From positions 31,127 through 95,126 of the forward strand of contig JACKEV010000010.1 in the NCBI GenBank assembly GCA_020632795.1: a stretch of DNA of 64,000 bases. Reading direction: 5' to 3'. The notes beneath the pieces were generated by a model. That model saw nothing but the letters and a program-made list of their open reading frames with translations. It was not told the origin of the DNA and made no database searches. A program made the position numbers and the translations under genes. The stretch's first letter is position 1; each line of letters begins with the position of its first letter. Source of the DNA: Alphaproteobacteria bacterium. Its GTDB lineage: Bacteria; Myxococcota_A; UBA796; CAJQPC01. This document shows, piece after piece, positions 1-64,000 of this stretch.

Positions 1-62
1 TCGCGGTGACGGGCCGGTGCGCCCGCGCACCGCCCCCTCTCCCCGCTCTGCAGGACCGTGTG

Positions 63-1289
63 ATGTTCCCCCTCCTGATCGGGCTTCTGCCGCTGGCCTT
101 CGGCCAGGCAGAGCCCGACGAACCCGATGACAGCGGCCTCTCGGAAGAAGAGCTGGCCGAGATCGAGGCGGCCCTCTCCGCCGACGCCCCGCCCGAGGAG
201 GCCGCTCCTCCTCCACTCCAGCTCGGCGCCCGGGCGCTCCAGAGCATGAACCCCGACATCAGCTTCATCGCGGACGTCGCGCTGGCGGCGTTCAACACGG
301 AGGAGCCGCTGATGTCCGGGGGCCATGATCCCCAGGCCAACGGCTTCAACCTCCAGCAGCTCGAGCTGTCGGTGGGCCAGGCCGTCGACCCCTACTTCCG
401 CTTCGACGCGAACATCGTGTTCGCCCAGTTCGGGGTGGAGATCGAGGAGGTCTACGCCACCACCCTGGGGCTGCCCGGCCGCTTCCAGGTGCGCGCGGGG
501 CAGTTCCTGACCCGCTTCGGGCGCCAGAATCCCACCCACCCCCACGCCTGGGACTTCGTCGACCAGCCCTTCGCCCTGGGGCGGGTCTGGGGCGGCGAGG
601 GCAACCGAGGGCTGGGCGTGGAGGGCTCGGTGCTGCTGCCCCTGCCCTGGTACGTCGAGGTCGTCGCCAGCGAGACGATGGCCAACGGCGAGGCCACCGC
701 GCGCAGCTTCTACGGCGCCCAGGACCTGGGGGTGCGCTCCCCGCTCGACCTCCAGACCACCGCCGCGGTCAAGCAGTTCTTCCCGTTCAACGAGGACTGG
801 TCGCTGATGTGGGGCTTGAGCTGGGCGGGCGGGCCCAACGCCTCGGGGCGGGGCAACCGCTCCGAGGTCTACGGCACCGACCTCTACCTGCGCTACAAGC
901 CGGCGACCGTGGGGAGCTGGACCTCGGTGACCCTCACCAGCGAGTGGATGCTGCGCCGCCGCCAGGTGGGCGGGGACGTGCTCAGCGACGTGAACAGCTA
1001 CACCCAGCTCGCCTGGCGCTTCGCCCGGCGCTGGGGGGTGGCCGGGCGCTACGAGCTGGGCACCCCCGCCTGGGACCTCGACGGCGCGCTGGCCGAGGAC
1101 CCCCTGGACCCGAGCTGGACCGCCCTGCGGCACCGGGGCTCGCTCAACACCACCTTCTGGCCGACGGAGTTCTCCCGCCTGCGCCTCCAGGGCGACGCCG
1201 ACCTGCACAGCGGTCGGGCCACCCCGGACCTGGCGGTCTTCCTGGCCTTCGAATTCAACGTCGGCGCCCACGGCGCCCACCACTTCTGA
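63..1289 (+). CDS. Outer-membrane beta-barrel protein, first gene of the metal-uptake operon (partial upstream context)
   Basis: ATG at 63 followed by signal peptide MFPLLIGLLPLAFGQA. Alternating amphipathic beta-strand composition; terminal residue Phe (…GAHHF), typical of OMP barrels. Directly upstream of the ZnuA-like gene. Confidence 0.6.
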   Translation: MFPLLIGLLPLAFGQAEPDEPDDSGLSEEELAEIEAALSADAPPEEAAPPPLQLGARALQSMNPDISFIADVALAAFNTEEPLMSGGHDPQANGFNLQQLELSVGQAVDPYFRFDANIVFAQFGVEIEEVYATTLGLPGRFQVRAGQFLTRFGRQNPTHPHAWDFVDQPFALGRVWGGEGNRGLGVEGSVLLPLPWYVEVVASETMANGEATARSFYGAQDLGVRSPLDLQTTAAVKQFFPFNEDWSLMWGLSWAGGPNASGRGNRSEVYGTDLYLRYKPATVGSWTSVTLTSEWMLRRRQVGGDVLSDVNSYTQLAWRFARRWGVAGRYELGTPAWDLDGALAEDPLDPSWTALRHRGSLNTTFWPTEFSRLRLQGDADLHSGRATPDLAVFLAFEFNVGAHGAHHF

Positions 1290-1298
1290 GAGGACCCC

Positions 1299-2207
1299 AT
1301 GCGTTGGATCCACGCCCTGCTCCTCCTGCTGTTCGCGATGACCCTGGCCCGCCCTGCGCAGGCCGCGACCCGCGTGGTCGCCACCGTGCCGGACCTCGCC
1401 GCCCTGGCCGCTGAGATCGGCGGTGAGCACGTCCAGGTCACCGCGCTGTCCCTGCCCACCCAGGACCCCCACTTCGTCGACGCCCGGCCCAACCTGGCCC
1501 TGGAGCTGTCCAAGGCGGATCTGCTGCTGGTGGTCGGGCTGCAGCTGGAGGTCGGCTGGCTGCCGGCCCTGCAGACCGGCTCCCGCAACCCGAAGATCCT
1601 GCAGGGGGCGGCGGGCTACCTGGACTGCTCCCAGTTCGTGACCCTGCTCCAGGTGCCCACCCAGCAGCTCTCCCGGGCGATGGGGGACATCCACCCTGGC
1701 GGCAACCCCCACTACCTCTACGACCCCCGCGCGGTGCGCAGCGTGGCCCTGGGCATCGCCGAGCGCCTGGCCCAGGTCGACCCGGCGCACGCCGATGCCT
1801 TCCGGGCCAACGCCCAGGACTTCGTGGGCCGCCTGGACGCGGCGCGGGTGCGGTGGGAGGCGGACCTGGCCGGGCTCAAGGGCCAGCCCATCATCGCCTT
1901 CCACAACTCCTGGCCCTACCTGGCGGACTGGCTGGGCTTCGACCTGATCATGCACATCGAGCCCAAGCCGGGCATCCCGCCCACGCCCGCGCACGTGAGC
2001 CATGTGCTCCAGGCCGCCCGGGAGCAGGGCGTGAAGGTCATCCTCCAGGAGGCCTACTTCCCCACGACCACCTCCCAGCTGGTCGCCGACAAGGCCGGGG
2101 CGAAGCTGGTGGTCCTGGCCGGGGGGACGGACTTCAACGCCGGGCAGGGCTGGATCGCCAACATGGACGCCCAGGTCGCCGCCCTCAAGGCCGGGCTGGG
2201 AGGCTGA
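1299..2207 (+). CDS. Metal (Zn/Mn) ABC transporter substrate-binding protein, ZnuA/TroA family
   Basis: Signal peptide MRWIHALLLLLFAMTLARPAQA. 'ATRVVATVPDLAALAAEIGG…VQVTAL' and 'IIAFHNSWPYLADWLGF' match cluster A-I (TroA-like) solute-binding proteins. Operon with ABC ATPase and permease. Confidence 0.8.
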   Translation: MRWIHALLLLLFAMTLARPAQAATRVVATVPDLAALAAEIGGEHVQVTALSLPTQDPHFVDARPNLALELSKADLLLVVGLQLEVGWLPALQTGSRNPKILQGAAGYLDCSQFVTLLQVPTQQLSRAMGDIHPGGNPHYLYDPRAVRSVALGIAERLAQVDPAHADAFRANAQDFVGRLDAARVRWEADLAGLKGQPIIAFHNSWPYLADWLGFDLIMHIEPKPGIPPTPAHVSHVLQAAREQGVKVILQEAYFPTTTSQLVADKAGAKLVVLAGGTDFNAGQGWIANMDAQVAALKAGLGG

Positions 2208-2208
2208 C

Positions 2209-2997
2209 ATGACGCTGCTGTTCGCCCTGGCCGGGTGCACGTTCACGCCCGGCACCGAGGGCTTCACGACCCTCGACAGCGCCGCCCTCACGGGCGGGTG
2301 GGAGGCCGAGGACCCCGCGCTGCCGCAGATCCTGCGCGAGGACGGCACCACGATCACGATCACGTCGGCCTCCTTGCAGCCGGCGTGGCTGTCGCTCCAG
2401 TCGATCTCGGGGGCGGGGTCGACCTTCGACCCCGCCGACCCGCCGGAGGGCTACGGGCTCTGCCACAGCGGGCACTGCCACCGCGACGACGGCGCGCTGG
2501 TCGACTACGTCGACATCCAGGCCGAGCTGGCCGGGGGCGACCTCACCTTCGAGGACGTGGTGACGTGGTCGGGCCTGGAGGTGGACCTGCTCGACCCGAC
2601 CGAGCAGGACCTCGGGGACCCCTCTCCCTCCCCGCACCTGCCCATCGTGGCGCTGCGCCAGCTCGAGGTGGGCTTCCCCGACGACGCGCCGGGGCTGCTC
2701 ATCGAGGGGCAGCTCACCGGGGACACCTTCGAGGCCCCCACCCCCCTCGTCGTGGAGCTGCCCGTCGTGGAGCCCTGGGTCGGGGGCATGGACCTCACCG
2801 TAGACCGGACCCAGGCGCCCGAGGTCGCGGTGACCATCGCGCTGGCGCTGGACGAGACCCTGTTCGACGGGGTCCCGCTGGCCCCCGACGGCGAGTCCGC
2901 GGAGGTGGTGCTGGACGACCCCGACGATCCCGCCGCCCAGGTGCTCCTGGAGAACCTGCTGGCGCTGGAGCCTGACCTCGACTGGACGGAGCGGTGA
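2209..2997 (+). CDS. Hypothetical lipoprotein (lipobox LAGC), contains HSGHCH motif
   Basis: MTLLFALAGCTF lipoprotein signal. No recognisable family. Embedded between the ZnuA-like and ZnuC-like genes. Acidic with a His/Cys cluster. Confidence 0.5.
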   Translation: MTLLFALAGCTFTPGTEGFTTLDSAALTGGWEAEDPALPQILREDGTTITITSASLQPAWLSLQSISGAGSTFDPADPPEGYGLCHSGHCHRDDGALVDYVDIQAELAGGDLTFEDVVTWSGLEVDLLDPTEQDLGDPSPSPHLPIVALRQLEVGFPDDAPGLLIEGQLTGDTFEAPTPLVVELPVVEPWVGGMDLTVDRTQAPEVAVTIALALDETLFDGVPLAPDGESAEVVLDDPDDPAAQVLLENLLALEPDLDWTER

Positions 2998-3725
2998 TGG
3001 CGGACGACGTGCTGCTGCGGTGCGAGAAGCTGGAGGTCGGCTACGGGGGCAAGGCCATCCTGCCGCCTGTGGACCTGGAGCTGCGCGCCGGGGAGTTCTG
3101 GGCGGTCATCGGGCGGAACGGCTCGGGCAAGTCCACCTGGTTCCGCACCCTGCTGGGGCTCCTGCCGGCGGTGTCCGGGCGGGTGCTTCAGCCCGGCGGC
3201 CCGGTGGAGCTGGCCTATGTGGGCCAGCGCATGGCCTTCGACCCGCTGTTCCCGGTCACCGCCCGCGAGGTGGTGACGATGGGCACGATGCGGCGCTGGT
3301 CCTTCCTCAAGCCCTCGCTCAAGGCCCCGCCCATCGTGGACGAGGCCCTGGAGGCCGTGGACGCGGCGGGGCTGGCCACGCGCAGCTTCCGAGCGCTGTC
3401 CGAGGGGCAGAAGCAGCGGGTGCTGCTGGCCCGGATGGTCGCCTCGGGGGCCCGCCTGGCCCTGCTGGACGAGCCCACCGCCGCGATGGACGCGGTGGCC
3501 GAGCGGCAGGCGATGGAGCTGATCGACCGGGTCCGCCAGCGCTTCGGGATGGCGGTGCTCGTGGTCAGCCACCACCTGGAGGCCACCCTGCCCCTGGCCG
3601 AGCGCGCCCTGTTCGTCGACCCGGACCACGACGCGGTCGTTGTGGGCGCGGTGGACGACGTCTGCCGGCACCGGGTCTTCATCGCGCGCTACGGCGCCCA
3701 CATCGCGGAGGGCCTCCATGGATGA
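2994..3725 (+). CDS. Metal ABC transporter ATP-binding protein (ZnuC-like)
   Basis: Walker A GRNGSGKST, ABC signature LSEGQKQRVLLAR, Walker B LALLDEPTAAMD. GTG start overlapping the upstream stop (GTGA). Confidence 0.85.
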   Translation: MMADDVLLRCEKLEVGYGGKAILPPVDLELRAGEFWAVIGRNGSGKSTWFRTLLGLLPAVSGRVLQPGGPVELAYVGQRMAFDPLFPVTAREVVTMGTMRRWSFLKPSLKAPPIVDEALEAVDAAGLATRSFRALSEGQKQRVLLARMVASGARLALLDEPTAAMDAVAERQAMELIDRVRQRFGMAVLVVSHHLEATLPLAERALFVDPDHDAVVVGAVDDVCRHRVFIARYGAHIAEGLHG

Positions 3726-4569
3726 CGTCGCGCCGAGCTGGCAGGACTTCGCCCTGGCCTTTGAGCTGTTCCGAGACCCGATCCTCTGCGGCATCATCGC
3801 CGGGGCGGTGCTCGGGTATCTGGCCGTGCACATCGTGCTGCGGCGCATGGTGTTCGTCACCGCGACCCTCACCCAGACCGCGGGGCTGGGCGTGGCGCTG
3901 GGCTTCTACGCCGCCATCTTCCTGGAGACCGAGGTCCACCCGGTGGTGAGCGCGCTGGCGGCGTCGCTGACGGCCGCCTGGGTGCTCTCCCTGCCCACCG
4001 ACCGCCTCAAGCTCTCCCGGGAGAGCGTGCTCGCGGCGATGTGGCTGCTGGCGGGGGCGGGGGCGGTGCTGGTGGGGGACCGCATCTCCCAGGAGGCCCA
4101 CGACATCGCCGCGATCCTGTTCGGCACGGCCGTGCTGGTGCGGCCCGAGGACCTGCGCATGGTGGTGGGGGTCGGGGCCCTGGTGCTGGGCGCGGCGTGG
4201 TGGTGGCGCGAGGGCTTCATCTTCGCCGGCTTCGACCGGGAGGGCGCGCGGGTGCAGGGCCTGCCGGTGCGCCTGCTGGACATGGGGCTGCTGGCGCTGA
4301 TCACCTGCATGGTGGCGGTGGCGACCCGTGCGCTGGGGGCGCTGCCGGTGTTCGCGTTCTCGGTGCTGCCGGGCATGGCCGCGCTGATGCTGACCTCGCG
4401 GCTGCGCTGGGCCTTCCCCCTGGCGGCCCTGGGGGGCGCGGCGGCCGGAGGGCTGGGGTACATGGCTGCGTTCTTCCTGGAGTTCCCGGTGGGGGCCTCC
4501 CAGACGGCGGTGGCGGTGCTGCTGGTGGCGCTGGCCGCGCCGGTCCGGCTGGTGCGGGGCGGGCAGTAA
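3718..4569 (+). CDS. Metal ABC transporter permease (ZnuB-like, ABC-3 family)
   Basis: ATG in ATGGATGA overlap with the ATPase stop. Multi-TM protein with ABC-3 permease pattern (…ILCGIIAGAVLGYLAVHIVLRRMVF…). Confidence 0.8.
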   Translation: MDDVAPSWQDFALAFELFRDPILCGIIAGAVLGYLAVHIVLRRMVFVTATLTQTAGLGVALGFYAAIFLETEVHPVVSALAASLTAAWVLSLPTDRLKLSRESVLAAMWLLAGAGAVLVGDRISQEAHDIAAILFGTAVLVRPEDLRMVVGVGALVLGAAWWWREGFIFAGFDREGARVQGLPVRLLDMGLLALITCMVAVATRALGALPVFAFSVLPGMAALMLTSRLRWAFPLAALGGAAAGGLGYMAAFFLEFPVGASQTAVAVLLVALAAPVRLVRGGQ

Positions 4570-4673
4570 GGCGAGCTGGCACGGAATCTGCAAGAAATCT
4601 GCACGTCCCGCTCGGGACGTCCTCCACCCATCCCCCGCTGAAGCTGATCCCGCTGCCGCAGACGGAGAACATC

Positions 4674-4844
4674 ATGGCCCGCTCCCTCACCGTCAAGCAC
4701 ACCGAAGCCCCCGGTACTTCCTCCCTCCTCAACGTCTTCCTCGCCCTGGCGTTCGGCTGGCTCGTGGTCAGCATGCTGGTCGCGGGCGCGACGGCGAGCC
4801 CGGCGGACGCCCCGGTCGAGGCGGCTGTTGTCAACGGGATGTAG
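4674..4844 (+). CDS. Possible small membrane protein (56 aa)
   Basis: ATG preceded by GGAGAA RBS. One hydrophobic helix (LLNVFLALAFGWLVVSMLVAGA). Sits in the otherwise empty 330 bp after the permease. Could be spurious. Confidence 0.25.
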   Translation: MARSLTVKHTEAPGTSSLLNVFLALAFGWLVVSMLVAGATASPADAPVEAAVVNGM

Positions 4845-4905
4845 AACGCCCGCAACAGCATGTAGATTTGACACCGAACAGGCCCCTCGTGGGCCTGTCG
4901 GCGCT

Positions 4906-6570
4906 TCAGGGGGGGACGGCCCAGATCGCCAGGTCGGGCTCGGCGACGATCGGAGGGCCCAAGGTGCGCTGGAGCAGCGCGGCGGCGGCGTCCGGGGTCC
5001 GGGCCCGGTCGCGGTGGAGGACGACCCAGCCCACGCCCCAGTCCTGGAGCTGCGCGATCGAGGCCTCGACCGCGCCGGGCTGCTCCAGGGCCTGGATTCG
5101 GGTGAGATCCGCCGGAGCGCGCCGTCGGGCCGGCAGGGCGGAGGGCACCCCGCAGAGGGCGTCCGCGACGGCCACCAGGCGGTTCTTCGTGAGCGCGGCG
5201 TCCCGGCCCTCGTCGTTCTCGGTGATCGGCCGTCCGTGGAACGGTTGCCATCGATCGTAGATCCGAGGCGGCTCGATCCCGAACTCGGTCCGGCCGTTGT
5301 TGAAGGGGAGCTGGACCAGGGCGCCCGGCCCCTCCAGGGCCATCAGCGCGGCAGGGGGCCGGGGGTCGTAGGCGGGCCTCGGCCAGGGGGTCTGGGAGAA
5401 GGCCAGCGCGTCGATCAGCAGGAGCGCGGGCCACAACGGCGCGGTCCTCGGCCAGCGGGCGGCCAACCGCGCGGCCCCCAGGCCCGCCGCCACCGCCAGG
5501 AACACCGTCGCCGGTCCGGCCGCGCGGTGCCAGTGGCTCAGGCCCTCCAACGCGGGGAAGGCTTGGGTGAGCCACAGCGCGGGCAGGCCGATCTCCGGGA
5601 GGACGGGGTGCCCCGCGACGCGCAGCCAGGGCCCCAGCGCCAGGGTCCAGAGCGGCGCGCACGCCGCCCACAGCCAGCGGGCGGAGCGACCCGCGGCCAG
5701 CGCCAGCCCCAGTGCGACCAGCCCCAGGTACACCGACTTGGACACCGGCACGCGCTCGACCGCCGGCAGCACGAGGTTCAGCAGGTCGGTCCCGAAGAGG
5801 GGGGTGTGCCGCCAGCCCTCGCCGGGGGGCACGACGCCCGGCGCGCTCCAGCGGTCTGCCCACTGCGACTTCAGCGCAAGGAAGTGCAGGAACCGCGGCA
5901 GGATCGGGATCAGCGCGACCCCGCCTGCCGCGAGCAGGCCCGCGACGGTGCGCCGGACGGGGGCCCTGCGGAGCGCCCAGGCCGAGACCACCGCCGCCGC
6001 GATCAGGCCGAACACCGCGTGGTACCAGCCCGCGCCCACGAAGGCCGCCAGGGCGAGCCCGGCCAGGGTCCAGTGCCCCCACCGCCCCGAGCGCGCCGCG
6101 CGCAGAGAGGCCGCTGCGAAGAGGCCGATCCAGCCCACCGGCAGCGCCTCGGTGATGCCGAACGCCGTCGCTCCGGCCAGGAAGGGCGCGCTGGCGGCGG
6201 CCACCCCGGCGGTCACCGCCCCCCACGGCGGGACCTCCAGGGCGCGGGCCAGGGCCCAGGCGCCGAAGAAGGCCAGCAGCCCGTTGCCGAAGCCCACCAG
6301 GTTGTAGCCCAGGGTGGGATCGAGCCAGGCCCCCGCCGCGTAGAGGGGCAGGTTCACCGGGTCCATGAGCGGGAGGTCGAGGCCGTCAGGCAGGTTGCTC
6401 CACGGGCCCGGCCGGTCCAGGGCCTGCTGGAGGGCGACCCAGAGCATCTTGTGGTGGTTGTCGGCCTCGCCGGTCGACGCGGCGATGAGGCCCCAGCCGG
6501 TCGGCAGATGGACCACCGTGACCGTGAGCAGGGCGGCGAGGATGGGGGGAGGTGCGCGCAACCGGTGCAC
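4906..6570 (-). CDS. Polytopic membrane protein, glycosyltransferase-39/YfhO-like (hypothetical)
   Basis: About 12 predicted TM segments followed by a soluble C-terminal domain. GTG start 1 nt after the upstream CRTAC1-like gene stop. Composition is not Arg/Pro-biased, unlike the overlapping antisense ORFs. Confidence 0.6.
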   Translation of the reverse strand: MHRLRAPPPILAALLTVTVVHLPTGWGLIAASTGEADNHHKMLWVALQQALDRPGPWSNLPDGLDLPLMDPVNLPLYAAGAWLDPTLGYNLVGFGNGLLAFFGAWALARALEVPPWGAVTAGVAAASAPFLAGATAFGITEALPVGWIGLFAAASLRAARSGRWGHWTLAGLALAAFVGAGWYHAVFGLIAAAVVSAWALRRAPVRRTVAGLLAAGGVALIPILPRFLHFLALKSQWADRWSAPGVVPPGEGWRHTPLFGTDLLNLVLPAVERVPVSKSVYLGLVALGLALAAGRSARWLWAACAPLWTLALGPWLRVAGHPVLPEIGLPALWLTQAFPALEGLSHWHRAAGPATVFLAVAAGLGAARLAARWPRTAPLWPALLLIDALAFSQTPWPRPAYDPRPPAALMALEGPGALVQLPFNNGRTEFGIEPPRIYDRWQPFHGRPITENDEGRDAALTKNRLVAVADALCGVPSALPARRRAPADLTRIQALEQPGAVEASIAQLQDWGVGWVVLHRDRARTPDAAAALLQRTLGPPIVAEPDLAIWAVPP

Positions 6571-6571
6571 C

Positions 6572-8137
6572 CTACCGCACGCGCGGGGCCGCCCGGGTGA
6601 CGGTGAGGCGCTGGCGGGGCTCGATGGCGTCGAAAGCGCTGACCTCGCCGTCCGGCCAGCGCACCGTGAGGGCGTCGATCCGCTCGGCCTCTCCCAGCCC
6701 GAAGTGGACGACCGGGGGCCCGCTGGAGGAGACGCTGGTGCCGCCGGCCCGCAGCTCCTGCCAGAAGATGCGGCCGTCGACCTCCACCTCCACCCGTGCG
6801 CCGACGCCGAAGCGGTTGGGGCCCTCGTCCGCCAGCGCCACGCTCAGCCAGGCGGCGTCGCCGCAGCGGGACAGGGCGAGCTGCCCGGGGCCGTCCCGGT
6901 CGCGGGTGACGAGGTCGGGCCAGCCGTCGCCGTTGAGGTCGGCGGCGACCACGCCCCGGTTGACGCCGCGGTGGGCGAGCCCCCAGTCCTCGGCGACCTG
7001 GGTGAAGCCGCCGTCGTCTTCCTGGCGCCACACCCCGTCGGGCTGCTCGGTCCAGCCGGCCGGCGAGCCCCAGGCCAGGGGCCCGAAGCTCATCACGGCG
7101 TCCAGCCGGCCGTCATTGTCCAGGTCGACCAGCTCGGTGCCCCAGCCGGAGCGGCGCAGCTCGGCGGCCTCCGGCACGAGGCCCCGGGCGGCGTGGGCCT
7201 CGAACCACCAGCCGGGCCCGCCGCTCTCGAAGAGCACCGGGGGTCCGACGTTGGAGGTCAGCAGCTCGGGCAGGCCGTCGTCGTTGAGGTCCCCGATGCC
7301 CAGGCCCATGCCGCAAACGGGCACCTGGAGGCCGGAGCCGGCCGAGGCGTCCACGAAAGCCCCGCCCTCGTTCAGGAAGAGGCGGTTGGGCAGCAGGTGC
7401 CCGAAGTCGTTGATCAGCAGCAGGTCGGCGTCGCCATCGGCGTCGACGTCGGGCCAGGAGGCGACCCAGGTGTAGCCCTCCAGCGCCTCGGGGGGCAGGA
7501 GGCTGCTGGCGTCGGCGAAGCGGCCCCCGCCGAGGTTCTCCAGCAGGCGGTTGGGGTCGGGGGCCTCGGGCGGGCCGGGGTCGTCGCCGTCCCGGAAGGT
7601 GGCCACGAAGAGGTCGAGGTCGCCGTCGCCGTCCACGTCCACCCATGCGCTGCCGACGCTGCTGTGGGCGTCGTGGCCGGGGAAGCCCTCGGCCTCGGTG
7701 AAGAAGCCGGCGCCGTCGTTCAGCCAGAGGCGGTCGGGGGCCTCGCTGGCGGCCAGGTGCAGGTCGAGGTCCCCGTCCCCGTCGACGTCGGCGGCGCTGG
7801 CCCCGACGCCCCCCTCGGGCGCGACGGAGGGCGGCAGGCGGGCCTCGGTCTCGTCCTCGAAGCGCCCGTCCCCGGCGCCCACCCGCAGCGCGCCTCGCCG
7901 CTCGGCGGGCAGGTAGAGGTCGAGCGCGCCGTCGCCGGTGAGGTCGGCGACCACCACCCCCGCGTTGCGCCACAGCCGCGTGTCGTGCTCGAAGGGGGCG
8001 TCCAGCGCGCGGACCTCGAAGGGCCCGTCCGCGCGGGCTCCAGGGTCGGCGCAGTCGATGGGGCCCGAGGCGACGAGGGTCACGCCGGGGTTCGCGCACC
8101 CCGCGCCGAACGCCAGAGCCGCCATGAGGCGCGTCAT
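6572..8137 (-). CDS. CRTAC1-family lipoprotein (FG-GAP/VCBS repeats + ASPIC/UnbV C-terminal domain)
   Basis: Lipobox AFGAGC. Repeated 'DxDGDGDLDL' FG-GAP-type Ca-binding loops. C-terminal 'RFGVGARVEVEVDGRIFWQELRAGGTSVSSSGPPVVHFGLGEAERIDALTVRWPDG' matches the ASPIC/UnbV domain. Confidence 0.8.
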   Translation of the reverse strand: MTRLMAALAFGAGCANPGVTLVASGPIDCADPGARADGPFEVRALDAPFEHDTRLWRNAGVVVADLTGDGALDLYLPAERRGALRVGAGDGRFEDETEARLPPSVAPEGGVGASAADVDGDGDLDLHLAASEAPDRLWLNDGAGFFTEAEGFPGHDAHSSVGSAWVDVDGDGDLDLFVATFRDGDDPGPPEAPDPNRLLENLGGGRFADASSLLPPEALEGYTWVASWPDVDADGDADLLLINDFGHLLPNRLFLNEGGAFVDASAGSGLQVPVCGMGLGIGDLNDDGLPELLTSNVGPPVLFESGGPGWWFEAHAARGLVPEAAELRRSGWGTELVDLDNDGRLDAVMSFGPLAWGSPAGWTEQPDGVWRQEDDGGFTQVAEDWGLAHRGVNRGVVAADLNGDGWPDLVTRDRDGPGQLALSRCGDAAWLSVALADEGPNRFGVGARVEVEVDGRIFWQELRAGGTSVSSSGPPVVHFGLGEAERIDALTVRWPDGEVSAFDAIEPRQRLTVTRAAPRVR

Positions 8138-8159
8138 GCCCGACAGCGTGCCACAGAAC

Positions 8160-8989
8160 TCAGGCCGCTGAGTAGCAGCTCATGGGCCAGAGGCGGGCGT
8201 AGGGCCGGTCCTCGGAGTTGACCAGCAGCCGCGGCCGGGCCGTGAGCACCTCGCAGCCGCGCCGGGTGACCAGCACCGTGTGCTCGAACTGGGCGGAGAG
8301 GGAGGCGTCGCGGGTCACCGCGGTCCAGCCGTCGCTCAGGACGGAGACCTCGGGGCCGCCCAGGTTGAGCATCGGCTCGATGGTGAAGGCCATGCCGCGC
8401 TTGAGCCGGGGGCCGGTGCCCGGGAAGCCGTAGTGGGGCACGGTGGGCTCGTCGTGGAACACGCGGTTGACGCCGTGGCCGGCGAAGGCCCGCACCACGG
8501 AGCAGCGCTGGGCGCGGGCGAAGCGGGAGATGGCCGCGCCGATGTCCCCCACCCGGGCGCCCGGGCGGACCACCTCCAGGCCGATCTCCAGGCTGCGGCG
8601 GCAGGTCTCGACCAGGTGGATGGCCTGGGGGGAGGGCTCACCGATGTAGAAGGTGGCGCTGGTGTCGCCATGCCAGCCGTGCTTCGCGGGCAGCACCGGG
8701 GTGACGTCGACGTTGAGGATGTCGCCGTCCTGGAGCACGCGCGGGCCGGGGATGCCGTGGCAGACGACCTCGTTGACGCTGGTGCAGACGCTGCGGGGGA
8801 AGCCCCGGTAGTTCAGCGGGCCGGAGCGGGCGCCGCGCGCCTCGGTGAAGGCCACGACGATGTCGTCGATGTCCTGGGTGGTCAGGCCGGGGCGGAGCTG
8901 GTCGCCGACGTGGCAGAGAAGCTCCGCGGCCAGCGCCCCGACGCGCCGCATGGCCTCGATCTCCGGCGCTGTGAGGATGCGGATGCCCA

Positions 8990-8990
<1 letters not shown>
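8160..8990 (-). CDS. map: Methionine aminopeptidase, type I
   Basis: Pita-bread fold motifs: 'VCHGIPGPRVLQDGDILNVDV', 'HGWHGDTSATF', 'FAGHGVNRVFHDEP', 'FTIEPML'. Confidence 0.9.
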
Positions 8991-10051
<1,061 letters not shown>

Positions 10052-10094
10052 TTATGGACCGGCTCTCCGATGACCCCGCAGTGAGGACGCGACG

Positions 10095-11588
10095 ATGCCG
10101 CAGCCGCTCCGGCTCTACAACACCCTGACCCGCACCATCGAGCCCTTCCGCCCCATCGAGGCGGGCAAGGTGAGCCTCTATGTGTGTGGAATGACGGTGT
10201 ATGATCGCCCACATGTGGGTCACGGCCGCGCCTTCGTGGTGTTCGACGCCTTCGTCCGCTACCTGCGCCACCGGGGGTGGGACGTCCGCTTCGTCCGGAA
10301 CTTCACCGACGTGGACGACAAGATCATCGCCCGGGCCAACGAGCGTGGGGAGGACCCCCTCGCCCTGGCCCAGGGCTTCATCGACGTCTTCCACGAGGAC
10401 ATGCGCGCCCTGGGCCTCATCGACCCTGACGTCGAGCCCCGGGTCACCCTGTGCATCCCCCAGATCATCGATCTGGTGCAGTCCCTGGTGGACAAGGGCC
10501 ACGCCTACGCCTCCGAGGGCACGGTCTGGTTCGCCGTCGAGACCTGCGAGGGCTACGGCAAGCTCTCCGGCCAGGACCCCGACAAGCTGCGCAACCCCGA
10601 CGAGCTGGCCGGCAAGCGCGCCCCCGGCGACTTCGCCCTGTGGAAGGCCGCGAAGCCCGGCGAGCCGAGCTGGGAGAGCCCCTGGGGCCCCGGGCGCCCG
10701 GGCTGGCACATCGAGTGCTCCGCGATGTCGCGGACCGAGCTGGGCGAGACCTTCGACATCCACGGCGGCGGGCTCGACCTCGTCTTCCCCCACCACGAGA
10801 ACGAGATCGCGCAGTCGGAGTGCGGCAACGGCGCGCCCTACGCCAACTACTGGATGCACAACGGGCTGCTGACCGCCCCCGGCGGCCAGAAGATGGGCAA
10901 GAGCCTGGGCAACGTCATCGACCTGTCCGATGCGCTGGCCCAATACCCCGCCGAGGCCATCCGGCTGTACTACCTCCAGAACCAGTACCGCTCCCCGCTG
11001 CCGTGGAGCGGCTCGGCGCTGGACGACGCCCTGGCCATGCTGGCCCGGCTCTACGGCGCCCTGGAGGTCGCCCGCACCTTCGGCGGCGACGGCGACGCCG
11101 ACCGCGTCGCCCAGGAGATGGGCAAGCCGGCGCTGACGGTGCTCACCCTGGGCCGGGCCTTCCCCGAGGCCATGTACGCCGCCCTCGATCAGGACTTCAA
11201 CACCGCGCTGGTGCTGGGCCACGCCTTCGAGCTGGCCCGGGCGGTCAACCGCTTCTCCAACCTCAAGAAGGCGAAGAAGCGCGGCGCCCCGGTGATCGCG
11301 CCAGCCCTGGCGGCCTTCGACCTGCTGGCGAAGGCCCTGGGTGTGCTGAGCGCGAGCCCCGACGCCTTCCACGCCGAGGTCATCGACAAGCGACTGGCCG
11401 TGCTGGGGGTGGACCCCGCCGAGGTGGAGCGCCTGATCGCCGAGCGCTCAGAGGCCCGCGCGGCCCGCGACTGGGCGCGGGCGGACGGCATCCGTGACGC
11501 GCTGACCGCGATGCACATCGAGGTGATGGACCGGCCGGACGGCGTCGACTGGCGCGTCCGGCTGACCCCGGTGGAGGACGATCAGTAG
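10095..11588 (+). CDS. cysS: Cysteine--tRNA ligase
   Basis: HIGH motif 'HVGHGR', KMSKS motif 'KMGKSLGN', 'CGMTVYD' zinc-binding region. Full-length class I aaRS. Confidence 0.95.
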
Positions 11589-11905
11589 GCGTTGACCGCG
11601 TCCTTGGCGGCCTTCAGGAACTGCTGGACGGTCGCCGGATCGGTCAGCGCCTCGACCCCGGAGGGGTGGCTGGTGATGGCCTCGTTGAAGGCGAGGGCTG
11701 CGGTCTCGCACATCAGGACCTCGCGCACCGGCTCGAAGCCGACGCCGCCCGGATCATCCCGAAGCACCTTGTTCTTCTTGCCGGGGATCCGGACCGGGAC
11801 CGCCTTGCGACGGAAGGGGTATTCCTTCCGACGGACCTGGATGATCACCTTGTGGGCGGGGCGCTTGGCGGGGACGACGACGCCTGAGGCGTAGCAGCGA
11901 TACAT
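11582..11905 (-). CDS. Hypothetical small basic protein (107 aa)
   Basis: ORF in the cysS-pyrC gap, convergent with cysS. Lys/Arg-rich N-terminal half, no family recognised by eye. Low confidence. Confidence 0.3.
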   Translation of the reverse strand: MYRCYASGVVVPAKRPAHKVIIQVRRKEYPFRRKAVPVRIPGKKNKVLRDDPGGVGFEPVREVLMCETAALAFNEAITSHPSGVEALTDPATVQQFLKAAKDAVNAY

Positions 11906-12055
11906 TCAATCTCCAGAGCTTCGACCCGGCCATCTGGCGGGCGGGTTATCGATCCGGCGCCGCGTGAGGACCCAGGCCTCCGGCGCTCGTCAGCCCCCTG
12001 TGTATCCCCCCGTCTCCGGGGCCGCTACCCGAGAGCCCCGCCACGGAGCCTATCG

Positions 12056-13411
12056 ATGTCCGAGACCTCCTCCAAGACCTTCGACCTGCTCGTGCGTGGC
12101 GGGCGCTGCGTGACCCCTGGCGGCGTCGTCGACGCCGACGTCGGCATCCGCGGCGGGAGAATCGCTGCGATCGGCGCGCTGGGCGCGGCGTCCGCCGCAG
12201 AGGAGATCGACGCCTCGGGCCTGCACGTCCTCCCCGGCCTCATCGACACCCAGGTCCACTTCCGCGAGCCCGGCCTGGAGTACAAGGAGGATCTGGGCAC
12301 CGGCACGGCGGGCGCGGCGCTGGGCGGCATCACGGCGGTCTTCGAGATGCCCAACACCAAGCCCAGCACCCTCACCCACGACGACCTGGCCGACAAGGTC
12401 GCCCGGGGCCGGGCGAAGGGCTGGACCGACTTCGCCTTCTTCATCGGGGCCAGCGCCGAGAACGTCGATCAGCTCGGCGCGATCGAGCAGGACGAGGGCT
12501 GCTGCGGGGTGAAGATCTTCATGGGCAGCTCCACCGGCTCGCTGCTGGTGGACGACCCCGAGGTGCTGGAGCAGGTCCTGCGCAAGGGCCGCCGCCGCGT
12601 GGCCGTGCACTGCGAGGACGAGGCCCGCATGACCGAGCGCTGGCCGCTCACCCAGGTCGACGGCGTGACCGCCCACGTCCACCCGGTGTGGCGTGACGAG
12701 CAGACCGCGTTGATCGCGACCACCCGCCTGCTGGAGGTCGCGCGCCAGGCGGGCCGCCGGGTCCACGTCCTGCACGTCACCACGGCCTCGGAGATGGAGC
12801 TGCTGCGCCACCACAAGGACATCGCCACCGTCGAGGTCACCCCCCAGCACCTCACCCTGCACGCGCCCGACTGCTACGACCGCCTGGGCACCTACGCCCA
12901 GATGAACCCGCCGGTCCGCGGCGCCGAGCACAAGGCCGCCCTGTGGCGGGCGCTGAACGCCGGGGTGGTCGACGTCATCGGCTCGGACCACGCCCCCCAC
13001 ACCCGCGCGGAGAAGGACCTCCCCTACCCGCGCAGCCCCTCGGGCATGCCCGGCGTGCAGACCACCGTGCCGCTGATGCTCGACCACGTCCACCACGGCC
13101 GCCTCAGCCTGCTGCGGGTGGTCGACCTGCTGGCCCACGGCCCCAACCGCATCTACAACATCGCCGGAAAGGGCCGCCTGGTCCTGGGCTACGACGGCGA
13201 CCTCACCCTGGTGGACCTGGCCGAGACCCGCGAGGTCACCGACGACTGGATCGCCTCCCGCAGCGGCTGGTCGCCGTTCACCGGCATGCGCCTGACCGGC
13301 TGGCCGGTCGCCACGATCATCCGGGGGCGGGTCGTCATGCGGGATGGCGAGCTGCTGGGCGCGCCCGGCGGCCAGCCCGTGCGCTTCCAGGACACCCTGC
13401 CCGCCGCGTGA
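12056..13411 (+). CDS. pyrC: Dihydroorotase (class I, multifunctional-type cyclic amidohydrolase)
   Basis: 'DTQVHFREPGLEYKEDLGTGTAGAALGGITAVFEMPNTKP' closely parallels Bacillus PyrC 'DVHVHLREPG…KE…TGT…A..GG.T….MPNT.P'. Metal-ligand His/Asp pattern present. Confidence 0.85.
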   Translation: MSETSSKTFDLLVRGGRCVTPGGVVDADVGIRGGRIAAIGALGAASAAEEIDASGLHVLPGLIDTQVHFREPGLEYKEDLGTGTAGAALGGITAVFEMPNTKPSTLTHDDLADKVARGRAKGWTDFAFFIGASAENVDQLGAIEQDEGCCGVKIFMGSSTGSLLVDDPEVLEQVLRKGRRRVAVHCEDEARMTERWPLTQVDGVTAHVHPVWRDEQTALIATTRLLEVARQAGRRVHVLHVTTASEMELLRHHKDIATVEVTPQHLTLHAPDCYDRLGTYAQMNPPVRGAEHKAALWRALNAGVVDVIGSDHAPHTRAEKDLPYPRSPSGMPGVQTTVPLMLDHVHHGRLSLLRVVDLLAHGPNRIYNIAGKGRLVLGYDGDLTLVDLAETREVTDDWIASRSGWSPFTGMRLTGWPVATIIRGRVVMRDGELLGAPGGQPVRFQDTLPAA

Positions 13412-13974
13412 GGCTCCTCGATCCCTGGCTGGCGCGCTTCGAGGCGCGGCGGGCGCAGCTCGCCGAACAGCCCGGCCCCGACGACGGCTTCGCGCCCTGG
13501 CGCGCAGGGGTGCTGCGCGCGCTGGCCGAGACACCGGTGGCCTTCCTCCGCGCCGACTTCGTCGCTGAGACCGATGACATCGAGATCACGGAGGCGTTCA
13601 CCGGGCTCCGGCCCCGCAGCCTGGACCCGGACCTCTGCTGCGTGGACCAGGGGGTCGAGGCCCTCGTCGGGGGTCTCCCACCGGGCGTCCCACTGGGGGA
13701 GAAGCGGGCCTGGGAGCTGCCCTGGCTCCTGGAGGGCCTCTTGGGCGCGCGCCGGCTGACCGACGCGCTCACCCCGGTGGAGGCTCTGCCGCTGGGGCCC
13801 GAGCCCCGCGCCCTCGGCGTCTTCTACCCCCCCGGCGAGGCCCACCCCGGGGGCGCGGCCCACCTCATGCTCTGCTGGCGGCGGCCCGACGGCGCGATCG
13901 GCCTCGACGACGCGCAGGGGCTCGCCGCGATCTGGGATGTGCGGGGCAACCTGGCGCTGGCCTGGGCCCTCTAA
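13408..13974 (+). CDS. Hypothetical protein, translationally coupled to pyrC
   Basis: GTG start in a GTGA overlap with the pyrC stop. 188 aa with non-biased composition. No family recognised. Confidence 0.45.
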   Translation: MRLLDPWLARFEARRAQLAEQPGPDDGFAPWRAGVLRALAETPVAFLRADFVAETDDIEITEAFTGLRPRSLDPDLCCVDQGVEALVGGLPPGVPLGEKRAWELPWLLEGLLGARRLTDALTPVEALPLGPEPRALGVFYPPGEAHPGGAAHLMLCWRRPDGAIGLDDAQGLAAIWDVRGNLALAWAL

Positions 13975-14909
13975 GGCGCCGGCACGAGCCGCAGCTCGGC
14001 GATCTCCGGCGGACAGAACAGCCGCACCGGCGCGACGGACCAGCCGATGCCCCGACTGACGAAGAGGTGGACGCCGCCCTCGGTGAACCAGCCGCCCACG
14101 TAGGGCCCGGTGCCCAGGGGCAGGAAGGGCGCACCCAGGCCAGGGATGCGGAGCTGCCCGGCGTGGGAGTGGCCGCTGAGCACCAGCCGCACCGGGCCGC
14201 GCTGCAGAGCGGGGAAGATGGCGGGGCTGTGGCTGAGCACCAGCGCGGGCTGCTCTTCCGAGATGCCGATGAGCGCGGCGTCGACGTCGGGCTCCCCCGC
14301 CAGCAGGTCGTCCACCCCCGCCAGGGTCAGGCCCCCCAGGTCGACGCTGCGGTTCTGAAGCAGGGTGACCCCGTGCTCGGCGAGGAAGGCCTCCCAGATG
14401 TCCTGGGGCGCGTCCCCCCAGTACTCCCAGTTGCCCAGCACCGCAAAGCGCCCCAGCGGGGCCTCCGGCAGGCTCTCCAGGAAGCGCCCGGCGGCCTCCC
14501 GCTGCCACCCCCGGGTGACCACGTCCCCGGTCAGGACCACCAGATCGGGGCGATGCGCCGGCAGCGTCGCGCAGAGCTGCTCCAGCCAGGGGTCCGACCG
14601 GCGGATGTGGACGTCAGTGAGGTGCAGGACCCGCAGCGGGCGGTCCAGGCCCGCGATGGGCACGACGTGGACGCTGTGCTCGAACCAGCCGCGCTCCGCC
14701 ACGAGCCGGCGCAGGGCGCTGCCCTGCCGCGGTGTCTCCCGCGTCCCGCCTGGCGCCCCACGCATCGGCGCCCGGCTGGCGGCGGTGAAGCTGTGGCCGC
14801 GCGCCATCGCCCGACGGATCCCCCGGGCGAAGCGCAGCGCGTCGTGGAGCCGGCCGAGGGGGGGCATGGCGATGGAATCCAGGGCAGGGGTCTCGGGTAG
14901 ACTACACAC
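13971..14909 (-). CDS. Metallophosphoesterase (calcineurin-like)
   Basis: 'VLHLTDVHI', 'LVVLTGDVV', 'GNWEY', 'LSGHSHAGQ' match the MPP signature motifs (DxH…GDxxD…GNHE…GHxH). An internal ATG at 14867 is an alternative start. Confidence 0.8.
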   Translation of the reverse strand: MCSLPETPALDSIAMPPLGRLHDALRFARGIRRAMARGHSFTAASRAPMRGAPGGTRETPRQGSALRRLVAERGWFEHSVHVVPIAGLDRPLRVLHLTDVHIRRSDPWLEQLCATLPAHRPDLVVLTGDVVTRGWQREAAGRFLESLPEAPLGRFAVLGNWEYWGDAPQDIWEAFLAEHGVTLLQNRSVDLGGLTLAGVDDLLAGEPDVDAALIGISEEQPALVLSHSPAIFPALQRGPVRLVLSGHSHAGQLRIPGLGAPFLPLGTGPYVGGWFTEGGVHLFVSRGIGWSVAPVRLFCPPEIAELRLVPAP

Positions 14910-14920
14910 AGGAGCGCCTG

Positions 14921-16372
14921 ATGATCCCTCTGTCCGCCTGGGTGGCCCTCTGCCCGGCCGCCGTCGCCGGCCTCGAAGACGTGGTGCTGGAGCTGCGGGT
15001 CACCGAGCCCCTGGGCACGCCGCTGATCGATCAGCAGGTCGAGCTGCCCTTCCGGGGCGAGTACGAGCAGACCCTGGGCCAGGACACCTTCACCGTCGTG
15101 GTCGAGGCCGCGATGGACGACGCCACCGCCATCGCTGACGCCGAGGTCGAGGTCATCGTGACCGTCTACCGGCTGGACGGGCCCCAGCGGGTGCCCGTGC
15201 GGGTGGCCGGGCCCAAGGTGGTGCTCTCCAAGGACGCCCGCATGAAGGCCCGCTCGGTGGTGGAGGCCAGCGAGCCCGTGATCGCCCCCGACGGCACCGA
15301 CCTCACCTCCCTCACCTGGGAGCTGGAGGCGGCGTGGTCCGAGCGCCGCGCCCCGGACTGGCTCTCGGAGGTGCGCGCCCAGTCCGTCGCGCCGCCCAAG
15401 GACCGGGAGTCCTACGTCGTGGCCTGGGCCGACGCCGGGCTCTACAGCGCCCCCCACCCCGACGCCTGGGTGGGCCGGATGGAGCCCCCGGCCGCCAGCC
15501 GCAGCCTGTCGGTGGGCGGGGTGATGACCTGGGAGGTGATCTCCGACCGGGGCCAGTTCATCGAGGTGCGCAACCTCCAGCCTCGCAAGTCCCGCAAGCA
15601 CTGCATCCCCGCCAGCTCGGCGTTCAACGAGATGGACGTGAAGCTGTTCCTGCGGCGGGAGGACCTGCTGGTGGTCAGCAAGACCAGCGCGGTGATGGAC
15701 TACTCCGACGGCACCGGCTCCAGCGTGGCCTCGGGGGTGCCGCTGGTGCCGCTGCCCGGGACCACGCTCTACGGCTACCCCGCCTTCGAGGGCCTCGCCC
15801 ACGGCCTGACCTTCGTGATCCCGCTGCCCCCCAAGCCGCTGGCCCTCTCCTACGAGCCCCTGGTGGGCGGCTCCCTGAACCGGCCCCAGAGCCTCATCCT
15901 CACCCCCGACGAGCGCCATCAGCTCGGCCGAACCGGCGCGGGTCCGGTCACCGTCGTGAGCGGGACCAAGGAGCTGTACGTCTCGCCCTACACCGACCCC
16001 ATGGGCGGCACCCAGGGCGTCGTGGCCGGAGGACCCTGCGCCGAGCACCGGCTCCAGGCGCCCACGAAGCGGCTGACCGAGCCCCCCGAGGACATGGGCC
16101 AGGACCTGGTGCTCGGCGGCGGGGGCGGCTTCGTCGGCGGCATCCCCCCCACGCCGTCGCTGGAGCTGCCCTTCGGCGTGCCGCTGTACTGGCCGGACGG
16201 CACCGAGGCCGGCATCGTCACCCGACCGCGCTCGATCCTGGTCGAGCCCCAGGCCAAGGGCGAGCTGCTGTGCGTGGATCTGGCCGCCGAGGCCGCCCGG
16301 CAGCGCGGGCGTTGGGCCCCGGAGGGCGCGACCCTGCCGGTGTGCGTGAAGGCGGCGGACGTGGGGCGGTAG
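14921..16372 (+). CDS. Hypothetical secreted protein
   Basis: N-terminal hydrophobic signal (MIPLSAWVALCPAAVAG). 483 aa with balanced composition. No recognised domain. Confidence 0.55.
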   Translation: MIPLSAWVALCPAAVAGLEDVVLELRVTEPLGTPLIDQQVELPFRGEYEQTLGQDTFTVVVEAAMDDATAIADAEVEVIVTVYRLDGPQRVPVRVAGPKVVLSKDARMKARSVVEASEPVIAPDGTDLTSLTWELEAAWSERRAPDWLSEVRAQSVAPPKDRESYVVAWADAGLYSAPHPDAWVGRMEPPAASRSLSVGGVMTWEVISDRGQFIEVRNLQPRKSRKHCIPASSAFNEMDVKLFLRREDLLVVSKTSAVMDYSDGTGSSVASGVPLVPLPGTTLYGYPAFEGLAHGLTFVIPLPPKPLALSYEPLVGGSLNRPQSLILTPDERHQLGRTGAGPVTVVSGTKELYVSPYTDPMGGTQGVVAGGPCAEHRLQAPTKRLTEPPEDMGQDLVLGGGGGFVGGIPPTPSLELPFGVPLYWPDGTEAGIVTRPRSILVEPQAKGELLCVDLAAEAARQRGRWAPEGATLPVCVKAADVGR

Positions 16373-16375
16373 CGC

Positions 16376-18073
16376 TCAAAGGTTCCGCGCCCACAGCCCC
16401 TTCGCTGCCCGCCGGATCGGCCACACCGTGGCCACCGCGCACACCGCCGCCACCGCCGCGAAGAGGGCCCCCGCGAGGGCGGCCTCGCCGTCACCGAGGC
16501 TGCCGTGCTCGAAGTCCGCGCGCAGCAGGAACCACACCGGCACGATCTCCAGGCTGACCACGATCGCGACGAGCACCAGCGCCACCACCATGAACAGCAT
16601 GCCGGCCGGCCCCGCCGCCGCGCGGGCGACGTTGTCCACCTTGAAGTCCGGGTACATCGCGCCCATCCCCATCGCGATGCCCGAGATCCCGAACGCCAGG
16701 CCCAGCGCGGTGAACGCCCCCACCGCCGTCAGCGTGGCCGGAGAGTCCAGCAGCACGTTGCTGGCCACGATCAGCGTCTCGCCCACCACCAGCATCGGCA
16801 CCATGCCCGGCAGGGCCTTGGCCCACAGGTAGCGCTCGGCGTCCAGCGGGGCGGAGCGCACCATCCAGAAGGCCCGCCCCTCCCCCGAGACCACCGCGAA
16901 CTGGAAGCGCGCCGCGATGCTGGCCATCACGAAGCCCGCCGCCCCCAGGTTCAGGAAGGCCAGGGCGTTCTTGAAGCTCTGCATGTAGGGCCCCCGCACC
17001 ACGTCGGTGGGCAGGGCGTTGACCGAGAACAGGTAGATGATGATGAGGCTCAGCAGCAGGAAGAGCTGGCTCCACTGGGCCGGGTCCCGCACGAAGATCT
17101 TCACGTCCCGGGTGACGATGGCAGCCAGGGGCCGGGGCAGCGGCCGGGTGGCGAAGCGCAGCACCGCGTCCAGCACGTCCGAGCGGGCGAACCGGGCCGC
17201 GCGGGCCTCCTGGCTGCGGGTCCAGCCGTCCGCGAACAGCCGCGCGGTCAGCCACCGGGAGCAGCCCATCGACGCGACCCCGCCGCTGAGCAGCAGGCCC
17301 AGCTGCTGCCAGGGCATCGCCCGCTGGCGCACCAGAGCGTCGAGCACCTCGGAGGCCCAGCGGGGCGGCGCCAGGAGCGGGATCGGCGCCTGGAGCCGGG
17401 CGACCGCCGCGGCCACCGACTCGAAGTTCTGGGCGTTCACGAGCTGCTCCGGCTCCAGCAGCCGCAGCAGGATGAACAGCGCCACCAGGAACAGGATGCC
17501 CAGCACCGCCAGCAGCTCGCGCACCCGCCGCGCCGGGAAGGCCGTCACCAGGATGGACGCGATCGCCGCCCCGGCCGCCGCCGGGATGGCCAGATACGCC
17601 GGGATCACGACGGTCAGGGCGACGTAGTAGGCCCACCCCGCGTCGTTGACGATGCCGTAGGCCAGGAACACCGGCACCCCGAACATGAGCATCGCCCAGC
17701 TCGACTGGGCCAGGGTCTCGATGAGCCGGGTGTAGAAGAAGACCGGCGGCGAGATCGGCAGGGAGAGGATCAGCTCCAGATCCTCGGACAGGTAGAAGCT
17801 GGAGAGCCCGGTGACCACGTTGGAGAAGATGAGCATCGCGAACAGCGAGAGCAGCAGCAGCTCCATGAGCTTGCGCGTGATCAGCGGCCCGAAGACCTCC
17901 ACCTGGTGGAAGGTGCCCAGGCCGTAGACCATGCCCGCGAACAGCCCGATCCAGAACAGCGCGCCGAGGGCCAGGAAGAAGGCGTAGACCGCCCGCTCGC
18001 CGGGCTCGGCCATCGTCCATCGGTTGCGCAGCCCCAGCGCGCGCGGTCGCAGCAGGTACGCAGGTCCGATCAC
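16376..18073 (-). CDS. Polytopic membrane protein, 'putative ABC exporter' family-like permease
   Basis: 565 aa with at least 10 hydrophobic helices. Immediately downstream of the MlaD/MCE gene on the same strand. The family assignment is an inference from size and topology. Confidence 0.55.
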   Translation of the reverse strand: MIGPAYLLRPRALGLRNRWTMAEPGERAVYAFFLALGALFWIGLFAGMVYGLGTFHQVEVFGPLITRKLMELLLLSLFAMLIFSNVVTGLSSFYLSEDLELILSLPISPPVFFYTRLIETLAQSSWAMLMFGVPVFLAYGIVNDAGWAYYVALTVVIPAYLAIPAAAGAAIASILVTAFPARRVRELLAVLGILFLVALFILLRLLEPEQLVNAQNFESVAAAVARLQAPIPLLAPPRWASEVLDALVRQRAMPWQQLGLLLSGGVASMGCSRWLTARLFADGWTRSQEARAARFARSDVLDAVLRFATRPLPRPLAAIVTRDVKIFVRDPAQWSQLFLLLSLIIIYLFSVNALPTDVVRGPYMQSFKNALAFLNLGAAGFVMASIAARFQFAVVSGEGRAFWMVRSAPLDAERYLWAKALPGMVPMLVVGETLIVASNVLLDSPATLTAVGAFTALGLAFGISGIAMGMGAMYPDFKVDNVARAAAGPAGMLFMVVALVLVAIVVSLEIVPVWFLLRADFEHGSLGDGEAALAGALFAAVAAVCAVATVWPIRRAAKGLWARNL

Positions 18074-18097
18074 GACCCCTCCTTGGGTTCGGTGCGG

Positions 18098-19300
18098 CTA
18101 TTCGTCGGGCGGGGTCCAGGGCTCGGCGCGGGTCGACTCGCCCTCACGCACCGTCTTGCGGATGTAGGCCCGCAGGAGCTTGTTGCGCTGGGCGCCGTTG
18201 ACCAGGGCGCGCAGGTCCTCGTAGAGGGTGGGGTCGGTGGCCAGCAGGCCCGCCGTGCCCTCGCCGTTCTCGATGGACTCGGCGATGGTCCGCAGGGAGG
18301 TGGCCGTGGCGTGCAGGTCCTCCACCATCGCGGCGCGCTCGGGATCGTAGACCAGGGCGTGGACCAGGCTGTCCTCGCTCTCGATGTCCTTGACGAGCTT
18401 CTCCATGGCCTGGGCCACGTCCCCGAGCTGCCGGGCCAGCTCGTCGCCCTGCTCCCCGTAGATGAGGGTGTTGGCCAGGCCCTCGCCGGTGCGGACCTCG
18501 GTGACGATGTTGGACAGCTCGGCGCTGGCGGACTCCAGGTTGCCGACGGTGCGCTTGAGCTGGCGGGCCAGGGCCTCGTCGTAGACCAGGGCGTGGATGA
18601 GGCCGTCGCCCTCCTTGGCCTCGACCAGCAGGGCGTCGATGGAGCTGACCACGTTGGCCAGCGAGGCCTTCGTGGCGTCCTGGTCGCTGCCCATCGCCAG
18701 GTTGACCTTCTTGGAGATGTCCTGGATGTTGGCCAGGACCTCGTTGGCCTGCTTCTGGTACTCGACGAGCTGCACCGACTCCTGGACCTGGAGCCAGGAC
18801 TTGTCGGCCAGGGGCTGGTTGAGGATCTCCTGGGTCTCGCCGGACTCGGGCTCACGCATGACCGACACCGGCAGGCCCATGGAGAGGCTGACGTACTTGT
18901 CGCCCAGCATGCCCTCGGTCTCGATGCGGGCGATGGTGTTCTCGCGGATGCGGGAGGAGAACTTGGTCATCACCGAGAGGGTGACGTGGATGGCCTTGTT
19001 GGGCAGCTCCTCCTGGCCCAGCCGGGGGGTGCCGTCGACGATGGGGGCCTCGTCGAACCGCAGGCGCGGGTCGACGTCGTGGAAGACGATCTTGGTGACC
19101 TCGCCCACGTCCACGCCCGCGACGCGCACCACCGCGCCCTCGCGCATGCCGCCGACGTCGTCGAAGCCGGCGAAGAGGGTGTAGCGCTCCTCGAACATGT
19201 CCGAGGACCCGCCGAGCATGAACACTGCGAGGGCCCCGAGCACCAGCGTCATGAAGACGAAGATCCCGACCTTCACGTCGCGGGCGAAGTCGCGTTCCAC
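18098..19300 (-). CDS. MlaD/MCE-domain protein
   Basis: N-terminal TM (VGIFVFMTLVLGALAVFMLG) followed by an Mce/MlaD domain ('FDDVGGMREGAVVRVAGVDVGEVTKI'). Long helical C-terminal region as in MCE proteins. Confidence 0.8.
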   Translation of the reverse strand: MERDFARDVKVGIFVFMTLVLGALAVFMLGGSSDMFEERYTLFAGFDDVGGMREGAVVRVAGVDVGEVTKIVFHDVDPRLRFDEAPIVDGTPRLGQEELPNKAIHVTLSVMTKFSSRIRENTIARIETEGMLGDKYVSLSMGLPVSVMREPESGETQEILNQPLADKSWLQVQESVQLVEYQKQANEVLANIQDISKKVNLAMGSDQDATKASLANVVSSIDALLVEAKEGDGLIHALVYDEALARQLKRTVGNLESASAELSNIVTEVRTGEGLANTLIYGEQGDELARQLGDVAQAMEKLVKDIESEDSLVHALVYDPERAAMVEDLHATATSLRTIAESIENGEGTAGLLATDPTLYEDLRALVNGAQRNKLLRAYIRKTVREGESTRAEPWTPPDE

Positions 19301-19327
19301 AAGCGCTCCGAAAGTGACCCCCCGATC

Positions 19328-20545
19328 CTAACCGATGGGCGGCGGGAACACCCGCAGCAGGCTCTCCTCGGCGGGCACCCCCAGGCGGATGGGGTAGCCG
19401 TAGTGGCCCGTGCCCCGGTGGACGTACATGCGGTCGGGGCCCCGCGCCCAGAGGCCGTGGTCGGGCATGCCCATCAGGCCGGAGACCACCGTCCAGTCCA
19501 GCCCCAGGGACACCAGACCCACCTGGCCGCCGTGGGTGTGCCCGGAGAGCACCAGGTCGCCCTCGCCCACCGGGAGGTCGGGGAAGGCGGTGGGGTCGTG
19601 CAGCAGCACCAGGCGCAGCGCCCCGGCCACGCGGGGGTGGCGCGCGCAGAGGGCCGCGAGGTGCGCGCGGCGGTCCCGCCAGCGGAAGTCCGCGCCCAGG
19701 ATCTGCACGGGCCCGGCCCCGGTCTGCACCACCACGGCCTCGTCGACCAGGAGGCGCGCCCCGACCGCGGCCAGCCCGCGGCGGACCTCGTCGAGGGCCT
19801 CGTGGTCGTGGTTGCCCAGGCAGGCGAACACCTTGCCCTCGGCCTCGGCCAGCGGGGCCAGCGCGCGGGCCAGCGCCCCCCTCGACCCGTTGGACTCCAT
19901 GGTGAGGAAGTCGCCGGTGAGCACGATGAGGTCGGGGTTCTGAGCGACCGCGCGGCTGCATATCCGGGAGAGCTGGGCCTCGGACATGAAGGGCCCGAGG
20001 TGGGGGTCGGTGATCTGCACGATGCGCAGCGGTCGGTCGCCCTCGGGGGCCCGGCCCCGGGGCCAGCGCTGGAGGTCGTCCGCGTAGCCGCGGTCGAGGG
20101 CCAGGTCCACGGTCTCGACGCGGGGCACCAGGGAGCGGTAGAGCCCGGTCAGCGCGACCGCCCAGGGCAGCCAGGCCGCCGGGGGGTCGAAGCCCAGCGC
20201 CGCCAGCGTCGCCCAGGGCAGGGCCAGCAGGCTGCCCGCCCAGAACCAGGACCCCGGCACGCTGACCAGGGCCCGGTAGGCCACCCCCCGCAGCCGGGGG
20301 TCGGCGAGCAGCACGAAGTGCAGCAGAGTCGCAGCTTGTAGATAGATCGCGACGATCTGCAGCGCGCCGGGCAGCAGCGGGTAGACCAGCGCCGCGCTGG
20401 CGGTGTGCAGGCCGAGCATGACGGCGGCGAACACAGCGTACAGGCGGCCACGGCGCAGGAACGCCCGCGCCACGACCGCGAGGACACCGACAAAGGAGAG
20501 GAGCGCGAAGGCGGTGGAGGAGAGCATGCTGCTCCCTGTAGTCAC
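19328..20545 (-). CDS. Membrane-anchored metallophosphoesterase
   Basis: About 5 N-terminal TM helices, then an MPP domain: 'IVQITDPHLG', 'LIVLTGDFL', 'GNHDHE', 'LSGHTHGGQ'. Confidence 0.8.
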   Translation of the reverse strand: MTTGSSMLSSTAFALLSFVGVLAVVARAFLRRGRLYAVFAAVMLGLHTASAALVYPLLPGALQIVAIYLQAATLLHFVLLADPRLRGVAYRALVSVPGSWFWAGSLLALPWATLAALGFDPPAAWLPWAVALTGLYRSLVPRVETVDLALDRGYADDLQRWPRGRAPEGDRPLRIVQITDPHLGPFMSEAQLSRICSRAVAQNPDLIVLTGDFLTMESNGSRGALARALAPLAEAEGKVFACLGNHDHEALDEVRRGLAAVGARLLVDEAVVVQTGAGPVQILGADFRWRDRRAHLAALCARHPRVAGALRLVLLHDPTAFPDLPVGEGDLVLSGHTHGGQVGLVSLGLDWTVVSGLMGMPDHGLWARGPDRMYVHRGTGHYGYPIRLGVPAEESLLRVFPPPIG

Positions 20546-20575
20546 CGAATCCCCAGCGTCACCTCCTTGGGCGGA

Positions 20576-21250
20576 TCAGCGACGGGGGGTCTCCACCAGG
20601 ACGGGGGTGTTGAAGACCCCGTCGTCGGACCCGCTCAGCGCCGCCGGAGAGCCGGCCTCCACCACGATGTCCCGCAGCAGGATCTCGCTGGACCCATGCT
20701 GGCTCTCGGGGCTGGACCACAGCTCGAAGATGCTCCGGGCGTCGCCCCCGACGCGGGGCATGCCGCGGCCGAGGGAGTCGACCTCGCGATAGAAGCCGAC
20801 CTCGTCGCGCTCGGTGAGCCCCAGGATCGCCAGGCGGTTGACCGCCTGGGCCGGCTCGCGGGGGTCGGGGTTGTAGACGAAGTCGAAGAAGAACACCCGC
20901 CCGCTGAGGAAGCGGACCTCGAAGCCCTGACGCCGACGGCCATACACGCCCGTGACGCCCATCACCGGGTTGTGGACCCGCAGCGCGTGCGCGCCGGAGA
21001 GCGAGACGCCTTCGGTCGTCGCGGTCGGCGGGCCGAGCAGCTCGAGCTGCAGCGTGCTGGGGATGGCGACCGGCGGGCTGACGGCGCCGCCCGGGAGGCG
21101 GATCCGGCTCGGCAGCTCGTAGTACGCGGCGCCGGCCGTCGAGATGTAGGCGATCGCGGCCACATCCCAGCGTCGGATCAGCTCGAGGCCGTCCTCGTCG
21201 CCGGGGTTGATGGGGGTCTGGGCGGCGGGGTTGTCGTTTCGGCTCGTCAT
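20576..21250 (-). CDS. Hypothetical protein
   Basis: ORF with balanced composition starting MTSRNDNPAAQ. No family recognised. Divergent from murJ. Confidence 0.45.
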   Translation of the reverse strand: MTSRNDNPAAQTPINPGDEDGLELIRRWDVAAIAYISTAGAAYYELPSRIRLPGGAVSPPVAIPSTLQLELLGPPTATTEGVSLSGAHALRVHNPVMGVTGVYGRRRQGFEVRFLSGRVFFFDFVYNPDPREPAQAVNRLAILGLTERDEVGFYREVDSLGRGMPRVGGDARSIFELWSSPESQHGSSEILLRDIVVEAGSPAALSGSDDGVFNTPVLVETPRR

Positions 21251-21345
21251 GGAATCCCTCGGGGTGGAGTCATTCGCCCTGAAGCGTAGCGCGACCACCC
21301 GTCCCGGGCACGGGGCTTGCATCCCCTCGACCCCATCGCTACGAG

Positions 21346-22896
21346 GTGCGGGTGTCGCGTCGAATCGGCATCGCCTCCCTGATCTGGGGGGTCAGCATCC
21401 TCCTCTCACGGGTCATCGGGCTCGTGCGGGAGGCCGTGATCGGGCGCGTCCTGGGCGGGGGGGCCGAGGCCGACGTCTACTGGTCGGCGTTCGTGCTGCC
21501 GGACTTCCTGAACTACCTGCTGGCCGGCGGCGCGCTCACCATCGTCTTCATCCCCATCTTCGGCCGCGCCCTGGCCCAGGATCGGGAGGACGAGGGCTGG
21601 CACATCTTCTCGACGATCTTCAACTTCGCGCTGATCGTCCTGGGGCTGACCACCGCCGCGCTCATGGTCGTCACCCCCCAGCTCGTGCCGATCATCGCCC
21701 CGGGCTTCGACGAGGCCCAGCTCGCCCAGCTCGCCCGGCTCACCCGCATCGTGCTCCCCGGGCAGATCTTCCACATCCTGGGGGGATTGCTGTCCTCGGT
21801 GCTCCAGGCCCGGGACGAGCACCGCTACCCGGCTTTCGCGCCGCTGGGCTACACCGGCTGCATCGTGGGCTTCGGCCTGGCGCTGGGGCCGCTGCTCGGG
21901 GCGGAGGCCTTCGCCTGGGGCGTGCTGGTGGGCTCGATCGTGGGGCCGTTCGGCATCCCGCTCGTGGGCTGCCTGCGCACCCGGCTGGGGTGGCGGCCGG
22001 TCATGGACCTGCGGCACCCCGACTTCCGGCGCTACTTCTTCCTGTCGCTGCCGATCATGGTGGCGTTCTCGGTGGTCGTCGTGGACGACTGGCTGCTCAA
22101 GCGCTTCGGCAGCCTGGCCGGCGAAGGCGTGGTCAGCCGGCTCCAGTACGCGAAGACCCTGATGAAGGTGCCGATGGGCGTATTCGGCCTGGCCACGGGG
22201 GCGGCGGCCTACCCCACGCTCACCCGCCTGGTCGCCCAGGGCCGGAACGGCGAGGCCTACGCGACCCTGGTGGGGGCCTGCCGGATGATGCTGGTGCTGG
22301 CCTTCGCCGCCCAGGCCGCCTTCACCGTGGCCGGCGCGGACATCGCCACGGTGATCTGGGGAACGCGCCGCTTCTCCGAGGCCCAGCTCGACGAGATCGG
22401 GCTGTTCACCGGGGCTTTCTGCCTCGGGCTGGGGGCCTGGGCGGCCCAGGGTCTCATCGCGCGGGGCTTCTACGCCCGGCAGCAGACCTGGCTGCCCAGC
22501 GTGGTGGGCTCTGTGGTGGTGGTGGTGGCCTTTCCGGTGTACGCCGCGCTGGGGGAGCGTATGGGCGGGCTGGGGCTGGGGCTGGCCTCCTCGGCGGCGA
22601 TCACGGTGTACACCACGGCGCTGGCGATCATGTTGCGTCGCAACATGGCCGAGCCAGGGGCTCCCCGGATCGCAGATCTGGTGGTCCGCATGACCCCAGC
22701 GGTGGCCCTGGGCGTCGCAGGGGGCTTCGCTTTGGACCGGACGTTGAGCCTGCCCGCGCTGGCCCAGGGCGCCCTGACGGGCGGGCTGGCGCTGGTGATC
22801 TGCCTCGCCGTCGCGCGCCTGCTGGGGGTGCCCGAGGTCGCCCGGGTGGTGTCGCTGGTGGGGGGCAAGGTGGCCCGCAAGCTCGGTCGAGGCTGA
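21346..22896 (+). CDS. murJ: Lipid II flippase MurJ (MviN)
   Basis: N-terminal 'LSRVIGLVREAVIGRVLGGGAEADVYWSAFVLPDFL' and 14-TM architecture are typical of MurJ/MOP flippases. GTG start. Confidence 0.9.
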   Translation: MRVSRRIGIASLIWGVSILLSRVIGLVREAVIGRVLGGGAEADVYWSAFVLPDFLNYLLAGGALTIVFIPIFGRALAQDREDEGWHIFSTIFNFALIVLGLTTAALMVVTPQLVPIIAPGFDEAQLAQLARLTRIVLPGQIFHILGGLLSSVLQARDEHRYPAFAPLGYTGCIVGFGLALGPLLGAEAFAWGVLVGSIVGPFGIPLVGCLRTRLGWRPVMDLRHPDFRRYFFLSLPIMVAFSVVVVDDWLLKRFGSLAGEGVVSRLQYAKTLMKVPMGVFGLATGAAAYPTLTRLVAQGRNGEAYATLVGACRMMLVLAFAAQAAFTVAGADIATVIWGTRRFSEAQLDEIGLFTGAFCLGLGAWAAQGLIARGFYARQQTWLPSVVGSVVVVVAFPVYAALGERMGGLGLGLASSAAITVYTTALAIMLRRNMAEPGAPRIADLVVRMTPAVALGVAGGFALDRTLSLPALAQGALTGGLALVICLAVARLLGVPEVARVVSLVGGKVARKLGRG

Positions 22897-23048
22897 GAAG
22901 CCGCAGGCGACGCGAAAACGACGGGCCGCGTACGGGAACCGTGCGGACGCCCCTCAGACTCGTTATTTATCCCGGGAGAATGATTCCCCCGAGCGGGTGA
23001 CGACACACGTCCGTAAGAAAACCACGTCACCCCCTTTGAAGCCAAGCT

Positions 23049-24356
23049 ATGACGCAGTACACTTCAGCCATGACCCCACCGGATGGCTCCGGCACGTCGC
23101 TCTTCGACGGCGCGTTTCAGGATTCTGACGCCCAGGGGCTCGATCTGGGCCTGGGATCGGCACCCCCGGAGTCGTCCGCGCCGCCGCTCGACGACGACGA
23201 CTCCACCGCCACCATCATCACGGAGGCGGATCCCGACACCGTCGCCCGCCCTCTGGCCGAGCCCATCGACGGCCACCTGCCCCGCGTGCTCTCCCGCCAG
23301 TGCAAGGCCGAGCGGGCCAAGGATCCGCCCCAGACCTACAGCGGTCGCCCCCACAGCGCCGCGCAGATCCTGCTGGAGCGCGCCGACCGCCGCCGGCCGG
23401 TCGCGGTGACCTTCACCGACCGGGACGGCGCCAGCACCCGGGTCGTCCTCGGCCAGGGCCGCCTGCTGGCCTGCCACCGCTTCCCCCAGGACCCCAACCG
23501 GGACAGCGTCGCCGACCGCATGCGCAAGGCCGGCTCCCTGGACATCCCCACCTGGAAGGCCGTGCGCCAGGAGCACGAAGAGACCGGAAAGCCCTTCGAG
23601 GTGCTGCTGGCCGACCGCGTCGACAAGCGCCTGATGGGCGTGGCGATGCGCGAGGTCATGCAGGAGACCCTGGAGCGCTGCTTCTGCTCCCGCTCCCTGG
23701 AGACCCGCGTGGACCCGGCGTCGTCGCTGCTGCGCGAGCTGGTGCCCCTGCCGGTCCCCCTCACCCGGGCCTGCTACCGCGCCCTTCTGGCCGCCGCCGA
23801 GGAGTTCCAGCCCGACCTGCTCAAGAAGGGCCTGGCCGGTTACCGCGACCACCACGTCATCCGGGTGGAGCCGCCCCCGCTGGACGCCAACACCCTCGGC
23901 CTGGACGAGGTCGAGCGCCGCTTCTGGGAGGTCAGCATCGATCAGCCGGTGCAGATCACCCACCTCCTCAAGATCAGCGCGCTGGGGCAGGCCCAGACCC
24001 TGCGCACCCTCTACGCCCTGCTCTGGCTGGGCATGATCCAGCTCCAGGCCAACTATGTGCCCCCCGACGCCGAGCTGCTGGGGCCCATCCGGAACGCCTG
24101 GTCGCGCATGCAGGGCGCGAGCCCCTACGACGTGCTGCAGGTCCACTGGACCGCGCTGCCCGCCGAGATCGAGAAGGGCTACCAGAAGCAGGTCCGCCGC
24201 TGGCAGACGGCCGAGTCCCCGCCCCAGGTCACCGAAGCCTTCGACGACCTGCGGGACCAGATCCTGCGCAAGGTGCGCAAGGCCTACCGCTACCTCTCCG
24301 ACGACCGTCGTCGCCGGAGAGGTAGCGGGTCAAGCACATCGGCGAGGCCCAGATGA
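23049..24356 (+). CDS. Hypothetical protein with C-terminal degenerate J-domain-like segment
   Basis: C-terminus 'SPYDVLQVHWTALPAEIEKGYQKQVRRW…AFDDLRDQILRKVRKAYRYLSDD' follows the J-domain helix II/III pattern but lacks HPD. Acidic, low-complexity N-terminus. Confidence 0.6.
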   Translation: MTQYTSAMTPPDGSGTSLFDGAFQDSDAQGLDLGLGSAPPESSAPPLDDDDSTATIITEADPDTVARPLAEPIDGHLPRVLSRQCKAERAKDPPQTYSGRPHSAAQILLERADRRRPVAVTFTDRDGASTRVVLGQGRLLACHRFPQDPNRDSVADRMRKAGSLDIPTWKAVRQEHEETGKPFEVLLADRVDKRLMGVAMREVMQETLERCFCSRSLETRVDPASSLLRELVPLPVPLTRACYRALLAAAEEFQPDLLKKGLAGYRDHHVIRVEPPPLDANTLGLDEVERRFWEVSIDQPVQITHLLKISALGQAQTLRTLYALLWLGMIQLQANYVPPDAELLGPIRNAWSRMQGASPYDVLQVHWTALPAEIEKGYQKQVRRWQTAESPPQVTEAFDDLRDQILRKVRKAYRYLSDDRRRRRGSGSSTSARPR

Positions 24357-24514
24357 TCACCAGCGCGGACCTGTCCCATCAGCAGGCGCGCATGGAGGTC
24401 TTCCGCAAGGACTGGGACGAGGCCCTGCGCCTGGCCACCGTCGCGGTCGACCTCGACCCCACCAACCGCGAGTACCGCGCCCTGCTGGCCAAGGTGATGC
24501 GCCGGGAGCGCTGA
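24353..24514 (+). CDS. Small ORF (53 aa) with TPR-like helix pair; possibly the frameshifted C-terminus of the upstream gene
   Basis: ATG overlaps the upstream stop (ATGA). 'ARMEVFRKDWDEALRLATVAVDLDPTNREYRALLAKV' is a TPR-like motif of the kind often fused C-terminal to J-domains. Confidence 0.25.
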   Translation: MITSADLSHQQARMEVFRKDWDEALRLATVAVDLDPTNREYRALLAKVMRRER

Positions 24515-24550
24515 CGGGCCGCGCGGACGGATTCGGGTTACCTCGCCGCG

Positions 24551-25270
24551 GTGAACGCGCTCATCACCGGCTCCTCCCGCGGCATCGGCGCCGCCATCGC
24601 GGTCCGCCTCGCTCGATATGGCGGCCGCATCGTCATCAACTACCTGCGCAACCAGGCCGCCGCCGAGGCGGTCGCGCAGCGGGTCTCCGACGCGGGCGCC
24701 GAGCCCGTGCTCGTGCAGGCCGACGTGCGGAACCCCCGCGACCTCGAGCTGCTCGCCGGGCAGCTCGATCGGGTGGACGCGCTGATCCACAACGCCGCCA
24801 TCGGCGTGCTCAAGCCCTTCGACAAGATCCGGCCCAGCCACTGGGATCTCACGCTGGAGTCCTCAGCGCGGCCGTTCTGGCTCCTCACCCGCCTCTGCGT
24901 CGACCGGCTGCCCCGCGGGGCGTCGGTGATCGGGCTCTCCTCGCTGGGCGGGCGCAGCTACGTGCCCGGCTACGTGGCGATGGGCGCGGCAAAAGGGGCG
25001 ATGGAGGCCATGACCCGTCAGCTCGCCGTGGAGCTGGCCCCGCGGGGGGTCCGGGTCAACACGGTCTGCGGGGGCCTGGTGGACACCGACGCCCTCGACC
25101 ACTTCCCCGACCGCGATCGCATGGTCGCCGCCGCCCGCGAGCTGACCCCGTTCGGCCGCCTGGGCACCGCCGACGACATCGCCCAGGCCGTCGAGCTGCT
25201 CCTGCTGCCCCAGGCCTCCTGGATCACCGGCCAGGTCATCGTGGCCGACGGGGGGCTCTCCATCGTCTGA
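24551..25270 (+). CDS. SDR-family oxidoreductase (FabG-like)
   Basis: 'ITGSSRGIGAAIA' Rossmann motif, 'NAA' , catalytic 'YVAMGAAKGA' (YxxxK). GTG start. Confidence 0.85.
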   Translation: MNALITGSSRGIGAAIAVRLARYGGRIVINYLRNQAAAEAVAQRVSDAGAEPVLVQADVRNPRDLELLAGQLDRVDALIHNAAIGVLKPFDKIRPSHWDLTLESSARPFWLLTRLCVDRLPRGASVIGLSSLGGRSYVPGYVAMGAAKGAMEAMTRQLAVELAPRGVRVNTVCGGLVDTDALDHFPDRDRMVAAARELTPFGRLGTADDIAQAVELLLLPQASWITGQVIVADGGLSIV

Positions 25271-25326
25271 GGCCCCTTGCCGTCTGGCGGGTTGTGTGCA
25301 GCTTGTCAGGAATCACGGGAGGCCCG

Positions 25327-25917
25327 ATGCCGGATCAGGACAACGCCCAGGACACCCAGCCCGAGGACGAGCGGGACTTCGGCCGCGGGGCGCAGGACTT
25401 CTTCAAGCGCTTCAAGGTGGAGATCGACCCCGACTCGATCGACGACTCCCTGCGCGAGATGGGCACCCGCATCCGGGGCCTGTACGACCAGGGGCGCTAC
25501 ACCAAGGTCCGGGTGAGCTACCGGGGCAAGCAGATCGGCCCGGACATCCCGATGGCCGTGTTCCTGGCGGGCGAGGTCGCCAGCTTCTGGTGGGCGGGCC
25601 CCATGCGCGCGGTCCTGCTCAACCTGGGCATCCGCACCTTCATCGAGGTCGAGCTGGTCCACGAGGCCGACGGCGTGGTGCGCCAGGGGGTCGATCTCTA
25701 CATGGAGGGTGAGGTCGACGCCGCCGAGGAGCGCTATCGCATGGCGCTCAAGATGCGCCCCAGCGACACCGCCGCCCTCTACAACCTGGGCGTGCTGCTG
25801 CGGGTGACGGGCCGCAAGGATGAGTCCCTGGACTGCTTCCGCCGCGCCGCCACCGACGAGGAGCACCCCGACGGCGCCCGCGCGCGGGAGACCCTCGGCC
25901 GCATGGGCGAGGCCTGA
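25327..25917 (+). CDS. Hypothetical protein with C-terminal TPR-like motifs
   Basis: ATG at 25327. 'AEERYRMALKMRPSDTAALYNLGVLLRVTGRKDESLDCFRRAA' is TPR-like. The upstream part of the ORF track frame is a spurious Arg/Pro-rich extension. Confidence 0.5.
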   Translation: MPDQDNAQDTQPEDERDFGRGAQDFFKRFKVEIDPDSIDDSLREMGTRIRGLYDQGRYTKVRVSYRGKQIGPDIPMAVFLAGEVASFWWAGPMRAVLLNLGIRTFIEVELVHEADGVVRQGVDLYMEGEVDAAEERYRMALKMRPSDTAALYNLGVLLRVTGRKDESLDCFRRAATDEEHPDGARARETLGRMGEA

Positions 25918-26119
25918 TCCGCTCCCCCCGGGCGCCGGCTCCATCGCCCCCGAACCGCCCGTCGCGCCGCGCCCGCGCCGCGACGGATGACCGCCCACCA
26001 AAGACGGCCCGGCGGTTCCGCCACGTTCGCCGCTGATCCCGATGGCGCGGACATTTCCTGGTGGGCCCTTCCCGTAGTCTCCGATCGGATCGCGCTCCCC
26101 TCGGGGACAGGAAGGACCC

Positions 26120-28246
<2,127 letters not shown>

Positions 28247-28254
28247 CGCAGACG

Positions 28255-29622
28255 GTGCGAGCCCTCCTCATCCCCATCGGTTCCCACGGTGACATCGCCC
28301 CGATGGTCGCGCTGGGGACGGCCCTGGTCGACGCCGGCCACGAGGTCCGCATGCTCGGCTCGCCGAACGGCAAGGCCTTCGCCGAGGAGCACGGCCTGCG
28401 CTTCGACCCCCTGGGCCTGGACATCCACGACTGGTTCCGCAACCACGCCGAGTTCGTGCAGGACCGCCCCCTGGCCACGTTCCTGTCGATGAGCCAGGAG
28501 GTGAACGCCCAGGTCCGTCTGCACGTCCAGGAGATGAAGCGCCACGGGGAGTGGGCCGATATCTTCGTGGGCGGTGGGGTGCTGCACGCCGCCGCCTCGG
28601 TGGCCGAGGCCTTCGGCAAGCCCTACCGCTACATCGCGTACTGCGCCCAGATCGTGCCCTCCCGGCTGCACGCGCCCTACGTCGTGCCCTTCCAGCGGCT
28701 GCCGGGCTGGGCGAACCTGCTGAGCTGGCAGCTGATGGACCTCGTGCTGCTGGCCGGCGCGGCCCCGGCCCTGAACCGCGTGCGCCGCGAGTTGCTGGAC
28801 CTGGACCCGGTGTGGCGCATCACCAACCAGGTCACCCCGCGCGGCAGCGTGATCCTGGCGGTCAACCCGGACCTCGCGCCCACCCCCTACGACCACGACC
28901 CCGACCTGCGGGTGACCGGCTTCCTGCACCTCCCCCAGTCCGGCCCGCTGCCCGACGACGTCGACGCCTTCATCGAGGCCGGCTCCCCGCCGGTCTACAT
29001 CGGCTTTGGCAGCACCACCGACCACCGGGCCGAGCAGACCACCGACCTGCTGGTCCAGGCCGTCGAGCAGGCGGGGGCGCGGGCCCTCATCGCCCACGGC
29101 TGGGCCGGGCTGGCCCAGGGCAGCCTCCCGTCGAGCTGCCTGGCGGTGGGGCCGCTGCCGCACGCCGTGCTGTTTCCACGGCTGTCCGGCGTCATCCACC
29201 ACGGCAGCTCCGGCACGACCGCGACCGCCGCGCTGGCGGGGCGCCCCCAGCTCATCGTGCCCCACCTCCTCGACCAGTTCTACTGGGGCAAGCACGTCCA
29301 GCGGGTGGGCCTGGGCCCGCGCCCCATCCGCCGACGCCTGTTGAACTCGAAGAACCTCTCCGCGGCCATCCGGCAGCTCGTCGACGACGACGCGATGAAG
29401 ACCCGCGCGCGGATCTTCGGGGAGCGCATGCAACAGCGGGACGGGCGGGCCGAGGCGGTCAAGGCCCTCGAGGAGGCGGTCTACGGCCGCCCTTTCGTCC
29501 GCCCGATTGAGGCAAAGCGCGAGGCTGCGCTGTCCCCGCCCAGCCCCGCCGAGATCGCCGCGCGGCTGGCCGAGCTCCCGCTGAGGGGCTCGCAGCCGGA
29601 CACCATCTCCCTGGGAGACTGA
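28255..29622 (+). CDS. Glycosyltransferase family 1 (UDP-glycosyltransferase/MGT-type)
   Basis: N-terminal 'GSHGDIAPMVALGTAL' and C-terminal 'HHGSSGTTATAALAGRPQLIVPHLLDQFYWG' match the GT-B UDPGT donor-binding signature. Confidence 0.85.
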   Translation: MRALLIPIGSHGDIAPMVALGTALVDAGHEVRMLGSPNGKAFAEEHGLRFDPLGLDIHDWFRNHAEFVQDRPLATFLSMSQEVNAQVRLHVQEMKRHGEWADIFVGGGVLHAAASVAEAFGKPYRYIAYCAQIVPSRLHAPYVVPFQRLPGWANLLSWQLMDLVLLAGAAPALNRVRRELLDLDPVWRITNQVTPRGSVILAVNPDLAPTPYDHDPDLRVTGFLHLPQSGPLPDDVDAFIEAGSPPVYIGFGSTTDHRAEQTTDLLVQAVEQAGARALIAHGWAGLAQGSLPSSCLAVGPLPHAVLFPRLSGVIHHGSSGTTATAALAGRPQLIVPHLLDQFYWGKHVQRVGLGPRPIRRRLLNSKNLSAAIRQLVDDDAMKTRARIFGERMQQRDGRAEAVKALEEAVYGRPFVRPIEAKREAALSPPSPAEIAARLAELPLRGSQPDTISLGD

Positions 29623-29628
29623 AGGGGG

Positions 29629-30201
29629 TCAGGCCCAGAGGCTGCCGAGAGGCAGGACGACGGCGTCGAAGGGCTCGGCGCGGACCTCGGCGTCGCCGAT
29701 GTGGACGCCCAGCAGCAGCCATCCCTGCTCGGTGTGGCGGAAGACCTCGAGCGTGCGGGCGATGGGGTCGACCAACCAGGCCCAGCGCACCCCGGCCTGC
29801 CCATAGATCGGCAGCTTGCGGGCCCGGTCCAGAGGCGCGGTGGACGGGGAGAGCACCTCGCAGATCCAGTCCGGGGGCAGCGTGAACGCCGCACTGTCGG
29901 GCAGCTCGGGCATGCGCTCCTTGCGCCACGCCGCGATGTCCGGAACAAGCACCACGCTACGCGGAGCCGGATCGCCCAGATGCAGCTCCGGCTCGTCGAG
30001 GACCCACCACCCCCCGGGGCCGCCGTCCCCGAAGTCGAAGGGCCCACCGAGACGGGCACCCAGACGTGAAGACGCCAGACCATGACGCGGCGCAGGCCGC
30101 GGGCTGGTGTACAGCTCCCCGGCGATCAGCTCCGCCACCAGATGCTCCGGGACCTCCAGCAGCGTGTCGTAGGTGGCCCGCTTCAGCGCAGTCTTTCCCA
30201 T
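29629..30201 (-). CDS. Uma2-family (DUF820) PD-(D/E)XK putative endonuclease
   Basis: 'TYDTLLEVPEHLVAELIAGELYTSPRPAPRHGLASSRLGARLGG' and 'PDWICEVLSPST' are typical of the Uma2 family. Start ATG at 30201 (M41 of the track ORF). Confidence 0.8.
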   Translation of the reverse strand: MGKTALKRATYDTLLEVPEHLVAELIAGELYTSPRPAPRHGLASSRLGARLGGPFDFGDGGPGGWWVLDEPELHLGDPAPRSVVLVPDIAAWRKERMPELPDSAAFTLPPDWICEVLSPSTAPLDRARKLPIYGQAGVRWAWLVDPIARTLEVFRHTEQGWLLLGVHIGDAEVRAEPFDAVVLPLGSLWA

Positions 30202-30268
30202 GATGGGATCATAACCTCGGCGTCGTGTTTGGGGGATCCGGCGAGGATTCCCACCATGCCCCCAAGGA

Positions 30269-30829
30269 GTGCACATGACCTTCGCGCTGCTGGTGTCCCT
30301 CTCTGCCGCCTCGGCGGCCACCTACGAGCCCATCGACCTCCTCCTCGCCAGCCACCGGAGCCTGCCGGAGTCCACGCTGGGCAAGATCGCGGAGCAGACC
30401 GCCGGCACCGCCGAAGAGAAGGCCTGCCTGCTCAAGCTCGGCGTCCCCGCTGCGCTGGTCGACGCGATGGAGGGCCCAAAGCCCAAGCACGAGGCCTCCG
30501 ACGCGACCTGCGCGCCGTTCACCGAGGCCCTCGCCCAGCTCTCCGAGGACGAGGCCCGCGCCGGCGCTGAGGCCCGCGTTGAGTTCGAGGCCCGCCGACG
30601 TGCCCAGGCCGAGGCCGCCGCCATCGACGCGCGGGTCGACTGCATCAACCCGCAGACTGGCGCCTTCGCGGCCGCCTTCAACCGGCCCACCGTGGAGGAG
30701 CAGGTGGAGGTCTGGATGATGGCGCGCCTCAAGGCGGGGAGCAACGACTTCATCGTGCTCCCCATGGTGCAGGGCACCTCCGGCGAGTTCGGCGTCACCG
30801 GCACCAGCCTCGTGGTCTGCTCGTACTGA
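30269..30829 (+). CDS. Hypothetical secreted protein
   Basis: Signal peptide MTFALLVSLSAASAAT. Ala/Glu-rich helical middle region. No family recognised. Convergent with the MVP gene (6-bp gap). Confidence 0.55.
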   Translation: MHMTFALLVSLSAASAATYEPIDLLLASHRSLPESTLGKIAEQTAGTAEEKACLLKLGVPAALVDAMEGPKPKHEASDATCAPFTEALAQLSEDEARAGAEARVEFEARRRAQAEAAAIDARVDCINPQTGAFAAAFNRPTVEEQVEVWMMARLKAGSNDFIVLPMVQGTSGEFGVTGTSLVVCSY

Positions 30830-30835
30830 GCCGGC

Positions 30836-42095: not shown

Positions 42096-43787
42096 ATGAC
42101 CCTGCTCACCCTGCTGCCCGCCGCCCTGGCACAGGCCCCCGCCTACGCCCCGGCCAGCCCCCTGGACGCCCCGGTCACCGGCGGCGAGCTGCGCGTGGCC
42201 GGCGCCACCTCCCTGCCGATGGTGTCCCAACGCTTCGAGGTCGAGCTGCACAGCGGCGTGGCCGCCGTGCACATCACCCAGGTCTTCGAGAACCCCTTCG
42301 ACGAGACCGTGGCGGGCCTCTACGCCCTGGCCCTGCCCCTGGGCTCGGCGGCCACCGAGGTCACCCTGTACGCCGACGACCGGGTCATCGACGCCCGCAT
42401 CGGCACGCTGCCCCCTCGCCCCGAGGGCACGCCCTGGGTGCGGCCCCCCGGGGCGTCGGTGGCCCTGGCCGTGGACGGCGTCTGCCCCGGCTCGGTGCTG
42501 GTCGCCGAGGTCGAGGCCCTGGTCCCGGCGGGCTGGAGCGGCGAGGAGTGGACCCTCTCCCTGCCCATCGAGGCCCCCGTCGAGCCCGTCGCCCCCTGGC
42601 AGAGCCCTGCGCCGCCGGTGACCGAGGTGGCCGTGCGCCACCCCGGCGTGTCCGACTGGACCACCCTCACCCCCGAGCCCGACGCGCCGCTGACGCTGCG
42701 CTGGCCCTCGGTCCCGCTGGCCTGGCTGAGCGATGAGGGGGTGCTCGCCCTGGAGCTGCCCGGCGACGCCGTGGTCCGCGGGGTCTCCTTCCCCGGGCTG
42801 GAGGCGGTGGCGTCGAGCTGGAGGGGGGGCGACGGGGTGCCCTGGCGCATGATCGCCGAGGTGAACGGCGCGCCGTCGGGCCCGGGGGAGGCGGTCGTCG
42901 TGCGCGACGGTGTCCGGGAGCGCCTGTCCATCGACGTCGTGGAGGTCGACAGCCCCGCGATCCCGGCGCTGTGGGCCTCTCGGCAGATGCACGCCCTCGA
43001 CGACCCCGACGCCCGGCGCCGCATCGCTCTGGCCTACGGGCTGCCCGAGGAGGGGCTCGGGCTGGTGCAGGTGGCCTCCGCGCCCTGCCCCTGCGACGAC
43101 GAGCCCCCGCGCTTCGCCTCCGCTGGCTGGGGCCTGGGGGGCATGGGCGCGTCGGAAGGGGCGAGCTGCATCGAGCCCTACCAGCAGCTCGTCGCCGGGC
43201 GGCTGGAGTGGTTCGGCTGCGGGCCAGGGCTGTGGGGCAACGGCATGGGCGGAGGGGGCGTGATGGGCGGCTTCGGCGCCCCCGGGCAGCGGGAGGAGCT
43301 GCCACCAGCCGCCCTGGCCGAGGGCCCCTCCATCGGCATCGGCGGCGTCGTCCAGCGCGCACCCGCGGTGCAGAGGACGCCTGCGCTGGCGACGCTCGCG
43401 CCGAACGCCAGCGCCGAGGGCGCGACCGGCCCCGGCCTGCTGGGCGGGGAGGACCCCTTCGGCGACCGCGCCGAGGACCTCGACGCCCGCCAGCTCCGCG
43501 CCCTCATCGACCAGCGCATCAAGCGCGACCTCAACAGCGTCGAGGCCTGCTACCGCCGCGCCCTGCGCCTGGAGCCGACCCTGGAGGGCGAGGTGGTGGT
43601 GCAGTTCGCGCTGGCCCCCGGCGGGGACGGCCTGCCGGACGACCTCTCCTTGAGCCGCTCCACCCTGCGCGCCCCCAGCGTGGAGGCCTGCGTGCTCGAC
43701 CAGCTCCGGTGGATGAAGTTCCCGACCCCCCTGGAGGCGCCCGTGGTGGTGCGCTACCCGTTCAGCTTCCGGCCCGAGGACGCATAG
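42096..43787 (+). CDS. VIT (vault protein inter-alpha-trypsin) domain protein with AgmX/PglI-type C-terminal domain
   Basis: After the signal peptide, 'LPMVSQRFEVELHSGVAAVHITQVFENPFDETVAGLYALALPLGSAATEVTLYADDRVIDARI' matches the VIT domain pattern. Gly/Met-rich linker. C-terminal about 90 aa ('IKRDLNSVEACYRRAL…VVVQFAL…VVVRYPFSF') resembles the AgmX C-terminal domain. Confidence 0.7.
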   Translation: MTLLTLLPAALAQAPAYAPASPLDAPVTGGELRVAGATSLPMVSQRFEVELHSGVAAVHITQVFENPFDETVAGLYALALPLGSAATEVTLYADDRVIDARIGTLPPRPEGTPWVRPPGASVALAVDGVCPGSVLVAEVEALVPAGWSGEEWTLSLPIEAPVEPVAPWQSPAPPVTEVAVRHPGVSDWTTLTPEPDAPLTLRWPSVPLAWLSDEGVLALELPGDAVVRGVSFPGLEAVASSWRGGDGVPWRMIAEVNGAPSGPGEAVVVRDGVRERLSIDVVEVDSPAIPALWASRQMHALDDPDARRRIALAYGLPEEGLGLVQVASAPCPCDDEPPRFASAGWGLGGMGASEGASCIEPYQQLVAGRLEWFGCGPGLWGNGMGGGGVMGGFGAPGQREELPPAALAEGPSIGIGGVVQRAPAVQRTPALATLAPNASAEGATGPGLLGGEDPFGDRAEDLDARQLRALIDQRIKRDLNSVEACYRRALRLEPTLEGEVVVQFALAPGGDGLPDDLSLSRSTLRAPSVEACVLDQLRWMKFPTPLEAPVVVRYPFSFRPEDA

Positions 43788-45937
43788 CGCCCGAAGCCGC
43801 CGCGCCAGGTGACCTCGTAGAGCGGTTCGGCGCCGTCCCAGCGGAGCACCCGATCGCCCTCCTGGGCCAGCACGCCCTCCTGGCCGGGGTGCTCCACCCG
43901 CTGCAGGCCGCGCGCGACGTGCCACACCGCCGCCGAGCGCGTCCCGTGGGTGCAGATCCACCCGCCGCCCTCGGCGACCTGGACGTGCCGGACCCGGTGC
44001 CCCGTCGACCCCCGGAGGTGCCCGACCGGGGCGCCCTGGGCGTCGAACAGGCGCAGGTCGATGCCGTCGGAGACCACCAGGGTGCCGGTGGTGGTGTCCT
44101 CGTCCACTGCCCGGGCCCCCTCCAGGTCGAGCAGGATGCGGCCGTCGGGGGCCACCAGGCGCAGGCGGTCGCCGAAGGTGTGCACGAGGAGCGCGCCCCG
44201 GGAGGTCCACCCCAGGCCCTGGTGGGCCGCGAGGCCCTGGAGCAGCGTGACGAGGGGCTCGGCGTGCTCATAGCGCCACAGGGACAGCGCGTCGTCGTGG
44301 CGCAGGGCGAGCATGTCCGGGCGAACGGCCAGCGGCCCGGCGCTGGGCAGGGGGCACCACAGCACCGGCGCGCCGCTGAGCCGGTCCCAGATCGCGAGCC
44401 CCTCCCCCAGCGCCAGCAGCCGGTCGTCGTCGATCCAGGCCAGCACCTGCTCGGCGTCGTGCAGGGGGCGGACCCGGTCGCGGTCCCGGTCCCACAGGCG
44501 GGCGTCCTGGGGCGTGTCGTCGGTGGTGTGCCAGGCCAGGGTGCGCCCGTCGGGCGACCAGCAGCCCCCGGGCACCCCCGCCCAGGAGCCCAGCCAGTCG
44601 GTGGACTGGTCGCGCAGCACCTCGCGGCGGGTGTCCACGTCCCAGACCCGCAGGGTGCCGTCGATGCCGGTGGAAACCAGGTGCCGTCCGTCGGCGGACC
44701 AGTCCAGGTCGAAGACGTCACCGACGTGGCCGACCAGGGCCAGGGGCGCGGCGTCGTGGCCCAGGCGGGTGACGAGGATGTCCCCGTCCGGCCCCTGGAA
44801 GGCGAAGCGAGCGTGGCCCGGCGGGGTGGCCCAGGGGGGCCAGCCAGTCCAGCGGCCCCGGGGGCGCAGGGTGGTGGCGTCGAGGACCTCGACCCGGGGG
44901 GGGTCCGCGAAGACCGAGGTGACCAGGAGCGCCCCCGAGGGGGTGAGGCGAGCGGCCTCCAGGGTCACCGAGGGCCCCACCGCGCTGAGGCAGACCGCGT
45001 CGTCGAGGTCCCAGCACTCCAACCGGCTCGGGCCCCCGCGCAGCACGAGCGCGCGCCGGCCCACCACCTGGACCTCGGCGATCGACGCGGCCTCCTCTTC
45101 CGAAGCGTCGTGTTCATCGGTATCATCGATGAACACTGCTCCGAGGGAGGCGCCGGTGGTCGGGTCGATTCGGGTCGCGGTCTCGTCGAGCAGGCGCATC
45201 CACCCCAGCAGCTCCGCGCCGGCCCAGGCGAAGTCCTGCGGCCCCTCCGGGAGCGGCGCCTCCCTCAGCTCGGCGAGGGGCCCGTCCGGGATGCGGACCC
45301 GCAGGAGCCCCTGATCCGGCGCGCAGGACCAGCGGCGCCCCCGAGCGTCCCAGTGGATGTACGACTCGCCCTCCAGCACCTCGACCCGGGCGGGGGGATC
45401 GAGGTCCCACAGCTCGGCGGTGCCCCCGTAGCCCGGCGCGCGGTAGCCCCGCCGCCACAGCGCCACGCGCCGGCCGTCGGGGCGCCAGGAGAACTCGACC
45501 CCGTGGTGAACCGGGGCGGCGAGCGGCCCCAGGCGCTCCCGGGCGCCGCTGCCCACGTCCACCCGGGTCAGCGCGCCGTCGGCGTCGAAGGCATACAGCG
45601 CCCGCCCCCCCGGGCGCCAGGAGATCGGCGCGCGCAGGCCCTCCAGCGCGCAGACCTCCTCGCCCCGGGCGGGGTCCCAGACGTAGACCGCGCCCCGCGT
45701 GCCGATGGCCAGGAGCGCGCCATCGCTGGACCAGGCGAGCCGGTCCAGGTAGGGATCCGAGGCCCGAGGCCGGATCCGGGCCAGCGGGGTGAAGGCGGGC
45801 AGCGCGAGGATCCACACGTCGCAGATCCCCACCTGCGCCTGCCCCACGGCCACCGCGCCGCCGTCCGGGCGCGCCGCGAGGACGGGGTTGCCCAGGTCCA
45901 GGCCGGTGAAGGGCTCGAGGTGTCGGGTGGGATCCAA
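43754..45937 (-). CDS. WD40/beta-propeller repeat protein
   Basis: Repeated 'xxWSxDGxxLAxxxxDGxxRxWD' blades (for example 'DLDWSADGRHLVSTGIDGTLRVWDV'). 727 aa. Confidence 0.7.
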   Translation of the reverse strand: MDPTRHLEPFTGLDLGNPVLAARPDGGAVAVGQAQVGICDVWILALPAFTPLARIRPRASDPYLDRLAWSSDGALLAIGTRGAVYVWDPARGEEVCALEGLRAPISWRPGGRALYAFDADGALTRVDVGSGARERLGPLAAPVHHGVEFSWRPDGRRVALWRRGYRAPGYGGTAELWDLDPPARVEVLEGESYIHWDARGRRWSCAPDQGLLRVRIPDGPLAELREAPLPEGPQDFAWAGAELLGWMRLLDETATRIDPTTGASLGAVFIDDTDEHDASEEEAASIAEVQVVGRRALVLRGGPSRLECWDLDDAVCLSAVGPSVTLEAARLTPSGALLVTSVFADPPRVEVLDATTLRPRGRWTGWPPWATPPGHARFAFQGPDGDILVTRLGHDAAPLALVGHVGDVFDLDWSADGRHLVSTGIDGTLRVWDVDTRREVLRDQSTDWLGSWAGVPGGCWSPDGRTLAWHTTDDTPQDARLWDRDRDRVRPLHDAEQVLAWIDDDRLLALGEGLAIWDRLSGAPVLWCPLPSAGPLAVRPDMLALRHDDALSLWRYEHAEPLVTLLQGLAAHQGLGWTSRGALLVHTFGDRLRLVAPDGRILLDLEGARAVDEDTTTGTLVVSDGIDLRLFDAQGAPVGHLRGSTGHRVRHVQVAEGGGWICTHGTRSAAVWHVARGLQRVEHPGQEGVLAQEGDRVLRWDGAEPLYEVTWRGGFGRYASSGRKLNG

Positions 45938-46017
45938 GGCGCGGCTCCAAGGGGAGCCCCTGATCTAATCCCTCTGCGCGGGGCTACAATGCTGCACCCC
46001 CCGCACAGGAGCCCCCC

Positions 46018-47142
46018 ATGCGCCTCACCCCGCTCGCCGCCCTGCTCGCGGTCGGCTGCGCCACCTACGACACCACCTTCGTCACCGACAAGAGTGACCC
46101 CGGCGACACCGGCTGCCCCGACGCGCAGACCTGGTACGAGGATCGGGACGGTGACGGCTGGGGCGCGGGCAGCGGCGTGACCGCCTGCGAGGCCCCCGGC
46201 GAGGGCTGGCTCACCGACGGCGGCGACTGCGACGACGCCAACGCCGCGATCCTGCCCGGCGCCGACGAGCTGTGCGACGGCCAGGACGGCGACTGCGACG
46301 GCACGGTGGACGAGTCCCCCACCGACGCCTCGACCTTCTGGAGCGACGTGGACGCCGACGGCTACGGCGACCCCGACAACCCCGTCGAGGCCTGCGAGGC
46401 CCCTGAGGGCGCGGTCGACAACGCCGACGACTGCGACGACTACGACCCCAACCAGCACCCCGGCGTCGAGGAGATCTGCGACGGCCAGGACCAGGACTGC
46501 GACGGCGACGTCGACGAGGAGGCCGTCGACGCCTCCACCTGGTACGCCGACACCGACCTGGACGGCTGGGGGGTCGAGACCCCCACCGCCGAGTCCTGCA
46601 CCCAGCCCGAGGGCTACGCCGACAACCCCGACGACTGCGACGACACCGACGCCTCGCTGACCGACAACTGCTCCGGCGGGCCGACCACCTCCGTCGGCAC
46701 CTGCACCGGCACCCTCTACACCTGGACCGAGACCAGCCCCGACACCCCAGAGCTGCACATCGTGGGGCTCTACGAGTCCGACGGCGGCCACGGCAACCCC
46801 CCGGGCACCACCACCATCACCGTCGACCGGGAGACGGAGATGACCCTGGTGCTGTCCAGCTACGAGCCGGTGAACTGGATCGTCACCACCGCCCCCAACA
46901 CCGTGCTCAACGAGGTCATCCTCAACGGCTACAACAACCACTCCGCCACCGTGCCCTCCGGGGTGCCGGTCACCGACCTCAGCGGCCGAGGCAACTACAT
47001 GGTCGCCTGCGGCTACGCCTGGCCCTCCAGCAGCGGCGGCTGCGACACCCCGGGGCTGGTGGGCGGCAGCGAGGGCTTCACCGGCCTGAACCTGGCGAGC
47101 TTCACCGGCTGCTACCACGGGACCGCGTTCACGATCCAGTGA
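46018..47142 (+). CDS. Lipoprotein with MopE-like Cys/Asp-rich repeats and an uncharacterised C-terminal domain
   Basis: Lipobox LAVGC. About 4 MopE-like repeats ('DCDDxDPNQHPGVEEICDGQDQDCDGDVDE…WYADTDLDGWG'). Confidence 0.8.
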   Translation: MRLTPLAALLAVGCATYDTTFVTDKSDPGDTGCPDAQTWYEDRDGDGWGAGSGVTACEAPGEGWLTDGGDCDDANAAILPGADELCDGQDGDCDGTVDESPTDASTFWSDVDADGYGDPDNPVEACEAPEGAVDNADDCDDYDPNQHPGVEEICDGQDQDCDGDVDEEAVDASTWYADTDLDGWGVETPTAESCTQPEGYADNPDDCDDTDASLTDNCSGGPTTSVGTCTGTLYTWTETSPDTPELHIVGLYESDGGHGNPPGTTTITVDRETEMTLVLSSYEPVNWIVTTAPNTVLNEVILNGYNNHSATVPSGVPVTDLSGRGNYMVACGYAWPSSSGGCDTPGLVGGSEGFTGLNLASFTGCYHGTAFTIQ

Positions 47143-49079
47143 GCACCGCCCTGCCCCCTGCTGTTGCCGTCCCTCGGCCCCTCCCCCTGCTGCTCGTGGC
47201 GGTCGCGCTGAGCGGCTGCGGCATCTTCATCACCGAGAAGGAGTACGCCGAGCGCCTGGATCTCGACGGAGACGGGGTCCAGGTCGAGGAGGACTGCGAC
47301 GACCAGGACCCGACCGTCGGGGGGCCGACGACCTTCTACGCGGACGCCGACGGCGACGGCTTCGGCGACCCCGAGGCCGCGACCGAGGCCTGCTCAGCCC
47401 CCGTCGGGTCGACAGACAACGCCGACGACTGCGACGACACCGACCCCGCCACCCACCTCGGCGCCCCCGAGGACTGCGCGGAGGTCGACCGGGACTGCGA
47501 CGGGGTGGGGGTGGAGGACGACGCCGCCGACGCCCCCGCCTGGTACCCCGACGCTGACGGCGACGGCTTCGGCGACCCGGCGAACCCGACGCGGGCCTGC
47601 GTCCAGCCGGACGGCGCCCTGGACAACGCCCAGGACTGCGACGACACCGACCCCGCCATCTACCCAGACGCCCCCGAGCTGTGCGGGGACCTCGTCATCA
47701 ACGACTGCGAGCTGTCCGCCGCCGAGGCCTGGGCGGTCTGCGCGCGGACCGGCGAGGTGCCGGACGACGACGCCGACGCCGCATGGATCGGCGACACCCC
47801 CTTCGGCGCTGCCAGCCTCTCCGTCGCCGGGGTGGGTGACGTCAGCGGCGACGGCCTGGACGACGTGGTGCTCGGCTCCCCCTACGACGACGTCAACGGC
47901 GGCAGCTCGGGCACCGCCTTCCTGGTGCTGGGCCCGGCCAGCGCCCTGGCGACCCTGGACGACGCCGACGCCCTGCTGGTCGGCGAGGCCGGGGGCGCGG
48001 CGTCGGGGTGGTCGGTGTCCGGCGCGGGGGACACCGACGGCGACGCCGCGCGGGAGATCCTGGTCGGCGCGCCCTCCCTGGACACAGTCGTGAGCGACGG
48101 CGGCGCGGCCTACCTGATCGAGGGCCCGGTCGGCGGCACCCTGGAGCTGTCCCAGGCCGACGCCCGCGTCCGGGGCGCCACGGCGTCCGGCGAGCTGGGC
48201 CGGCGGGTGGCCGGCCTGGGCGATGTGAACGGCGACGGCCTCGACGACATCGGGATCACCACCCTGGGCGCCGACACGCAGGGCGTGGTCCTCGTGTTCC
48301 TGGGCCCCCTGTCCGGCGAGGTGGACCCGACGGACGCCGACACCCGGATCGAGGGGGGCCAGGCCGGGGGGCAGCTCGGGGTCGGCCTCGCGGGGCAGAT
48401 GGACCTCGACGGGGACGGCCACGGCGACCTCGCCCTGGGCAGCCCCTTCATCAACGCCGGCCAGCCCGGCGCGGTCGCGGTGTTCGCCGGGCCTCTGCCC
48501 GGCGGGGAGGTGTCGGACAACGACGCCCAGGCCCGGATCCTGAGCGAGGAGGTCGACGACCGCCTCGGCGTGTCCGTGGCCGGGGTCCAGGACCTCGACG
48601 GCGACGGCACTGACGAGCTGATCGTCGGCGCCTCCCAGCACGACGGCGTCGGCAGCAACTCCGGCGGCGCCTGGATCTTCAGCGGGCCGCTCGCCGGCTC
48701 GCTGGCCCGGGACGACTACCGAACCGCCTTCAACGGGGACTCCAGCAACGACGGCGTGGGCACCGCGGTCAGCGGGGCGCGGGCCCAGGCCGGCGCGCCG
48801 GGCTCGGTCTGGATCGGCGCCCCGGGCGAGAGCGCCGGAGGATGGATCGGCGGGGCGGTCTACCTGGTGCACGACCCGGCCCCGGGGCTGCTCACCCTGA
48901 CCGACGCGGACCTCGTGCTGCGGGGCAGCGCCAGCCTGGGGGCCCTGGGCAGCGCGGTGGCCGAGGCCGGCGACGTCAACGGCGACGGCATCCCGGACCT
49001 CGTGGCCGGCGCCCCGGGGGACAGCGCCGGCGCGGGCCTGGGGGGCGTGGGGTACCTGCTGCTGGGGGCGGGGTACTGA
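47139..49079 (+). CDS. Lipoprotein with MopE-like repeats followed by FG-GAP/integrin-alpha-like repeats
   Basis: GTG in GTGA overlap; lipobox LSGC. N-terminal MopE-like repeats. Then repeated 'GxGDVNGDGxDDxxxG' FG-GAP motifs (for example 'VAGLGDVNGDGLDDIGI'). Confidence 0.8.
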   Translation: MSTALPPAVAVPRPLPLLLVAVALSGCGIFITEKEYAERLDLDGDGVQVEEDCDDQDPTVGGPTTFYADADGDGFGDPEAATEACSAPVGSTDNADDCDDTDPATHLGAPEDCAEVDRDCDGVGVEDDAADAPAWYPDADGDGFGDPANPTRACVQPDGALDNAQDCDDTDPAIYPDAPELCGDLVINDCELSAAEAWAVCARTGEVPDDDADAAWIGDTPFGAASLSVAGVGDVSGDGLDDVVLGSPYDDVNGGSSGTAFLVLGPASALATLDDADALLVGEAGGAASGWSVSGAGDTDGDAAREILVGAPSLDTVVSDGGAAYLIEGPVGGTLELSQADARVRGATASGELGRRVAGLGDVNGDGLDDIGITTLGADTQGVVLVFLGPLSGEVDPTDADTRIEGGQAGGQLGVGLAGQMDLDGDGHGDLALGSPFINAGQPGAVAVFAGPLPGGEVSDNDAQARILSEEVDDRLGVSVAGVQDLDGDGTDELIVGASQHDGVGSNSGGAWIFSGPLAGSLARDDYRTAFNGDSSNDGVGTAVSGARAQAGAPGSVWIGAPGESAGGWIGGAVYLVHDPAPGLLTLTDADLVLRGSASLGALGSAVAEAGDVNGDGIPDLVAGAPGDSAGAGLGGVGYLLLGAGY

Positions 49080-49499
49080 TCAGTACCGCACGGTCACCCG
49101 GATCGTGCGCCCCTCGGCCGGCAGGCTGAACACCGCGTCGCCGAAGCTCGGCGGGCCGAAGCTCGCGGGGGCGTCATTGGACACGCCGGCCCCCTCCACC
49201 GGGCCGGGGAAGGGCAGCCAGCGCATGTCCAACTCCCCGTCCCCATCCTCATCATGGATGACCGACACCGCGTAGCGTCCGGCGGGCAGGCCCTCGAAGC
49301 GCGCCGTCAGGGTGTCCCCCGACACCGGCTGGACGACCCGGGCGCGGGCCGCAGGGAGGTCCAGCCAGGCGTCCTCCCGGTCGAACACCGCGATGATGGC
49401 GTCGCCGCCCTTGGGCACCTGCAGCTCCACCAGTTCGACGGTGAGGGTCGCCGCCTCCGCGGAGCCGGCCAGCACGCCAAGCAGCAGGGACGCAACCAT
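49080..49499 (-). CDS. DUF2141-family secreted protein
   Basis: Only the C-terminal 139 codons of the giant track ORF are real: signal 'MVASLLLGVLAGSAEA', then 'IIAVFD…DGDGELDMRWLPFPGPVEGAGVSND', typical of DUF2141. Confidence 0.7.
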   Translation of the reverse strand: MVASLLLGVLAGSAEAATLTVELVELQVPKGGDAIIAVFDREDAWLDLPAARARVVQPVSGDTLTARFEGLPAGRYAVSVIHDEDGDGELDMRWLPFPGPVEGAGVSNDAPASFGPPSFGDAVFSLPAEGRTIRVTVRY

Positions 49500-49571
49500 C
49501 GCGGGCCTCCTGGACACAGGATACTCCGCGAAGCCGATGGGTCGGGGGTCCTCGCGGTGTAGGCTTCCAGG

Positions 49572-52316
49572 ATGATGCTGCATCCGCGCCAGGCGCTCGC
49601 AGAGCTGCTGCTCTCCCTGATGGACCACGACCAGCTCCGTCGCCTGCTGGCCCGACTTCCCCAGGGCGAGGACATCCTGGCCCTGGAGCACCCGGCCTCG
49701 CCGGAGGCGTTCGTGGACAGCGCGGTGGCCGCGCTGGAGCGCCGTGCGCTCATCGACCGGTCCTTCTTCGACCTGCTCATCGACACCCACCCCCGTCGGC
49801 GCGCTGACATCGAGCGGATCGCCGCGATGTGGGCGGAGGACACCTCGGACCCGGACACCTTCTCCGAGCTGCTGCCCCAGGCCTTCGCGCCTGAGGAGGC
49901 CCAGGGCTGGCTGGAGTCGGTGCCCCTGTCCACCGAGGAGTCCGAGGCCCTCCAGGAGTCGGAGGACGTCTTCGAGCGGGCCCGGAAGGCGGTCGCCCTC
50001 AAGGGGGAGGCGGCGGTGCGCTCGCTCCAGCAGGCCCGCCCGGCGCGCGCCCGGGAGATCGCGGCGCTGGCGGCGAAGGAGGGGCTGGCGGCGCCGGGGG
50101 ACGCGCTGGCGCCGAAGGGATCGGCGGCGCCGCTGAAGGTGGTCATCGCCTGCGATCGCGCGCGCATGGACGACGCGCGCACCCTGGGCGCCGCCCTGGC
50201 GGAGGTCAGCTCGATGCCCCACGAGGTCGCCGTGCGGGACGGCGGCTGGCGCGGGCGCAGCGAGGCCGCCGACCGGCTGAGCCTCTTCGTCGAGGACCTG
50301 CCTTCGATGGAGGGCCCCATCGACCTCCTCGTCGTGCTGCTGGGGGAGTCCTTCGTCTCGGCGGGGCTCTCCCCACACCTCCCGCCCCTGCCCCCCGCGA
50401 TCCGGCTGGCGGTCCCCATCCTGATCGGCGCGGTCGCGGGGCCCCAGGCGCCCCTCCCGGCGCGATGGCACACCCTGCTGTGGAGCTGGGCCCCCGGCGT
50501 GCCGCTGTCCGGTGACCGCGAGGCGGCGTGGCTGAAGGTGGCCCAGGGGCTGCGTCCGCTGATGGAGGCGCTGCACTTCGGCGCGCCGCTGCCGACGGCG
50601 ATACCGGGCCCACCGACCCCGCCCCAGCCCTCGGCGAAGCAGGCCCCGCCCGAGCCCGCCGCCCAGCAGGCACCCGAGCCCGCGGCCCAGCCCCCACCGG
50701 AGCCGCCGCGTCGGACCGAGCCCCCGCCCCTGCCTCCCGGCCTCGTCCTCGGCCTGCGCAACGACCGCCCCACCCCCGACGACGCCCTCGGCTTCGGCCC
50801 CTACGCCCGCGCCCTGGCGGACCTGCTCGCCCACCCCGACACCCGGCCGCCGCTGACGGTGTCCGTGGAGGGGGCCTGGGGCGCGGGCAAGTCCAGCTTC
50901 CTGCTCCAGCTCGAGGACGCCCTGCGCAAGAAGTACGGCGACAACATGGTCACCCTGCGCTTCAACGCCTGGCGCTACGAGCAGGCCGAGGCGATGTGGT
51001 CGGCCTTCGCCCTGGGCATGCTGCGGGAGATGGAGCGGGGCATGGGCTGGTGGCCGCGGCTGCGGGCGCGCCTGGCGCTGCGGCTGCGGCGCGCGCGGGC
51101 CTCGAACCAGTGGGAGCCCCTGGTGCGGGGGCTGGTCCTCACCGCGACCGGGCTGGCGCTGGCGGTGCTCGTGGTGCTGCTCCCCGGGACCTGGACGCTG
51201 GGGGTGCTGGAGCTGATCCAGGGCGACGCCGCCACCCCGCCGTGGGTGTCGGTGCTGGGCAAACCGGGCTCCCTGGTGTTCCACCTGGCCATCGCGCTGG
51301 GCGGCCTGGGTGCCATCGGGGCGAAGCTGCGGGGCCTGTGGGACAGCCCCCTGGCGGAGGACCTGCGCGCGGCGGTGACCGACCCCGGCTACACCAGCCA
51401 CACCCCCTTCCTGGACCAGCTCCACGACGACCTGCGCTTCATGCTGGACGCCTTCGCTCAAAAGCGAACAGTGTTCGTTTTTGTCGACGACCTCGACCGC
51501 TGCGAGGTGCCCCGGGCCGCCGAGCTGATGCAGGCGGTCAACCTGCTCCTGCTGGACCCGACCGACCGGGACGCGCCCCCCGCGCCGGTGATCTTCGTGC
51601 TGGCGATGGACCGGGAGAAGGTCGCGGCGGGCTTCGCGGCGCGGCACAAGGCGGTGCTGCCCTACCTGAACGCGGCCTCCTCCAACGGGGCGGCCGAGGG
51701 CATGGCGGGGCTGGAGTACGGCTACGCGTTCATCGAGAAGTTCCTCCAGCTCCCCTTCAGGCTGCCGACGCCCGACCTGCGGGCGCTGAGCGCGATGGCC
51801 TTCCGGAACCCGGACGCCCAGGCCGCCGCGGACGCCGCCACCCAGCAGGACTACCTGCGCCTGATCCTGCGGGCCGAGGCGGTCGATGAGGTGCTGCCCC
51901 TGGTGGTCCCCGCGCTGGGGCAGAACCCCCGGCGTCTGAAGCAGCTCCTCAACCTCTACGCCCTCCAGGCCCGGCTCGCGGCCGAGGCGGGGGCGCTGGC
52001 GGTGGGCGGCGAGCCCCACAAGCTCACCAAGGAGCGGCTGGCGAAGCTGGTGGCGATGGCCCTGCGCTGGCCCGCGCTCGTCACGGACCTGCACCGCGAG
52101 GCGGGCCTGCTGGAGGCGCTGCAGATCGGGGCGCTCGCGCCGGAGTCCATCGCGGCCACGAAGGACCTGAGCGCCCGCACCCGGCGCTGGCTGGCCCGCC
52201 CCGAGCTGATGGCCTTCCTGGCGACCGGCTGCCGCACCCTGGACGACCCGGCGAGCCTCGCCCACGTCGACGTGCGGGTGGTGCTGGGGGCGACCCCGCT
52301 GCGGGGGGTGGACTAA
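49572..52316 (+). CDS. KAP-family P-loop NTPase with N-terminal death-like/effector-associated helical domain
   Basis: Walker A 'GAWGAGKSSFL', Walker B 'VFVFVDDLDRCEVPRAAELMQAVNLLL' (KAP-type DDLDRC). Two TM helices inserted inside the NTPase domain, which is the KAP hallmark. The N-terminal about 90 aa ('ALAELLLSLMDHDQLRRLLARLPQ…') is helical and adaptor-like. Confidence 0.85.
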   Translation: MMLHPRQALAELLLSLMDHDQLRRLLARLPQGEDILALEHPASPEAFVDSAVAALERRALIDRSFFDLLIDTHPRRRADIERIAAMWAEDTSDPDTFSELLPQAFAPEEAQGWLESVPLSTEESEALQESEDVFERARKAVALKGEAAVRSLQQARPARAREIAALAAKEGLAAPGDALAPKGSAAPLKVVIACDRARMDDARTLGAALAEVSSMPHEVAVRDGGWRGRSEAADRLSLFVEDLPSMEGPIDLLVVLLGESFVSAGLSPHLPPLPPAIRLAVPILIGAVAGPQAPLPARWHTLLWSWAPGVPLSGDREAAWLKVAQGLRPLMEALHFGAPLPTAIPGPPTPPQPSAKQAPPEPAAQQAPEPAAQPPPEPPRRTEPPPLPPGLVLGLRNDRPTPDDALGFGPYARALADLLAHPDTRPPLTVSVEGAWGAGKSSFLLQLEDALRKKYGDNMVTLRFNAWRYEQAEAMWSAFALGMLREMERGMGWWPRLRARLALRLRRARASNQWEPLVRGLVLTATGLALAVLVVLLPGTWTLGVLELIQGDAATPPWVSVLGKPGSLVFHLAIALGGLGAIGAKLRGLWDSPLAEDLRAAVTDPGYTSHTPFLDQLHDDLRFMLDAFAQKRTVFVFVDDLDRCEVPRAAELMQAVNLLLLDPTDRDAPPAPVIFVLAMDREKVAAGFAARHKAVLPYLNAASSNGAAEGMAGLEYGYAFIEKFLQLPFRLPTPDLRALSAMAFRNPDAQAAADAATQQDYLRLILRAEAVDEVLPLVVPALGQNPRRLKQLLNLYALQARLAAEAGALAVGGEPHKLTKERLAKLVAMALRWPALVTDLHREAGLLEALQIGALAPESIAATKDLSARTRRWLARPELMAFLATGCRTLDDPASLAHVDVRVVLGATPLRGVD

Positions 52317-53317
52317 CCCTCGATCAATGCGTCGAGGGAGGGAGCGTCGAGGACCCGGCGGGTCCAGGCGTCGAGCTGCTCCAGGGAGGCGGCGCGGATG
52401 CGCTCGGCCTGGGGCTCGGCGGGGAGGCCGAAGCGCAGGGTGACGAGGGTGAGCAGGGCTTCGCGGAGGCCCTCCTGTCGGCCTTCCTGGCGGCCCTCCT
52501 GGCGGCCCTCCTGGCGGCCGACCTGGAGGCCCTGGCGGCGGCCCTGCTCGCGGAGCTTGTCGGCCATGGTCATAACGGTGTCCTCGTACTCGGGCTCCAG
52601 GGCGTCGCACAGGAGCTTGAGCTTGTGGGGGTCGGGGTACTCGTCTCGCACGGAGACAATATATTCGATGGTCAGGCGGATCAGGGGCTCGCCGCCGAGC
52701 TGGCCGGCGCGGCGGAAGGAGAGCCTCCAGCCGGGGAGCAGCTCCCAGAAGCGGCGTTGGCGGCTGTGCTTGAGCAGCAGCAGGGCGACGAGGGGCTCCA
52801 GGTCGGCGTCGGGCACCTCGCCGAGGTCCTGGAGCAGGATGCGCAGGGCCGGGAGGTAGGGGGCGACAGGAGCCTCGGCCTCGGGGGTGAGGTTGTACAG
52901 CTCCCGGAGGGTGGTGGGCCCCGTCCAGGGCCCCTTGCCGTGGTAGACGACGACGGGCAGCAGGGCGGGCAGCCCCTCTGCGTCGGGGTTGGCCTGCTCC
53001 CAATTGGACCAGGCGCGGGTGGCGTAGCGGTGCATGCGCCAGGGCATGTCGCGGCGCACCCAGGAGCTGTGCTCGACGAGGACGTAGATGAGGAAGGCGC
53101 CGCCAGCGCGGGTGGGGACCTCGAAGAGCAGGTCGGAGAGGTGTTCTTTGAGGGCATCGTCGACGAAGTGGCCGTCGGCGAGGCGCAGCGCGTCGAGCTG
53201 GAGGTGCTCGACGAGGGCCGGGGGCAGGCACTGGTGGAGGAGGAGCGCGGCCGCCTCGGGCTGGGAGAAGAAGCCGCGGAAGAGCAGGTCGTGGGGGTTG
53301 GGTGGCATGGCCTCCAA
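52313..53317 (-). CDS. Rpn-family recombination-promoting nuclease/putative transposase (PD-(D/E)XK, YhgA-like)
   Basis: 'HDLLFRGFFSQPEAAALLL…' N-terminus, 'FLIYVLVEHSS' core, and a DUF4351-like C-terminus. Internal (QEGR)x4 tandem repeat. Confidence 0.8.
   Translation of the reverse strand: MEAMPPNPHDLLFRGFFSQPEAAALLLHQCLPPALVEHLQLDALRLADGHFVDDALKEHLSDLLFEVPTRAGGAFLIYVLVEHSSWVRRDMPWRMHRYATRAWSNWEQANPDAEGLPALLPVVVYHGKGPWTGPTTLRELYNLTPEAEAPVAPYLPALRILLQDLGEVPDADLEPLVALLLLKHSRQRRFWELLPGWRLSFRRAGQLGGEPLIRLTIEYIVSVRDEYPDPHKLKLLCDALEPEYEDTVMTMADKLREQGRRQGLQVGRQEGRQEGRQEGRQEGLREALLTLVTLRFGLPAEPQAERIRAASLEQLDAWTRRVLDAPSLDALIEG
52469..52528. repeat. 12-bp tandem repeat (about 5 units, ggccctcctggc type) inside the Rpn nuclease gene, encoding (QEGR)n
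   Basis: Direct reading of 'ggccctcctgtcggccttcctggcggccctcctggcggccctcctggcggcc'. Confidence 0.8.
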
Positions 53318-53429
53318 GCCCTATCGAGGAGCGCCAGGGGAGGCCCGTTGACCGTACGTACGGTCATGGAACCTCTCTCACAGGGTCCAGGAAGGCCGAT
53401 CCGGGGACCTTTGTCCGGTCACGACCGTA

Positions 53430-54434
53430 TCAATCCGAGGTCGACGTCCCGCAGGCCGGCGTGTCCACCATCGCCCCGCCCGGCGCCCGCCCCGCCACCA
53501 CCGGCGCGACCGCCTCGGCGAGGGCGCGGTAGCCCGCCTCGCTGGGGTGATGGGGGTCGGTGTTCCCCCAGCAGGACCGCTGGGGCAGGGTGTGGCCCAC
53601 CAGCTTGACCCCCAGGGGCGCGAGGGCCTCGGCCCAGGGCTCCAGGGTGCGGGCGCGGGCCTCGACCGGCTGCATGCGGTTGGTCGGCATGCCCACGAAC
53701 CACACCGGCAGGCCCTGGTCCCGGGCGTCGGTGGCCAGGGTGACCAGGTCCGGGATGCCGGAGCTGGGCTGGTCGGCCTCCAGGTAGGGGTACTGGGGGC
53801 GGGTCAGCGGCGCGAGCAGGTACCGCAGGGCGAGGTAGACCCGCACGTCCACCCAGGGCGCCCCGCGCACCCGCCGGTACCAGCCCTGGCGCTGGTCGGC
53901 GAGGGCCCGCTGGCGGGTCTCGTTGTGGGGGGTGCCGAGCAGCACGCCGTGGACCTCGAACAGCGCCGAGAGCTGGCGCCAGCGCCGCAGCATGTCGAAG
54001 GCGCAGCTCCCGAAGATGGCGCCGTTGAGCACCTCGACCCGCTCGGCCTCGACCATCGAGGGCAGCAGGGCTTCGAGCTGCTCGGGCAGGGTGCGGTCCT
54101 GGTCGGCGTTGTGGCCGAACATCCAACTGTCGCCGAGGGCGAGGAGGCGCAGGATGCCCGCCGGGGCCTGCGCGGGGGGGTCGTGGTCCTCCCGCATGCC
54201 GAAGCGGTTGGTGCGGATCTGCCAGGGGTGATCGCCGTCCTGCTTGTCGATGCGCCGGCCGGGCTCCAGGCGCAGGGTGTCGTCCTCCAGGACGAGCAGG
54301 GGGTCGGGGGACTCCCAGGCGAAGCGCAGGGTGTCCGCCGGGACGGTCGCGCGCAGGGCCAGCTCGGCCAGGGCGAACACCCCGAGCGTCACCGCCAGCC
54401 CGGCCAGGAGCTTGCGCCCGCGTCTCGACACCAT
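53430..54434 (-). CDS. SGNH/GDSL-family hydrolase, membrane-anchored
   Basis: N-terminal TM. 'LLALGDSWMFG' GDS(x) motif. C-terminal 'DPHHPSEAGYRALAEAV' matches the catalytic DxxH block. Confidence 0.75.
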   Translation of the reverse strand: MVSRRGRKLLAGLAVTLGVFALAELALRATVPADTLRFAWESPDPLLVLEDDTLRLEPGRRIDKQDGDHPWQIRTNRFGMREDHDPPAQAPAGILRLLALGDSWMFGHNADQDRTLPEQLEALLPSMVEAERVEVLNGAIFGSCAFDMLRRWRQLSALFEVHGVLLGTPHNETRQRALADQRQGWYRRVRGAPWVDVRVYLALRYLLAPLTRPQYPYLEADQPSSGIPDLVTLATDARDQGLPVWFVGMPTNRMQPVEARARTLEPWAEALAPLGVKLVGHTLPQRSCWGNTDPHHPSEAGYRALAEAVAPVVAGRAPGGAMVDTPACGTSTSD

Positions 54435-54463
54435 GAACCTCCGTCAGCACATTATGGAGGAGC

Positions 54464-55768
54464 ATGCGCGCGCTGCTGGCTGGCGTCGGGACCCTCGGAG
54501 ACGTGCTGCCCCTGGTGGCGCTCGGGCTGGCCCTGCGCGACGCCGGGCACGAGGCGCGGCTGATCGGCTCCCCGAGCGGGGCGGCGGTGGCCCGGCGCTG
54601 GGGCCTGCCGGTGGAGGAGGTCGAGCCGGACACCGAGGCCCTGCTGGCCGAGGCCGCCGCCGGGGGCCCCGCGGTCCTGCGCAGCCTGCAGGCGCGCATG
54701 GCCGGCTGGATCGACGCCCAGCACACCGCCTTGGAGGCCCACGCCGGCTGGGCGGACGTGCTCGTCTCGGCCGCCGGGGCCCACGCCGCGGGCAGCGTCG
54801 CCGACGCCCGGGGCCTGCCCTGGCGCATGCTCCAGGTGTGCGCCCAGGCCATCCCCTCCCCGGAGCACCCGCCGCTGCCCCTGGCCCCCGGCGCGCTGCC
54901 GGGCTGGCTGAACCGGGGGCTGTGGTGGGTGGAGGACCAGCTCACCGTCTGGCCGGTGGGGCCGGTGCTGGACCGCCACCGCGCGCGGCTGGGGCTGCCC
55001 CCGCTGCGCTCCCGCCACGCGGTCACCGCGCCCCCGGGCCGCACCTGGCTCCTGGAGGACCCCGAACTGGCCGACCCGCCCCCCGGCGTGCCGGCGGTGG
55101 GCTACTGGCCGCTGCCCCGGCCGCCGACGCCGCTCCCCCCCCAGGTCGAGGCCTTCCTGGACGCCGGGCCGCCGCCGGTCTGGGTGGGCTGGGGCAGCAT
55201 GGCCGACCCGGATCCAGCGCGCACCACGGGGATCGTGCGCGCGGCCCTGGGCCGGGCGGGCCTGCGGGCCGTGCTGGGCGCGGGGGTCTCCGGGCTGGGG
55301 GCGGGCGTGGTGGACGCGCGGCTGCTGGTGGTGGACGCGGTCGACCACCGGGCGCTGTTCCCGAGGTTGGCGGCGGTGGTGCACCACGGTGGGGCCGGGA
55401 CCATCGCCGTCGCGGCGCGGGCGGGCCTGCCCCAGCTCGCCCTGTGGCACCTCCCCGACCAGAGGGCGCGGGGGCGGGGGCTGCACAAGCGCGGGCTGGG
55501 GCCGCCGCCGCTGCGCTTCACGAAGCTCCGAGAGGCCGAGCTGGCCGCCCGCCTGGCGGCGCTGACGTCCGAAGCGTCGATCCGGTGGGCTTCAGCGCAG
55601 CTCGCCGCGCAGCTTGGCCGGGCCGATCGGCTCGCCGAGGCGATCACCCGGCTGGAGGCGGTGGCCGCCGCCGGGCAACCCAGGGCGGCGGTGGCCTGGC
55701 GGGCGCTTCAGGAGCCGGTGTCCACCAGCTCCTCGGAGGGCTCGTCCGGGGGCTCGCCGACCGGCTGA
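54464..55768 (+). CDS. Glycosyltransferase family 1 (UDP-glycosyltransferase/MGT-type), paralog of 28255-29622
   Basis: 'GTLGDVLPLVALGLAL' N-terminus and 'HHGGAGTIAVAARAGLPQLALWHLPDQ' donor-binding motif. Confidence 0.8.
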   Translation: MRALLAGVGTLGDVLPLVALGLALRDAGHEARLIGSPSGAAVARRWGLPVEEVEPDTEALLAEAAAGGPAVLRSLQARMAGWIDAQHTALEAHAGWADVLVSAAGAHAAGSVADARGLPWRMLQVCAQAIPSPEHPPLPLAPGALPGWLNRGLWWVEDQLTVWPVGPVLDRHRARLGLPPLRSRHAVTAPPGRTWLLEDPELADPPPGVPAVGYWPLPRPPTPLPPQVEAFLDAGPPPVWVGWGSMADPDPARTTGIVRAALGRAGLRAVLGAGVSGLGAGVVDARLLVVDAVDHRALFPRLAAVVHHGGAGTIAVAARAGLPQLALWHLPDQRARGRGLHKRGLGPPPLRFTKLREAELAARLAALTSEASIRWASAQLAAQLGRADRLAEAITRLEAVAAAGQPRAAVAWRALQEPVSTSSSEGSSGGSPTG

Positions 55769-56388
55769 CCCTCGACCTCCTCGACGTTGAAGAAGACGAA
55801 GGGGTACTTCACCGCCAGCTCGCCGCTGGCCGGGCGGGGCCAGTCCGCGTCGTAGATGGGCGCCGAGAAGCAGGTCTGCACCGCGAAGGGCACCCCGTCG
55901 TGCTCCAGCACGAAGACGTCCCCCAGGCCGGCCGGGGTGAGGTGGAACTCCATGACCACCCGCCCCTCCAGCTCGGGCTCGGCCGCCCACCACTGGTTCA
56001 TGCAGTCGCGGATGTCAGGCATGACGTCGTTGACCGCCGCGCGGATGGCGTCGGGGTCGACCTGGCCGCCGGAGGGGGGCGCGGCCCCCGCGCCCTCCGC
56101 TGAAGCGCCCGCGCCGTCGGCGTCCGGGGCGGCCTCGCCGCCGACGGTGGTCAGGGAGGCCGGGGTGGAGCGGGGCAGCAGGACGCGCTGGTTCGCGGTC
56201 GCCGGGTCCGGGCCGTCGAGGTCGCCGACGGTGGCGTCCCCCGGGTCCATCGGCACGCCGGGGGAGCGGGAGGGCGTCGGCGCGGGCGCCTCCACGGGGG
56301 CGGGCTCCTCCCAGAGCAGGTTCACCACGAGCACGAACAGCAGGAAGGGCGCGGCGACGAGCAGGAAGAGGCGGAGCCGGGTTTCCAT
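55708..56388 (-). CDS. Membrane-anchored protein with AgmX/PglI-type C-terminal domain
   Basis: N-terminal TM, Pro/Ala-rich linker. C-terminal 'IRAAVNDVMPDIRDCMNQWW…VVMEFHL…AVKYPFVF' parallels the C-terminus of the VIT protein. Confidence 0.6.
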   Translation of the reverse strand: METRLRLFLLVAAPFLLFVLVVNLLWEEPAPVEAPAPTPSRSPGVPMDPGDATVGDLDGPDPATANQRVLLPRSTPASLTTVGGEAAPDADGAGASAEGAGAAPPSGGQVDPDAIRAAVNDVMPDIRDCMNQWWAAEPELEGRVVMEFHLTPAGLGDVFVLEHDGVPFAVQTCFSAPIYDADWPRPASGELAVKYPFVFFNVEEVEGQPVGEPPDEPSEELVDTGS

Positions 56389-56461
56389 GAGCGGACCTCA
56401 GAGGGACCTGGGTCCTCTAACCTGGGAGAGGGTGGGGATCAGCGCCCTGGCCAGGACAACC

Positions 56462-56929
56462 TCACCCCCCCTCCGCCTCCTCCAGCGCCTCCAGGAACGC
56501 CGCCCGCAGCGCCCGCAGCGCGCGGCTGGCGTCGCGCACCGCCTCGGGGTCCAGGCGCGCGGCGAGCCGCTCGGCCCATTGAAGCTGGAGCGCCTCCAGC
56601 TCCTGGTACCGGGCCACCCCCTCCTTGGTCAGCGCGAGCAGCCGGGAGCGCTTGTGCTGGGGGTTCTCCACCCAGCACAGGTAGCCGTCCCGGACCATCT
56701 CGTTGGCGATGCGCTGGACCCCCTGCCGCGCGACGGGCCGCATCCGGGCGATGTCGGGCACGGTCAGCGGGCCGTGGTGGGCGAGGGTGCGCAGCATCGC
56801 CATCCGGGCCGTGGAGCTGCCCACGGGCCGCAGCACCTGCTCCGAGAGCGCCCGCAGCGGGAAGTACGCCCGGGTCACCAGCAGGCCCGCCTCGACGACG
56901 GCGGCGACGCGCTCAGGGGGGTGGCTCAC
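56462..56929 (-). CDS. MarR-family transcriptional regulator
   Basis: Winged-HTH pattern 'ARMAMLRTLAHHGPLTVPDIARMRPVARQGVQRIANEMVRDGYL'. 155 aa. Last gene of a three-gene operon. Confidence 0.85.
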   Translation of the reverse strand: MSHPPERVAAVVEAGLLVTRAYFPLRALSEQVLRPVGSSTARMAMLRTLAHHGPLTVPDIARMRPVARQGVQRIANEMVRDGYLCWVENPQHKRSRLLALTKEGVARYQELEALQLQWAERLAARLDPEAVRDASRALRALRAAFLEALEEAEGG

Positions 56930-57800
56930 GGGGGCTCCTGCTCGTGGCGAGCATGCTGACAGCCCGCCGGAGCGCCGTCAACGGGTAGAGGAGCTGGCCC
57001 GCGAGGTCCGGGGGCGGCGCGGGCCCCTCGACCCCGTAGCGCCCGACGGACCGCCGGGAGGGCTCCGTGAACGTCCCGAAGAGCACATCCCAGACCGGGA
57101 GCAGCGCGCCGTAGTTGCTGTCGTGGACGGCCCGGCGGCTGTCGTGGTGGAGGTGGTGGACGTCCGGGGTCACCAGCGCGCGGTGCAGCCAGCCCGGCAG
57201 CCGCCAGTCCACGCTGGCGTGGGCGGGGTAGCCGACCATGTTCAGAGCGAGCACCTGGACGGTGGCCAGCGCCACGGGCGCCCCCAGCAGCGCCACGGGC
57301 GCGGTGATGAGCGCGGCCCGGACCAGGGCCTCCCCGACGTGGAAGCGGTGCTTGCGGGAGGCGTGCAGCGCGTCGATGTCGTGGTGGATGGCGTGGATCG
57401 GCCACAGCCAGGCCCAGGTGTGCATCAGGCGGTGGCGCCCGTACTCCAGCAGGTCGACGAGCGCCAGGTAGAGCAACCCCTGGGCGAACGGGCTCCAGGC
57501 CGAGGGCCAGATCCCTGGACCCAGGACCGGGACCGCAGCGCCCACCACCGGCTCCAGAGCCTTGGTGGCGAGCAGGAGCAGAGCGCCATGGGCGGCGTCC
57601 TGGAGGGCCCCCCGGTCGCGCAGGAAGGGCCGCCCCGGCGTTCGGGGGAAGCGCAGCTCCATCCAGCCCAGCGCCGCGACCTGAACCGCCGTCGCCGCGA
57701 GCCCGGCCGGCATCAGCGGCCAGCCCTCGGACACGAGGAGCGCGGTGAGCGCCACTGGGGCAAGCAGCACCGCGCCGTAGCTCCACGCGGGCGCGCTCAC
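56913..57800 (-). CDS. Fatty acid hydroxylase/sterol desaturase-family membrane di-iron enzyme
   Basis: GTG start in GTGA overlap with the DUF2147 stop. His boxes 'HAIHHD' and 'HHLHHD' plus 'HTWAWLWPIH'. Four TM helices. Confidence 0.75.
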   Translation of the reverse strand: MSAPAWSYGAVLLAPVALTALLVSEGWPLMPAGLAATAVQVAALGWMELRFPRTPGRPFLRDRGALQDAAHGALLLLATKALEPVVGAAVPVLGPGIWPSAWSPFAQGLLYLALVDLLEYGRHRLMHTWAWLWPIHAIHHDIDALHASRKHRFHVGEALVRAALITAPVALLGAPVALATVQVLALNMVGYPAHASVDWRLPGWLHRALVTPDVHHLHHDSRRAVHDSNYGALLPVWDVLFGTFTEPSRRSVGRYGVEGPAPPPDLAGQLLYPLTALRRAVSMLATSRSPREPPP

Positions 57801-58261
57801 GGGGTGGCCACGCAGCGCGCAGCCCGGACCGGCTCTCGAAGCCACGTCACCGAGCGACCCAGCAGGGGGTGCCCCCAGTACCCCCGCACCTCCAGGACGC
57901 CGGCCTCGACCAGCGCGGCCTGGGCGCTGTAGCGTCGCCCCGAGACGGGGTCGAGCACGGTGCCCCCGGCGAACCGGGCGCCGTCCCAGCTCAGGCCCGA
58001 GGCGATGGTCAGGCCGATGAGGGGCTGGCCCTGCTCCGCGCCGTCGCAGGCCGCGCAGACCGCGCCCCGGTCCCGCCCCGGCTCCAGGATGTCGGTGATC
58101 CGCGCCGAGAGCACCTCCCCCTGGAGGCTCAGGGAGAGCGCCGCCTCCGGGGTGCAGCCGTCGTCCCCGACGGAGACCCAGGCGCCGGAGAGCGCTGGGG
58201 GCGCGGCCCAGGCGACGGCAGGGAGGAGCAGGGCGAGGACCAAGGGGAAGAGCGGGCGCAT
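57797..58261 (-). CDS. DUF2147-family secreted protein
   Basis: Start ATG at 58261 (M5 of the track ORF) with GGAGAT RBS. Signal 'MRPLFPLVLALLLPAVAWA'. DUF2147-like Cys pattern. Confidence 0.7.
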   Translation of the reverse strand: MRPLFPLVLALLLPAVAWAAPPALSGAWVSVGDDGCTPEAALSLSLQGEVLSARITDILEPGRDRGAVCAACDGAEQGQPLIGLTIASGLSWDGARFAGGTVLDPVSGRRYSAQAALVEAGVLEVRGYWGHPLLGRSVTWLREPVRAARCVATP

Positions 58262-58273
58262 CGGGATCTCCAT

Positions 58274-58316
58274 ATTGACAACATGTTGCTAAACTGAAGA
58301 GCAACATGTTGTCAAT
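58274..58316. promoter_or_regulatory. AT-rich perfect inverted repeat ATTGACAACATGTTGCT-N9-AGCAACATGTTGTCAAT; candidate MarR operator/promoter of the DUF2147-hydroxylase-MarR operon
   Basis: Direct reading. 17-bp arms, 9-bp spacer, about 35% GC in a 70% GC background. Each arm contains TTGACA (sigma70 -35 consensus) and the mini-palindrome ACATGT. Lies 13-55 bp upstream of the DUF2147 start. Confidence 0.55.
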
Positions 58317-58357
58317 GAAGATCGAGGACCCGCCCTGGATCGCGCGCCGGCCCGGCC

Positions 58358-59371
58358 TCAGGGCTCCAGGCGGTCGAAGTTGCAGTTCAGCAGGTTGCAG
58401 CTCCGCTCACAGCGGCTGACCTCCCAGCGCCGCCGCAGGGTCTTCGGGGCGTCCCAGATGGCGAACAGCGGGGCCATGTCGAACACCGTGGCGACCGGCT
58501 CCAGGAAGTAGCACATGCGGATGTTGCCGTGGGGGTCGAAGGAGAGGTCGCTGTGGCCGGCCTTGCAGGTCAGGCCGTTGAAGACGTCGGGCTTGGCGAA
58601 GTAGCCCTTCATGGCGATGAGCTGGCCGGCGGCGTTGCACACCGGGCCGCCCCGGCGGCGCTCCGCGATGAGCACGTCGAGGGCCTCGTCGATGGGCCCG
58701 AGGTCGGTCGGCCACAGCGGCGAGGTCTTGAACCAGTCGGGGTCGTAGGCGTTGTCCCCGAAGTTCTGGTAGAGCGGCTGCACCACGAGCTGGTAGCCCC
58801 GGGCCTTCACCAGCTCCAGCAGCGCGGGGATCTCGGCGGCGTTGTGCCCGTTGAGGATGCAGGTGACCACCACCCGGGGGTTGGGGTGGCGGTCGAAGCG
58901 GTCGAAGGCCTCCTGGCACTTCTGCCAGCTCCCCTTGCGGCCCCGGGAGTGGTCCACGGTGGCCTCGCGGGCGCCGTCCATCGAGATGTAGGCGATGGAG
59001 ACGCCGGCCTCGTGGATGGCGCGGGCGCGATCGTCAGTGACCAGCCAGGCGTTCGTGTTGAAGGTGACCTCGTTGCCCAGGTTGACGCTGTGGGCCATCA
59101 GGGACTCGAGGTCCTTGCGCAGCAGGGGCTCGCCCCCCACGAAGTTGGTGGCCACCGGGCCCAGCCAGGCCGCGAGGCGGTCCAGGGTGTCTCTCCAGAC
59201 CTCGCCGGGCAGGTCGGGGGTCTTGTTCTTCCAGATGTCGCAGTGCAGGCAGGGCAGGAAGCAGCGGTCGGTGACCGAGAGGTGGATCTGGGTGGGGCGG
59301 CCCGGGGCCCGGCGCAGGCGCGCCCGGTCCAGGGCGGCGTTGACCGGGCGGCTGGCCCCGGGGCGGATCAC
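58358..59371 (-). CDS. Radical SAM/SPASM-domain enzyme (second of a tandem pair)
   Basis: GTG in GTGA overlap with the upstream rSAM stop. 'DRCFLPCLHCDIW' CxxxCxxC motif. C-terminal Cys-rich 'CNAAGQLIAMKGYFAKPDVFNGLTCKAG…MCYF…CERSCNLLNCNF' (SPASM/twitch). The Arg/Pro-rich N-terminal extension in the track ORF is rejected. Confidence 0.8.
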   Translation of the reverse strand: MIRPGASRPVNAALDRARLRRAPGRPTQIHLSVTDRCFLPCLHCDIWKNKTPDLPGEVWRDTLDRLAAWLGPVATNFVGGEPLLRKDLESLMAHSVNLGNEVTFNTNAWLVTDDRARAIHEAGVSIAYISMDGAREATVDHSRGRKGSWQKCQEAFDRFDRHPNPRVVVTCILNGHNAAEIPALLELVKARGYQLVVQPLYQNFGDNAYDPDWFKTSPLWPTDLGPIDEALDVLIAERRRGGPVCNAAGQLIAMKGYFAKPDVFNGLTCKAGHSDLSFDPHGNIRMCYFLEPVATVFDMAPLFAIWDAPKTLRRRWEVSRCERSCNLLNCNFDRLEP

Positions 59372-60519
59372 GGCGCCTTCCGGCGGTCGTCCCAGCGGTC
59401 GTCCCAGCGGTCGTCCCAACGGTCGTCCCAACGGGCGTCGTGGGCGGCCTGGGCGGCGATCTCGTTGGGTGAAAGCTCGCTGTAGTTCGCGCTCCTGGGG
59501 ATGAAGCAGGTCGCGCAGGTGGGCAGGCCGCCGTAGTCGCCTTGGGCCACCCGGGCGCGGCGCCCGGCCATCTCCTGCCCCCACCACAGCGCCGAGAAGG
59601 GCGCTTCCGCCAAGCTGCCGACCCGGTTGTGCAGCAGGTTGTCCCGGGTGCAGACGGTGACGTCCCCCAGCCAGCCCACCACCGGGGACTTCCAGAAGCC
59701 CGAGCAGGCCGTCGCGTTGTGGGCCTGGACCGCCTCGGGGGACTGCGCCGGCCGGGGCAGCGCCAGCCCCTCGGCGGCCATCGCGCGGCGGAAGACGGCG
59801 TTCTGGCGGGCCTGCTCCTCGGCCGTGGGGCAGTCGAGCTGGCGGAAGAACACCACCGCGTCCTCGCCGGGGGGGACGTTCTGGGCCGCCGCGCGCACCG
59901 GCAGCCCGGCCCGCGCGCAGGCCGACGTCCAGCGGCGGCGGAACACCGGGACCTCGGCCTCGTTGCGGTCGGAGACGATGAACTGGAAGACGGGCCGAGG
60001 CCAGCGCGCCCCCAGCCGGCCCTTCTCGGCCACGAAGCGGGCCACGTTGGCCTCGACCGGCTCGAAGCGGTCCAGGCCCTTGATCTGCAGGTAGGTGTCC
60101 TGCCGGGCGGCGTCCAGGGAGAAGTGCCAGACCTGGCGCACGGCGGCGTCGTTCAGGGCCAGGCGCACCCGGTCGGCGGTGAGGTGGGTGCCGTTGGTGT
60201 GGACCTCGACCTGGCCGAAGGTGCCGCGCTCGGCGGCCAGGCGCAGGGCCTCCCGGTAGATGGGCCCGAAGTGGGGGTGCAGCAGGGGCTCGCCCAACCA
60301 GAACAGGATCAGGGCGTCGAAGCGGGCGCCGGTCTCGGCCAGATCCCGGTAGAGGTCGAGCACGAGCGCCGGGTCGATGTAGCCGGTGCGGGTGTGGTGC
60401 TCGTGCCCCGCCTCGCTGACCGAGCAGTGCACGCAGGCCAGGGAGCAGCGGTTGGTCAGCTCGATGACCAGGTAGCTGCCGGGCAGCGCGGGCGGGGGGC
60501 AGGAGACGTTCATGTCCAC
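59368..60519 (-). CDS. Radical SAM/SPASM-domain enzyme with C-terminal (WDDR)4 repeat tail
   Basis: 'NRCSLACVHCSV' CxxxCxxC motif. SPASM 'CSGFWKSPVVGWLGDVTVCTRDN…GGLPTCATCFIP'. C-terminus '…ARWDDRWDDRWDDRWDDRRKAP'. Confidence 0.85.
   Translation of the reverse strand: MDMNVSCPPPALPGSYLVIELTNRCSLACVHCSVSEAGHEHHTRTGYIDPALVLDLYRDLAETGARFDALILFWLGEPLLHPHFGPIYREALRLAAERGTFGQVEVHTNGTHLTADRVRLALNDAAVRQVWHFSLDAARQDTYLQIKGLDRFEPVEANVARFVAEKGRLGARWPRPVFQFIVSDRNEAEVPVFRRRWTSACARAGLPVRAAAQNVPPGEDAVVFFRQLDCPTAEEQARQNAVFRRAMAAEGLALPRPAQSPEAVQAHNATACSGFWKSPVVGWLGDVTVCTRDNLLHNRVGSLAEAPFSALWWGQEMAGRRARVAQGDYGGLPTCATCFIPRSANYSELSPNEIAAQAAHDARWDDRWDDRWDDRWDDRRKAP
59384..59431. repeat. 12-bp x4 tandem repeat (cggtcgtcccag/a) encoding (WDDR)4 on the minus strand
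   Basis: Direct reading of 'cggtcgtcccagcggtcgtcccagcggtcgtcccaacggtcgtcccaa'. Confidence 0.85.
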
Positions 60520-60542
60520 AGTGTCTGCATTTTATCGTCAGT

Positions 60543-60851
60543 TCACGATGATGGCGGCGCGGCCGGCTTCATGAGCGCGAACCCTGCGAAGACCACCAGG
60601 TACGCGGCCAGCTCGATCAGGGTGAACGCGAAGCGGATGCCCTCGGCGAGGTGCAGGCTCGCGCTGTAGAGCTCGGCCCCGAAGATCGTCCAGAGGGCCT
60701 GGGAGAACGCCCCCGACAGAAGCAGCACGCCGAAGCCCCCCGCCAGCAGGAAGCGGGGCAGGTTCGGCCGCACGAAGATGACGGCGGCCGCCAGAGCGGC
60801 GAGCTGCAGCGCCAGGTAGAGCAGGCCGATCAAGCTGCTGACGACGCTCAC
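60543..60851 (-). CDS. Small 3-TM membrane protein (102 aa)
   Basis: Three hydrophobic helices. 4-bp overlap with the upstream small membrane gene and 24 bp upstream of rSAM gene 1. Same strand, operon-like. Confidence 0.5.
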   Translation of the reverse strand: MSVVSSLIGLLYLALQLAALAAAVIFVRPNLPRFLLAGGFGVLLLSGAFSQALWTIFGAELYSASLHLAEGIRFAFTLIELAAYLVVFAGFALMKPAAPPSS

Positions 60852-61162
60852 TCCGCACCTCCGGTCAGCCGGCCAGCCAGGGCGACGCCGACGACGACGC
60901 CGAACGCCGCCACCACCGAGCAGCCGTGGAGGCCCACGCCGACCCCCGGGGCCCAGTCGTGGGACCAGACGTTCGCCAGCCCGAAGGCGACATAGGTCAC
61001 CCCGATGAGGGCGAAGAAGGCGAAGCCCAGCGCGGCAGGCAGGGCGGCGAGGGGGTGGCTGCGGAAGCGGAACATCAGCGCCGCAGCGCAGAGGAGCTGC
61101 ACCGCCGCGATGCCCACCTGCACGACACCGTCGAGCACGCTCCAGATCACATACGAGTCCAT
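60848..61162 (-). CDS. Small 3-TM membrane protein (104 aa)
   Basis: Three hydrophobic helices. First gene of the four-gene minus-strand operon, 38 bp downstream of the histidine kinase gene end. Confidence 0.5.
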   Translation of the reverse strand: MDSYVIWSVLDGVVQVGIAAVQLLCAAALMFRFRSHPLAALPAALGFAFFALIGVTYVAFGLANVWSHDWAPGVGVGLHGCSVVAAFGVVVGVALAGRLTGGAE

Positions 61163-61199
61163 GAAGGTCCCTTCTTGGAGGTTGACCCTCCGTCTTAGC

Positions 61200-64000
<2,801 letters not shown>

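What the first reader, a model, noticed from the sequence alone, without database searches (positions are those of the whole stretch)
49572..52316. KAP-family NTPase with N-terminal death-like/effector-associated helical domain next to an Rpn-family nuclease: candidate conflict system
Seen in sequence: Walker A 'GAWGAGKSSFL' and KAP-type Walker B 'VFVFVDDLDRC', with two TM helices inserted within the P-loop domain ('LVLTATGLALAVLVVLLPGTW', 'LVFHLAIALGGLGAIGA'). That insertion is the defining KAP feature. The first about 90 aa ('MMLHPRQALAELLLSLMDHDQLRRLLARLPQGEDILALEHPASPEAFVDSAVAALERRALIDRSFFDLLIDTHP') are an all-helical module with the L-x-x-L-x-x-L periodicity of death-like 'effector-associated' adaptor domains. 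Residues about 190-330 ('LKVVIACDRARMDDARTLGAALAEV…LLVVLLGESFVS') have an alpha/beta pattern that may be a TIR- or other effector-type domain; that is my inference only. A Pro-rich linker follows. Established knowledge: bacterial KAP NTPases with N-terminal adaptor or effector domains are recurrent in anti-phage and conflict islands. The gene is convergent, with a 4-bp overlap, with an Rpn-family PD-(D/E)XK nuclease and divergent from a DUF2141 gene.
Basis: partly seen in the sequence, partly recalled or inferred. Interest (0 to 1): 0.65.

Follow-up and report, generated by a model that had tools for sequence, protein, structure and literature searches.

The report
Death-fold adaptors fused to KAP NTPase
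This gene encodes a membrane-anchored KAP-type ATPase carrying two "death-domain-like" adaptor modules and a degenerate TIR-like domain. It is a rare domain combination within a known class of bacterial immune and conflict proteins, and the nuclease gene next to it looks like a chance neighbour.

Summary
It is a KAP-family P-loop NTPase (Pfam 2.5e-27) with conserved Walker A and B motifs and a two-helix membrane hairpin between them.

Residues about 186-336 are flavodoxin-like and resemble TIR at profile level (hhalign 78%). The catalytic glutamate position is occupied by a conserved LPPLPP motif.

The KAP-Rpn pairing is not conserved: 0 of 85 relatives' loci hold an Rpn gene, and the two genes are convergent. 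The window is not a defence island.

Best reading: a single-gene, NTPase-switched conflict protein that recruits effectors tagged with the same module and encoded elsewhere. EAD-KAP fusions and anti-phage KAP NTPases are already published. This exact architecture occurs in only two known proteins.

The parts
49572..52316 (+). Whole gene, 914 aa: Death-like x2, TIR-like, Pro-rich linker, KAP NTPase with TM hairpin, C-terminal helical extension
   Evidence: ORF; GC3 0.96; identical to NCBI MAG protein H6739_20510; the same gene is called on an independent assembly
49581..49853 (+). Death-fold adaptor module a (residues 4-94), EAD7-like
49860..50081 (+). Death-fold adaptor module b (residues 97-170), a divergent second copy that keeps the ARPxRAxEI motif
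   Evidence: hhalign against the module alignment A3: probability 95.1%, P 3e-8, score 43.3, versus at most 16.6 in 30 shuffles. HMM i-Evalue 0.0026. Six further helices in the model.
50127..50579 (+). Flavodoxin-like alpha/beta domain (residues 186-336); TIR-like but without the catalytic Glu (conserved LPPLPP at residues 270-275)
50580..50759 (+). Pro/Ala/Gln-rich linker (residues 337-396)
   Evidence: 23 prolines in 60 residues; internal 24-nt tandem duplication at 50649-50696
50760..51959 (+). KAP-family P-loop NTPase domain (residues 397-796)
   Evidence: Pfam PF07693 2.5e-27, 96 bits against a cutoff of 20; 82 relatives at 25-40% identity
50871..50903 (+). Walker A (GAWGAGKSSFL, residues 434-444)
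   Evidence: Read directly. E433, G434, W436, G437, G439, K440 and S442 are 100% conserved in the 44 aligned clade members.
51132..51323 (+). Transmembrane hairpin inserted in the NTPase domain (TM1 residues 521-541, TM2 residues 568-584)
   Evidence: Kyte-Doolittle maxima 2.37 and 1.76. At least two hydrophobic segments between Walker A and B in 27 of 44 relatives.
51471..51503 (+). Walker B (VFVFVDDLDRC, residues 634-644)
   Evidence: Read directly; in the DDLDRC motif D, D, D and R are 100% conserved and L and C 98% in the clade
51960..52313 (+). C-terminal helical extension (residues 797-914), constant across the KAP clade
   Evidence: Many relatives cover 98-99% of the 522-aa KAP-half query. 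No Pfam hit for residues 818-914 scanned alone.
52313..53317 (-). Adjacent Rpn/YhgA-family PD-(D/E)XK gene. Listed as context only and judged NOT part of the system.
   Evidence: PF04754 3.7e-41. TIGR01784 52.0 bits against a cutoff of 52.1. Convergent with a 4-bp stop overlap. No Rpn homolog in any of 85 loci of KAP relatives.

Best explanation
This is a stand-alone, membrane-anchored KAP-NTPase conflict protein, most likely anti-phage or programmed-cell-death type.

Shown:
- A complete KAP P-loop module with intact Walker A and B motifs and a two-helix membrane hairpin.
- It is preceded by an array of non-catalytic domains: two Death-fold, EAD7-like adaptor modules and a TIR-like alpha/beta domain that lacks the catalytic glutamate. 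A proline-rich tether joins them to the NTPase.
- In related KAP proteins the NTPase core is constant, while the appended domains are swapped among effectors (TIR), adaptors (EAD5) and repeat sensors (TPR, LRR, WD40).
- The Death-fold module elsewhere sits on TIR, kinase, CHAT, STAND and FGE-sulfatase proteins, and occurs on adjacent gene pairs.

Inferred:
- The KAP core acts as an NTP-dependent switch at the inner membrane.
- On activation it oligomerises and presents its Death-fold modules. These modules, and possibly the dead TIR-like scaffold, recruit and concentrate effector proteins carrying the same module through homotypic contacts. Those effectors are encoded elsewhere in the genome. 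This is the 'EAD principle', analogous to CARD or Death-domain recruitment in inflammasomes and the Myddosome.
- The neighbouring Rpn nuclease and DUF2141 genes are incidental.
For: - KAP domain and motifs.
- The module is mobile: 969 representatives. In the 150 best it lies N-terminal (100), C-terminal (31), internal (26) or stand-alone (13).
- Fusion partners among 108 proteins scanned: TIR_2 15, Pkinase 13, AAA_16 9, CHAT 5, nSTAND1 4, FGE-sulfatase 4, EAD5 4, SEFIR 3, EAD7 3.
- Weak Pfam matches point to EAD7, then EAD8 and EAD1.
- The same module occurs on adjacent genes in L010 and L011.
- Second copy at residues 97-170.
- TIR-like profile match with the Glu position replaced.
- Domain swapping around a constant KAP core, with TIR recurrently fused to or next to this KAP clade.
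- Variable genomic context and patchy distribution across phyla and archaea.
- Literature: EADs fused to the N-termini of STAND or KAP NTPases, with further copies on effectors (PMC8195603). Single-gene KAP NTPases with appended regions give Walker-B-dependent phage defence (PMC13552941). Bacterial CARD-like domains are required in defence systems (PMC10312443).
Against: - No second copy of the module exists in the 64-kb window. No same-genome partner could be identified.
- The surrounding genes are not defence genes.
- There is no compositional sign of recent transfer, no tRNA in the window, and no flanking repeat pair around the gene.
- None of 80 KAP-clade loci in species genomes carries the module, so the adaptor-KAP coupling rests on two proteins.
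- No sensor domain is evident.
- The TIR-like assignment is only moderately supported.
- Nothing was tested experimentally.
Confidence: 0.5

Rival explanations
1. A self-contained abortive-infection or exclusion protein of the PifA type. The Death-like and TIR-like domains serve only for self-oligomerisation or autoinhibition. The effector is the membrane hairpin and NTPase itself, acting by membrane perturbation, and no partner proteins are involved.
For: - No partner module in the window.
- The protein has a TM hairpin.
- The P-loop part resembles PifA, QatA and PDC-S20 models.
- Single-gene KAP proteins defend on their own (PMC13552941).
- A bacterial CARD-like domain can act in auto-repression (PMC10312443).
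Against: - The module family is typically shared between separate proteins and adjacent genes.
- PADLOC matches cover only about 90 residues of PifA's 720 positions.
- The tested EF_KAP was reported not to act by abortive infection and needed its appended region.
Confidence: 0.25
2. One reading: the KAP NTPase and the adjacent Rpn-family PD-(D/E)XK nuclease form a two-gene conflict system, with an NTPase sensor and a nuclease effector.
For: The genes are immediately adjacent with a 4-bp overlap. The Rpn gene is a genuine YhgA/Rpn-family member.
Against: - The genes are convergent, so they are not co-transcribed.
- 0 of 85 loci of KAP relatives contain an Rpn homolog within about 6-10 kb.
- The closest homolog, P0002, is followed by a MerR/B12-binding gene.
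- The Rpn protein has no Death-like module.
Confidence: 0.04
3. The middle domain is an active TIR NADase, or a signal-generating TIR. The protein would then be a Death-TIR effector switched on by the KAP NTPase.
For: - TIR-like profile similarity.
- Genuine TIR_2 domains are fused to relatives of this KAP clade.
- TIR_2 is joined to this Death-like module in 15 of 108 proteins.
Against: - The position of the catalytic Glu (consensus CREEL) aligns to LSPHLP/LPPLPP in the window protein and to a matching Glu-free stretch in P0002.
- There is no Pfam TIR hit even at E<=10.
- Fold matches are non-specific.
Confidence: 0.06
4. It is not an immune gene. It would be a membrane-associated scaffold for developmental, kin-recognition or envelope signalling in a complex-lifestyle bacterium, using Death-like adaptors for a non-defence assembly.
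For: - The neighbourhood is rich in secreted MopE/FG-GAP proteins, a glycosyltransferase, a GDSL hydrolase and a hybrid histidine kinase.
- There are no defence-island features.
- A CARD-NLR-like system has been co-opted for gene-transfer-agent release (PMC13236601).
Against: - There is no synteny with the closest homolog.
- The contexts of relatives are all different.
- The module's partners are classic conflict effectors.
Confidence: 0.12

Closest known systems
EAD-tagged NTPase conflict systems (Kaur, Burroughs, Iyer, Aravind, eLife 2020 PMC7159879 and eLife 2021 PMC8195603), specifically N-terminal EAD1/2/7/8 on STAND, KAP or AP-GTPase proteins
   Same: A small, non-catalytic, all-alpha adaptor sits at the N-terminus of a KAP ATPase. 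The same adaptor occurs on TIR, kinase, caspase-like, STAND and FGS proteins and on neighbouring genes. The weak Pfam matches are to EAD7, EAD8 and EAD1.
   Different: - The published KAP examples carry a C-terminal FGS (FGE-sulfatase) sensor, often linked to DGRs. This protein has none.
- It has a tandem pair of adaptors plus a degenerate TIR-like domain.
- It does not reach Pfam EAD7's gathering score.
- No partner copy is present within 64 kb.
Single-gene KAP P-loop NTPase anti-phage proteins (EF_KAP and three metagenomic examples; PLoS Biol 2026, PMC13552941)
   Same: A KAP NTPase with membrane helices is fused to a variable, uncharacterised appended region. The Walker B motif is intact.
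   Different: - Their variable region is C-terminal and of unknown fold. Here it is N-terminal and made of recognisable adaptor folds.
- No close sequence relationship was shown.
- This protein has not been tested for function.
PifA (F plasmid) and QatA (QatABCD), the classical defence-linked KAP NTPases
   Same: Same P-loop family. PADLOC and NCBIfam models match the Walker A region (PifA 5.4e-19, QatA 8e-21).
   Different: - Matches cover only about 80-90 residues.
- The QatA score is 74 bits against a cutoff of 600.
- There are no QatB, QatC or QatD neighbours.
- Those proteins have no Death-like or TIR-like domains.
Bacterial CARD-like and Death-like domains in gasdermin and CARD-NLR-like defence systems (Wein et al., PMC10312443; LypABC, PMC13236601; PDB 9frr, 8ss1)
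   Different: - No detectable sequence similarity.
- Those domains sit on trypsin-like proteases or NLR-like STAND ATPases in three- or four-gene operons. Here the domain is on a membrane KAP NTPase in a single gene.
MyD88 (animal Death domain + TIR adaptor)
   Same: The domain order is Death-fold followed by a TIR-like domain, both non-catalytic adaptors.
   Different: This is an analogy only. There is no sequence homology, the TIR-like assignment is moderate, and the array is fused to a membrane NTPase.

Membership tests
KAP-family P-loop NTPase (Pfam PF07693; Aravind et al. 2004) | Profile match above the curated threshold | tested here: met
   96.3 bits against a cutoff of 20, E 2.5e-27, residues 409-796
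KAP-family P-loop NTPase (Pfam PF07693; Aravind et al. 2004) | Intact Walker A (GxxGxGK[ST]) and Walker B (hhhhDDLDR) | tested here: met
   GAWGAGKS at residues 434-441 and VFVFVDDLDRC at residues 634-644. Both are invariant in the clade alignment.
KAP-family P-loop NTPase (Pfam PF07693; Aravind et al. 2004) | Transmembrane helices inserted within the NTPase domain, between Walker A and Walker B | tested here: met
   Two hydrophobic segments at residues 521-541 and 568-584, with Kyte-Doolittle maxima 2.37 and 1.76. The same feature is present in 27 of 44 relatives. Hydropathy only; no dedicated TM predictor was run.
Death-fold superfamily (DD, DED, CARD, PYD, bacterial DLD) | Compact six-helix bundle, topologically superposable on solved Death-fold domains | tested here: met
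Death-fold superfamily (DD, DED, CARD, PYD, bacterial DLD) | Sequence-level relationship to a solved Death-fold domain | tested here: not met
   A profile of 50 module copies against all PDB sequences gave no Death-fold hit at E<=10
Death-fold superfamily (DD, DED, CARD, PYD, bacterial DLD) | Homotypic interaction or oligomerisation | not testable with these tools
   Needs two-hybrid, pull-down or multimer modelling
Effector-associated domains (EAD; Kaur et al. 2020), EAD7 in particular | Small non-catalytic domain found at the termini of many different effector and sensor proteins of conflict systems | tested here: met
   TIR_2, Pkinase, AAA_16/nSTAND1, CHAT, SEFIR, FGE-sulfatase, EAD5
Effector-associated domains (EAD; Kaur et al. 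2020), EAD7 in particular | A further copy of the same domain on an adjacent gene or elsewhere in the same genome | tested here: inconclusive
   For the family: adjacent-gene copies in 2 of 4 loci examined, L010 and L011. For this gene: none in the 64-kb window.
Effector-associated domains (EAD; Kaur et al. 2020), EAD7 in particular | Pfam EAD7 (PF19960) score at or above the gathering threshold | tested here: not met
   The window protein gave no hit at E<=10. P0002 scored 21 bits against a cutoff of 32. Only 6 of 50 module copies hit EAD7, and only weakly, with a best E of 4.3e-4.
TIR domain | Flavodoxin-like alpha/beta fold | tested here: met
TIR domain | Sequence or profile similarity to TIR families | tested here: inconclusive
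   No Pfam TIR or TIR_2 hit at E<=10. hhalign against a TIR_2 alignment built here: probability 78%, score 35.4, versus at most 15.9 for shuffles and 11.8 for REC.
TIR domain | Catalytic glutamate after beta-C (NADase-type TIRs) | tested here: not met
   The aligned position is LSPHLP/LPPLPP in the window protein. P0002 also has no Glu there.
QatABCD / PifA defence systems | Full-length equivalog match, and for Qat the presence of QatB, QatC and QatD neighbours | tested here: not met
   QatA 74 bits against a cutoff of 600, matching residues 397-478 only. The PifA model matched positions 14-105 of 720. Neighbours are DUF2141, Rpn, GDSL and a glycosyltransferase.
Proposed KAP-Rpn two-gene conflict system | Conserved adjacency or co-orientation of the two genes in relatives | tested here: not met
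   The genes are convergent. tblastn with the Rpn protein found nothing in 12 + 80 fetched loci, 85 of which are loci of KAP relatives.

The most novel reading that the evidence does not exclude
The N-terminal array (Death-fold, Death-fold, catalytically dead TIR-like) is a bacterial, membrane-tethered counterpart of a MyD88-type adaptor, hard-wired to a KAP NTPase. On activation it would nucleate a mixed Death/TIR higher-order assembly at the membrane, a 'Myddosome-like' hub. The hub would template and activate separately encoded Death-TIR and Death-kinase effectors. That would make an inactive TIR a dedicated polymerisation seed in a prokaryotic immune pathway.
Probability: 0.12. Interest if true: 0.7.

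Novelty: new variant of a known kind. Interest (0 to 1): 0.4.

Why it matters
If the model is right, this protein links two themes so far studied separately in bacterial immunity. One is the membrane KAP NTPases, recently shown to be anti-phage but with unknown mechanism. The other is the Death-fold and TIR adaptor logic shared with animal innate immunity.

Its appended domains are all non-catalytic. That makes it a clean test case for whether a KAP NTPase acts by recruiting effectors through homotypic adaptors rather than by carrying its own effector.

The work also delimits a large Death-fold module family (about 1000 cluster representatives) that current Pfam EAD models mostly miss.

The practical significance is modest. 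The general principle is already published, and nothing here is shown experimentally.

Tried and rejected
- **Pfam on sub-regions at E<=10:** no hit for the window protein's N-terminus, middle domain, inter-domain helices or C-terminus. Only P0002's N-terminus hit EAD7, and weakly.
- **Foldseek of the 1-345 model against PDB:** nothing significant, only generic flavodoxin folds. The afdb50 library was unavailable.
- **Profile of the module against PDB sequences:** no Death-fold hit.
- **Search for same-genome partners:**
  - the k-mer homolog search with the module alone found nothing;
  - cluster look-ups of 20 module proteins gave no organism link;
- **Synteny between the window and the closest homolog's locus:** none beyond the gene itself.
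- **Rpn pairing:** rejected.
- **QatA or PifA membership:** rejected.
- **Defence-island context:** rejected. The PADLOC hits on the 929-aa neighbour fall in what Pfam identifies as the receiver/HATPase regions of a hybrid histidine kinase, and the pVip hit falls on the generic radical-SAM core of a radical-SAM/SPASM protein.
- **Mobile-element signatures around the gene:** no tRNA in the window, no flanking repeat pair, and no integrase or transposase family among the neighbouring proteins scanned, apart from the Rpn/YhgA gene itself, which Pfam files as Transposase_31.
- **REC-like reading of the alpha/beta domain:** hhalign score 11.8. The control profile had only two sequences, so this is a weak rejection.
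Full report
**Observation**

The window is about 73% GC. The ORF 49572..52316 (+) encodes 914 aa. Its codon-position GC (0.78/0.50/0.96) is that of the other real genes in the window. The protein is identical to a deposited MAG protein, H6739_20510, labelled 'Alphaproteobacteria bacterium'. An independent assembly calls the same gene.

- Walker A GAWGAGKSSFL, residues 434-444
- Walker B VFVFVDDLDRC, residues 634-644
- two hydrophobic segments, residues 521-541 and 568-584, between the Walker motifs, with hydropathy maxima 2.37 and 1.76

Pfam gives KAP_NTPase at 2.5e-27 over residues 409-796. The gene converges on a YhgA/Rpn-family gene (PF04754, 3.7e-41), and the stop codons overlap by 4 bp. 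It diverges from a DUF2141 gene that really starts at 49499.

**The KAP half**

Searching with residues 393-914 found 82 relatives at 25-40% identity. In an alignment of the 44 closest, the EGxWGxGKSS and DDLDRC motifs are essentially invariant. Twenty-seven of the 44 show at least two hydrophobic segments between them.

What surrounds this constant core changes from protein to protein: TIR_2 at either end, EAD5, a receiver domain, TPR, LRR, WD40, or a peptidoglycan-binding domain.

A scan of species-representative genomes found at least 507 relatives, and the 80 best loci were kept. They are scattered over Acidobacteriota, Chloroflexota, filamentous Cyanobacteria, Planctomycetota, Myxococcota, Actinomycetota and methanogenic and halophilic archaea.

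The PADLOC and NCBIfam models for PifA, QatA and PDC-S20 match only the 70-90 residues around Walker A. QatA scores 74 bits against a cutoff of 600. The protein is therefore in the same superfamily but belongs to none of those systems.

**The N-terminal module**

The closest homolog is P0002, from a sister MAG. It is 60% identical in the KAP half and 32% identical over residues 9-334. The N-terminal 345 residues are therefore a conserved part of the protein.

A two-sequence profile of that region was run exhaustively against 1.84 billion cluster representatives. It returned 969 proteins at E<=1e-3. All of the 150 best match only profile positions of about 5-100. Only P0001 and P0002 match the rest.

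In those 150 proteins the module is N-terminal (100 copies), C-terminal (31), internal (26) or stand-alone (13), and 13 proteins hold several copies.

Among 108 full-length proteins scanned with Pfam, the partners are TIR_2 (15), protein kinase (13), AAA_16 (9), CHAT (5), nSTAND1 (4), FGE-sulfatase (4), EAD5 (4), SEFIR (3), calcineurin-like phosphoesterase (3), EAD7 (3) and PNP_UDP (2). This is the effector and sensor repertoire of the 'effector-associated domain' conflict systems (PMC7159879; PMC8195603).

The module itself gets only sub-threshold Pfam matches. They go to EAD7 (P0002 2.9e-4; 6 of 50 isolated copies), then to EAD8 and EAD1.

The 'EAD principle' is visible for this family. In L010 a small EAD5+module protein is followed directly by a kinase carrying the module. 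In L011 a two-copy protein is followed by an FGE-sulfatase gene with a partial copy.

**A second copy**

Residues 97-170 form six more helices in the 1-345 model. They align to the module profile with hhalign probability 95%, P 3e-8 and score 43.3. Thirty column shuffles gave at most 16.6, and the reversed sequence gave 12.5. The copy keeps the ARPxRAxEI motif. The protein therefore has a tandem pair of Death-fold modules.

**The middle alpha/beta domain**

The model shows strands at residues 188-194, 217-223, 250-257 and 277-284, with flanking helices and a long final helix at 316-336. The pLDDT here is mostly 60-89.

The structural evidence does not single out TIR:
- Foldseek against PDB finds nothing significant.
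- Pfam finds no TIR.

The profile evidence does favour TIR. Shuffles gave at most 15.9, the reversed sequence 12.5, and a small receiver-domain profile 11.8. The match spans beta-C, beta-D and alpha-E:
- LLVVLLGESF against VLVVLLSPSY
- AVPILIG against VVPVLLEG
- the final Wxxxxxxl helix

At the position of the catalytic glutamate (consensus CREEL), the window protein has LSPHLP followed by LPPLPP. P0002 has no glutamate there either.

I conclude it is probably a degenerate TIR-like domain and very probably not an NADase. True TIR_2 domains are fused to members of this KAP clade (L023 C-terminal; L045 and L090 N-terminal) or encoded beside them (L018, L033, L092). This makes a decayed TIR at this position plausible.

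**Context**

The neighbourhood holds:
- secreted MopE/FG-GAP proteins
- DUF2141
- the Rpn gene
- a GDSL hydrolase
- a glycosyltransferase
- a MarR regulator
- DUF2147
- a radical-SAM/SPASM protein
- a hybrid histidine kinase

None is a recognised defence gene. There is no tRNA in the window, no flanking repeat pair around the gene, and no compositional anomaly. The six-frame translation of the whole window holds no further copy of the Death-like module.

The closest homolog lies among radical-SAM genes and is followed by a MerR/B12-binding gene. It shares no synteny with the window. Four further relatives have four different neighbourhoods. One of them is a clear defence and mobile island with AbiJ, a kinase-HD protein and CHAT.

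The Rpn protein has no homolog in any of the 12 + 80 fetched loci. The KAP-Rpn pairing is therefore a coincidence of this genome, and the genes are convergent in any case.

**Mechanism**

Shown: the domain anatomy, the constancy of the KAP core with swapped appendages, the Death fold and EAD-like behaviour of the module, and the loss of the TIR catalytic residue.

From the literature:
- EADs on the N-termini of STAND or KAP NTPases, with further copies on effectors, are proposed to recruit those effectors homotypically (PMC8195603).
- Single-gene KAP NTPases with appended regions confer phage defence that requires Walker B and the appended region (PMC13552941).
- Bacterial CARD-like domains are essential in gasdermin-type and related systems, and can also auto-repress (PMC10312443).

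Inferred: the membrane KAP core is the switch. Its N-terminal, wholly non-catalytic array is the output interface, which recruits module-tagged effectors encoded elsewhere. I give this 0.5.

The main rival, at 0.25, is a self-contained PifA-like membrane effector in which the array only mediates self-assembly or autoinhibition. A non-immune scaffold (0.12), an active TIR (0.06) and the KAP-Rpn system (0.04) follow.

**Novelty and verdict**

The kind is known: EAD-tagged NTPases, and anti-phage KAP NTPases. Three things are new here:
- The particular architecture: tandem Death-fold modules, a dead TIR-like domain, a proline tether and a KAP core without any FGS-type sensor. The middle region was found in only two proteins among 1.84 billion representatives. 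None of the 80 KAP-clade loci carries the module.
- The delimitation of a large Death-fold module family that Pfam's EAD7 model barely reaches.
- The finding that the Rpn link is not real.

A specialist would find this a tidy example rather than a surprise. It is a new variant of a known kind, with interest 0.4.

Noticed in passing
window 30836-33337 (-): An 833-aa protein has Pfam matches to Major Vault Protein pieces (MVP_shoulder 2.4e-16, Vault_3 4.6e-8, Vault repeat 6.9e-4), so it is a bacterial MVP homolog. A protein with a sub-threshold VIT-domain match (25.4 bits against a cutoff of 26.5) lies at 42096-43787 (+).
   Followed up: no
window 26120-28246 (+), 34482-36848 (-), 46018-47142 (+), 47139-49079 (+): A family of large proteins built from MopE 'Cu-binding' repeats, combined with Fibrinogen_C-like (two of them) or FG-GAP (one) domains. 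The last two genes overlap by 4 bp and look like an operon. FG-GAP repeats show up as 192-nt-spaced DNA repeats.
   Followed up: partly
window 52313-53317 (-), about residues 255-275 of the Rpn protein (DNA 52475-52519): The Rpn/YhgA-family protein contains a perfect tandem peptide repeat, GRQEGRQEGRQEGRQEG (12-nt DNA period). It lies between the nuclease core and the C-terminal DUF4351 and causes spurious FliH and Yae1_N hits.
   Followed up: no
P0002 (locus L001 10001-13225), protein residues about 415-570: The linker of the closest homolog is about 160 aa longer and contains an internal duplication. The duplication repeats the 'QDLDEQRVVAG...APSG' stretch and the pre-Walker-A motif 'KLVL..RS.SL.LLDDRP..EDKL' (sequence). 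This suggests a recent partial duplication at the start of the KAP module.
   Followed up: no
L092 9495-12790; L005 about 2100-13875: Some KAP-clade relatives sit in obvious immune islands. L092 has three consecutive TIR-domain ORFs downstream of the KAP gene. L005 has AbiJ_NTD3, a TrwB-like ATPase, a kinase with an HD-associated domain and a TPR-CHAT protein around it.
   Followed up: partly
L012 9017-17401: P0011 (2466 aa) combines WD40, CHAT, four tandem copies of the Death-like module and a STAND-type ATPase. It is preceded by a MoxR-like AAA (AAA_5) gene, which resembles the MoxR-centred ternary conflict systems described by Kaur et al..
   Followed up: partly
window, whole: The source MAG is labelled 'Alphaproteobacteria bacterium'. 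However, its 73% GC and its gene content (MopE/FG-GAP secreted proteins, an MVP homolog, WD40 proteins, protoglobin) look more like a Myxococcota-type organism. The taxonomic label may be unreliable and was not tested.
   Followed up: no
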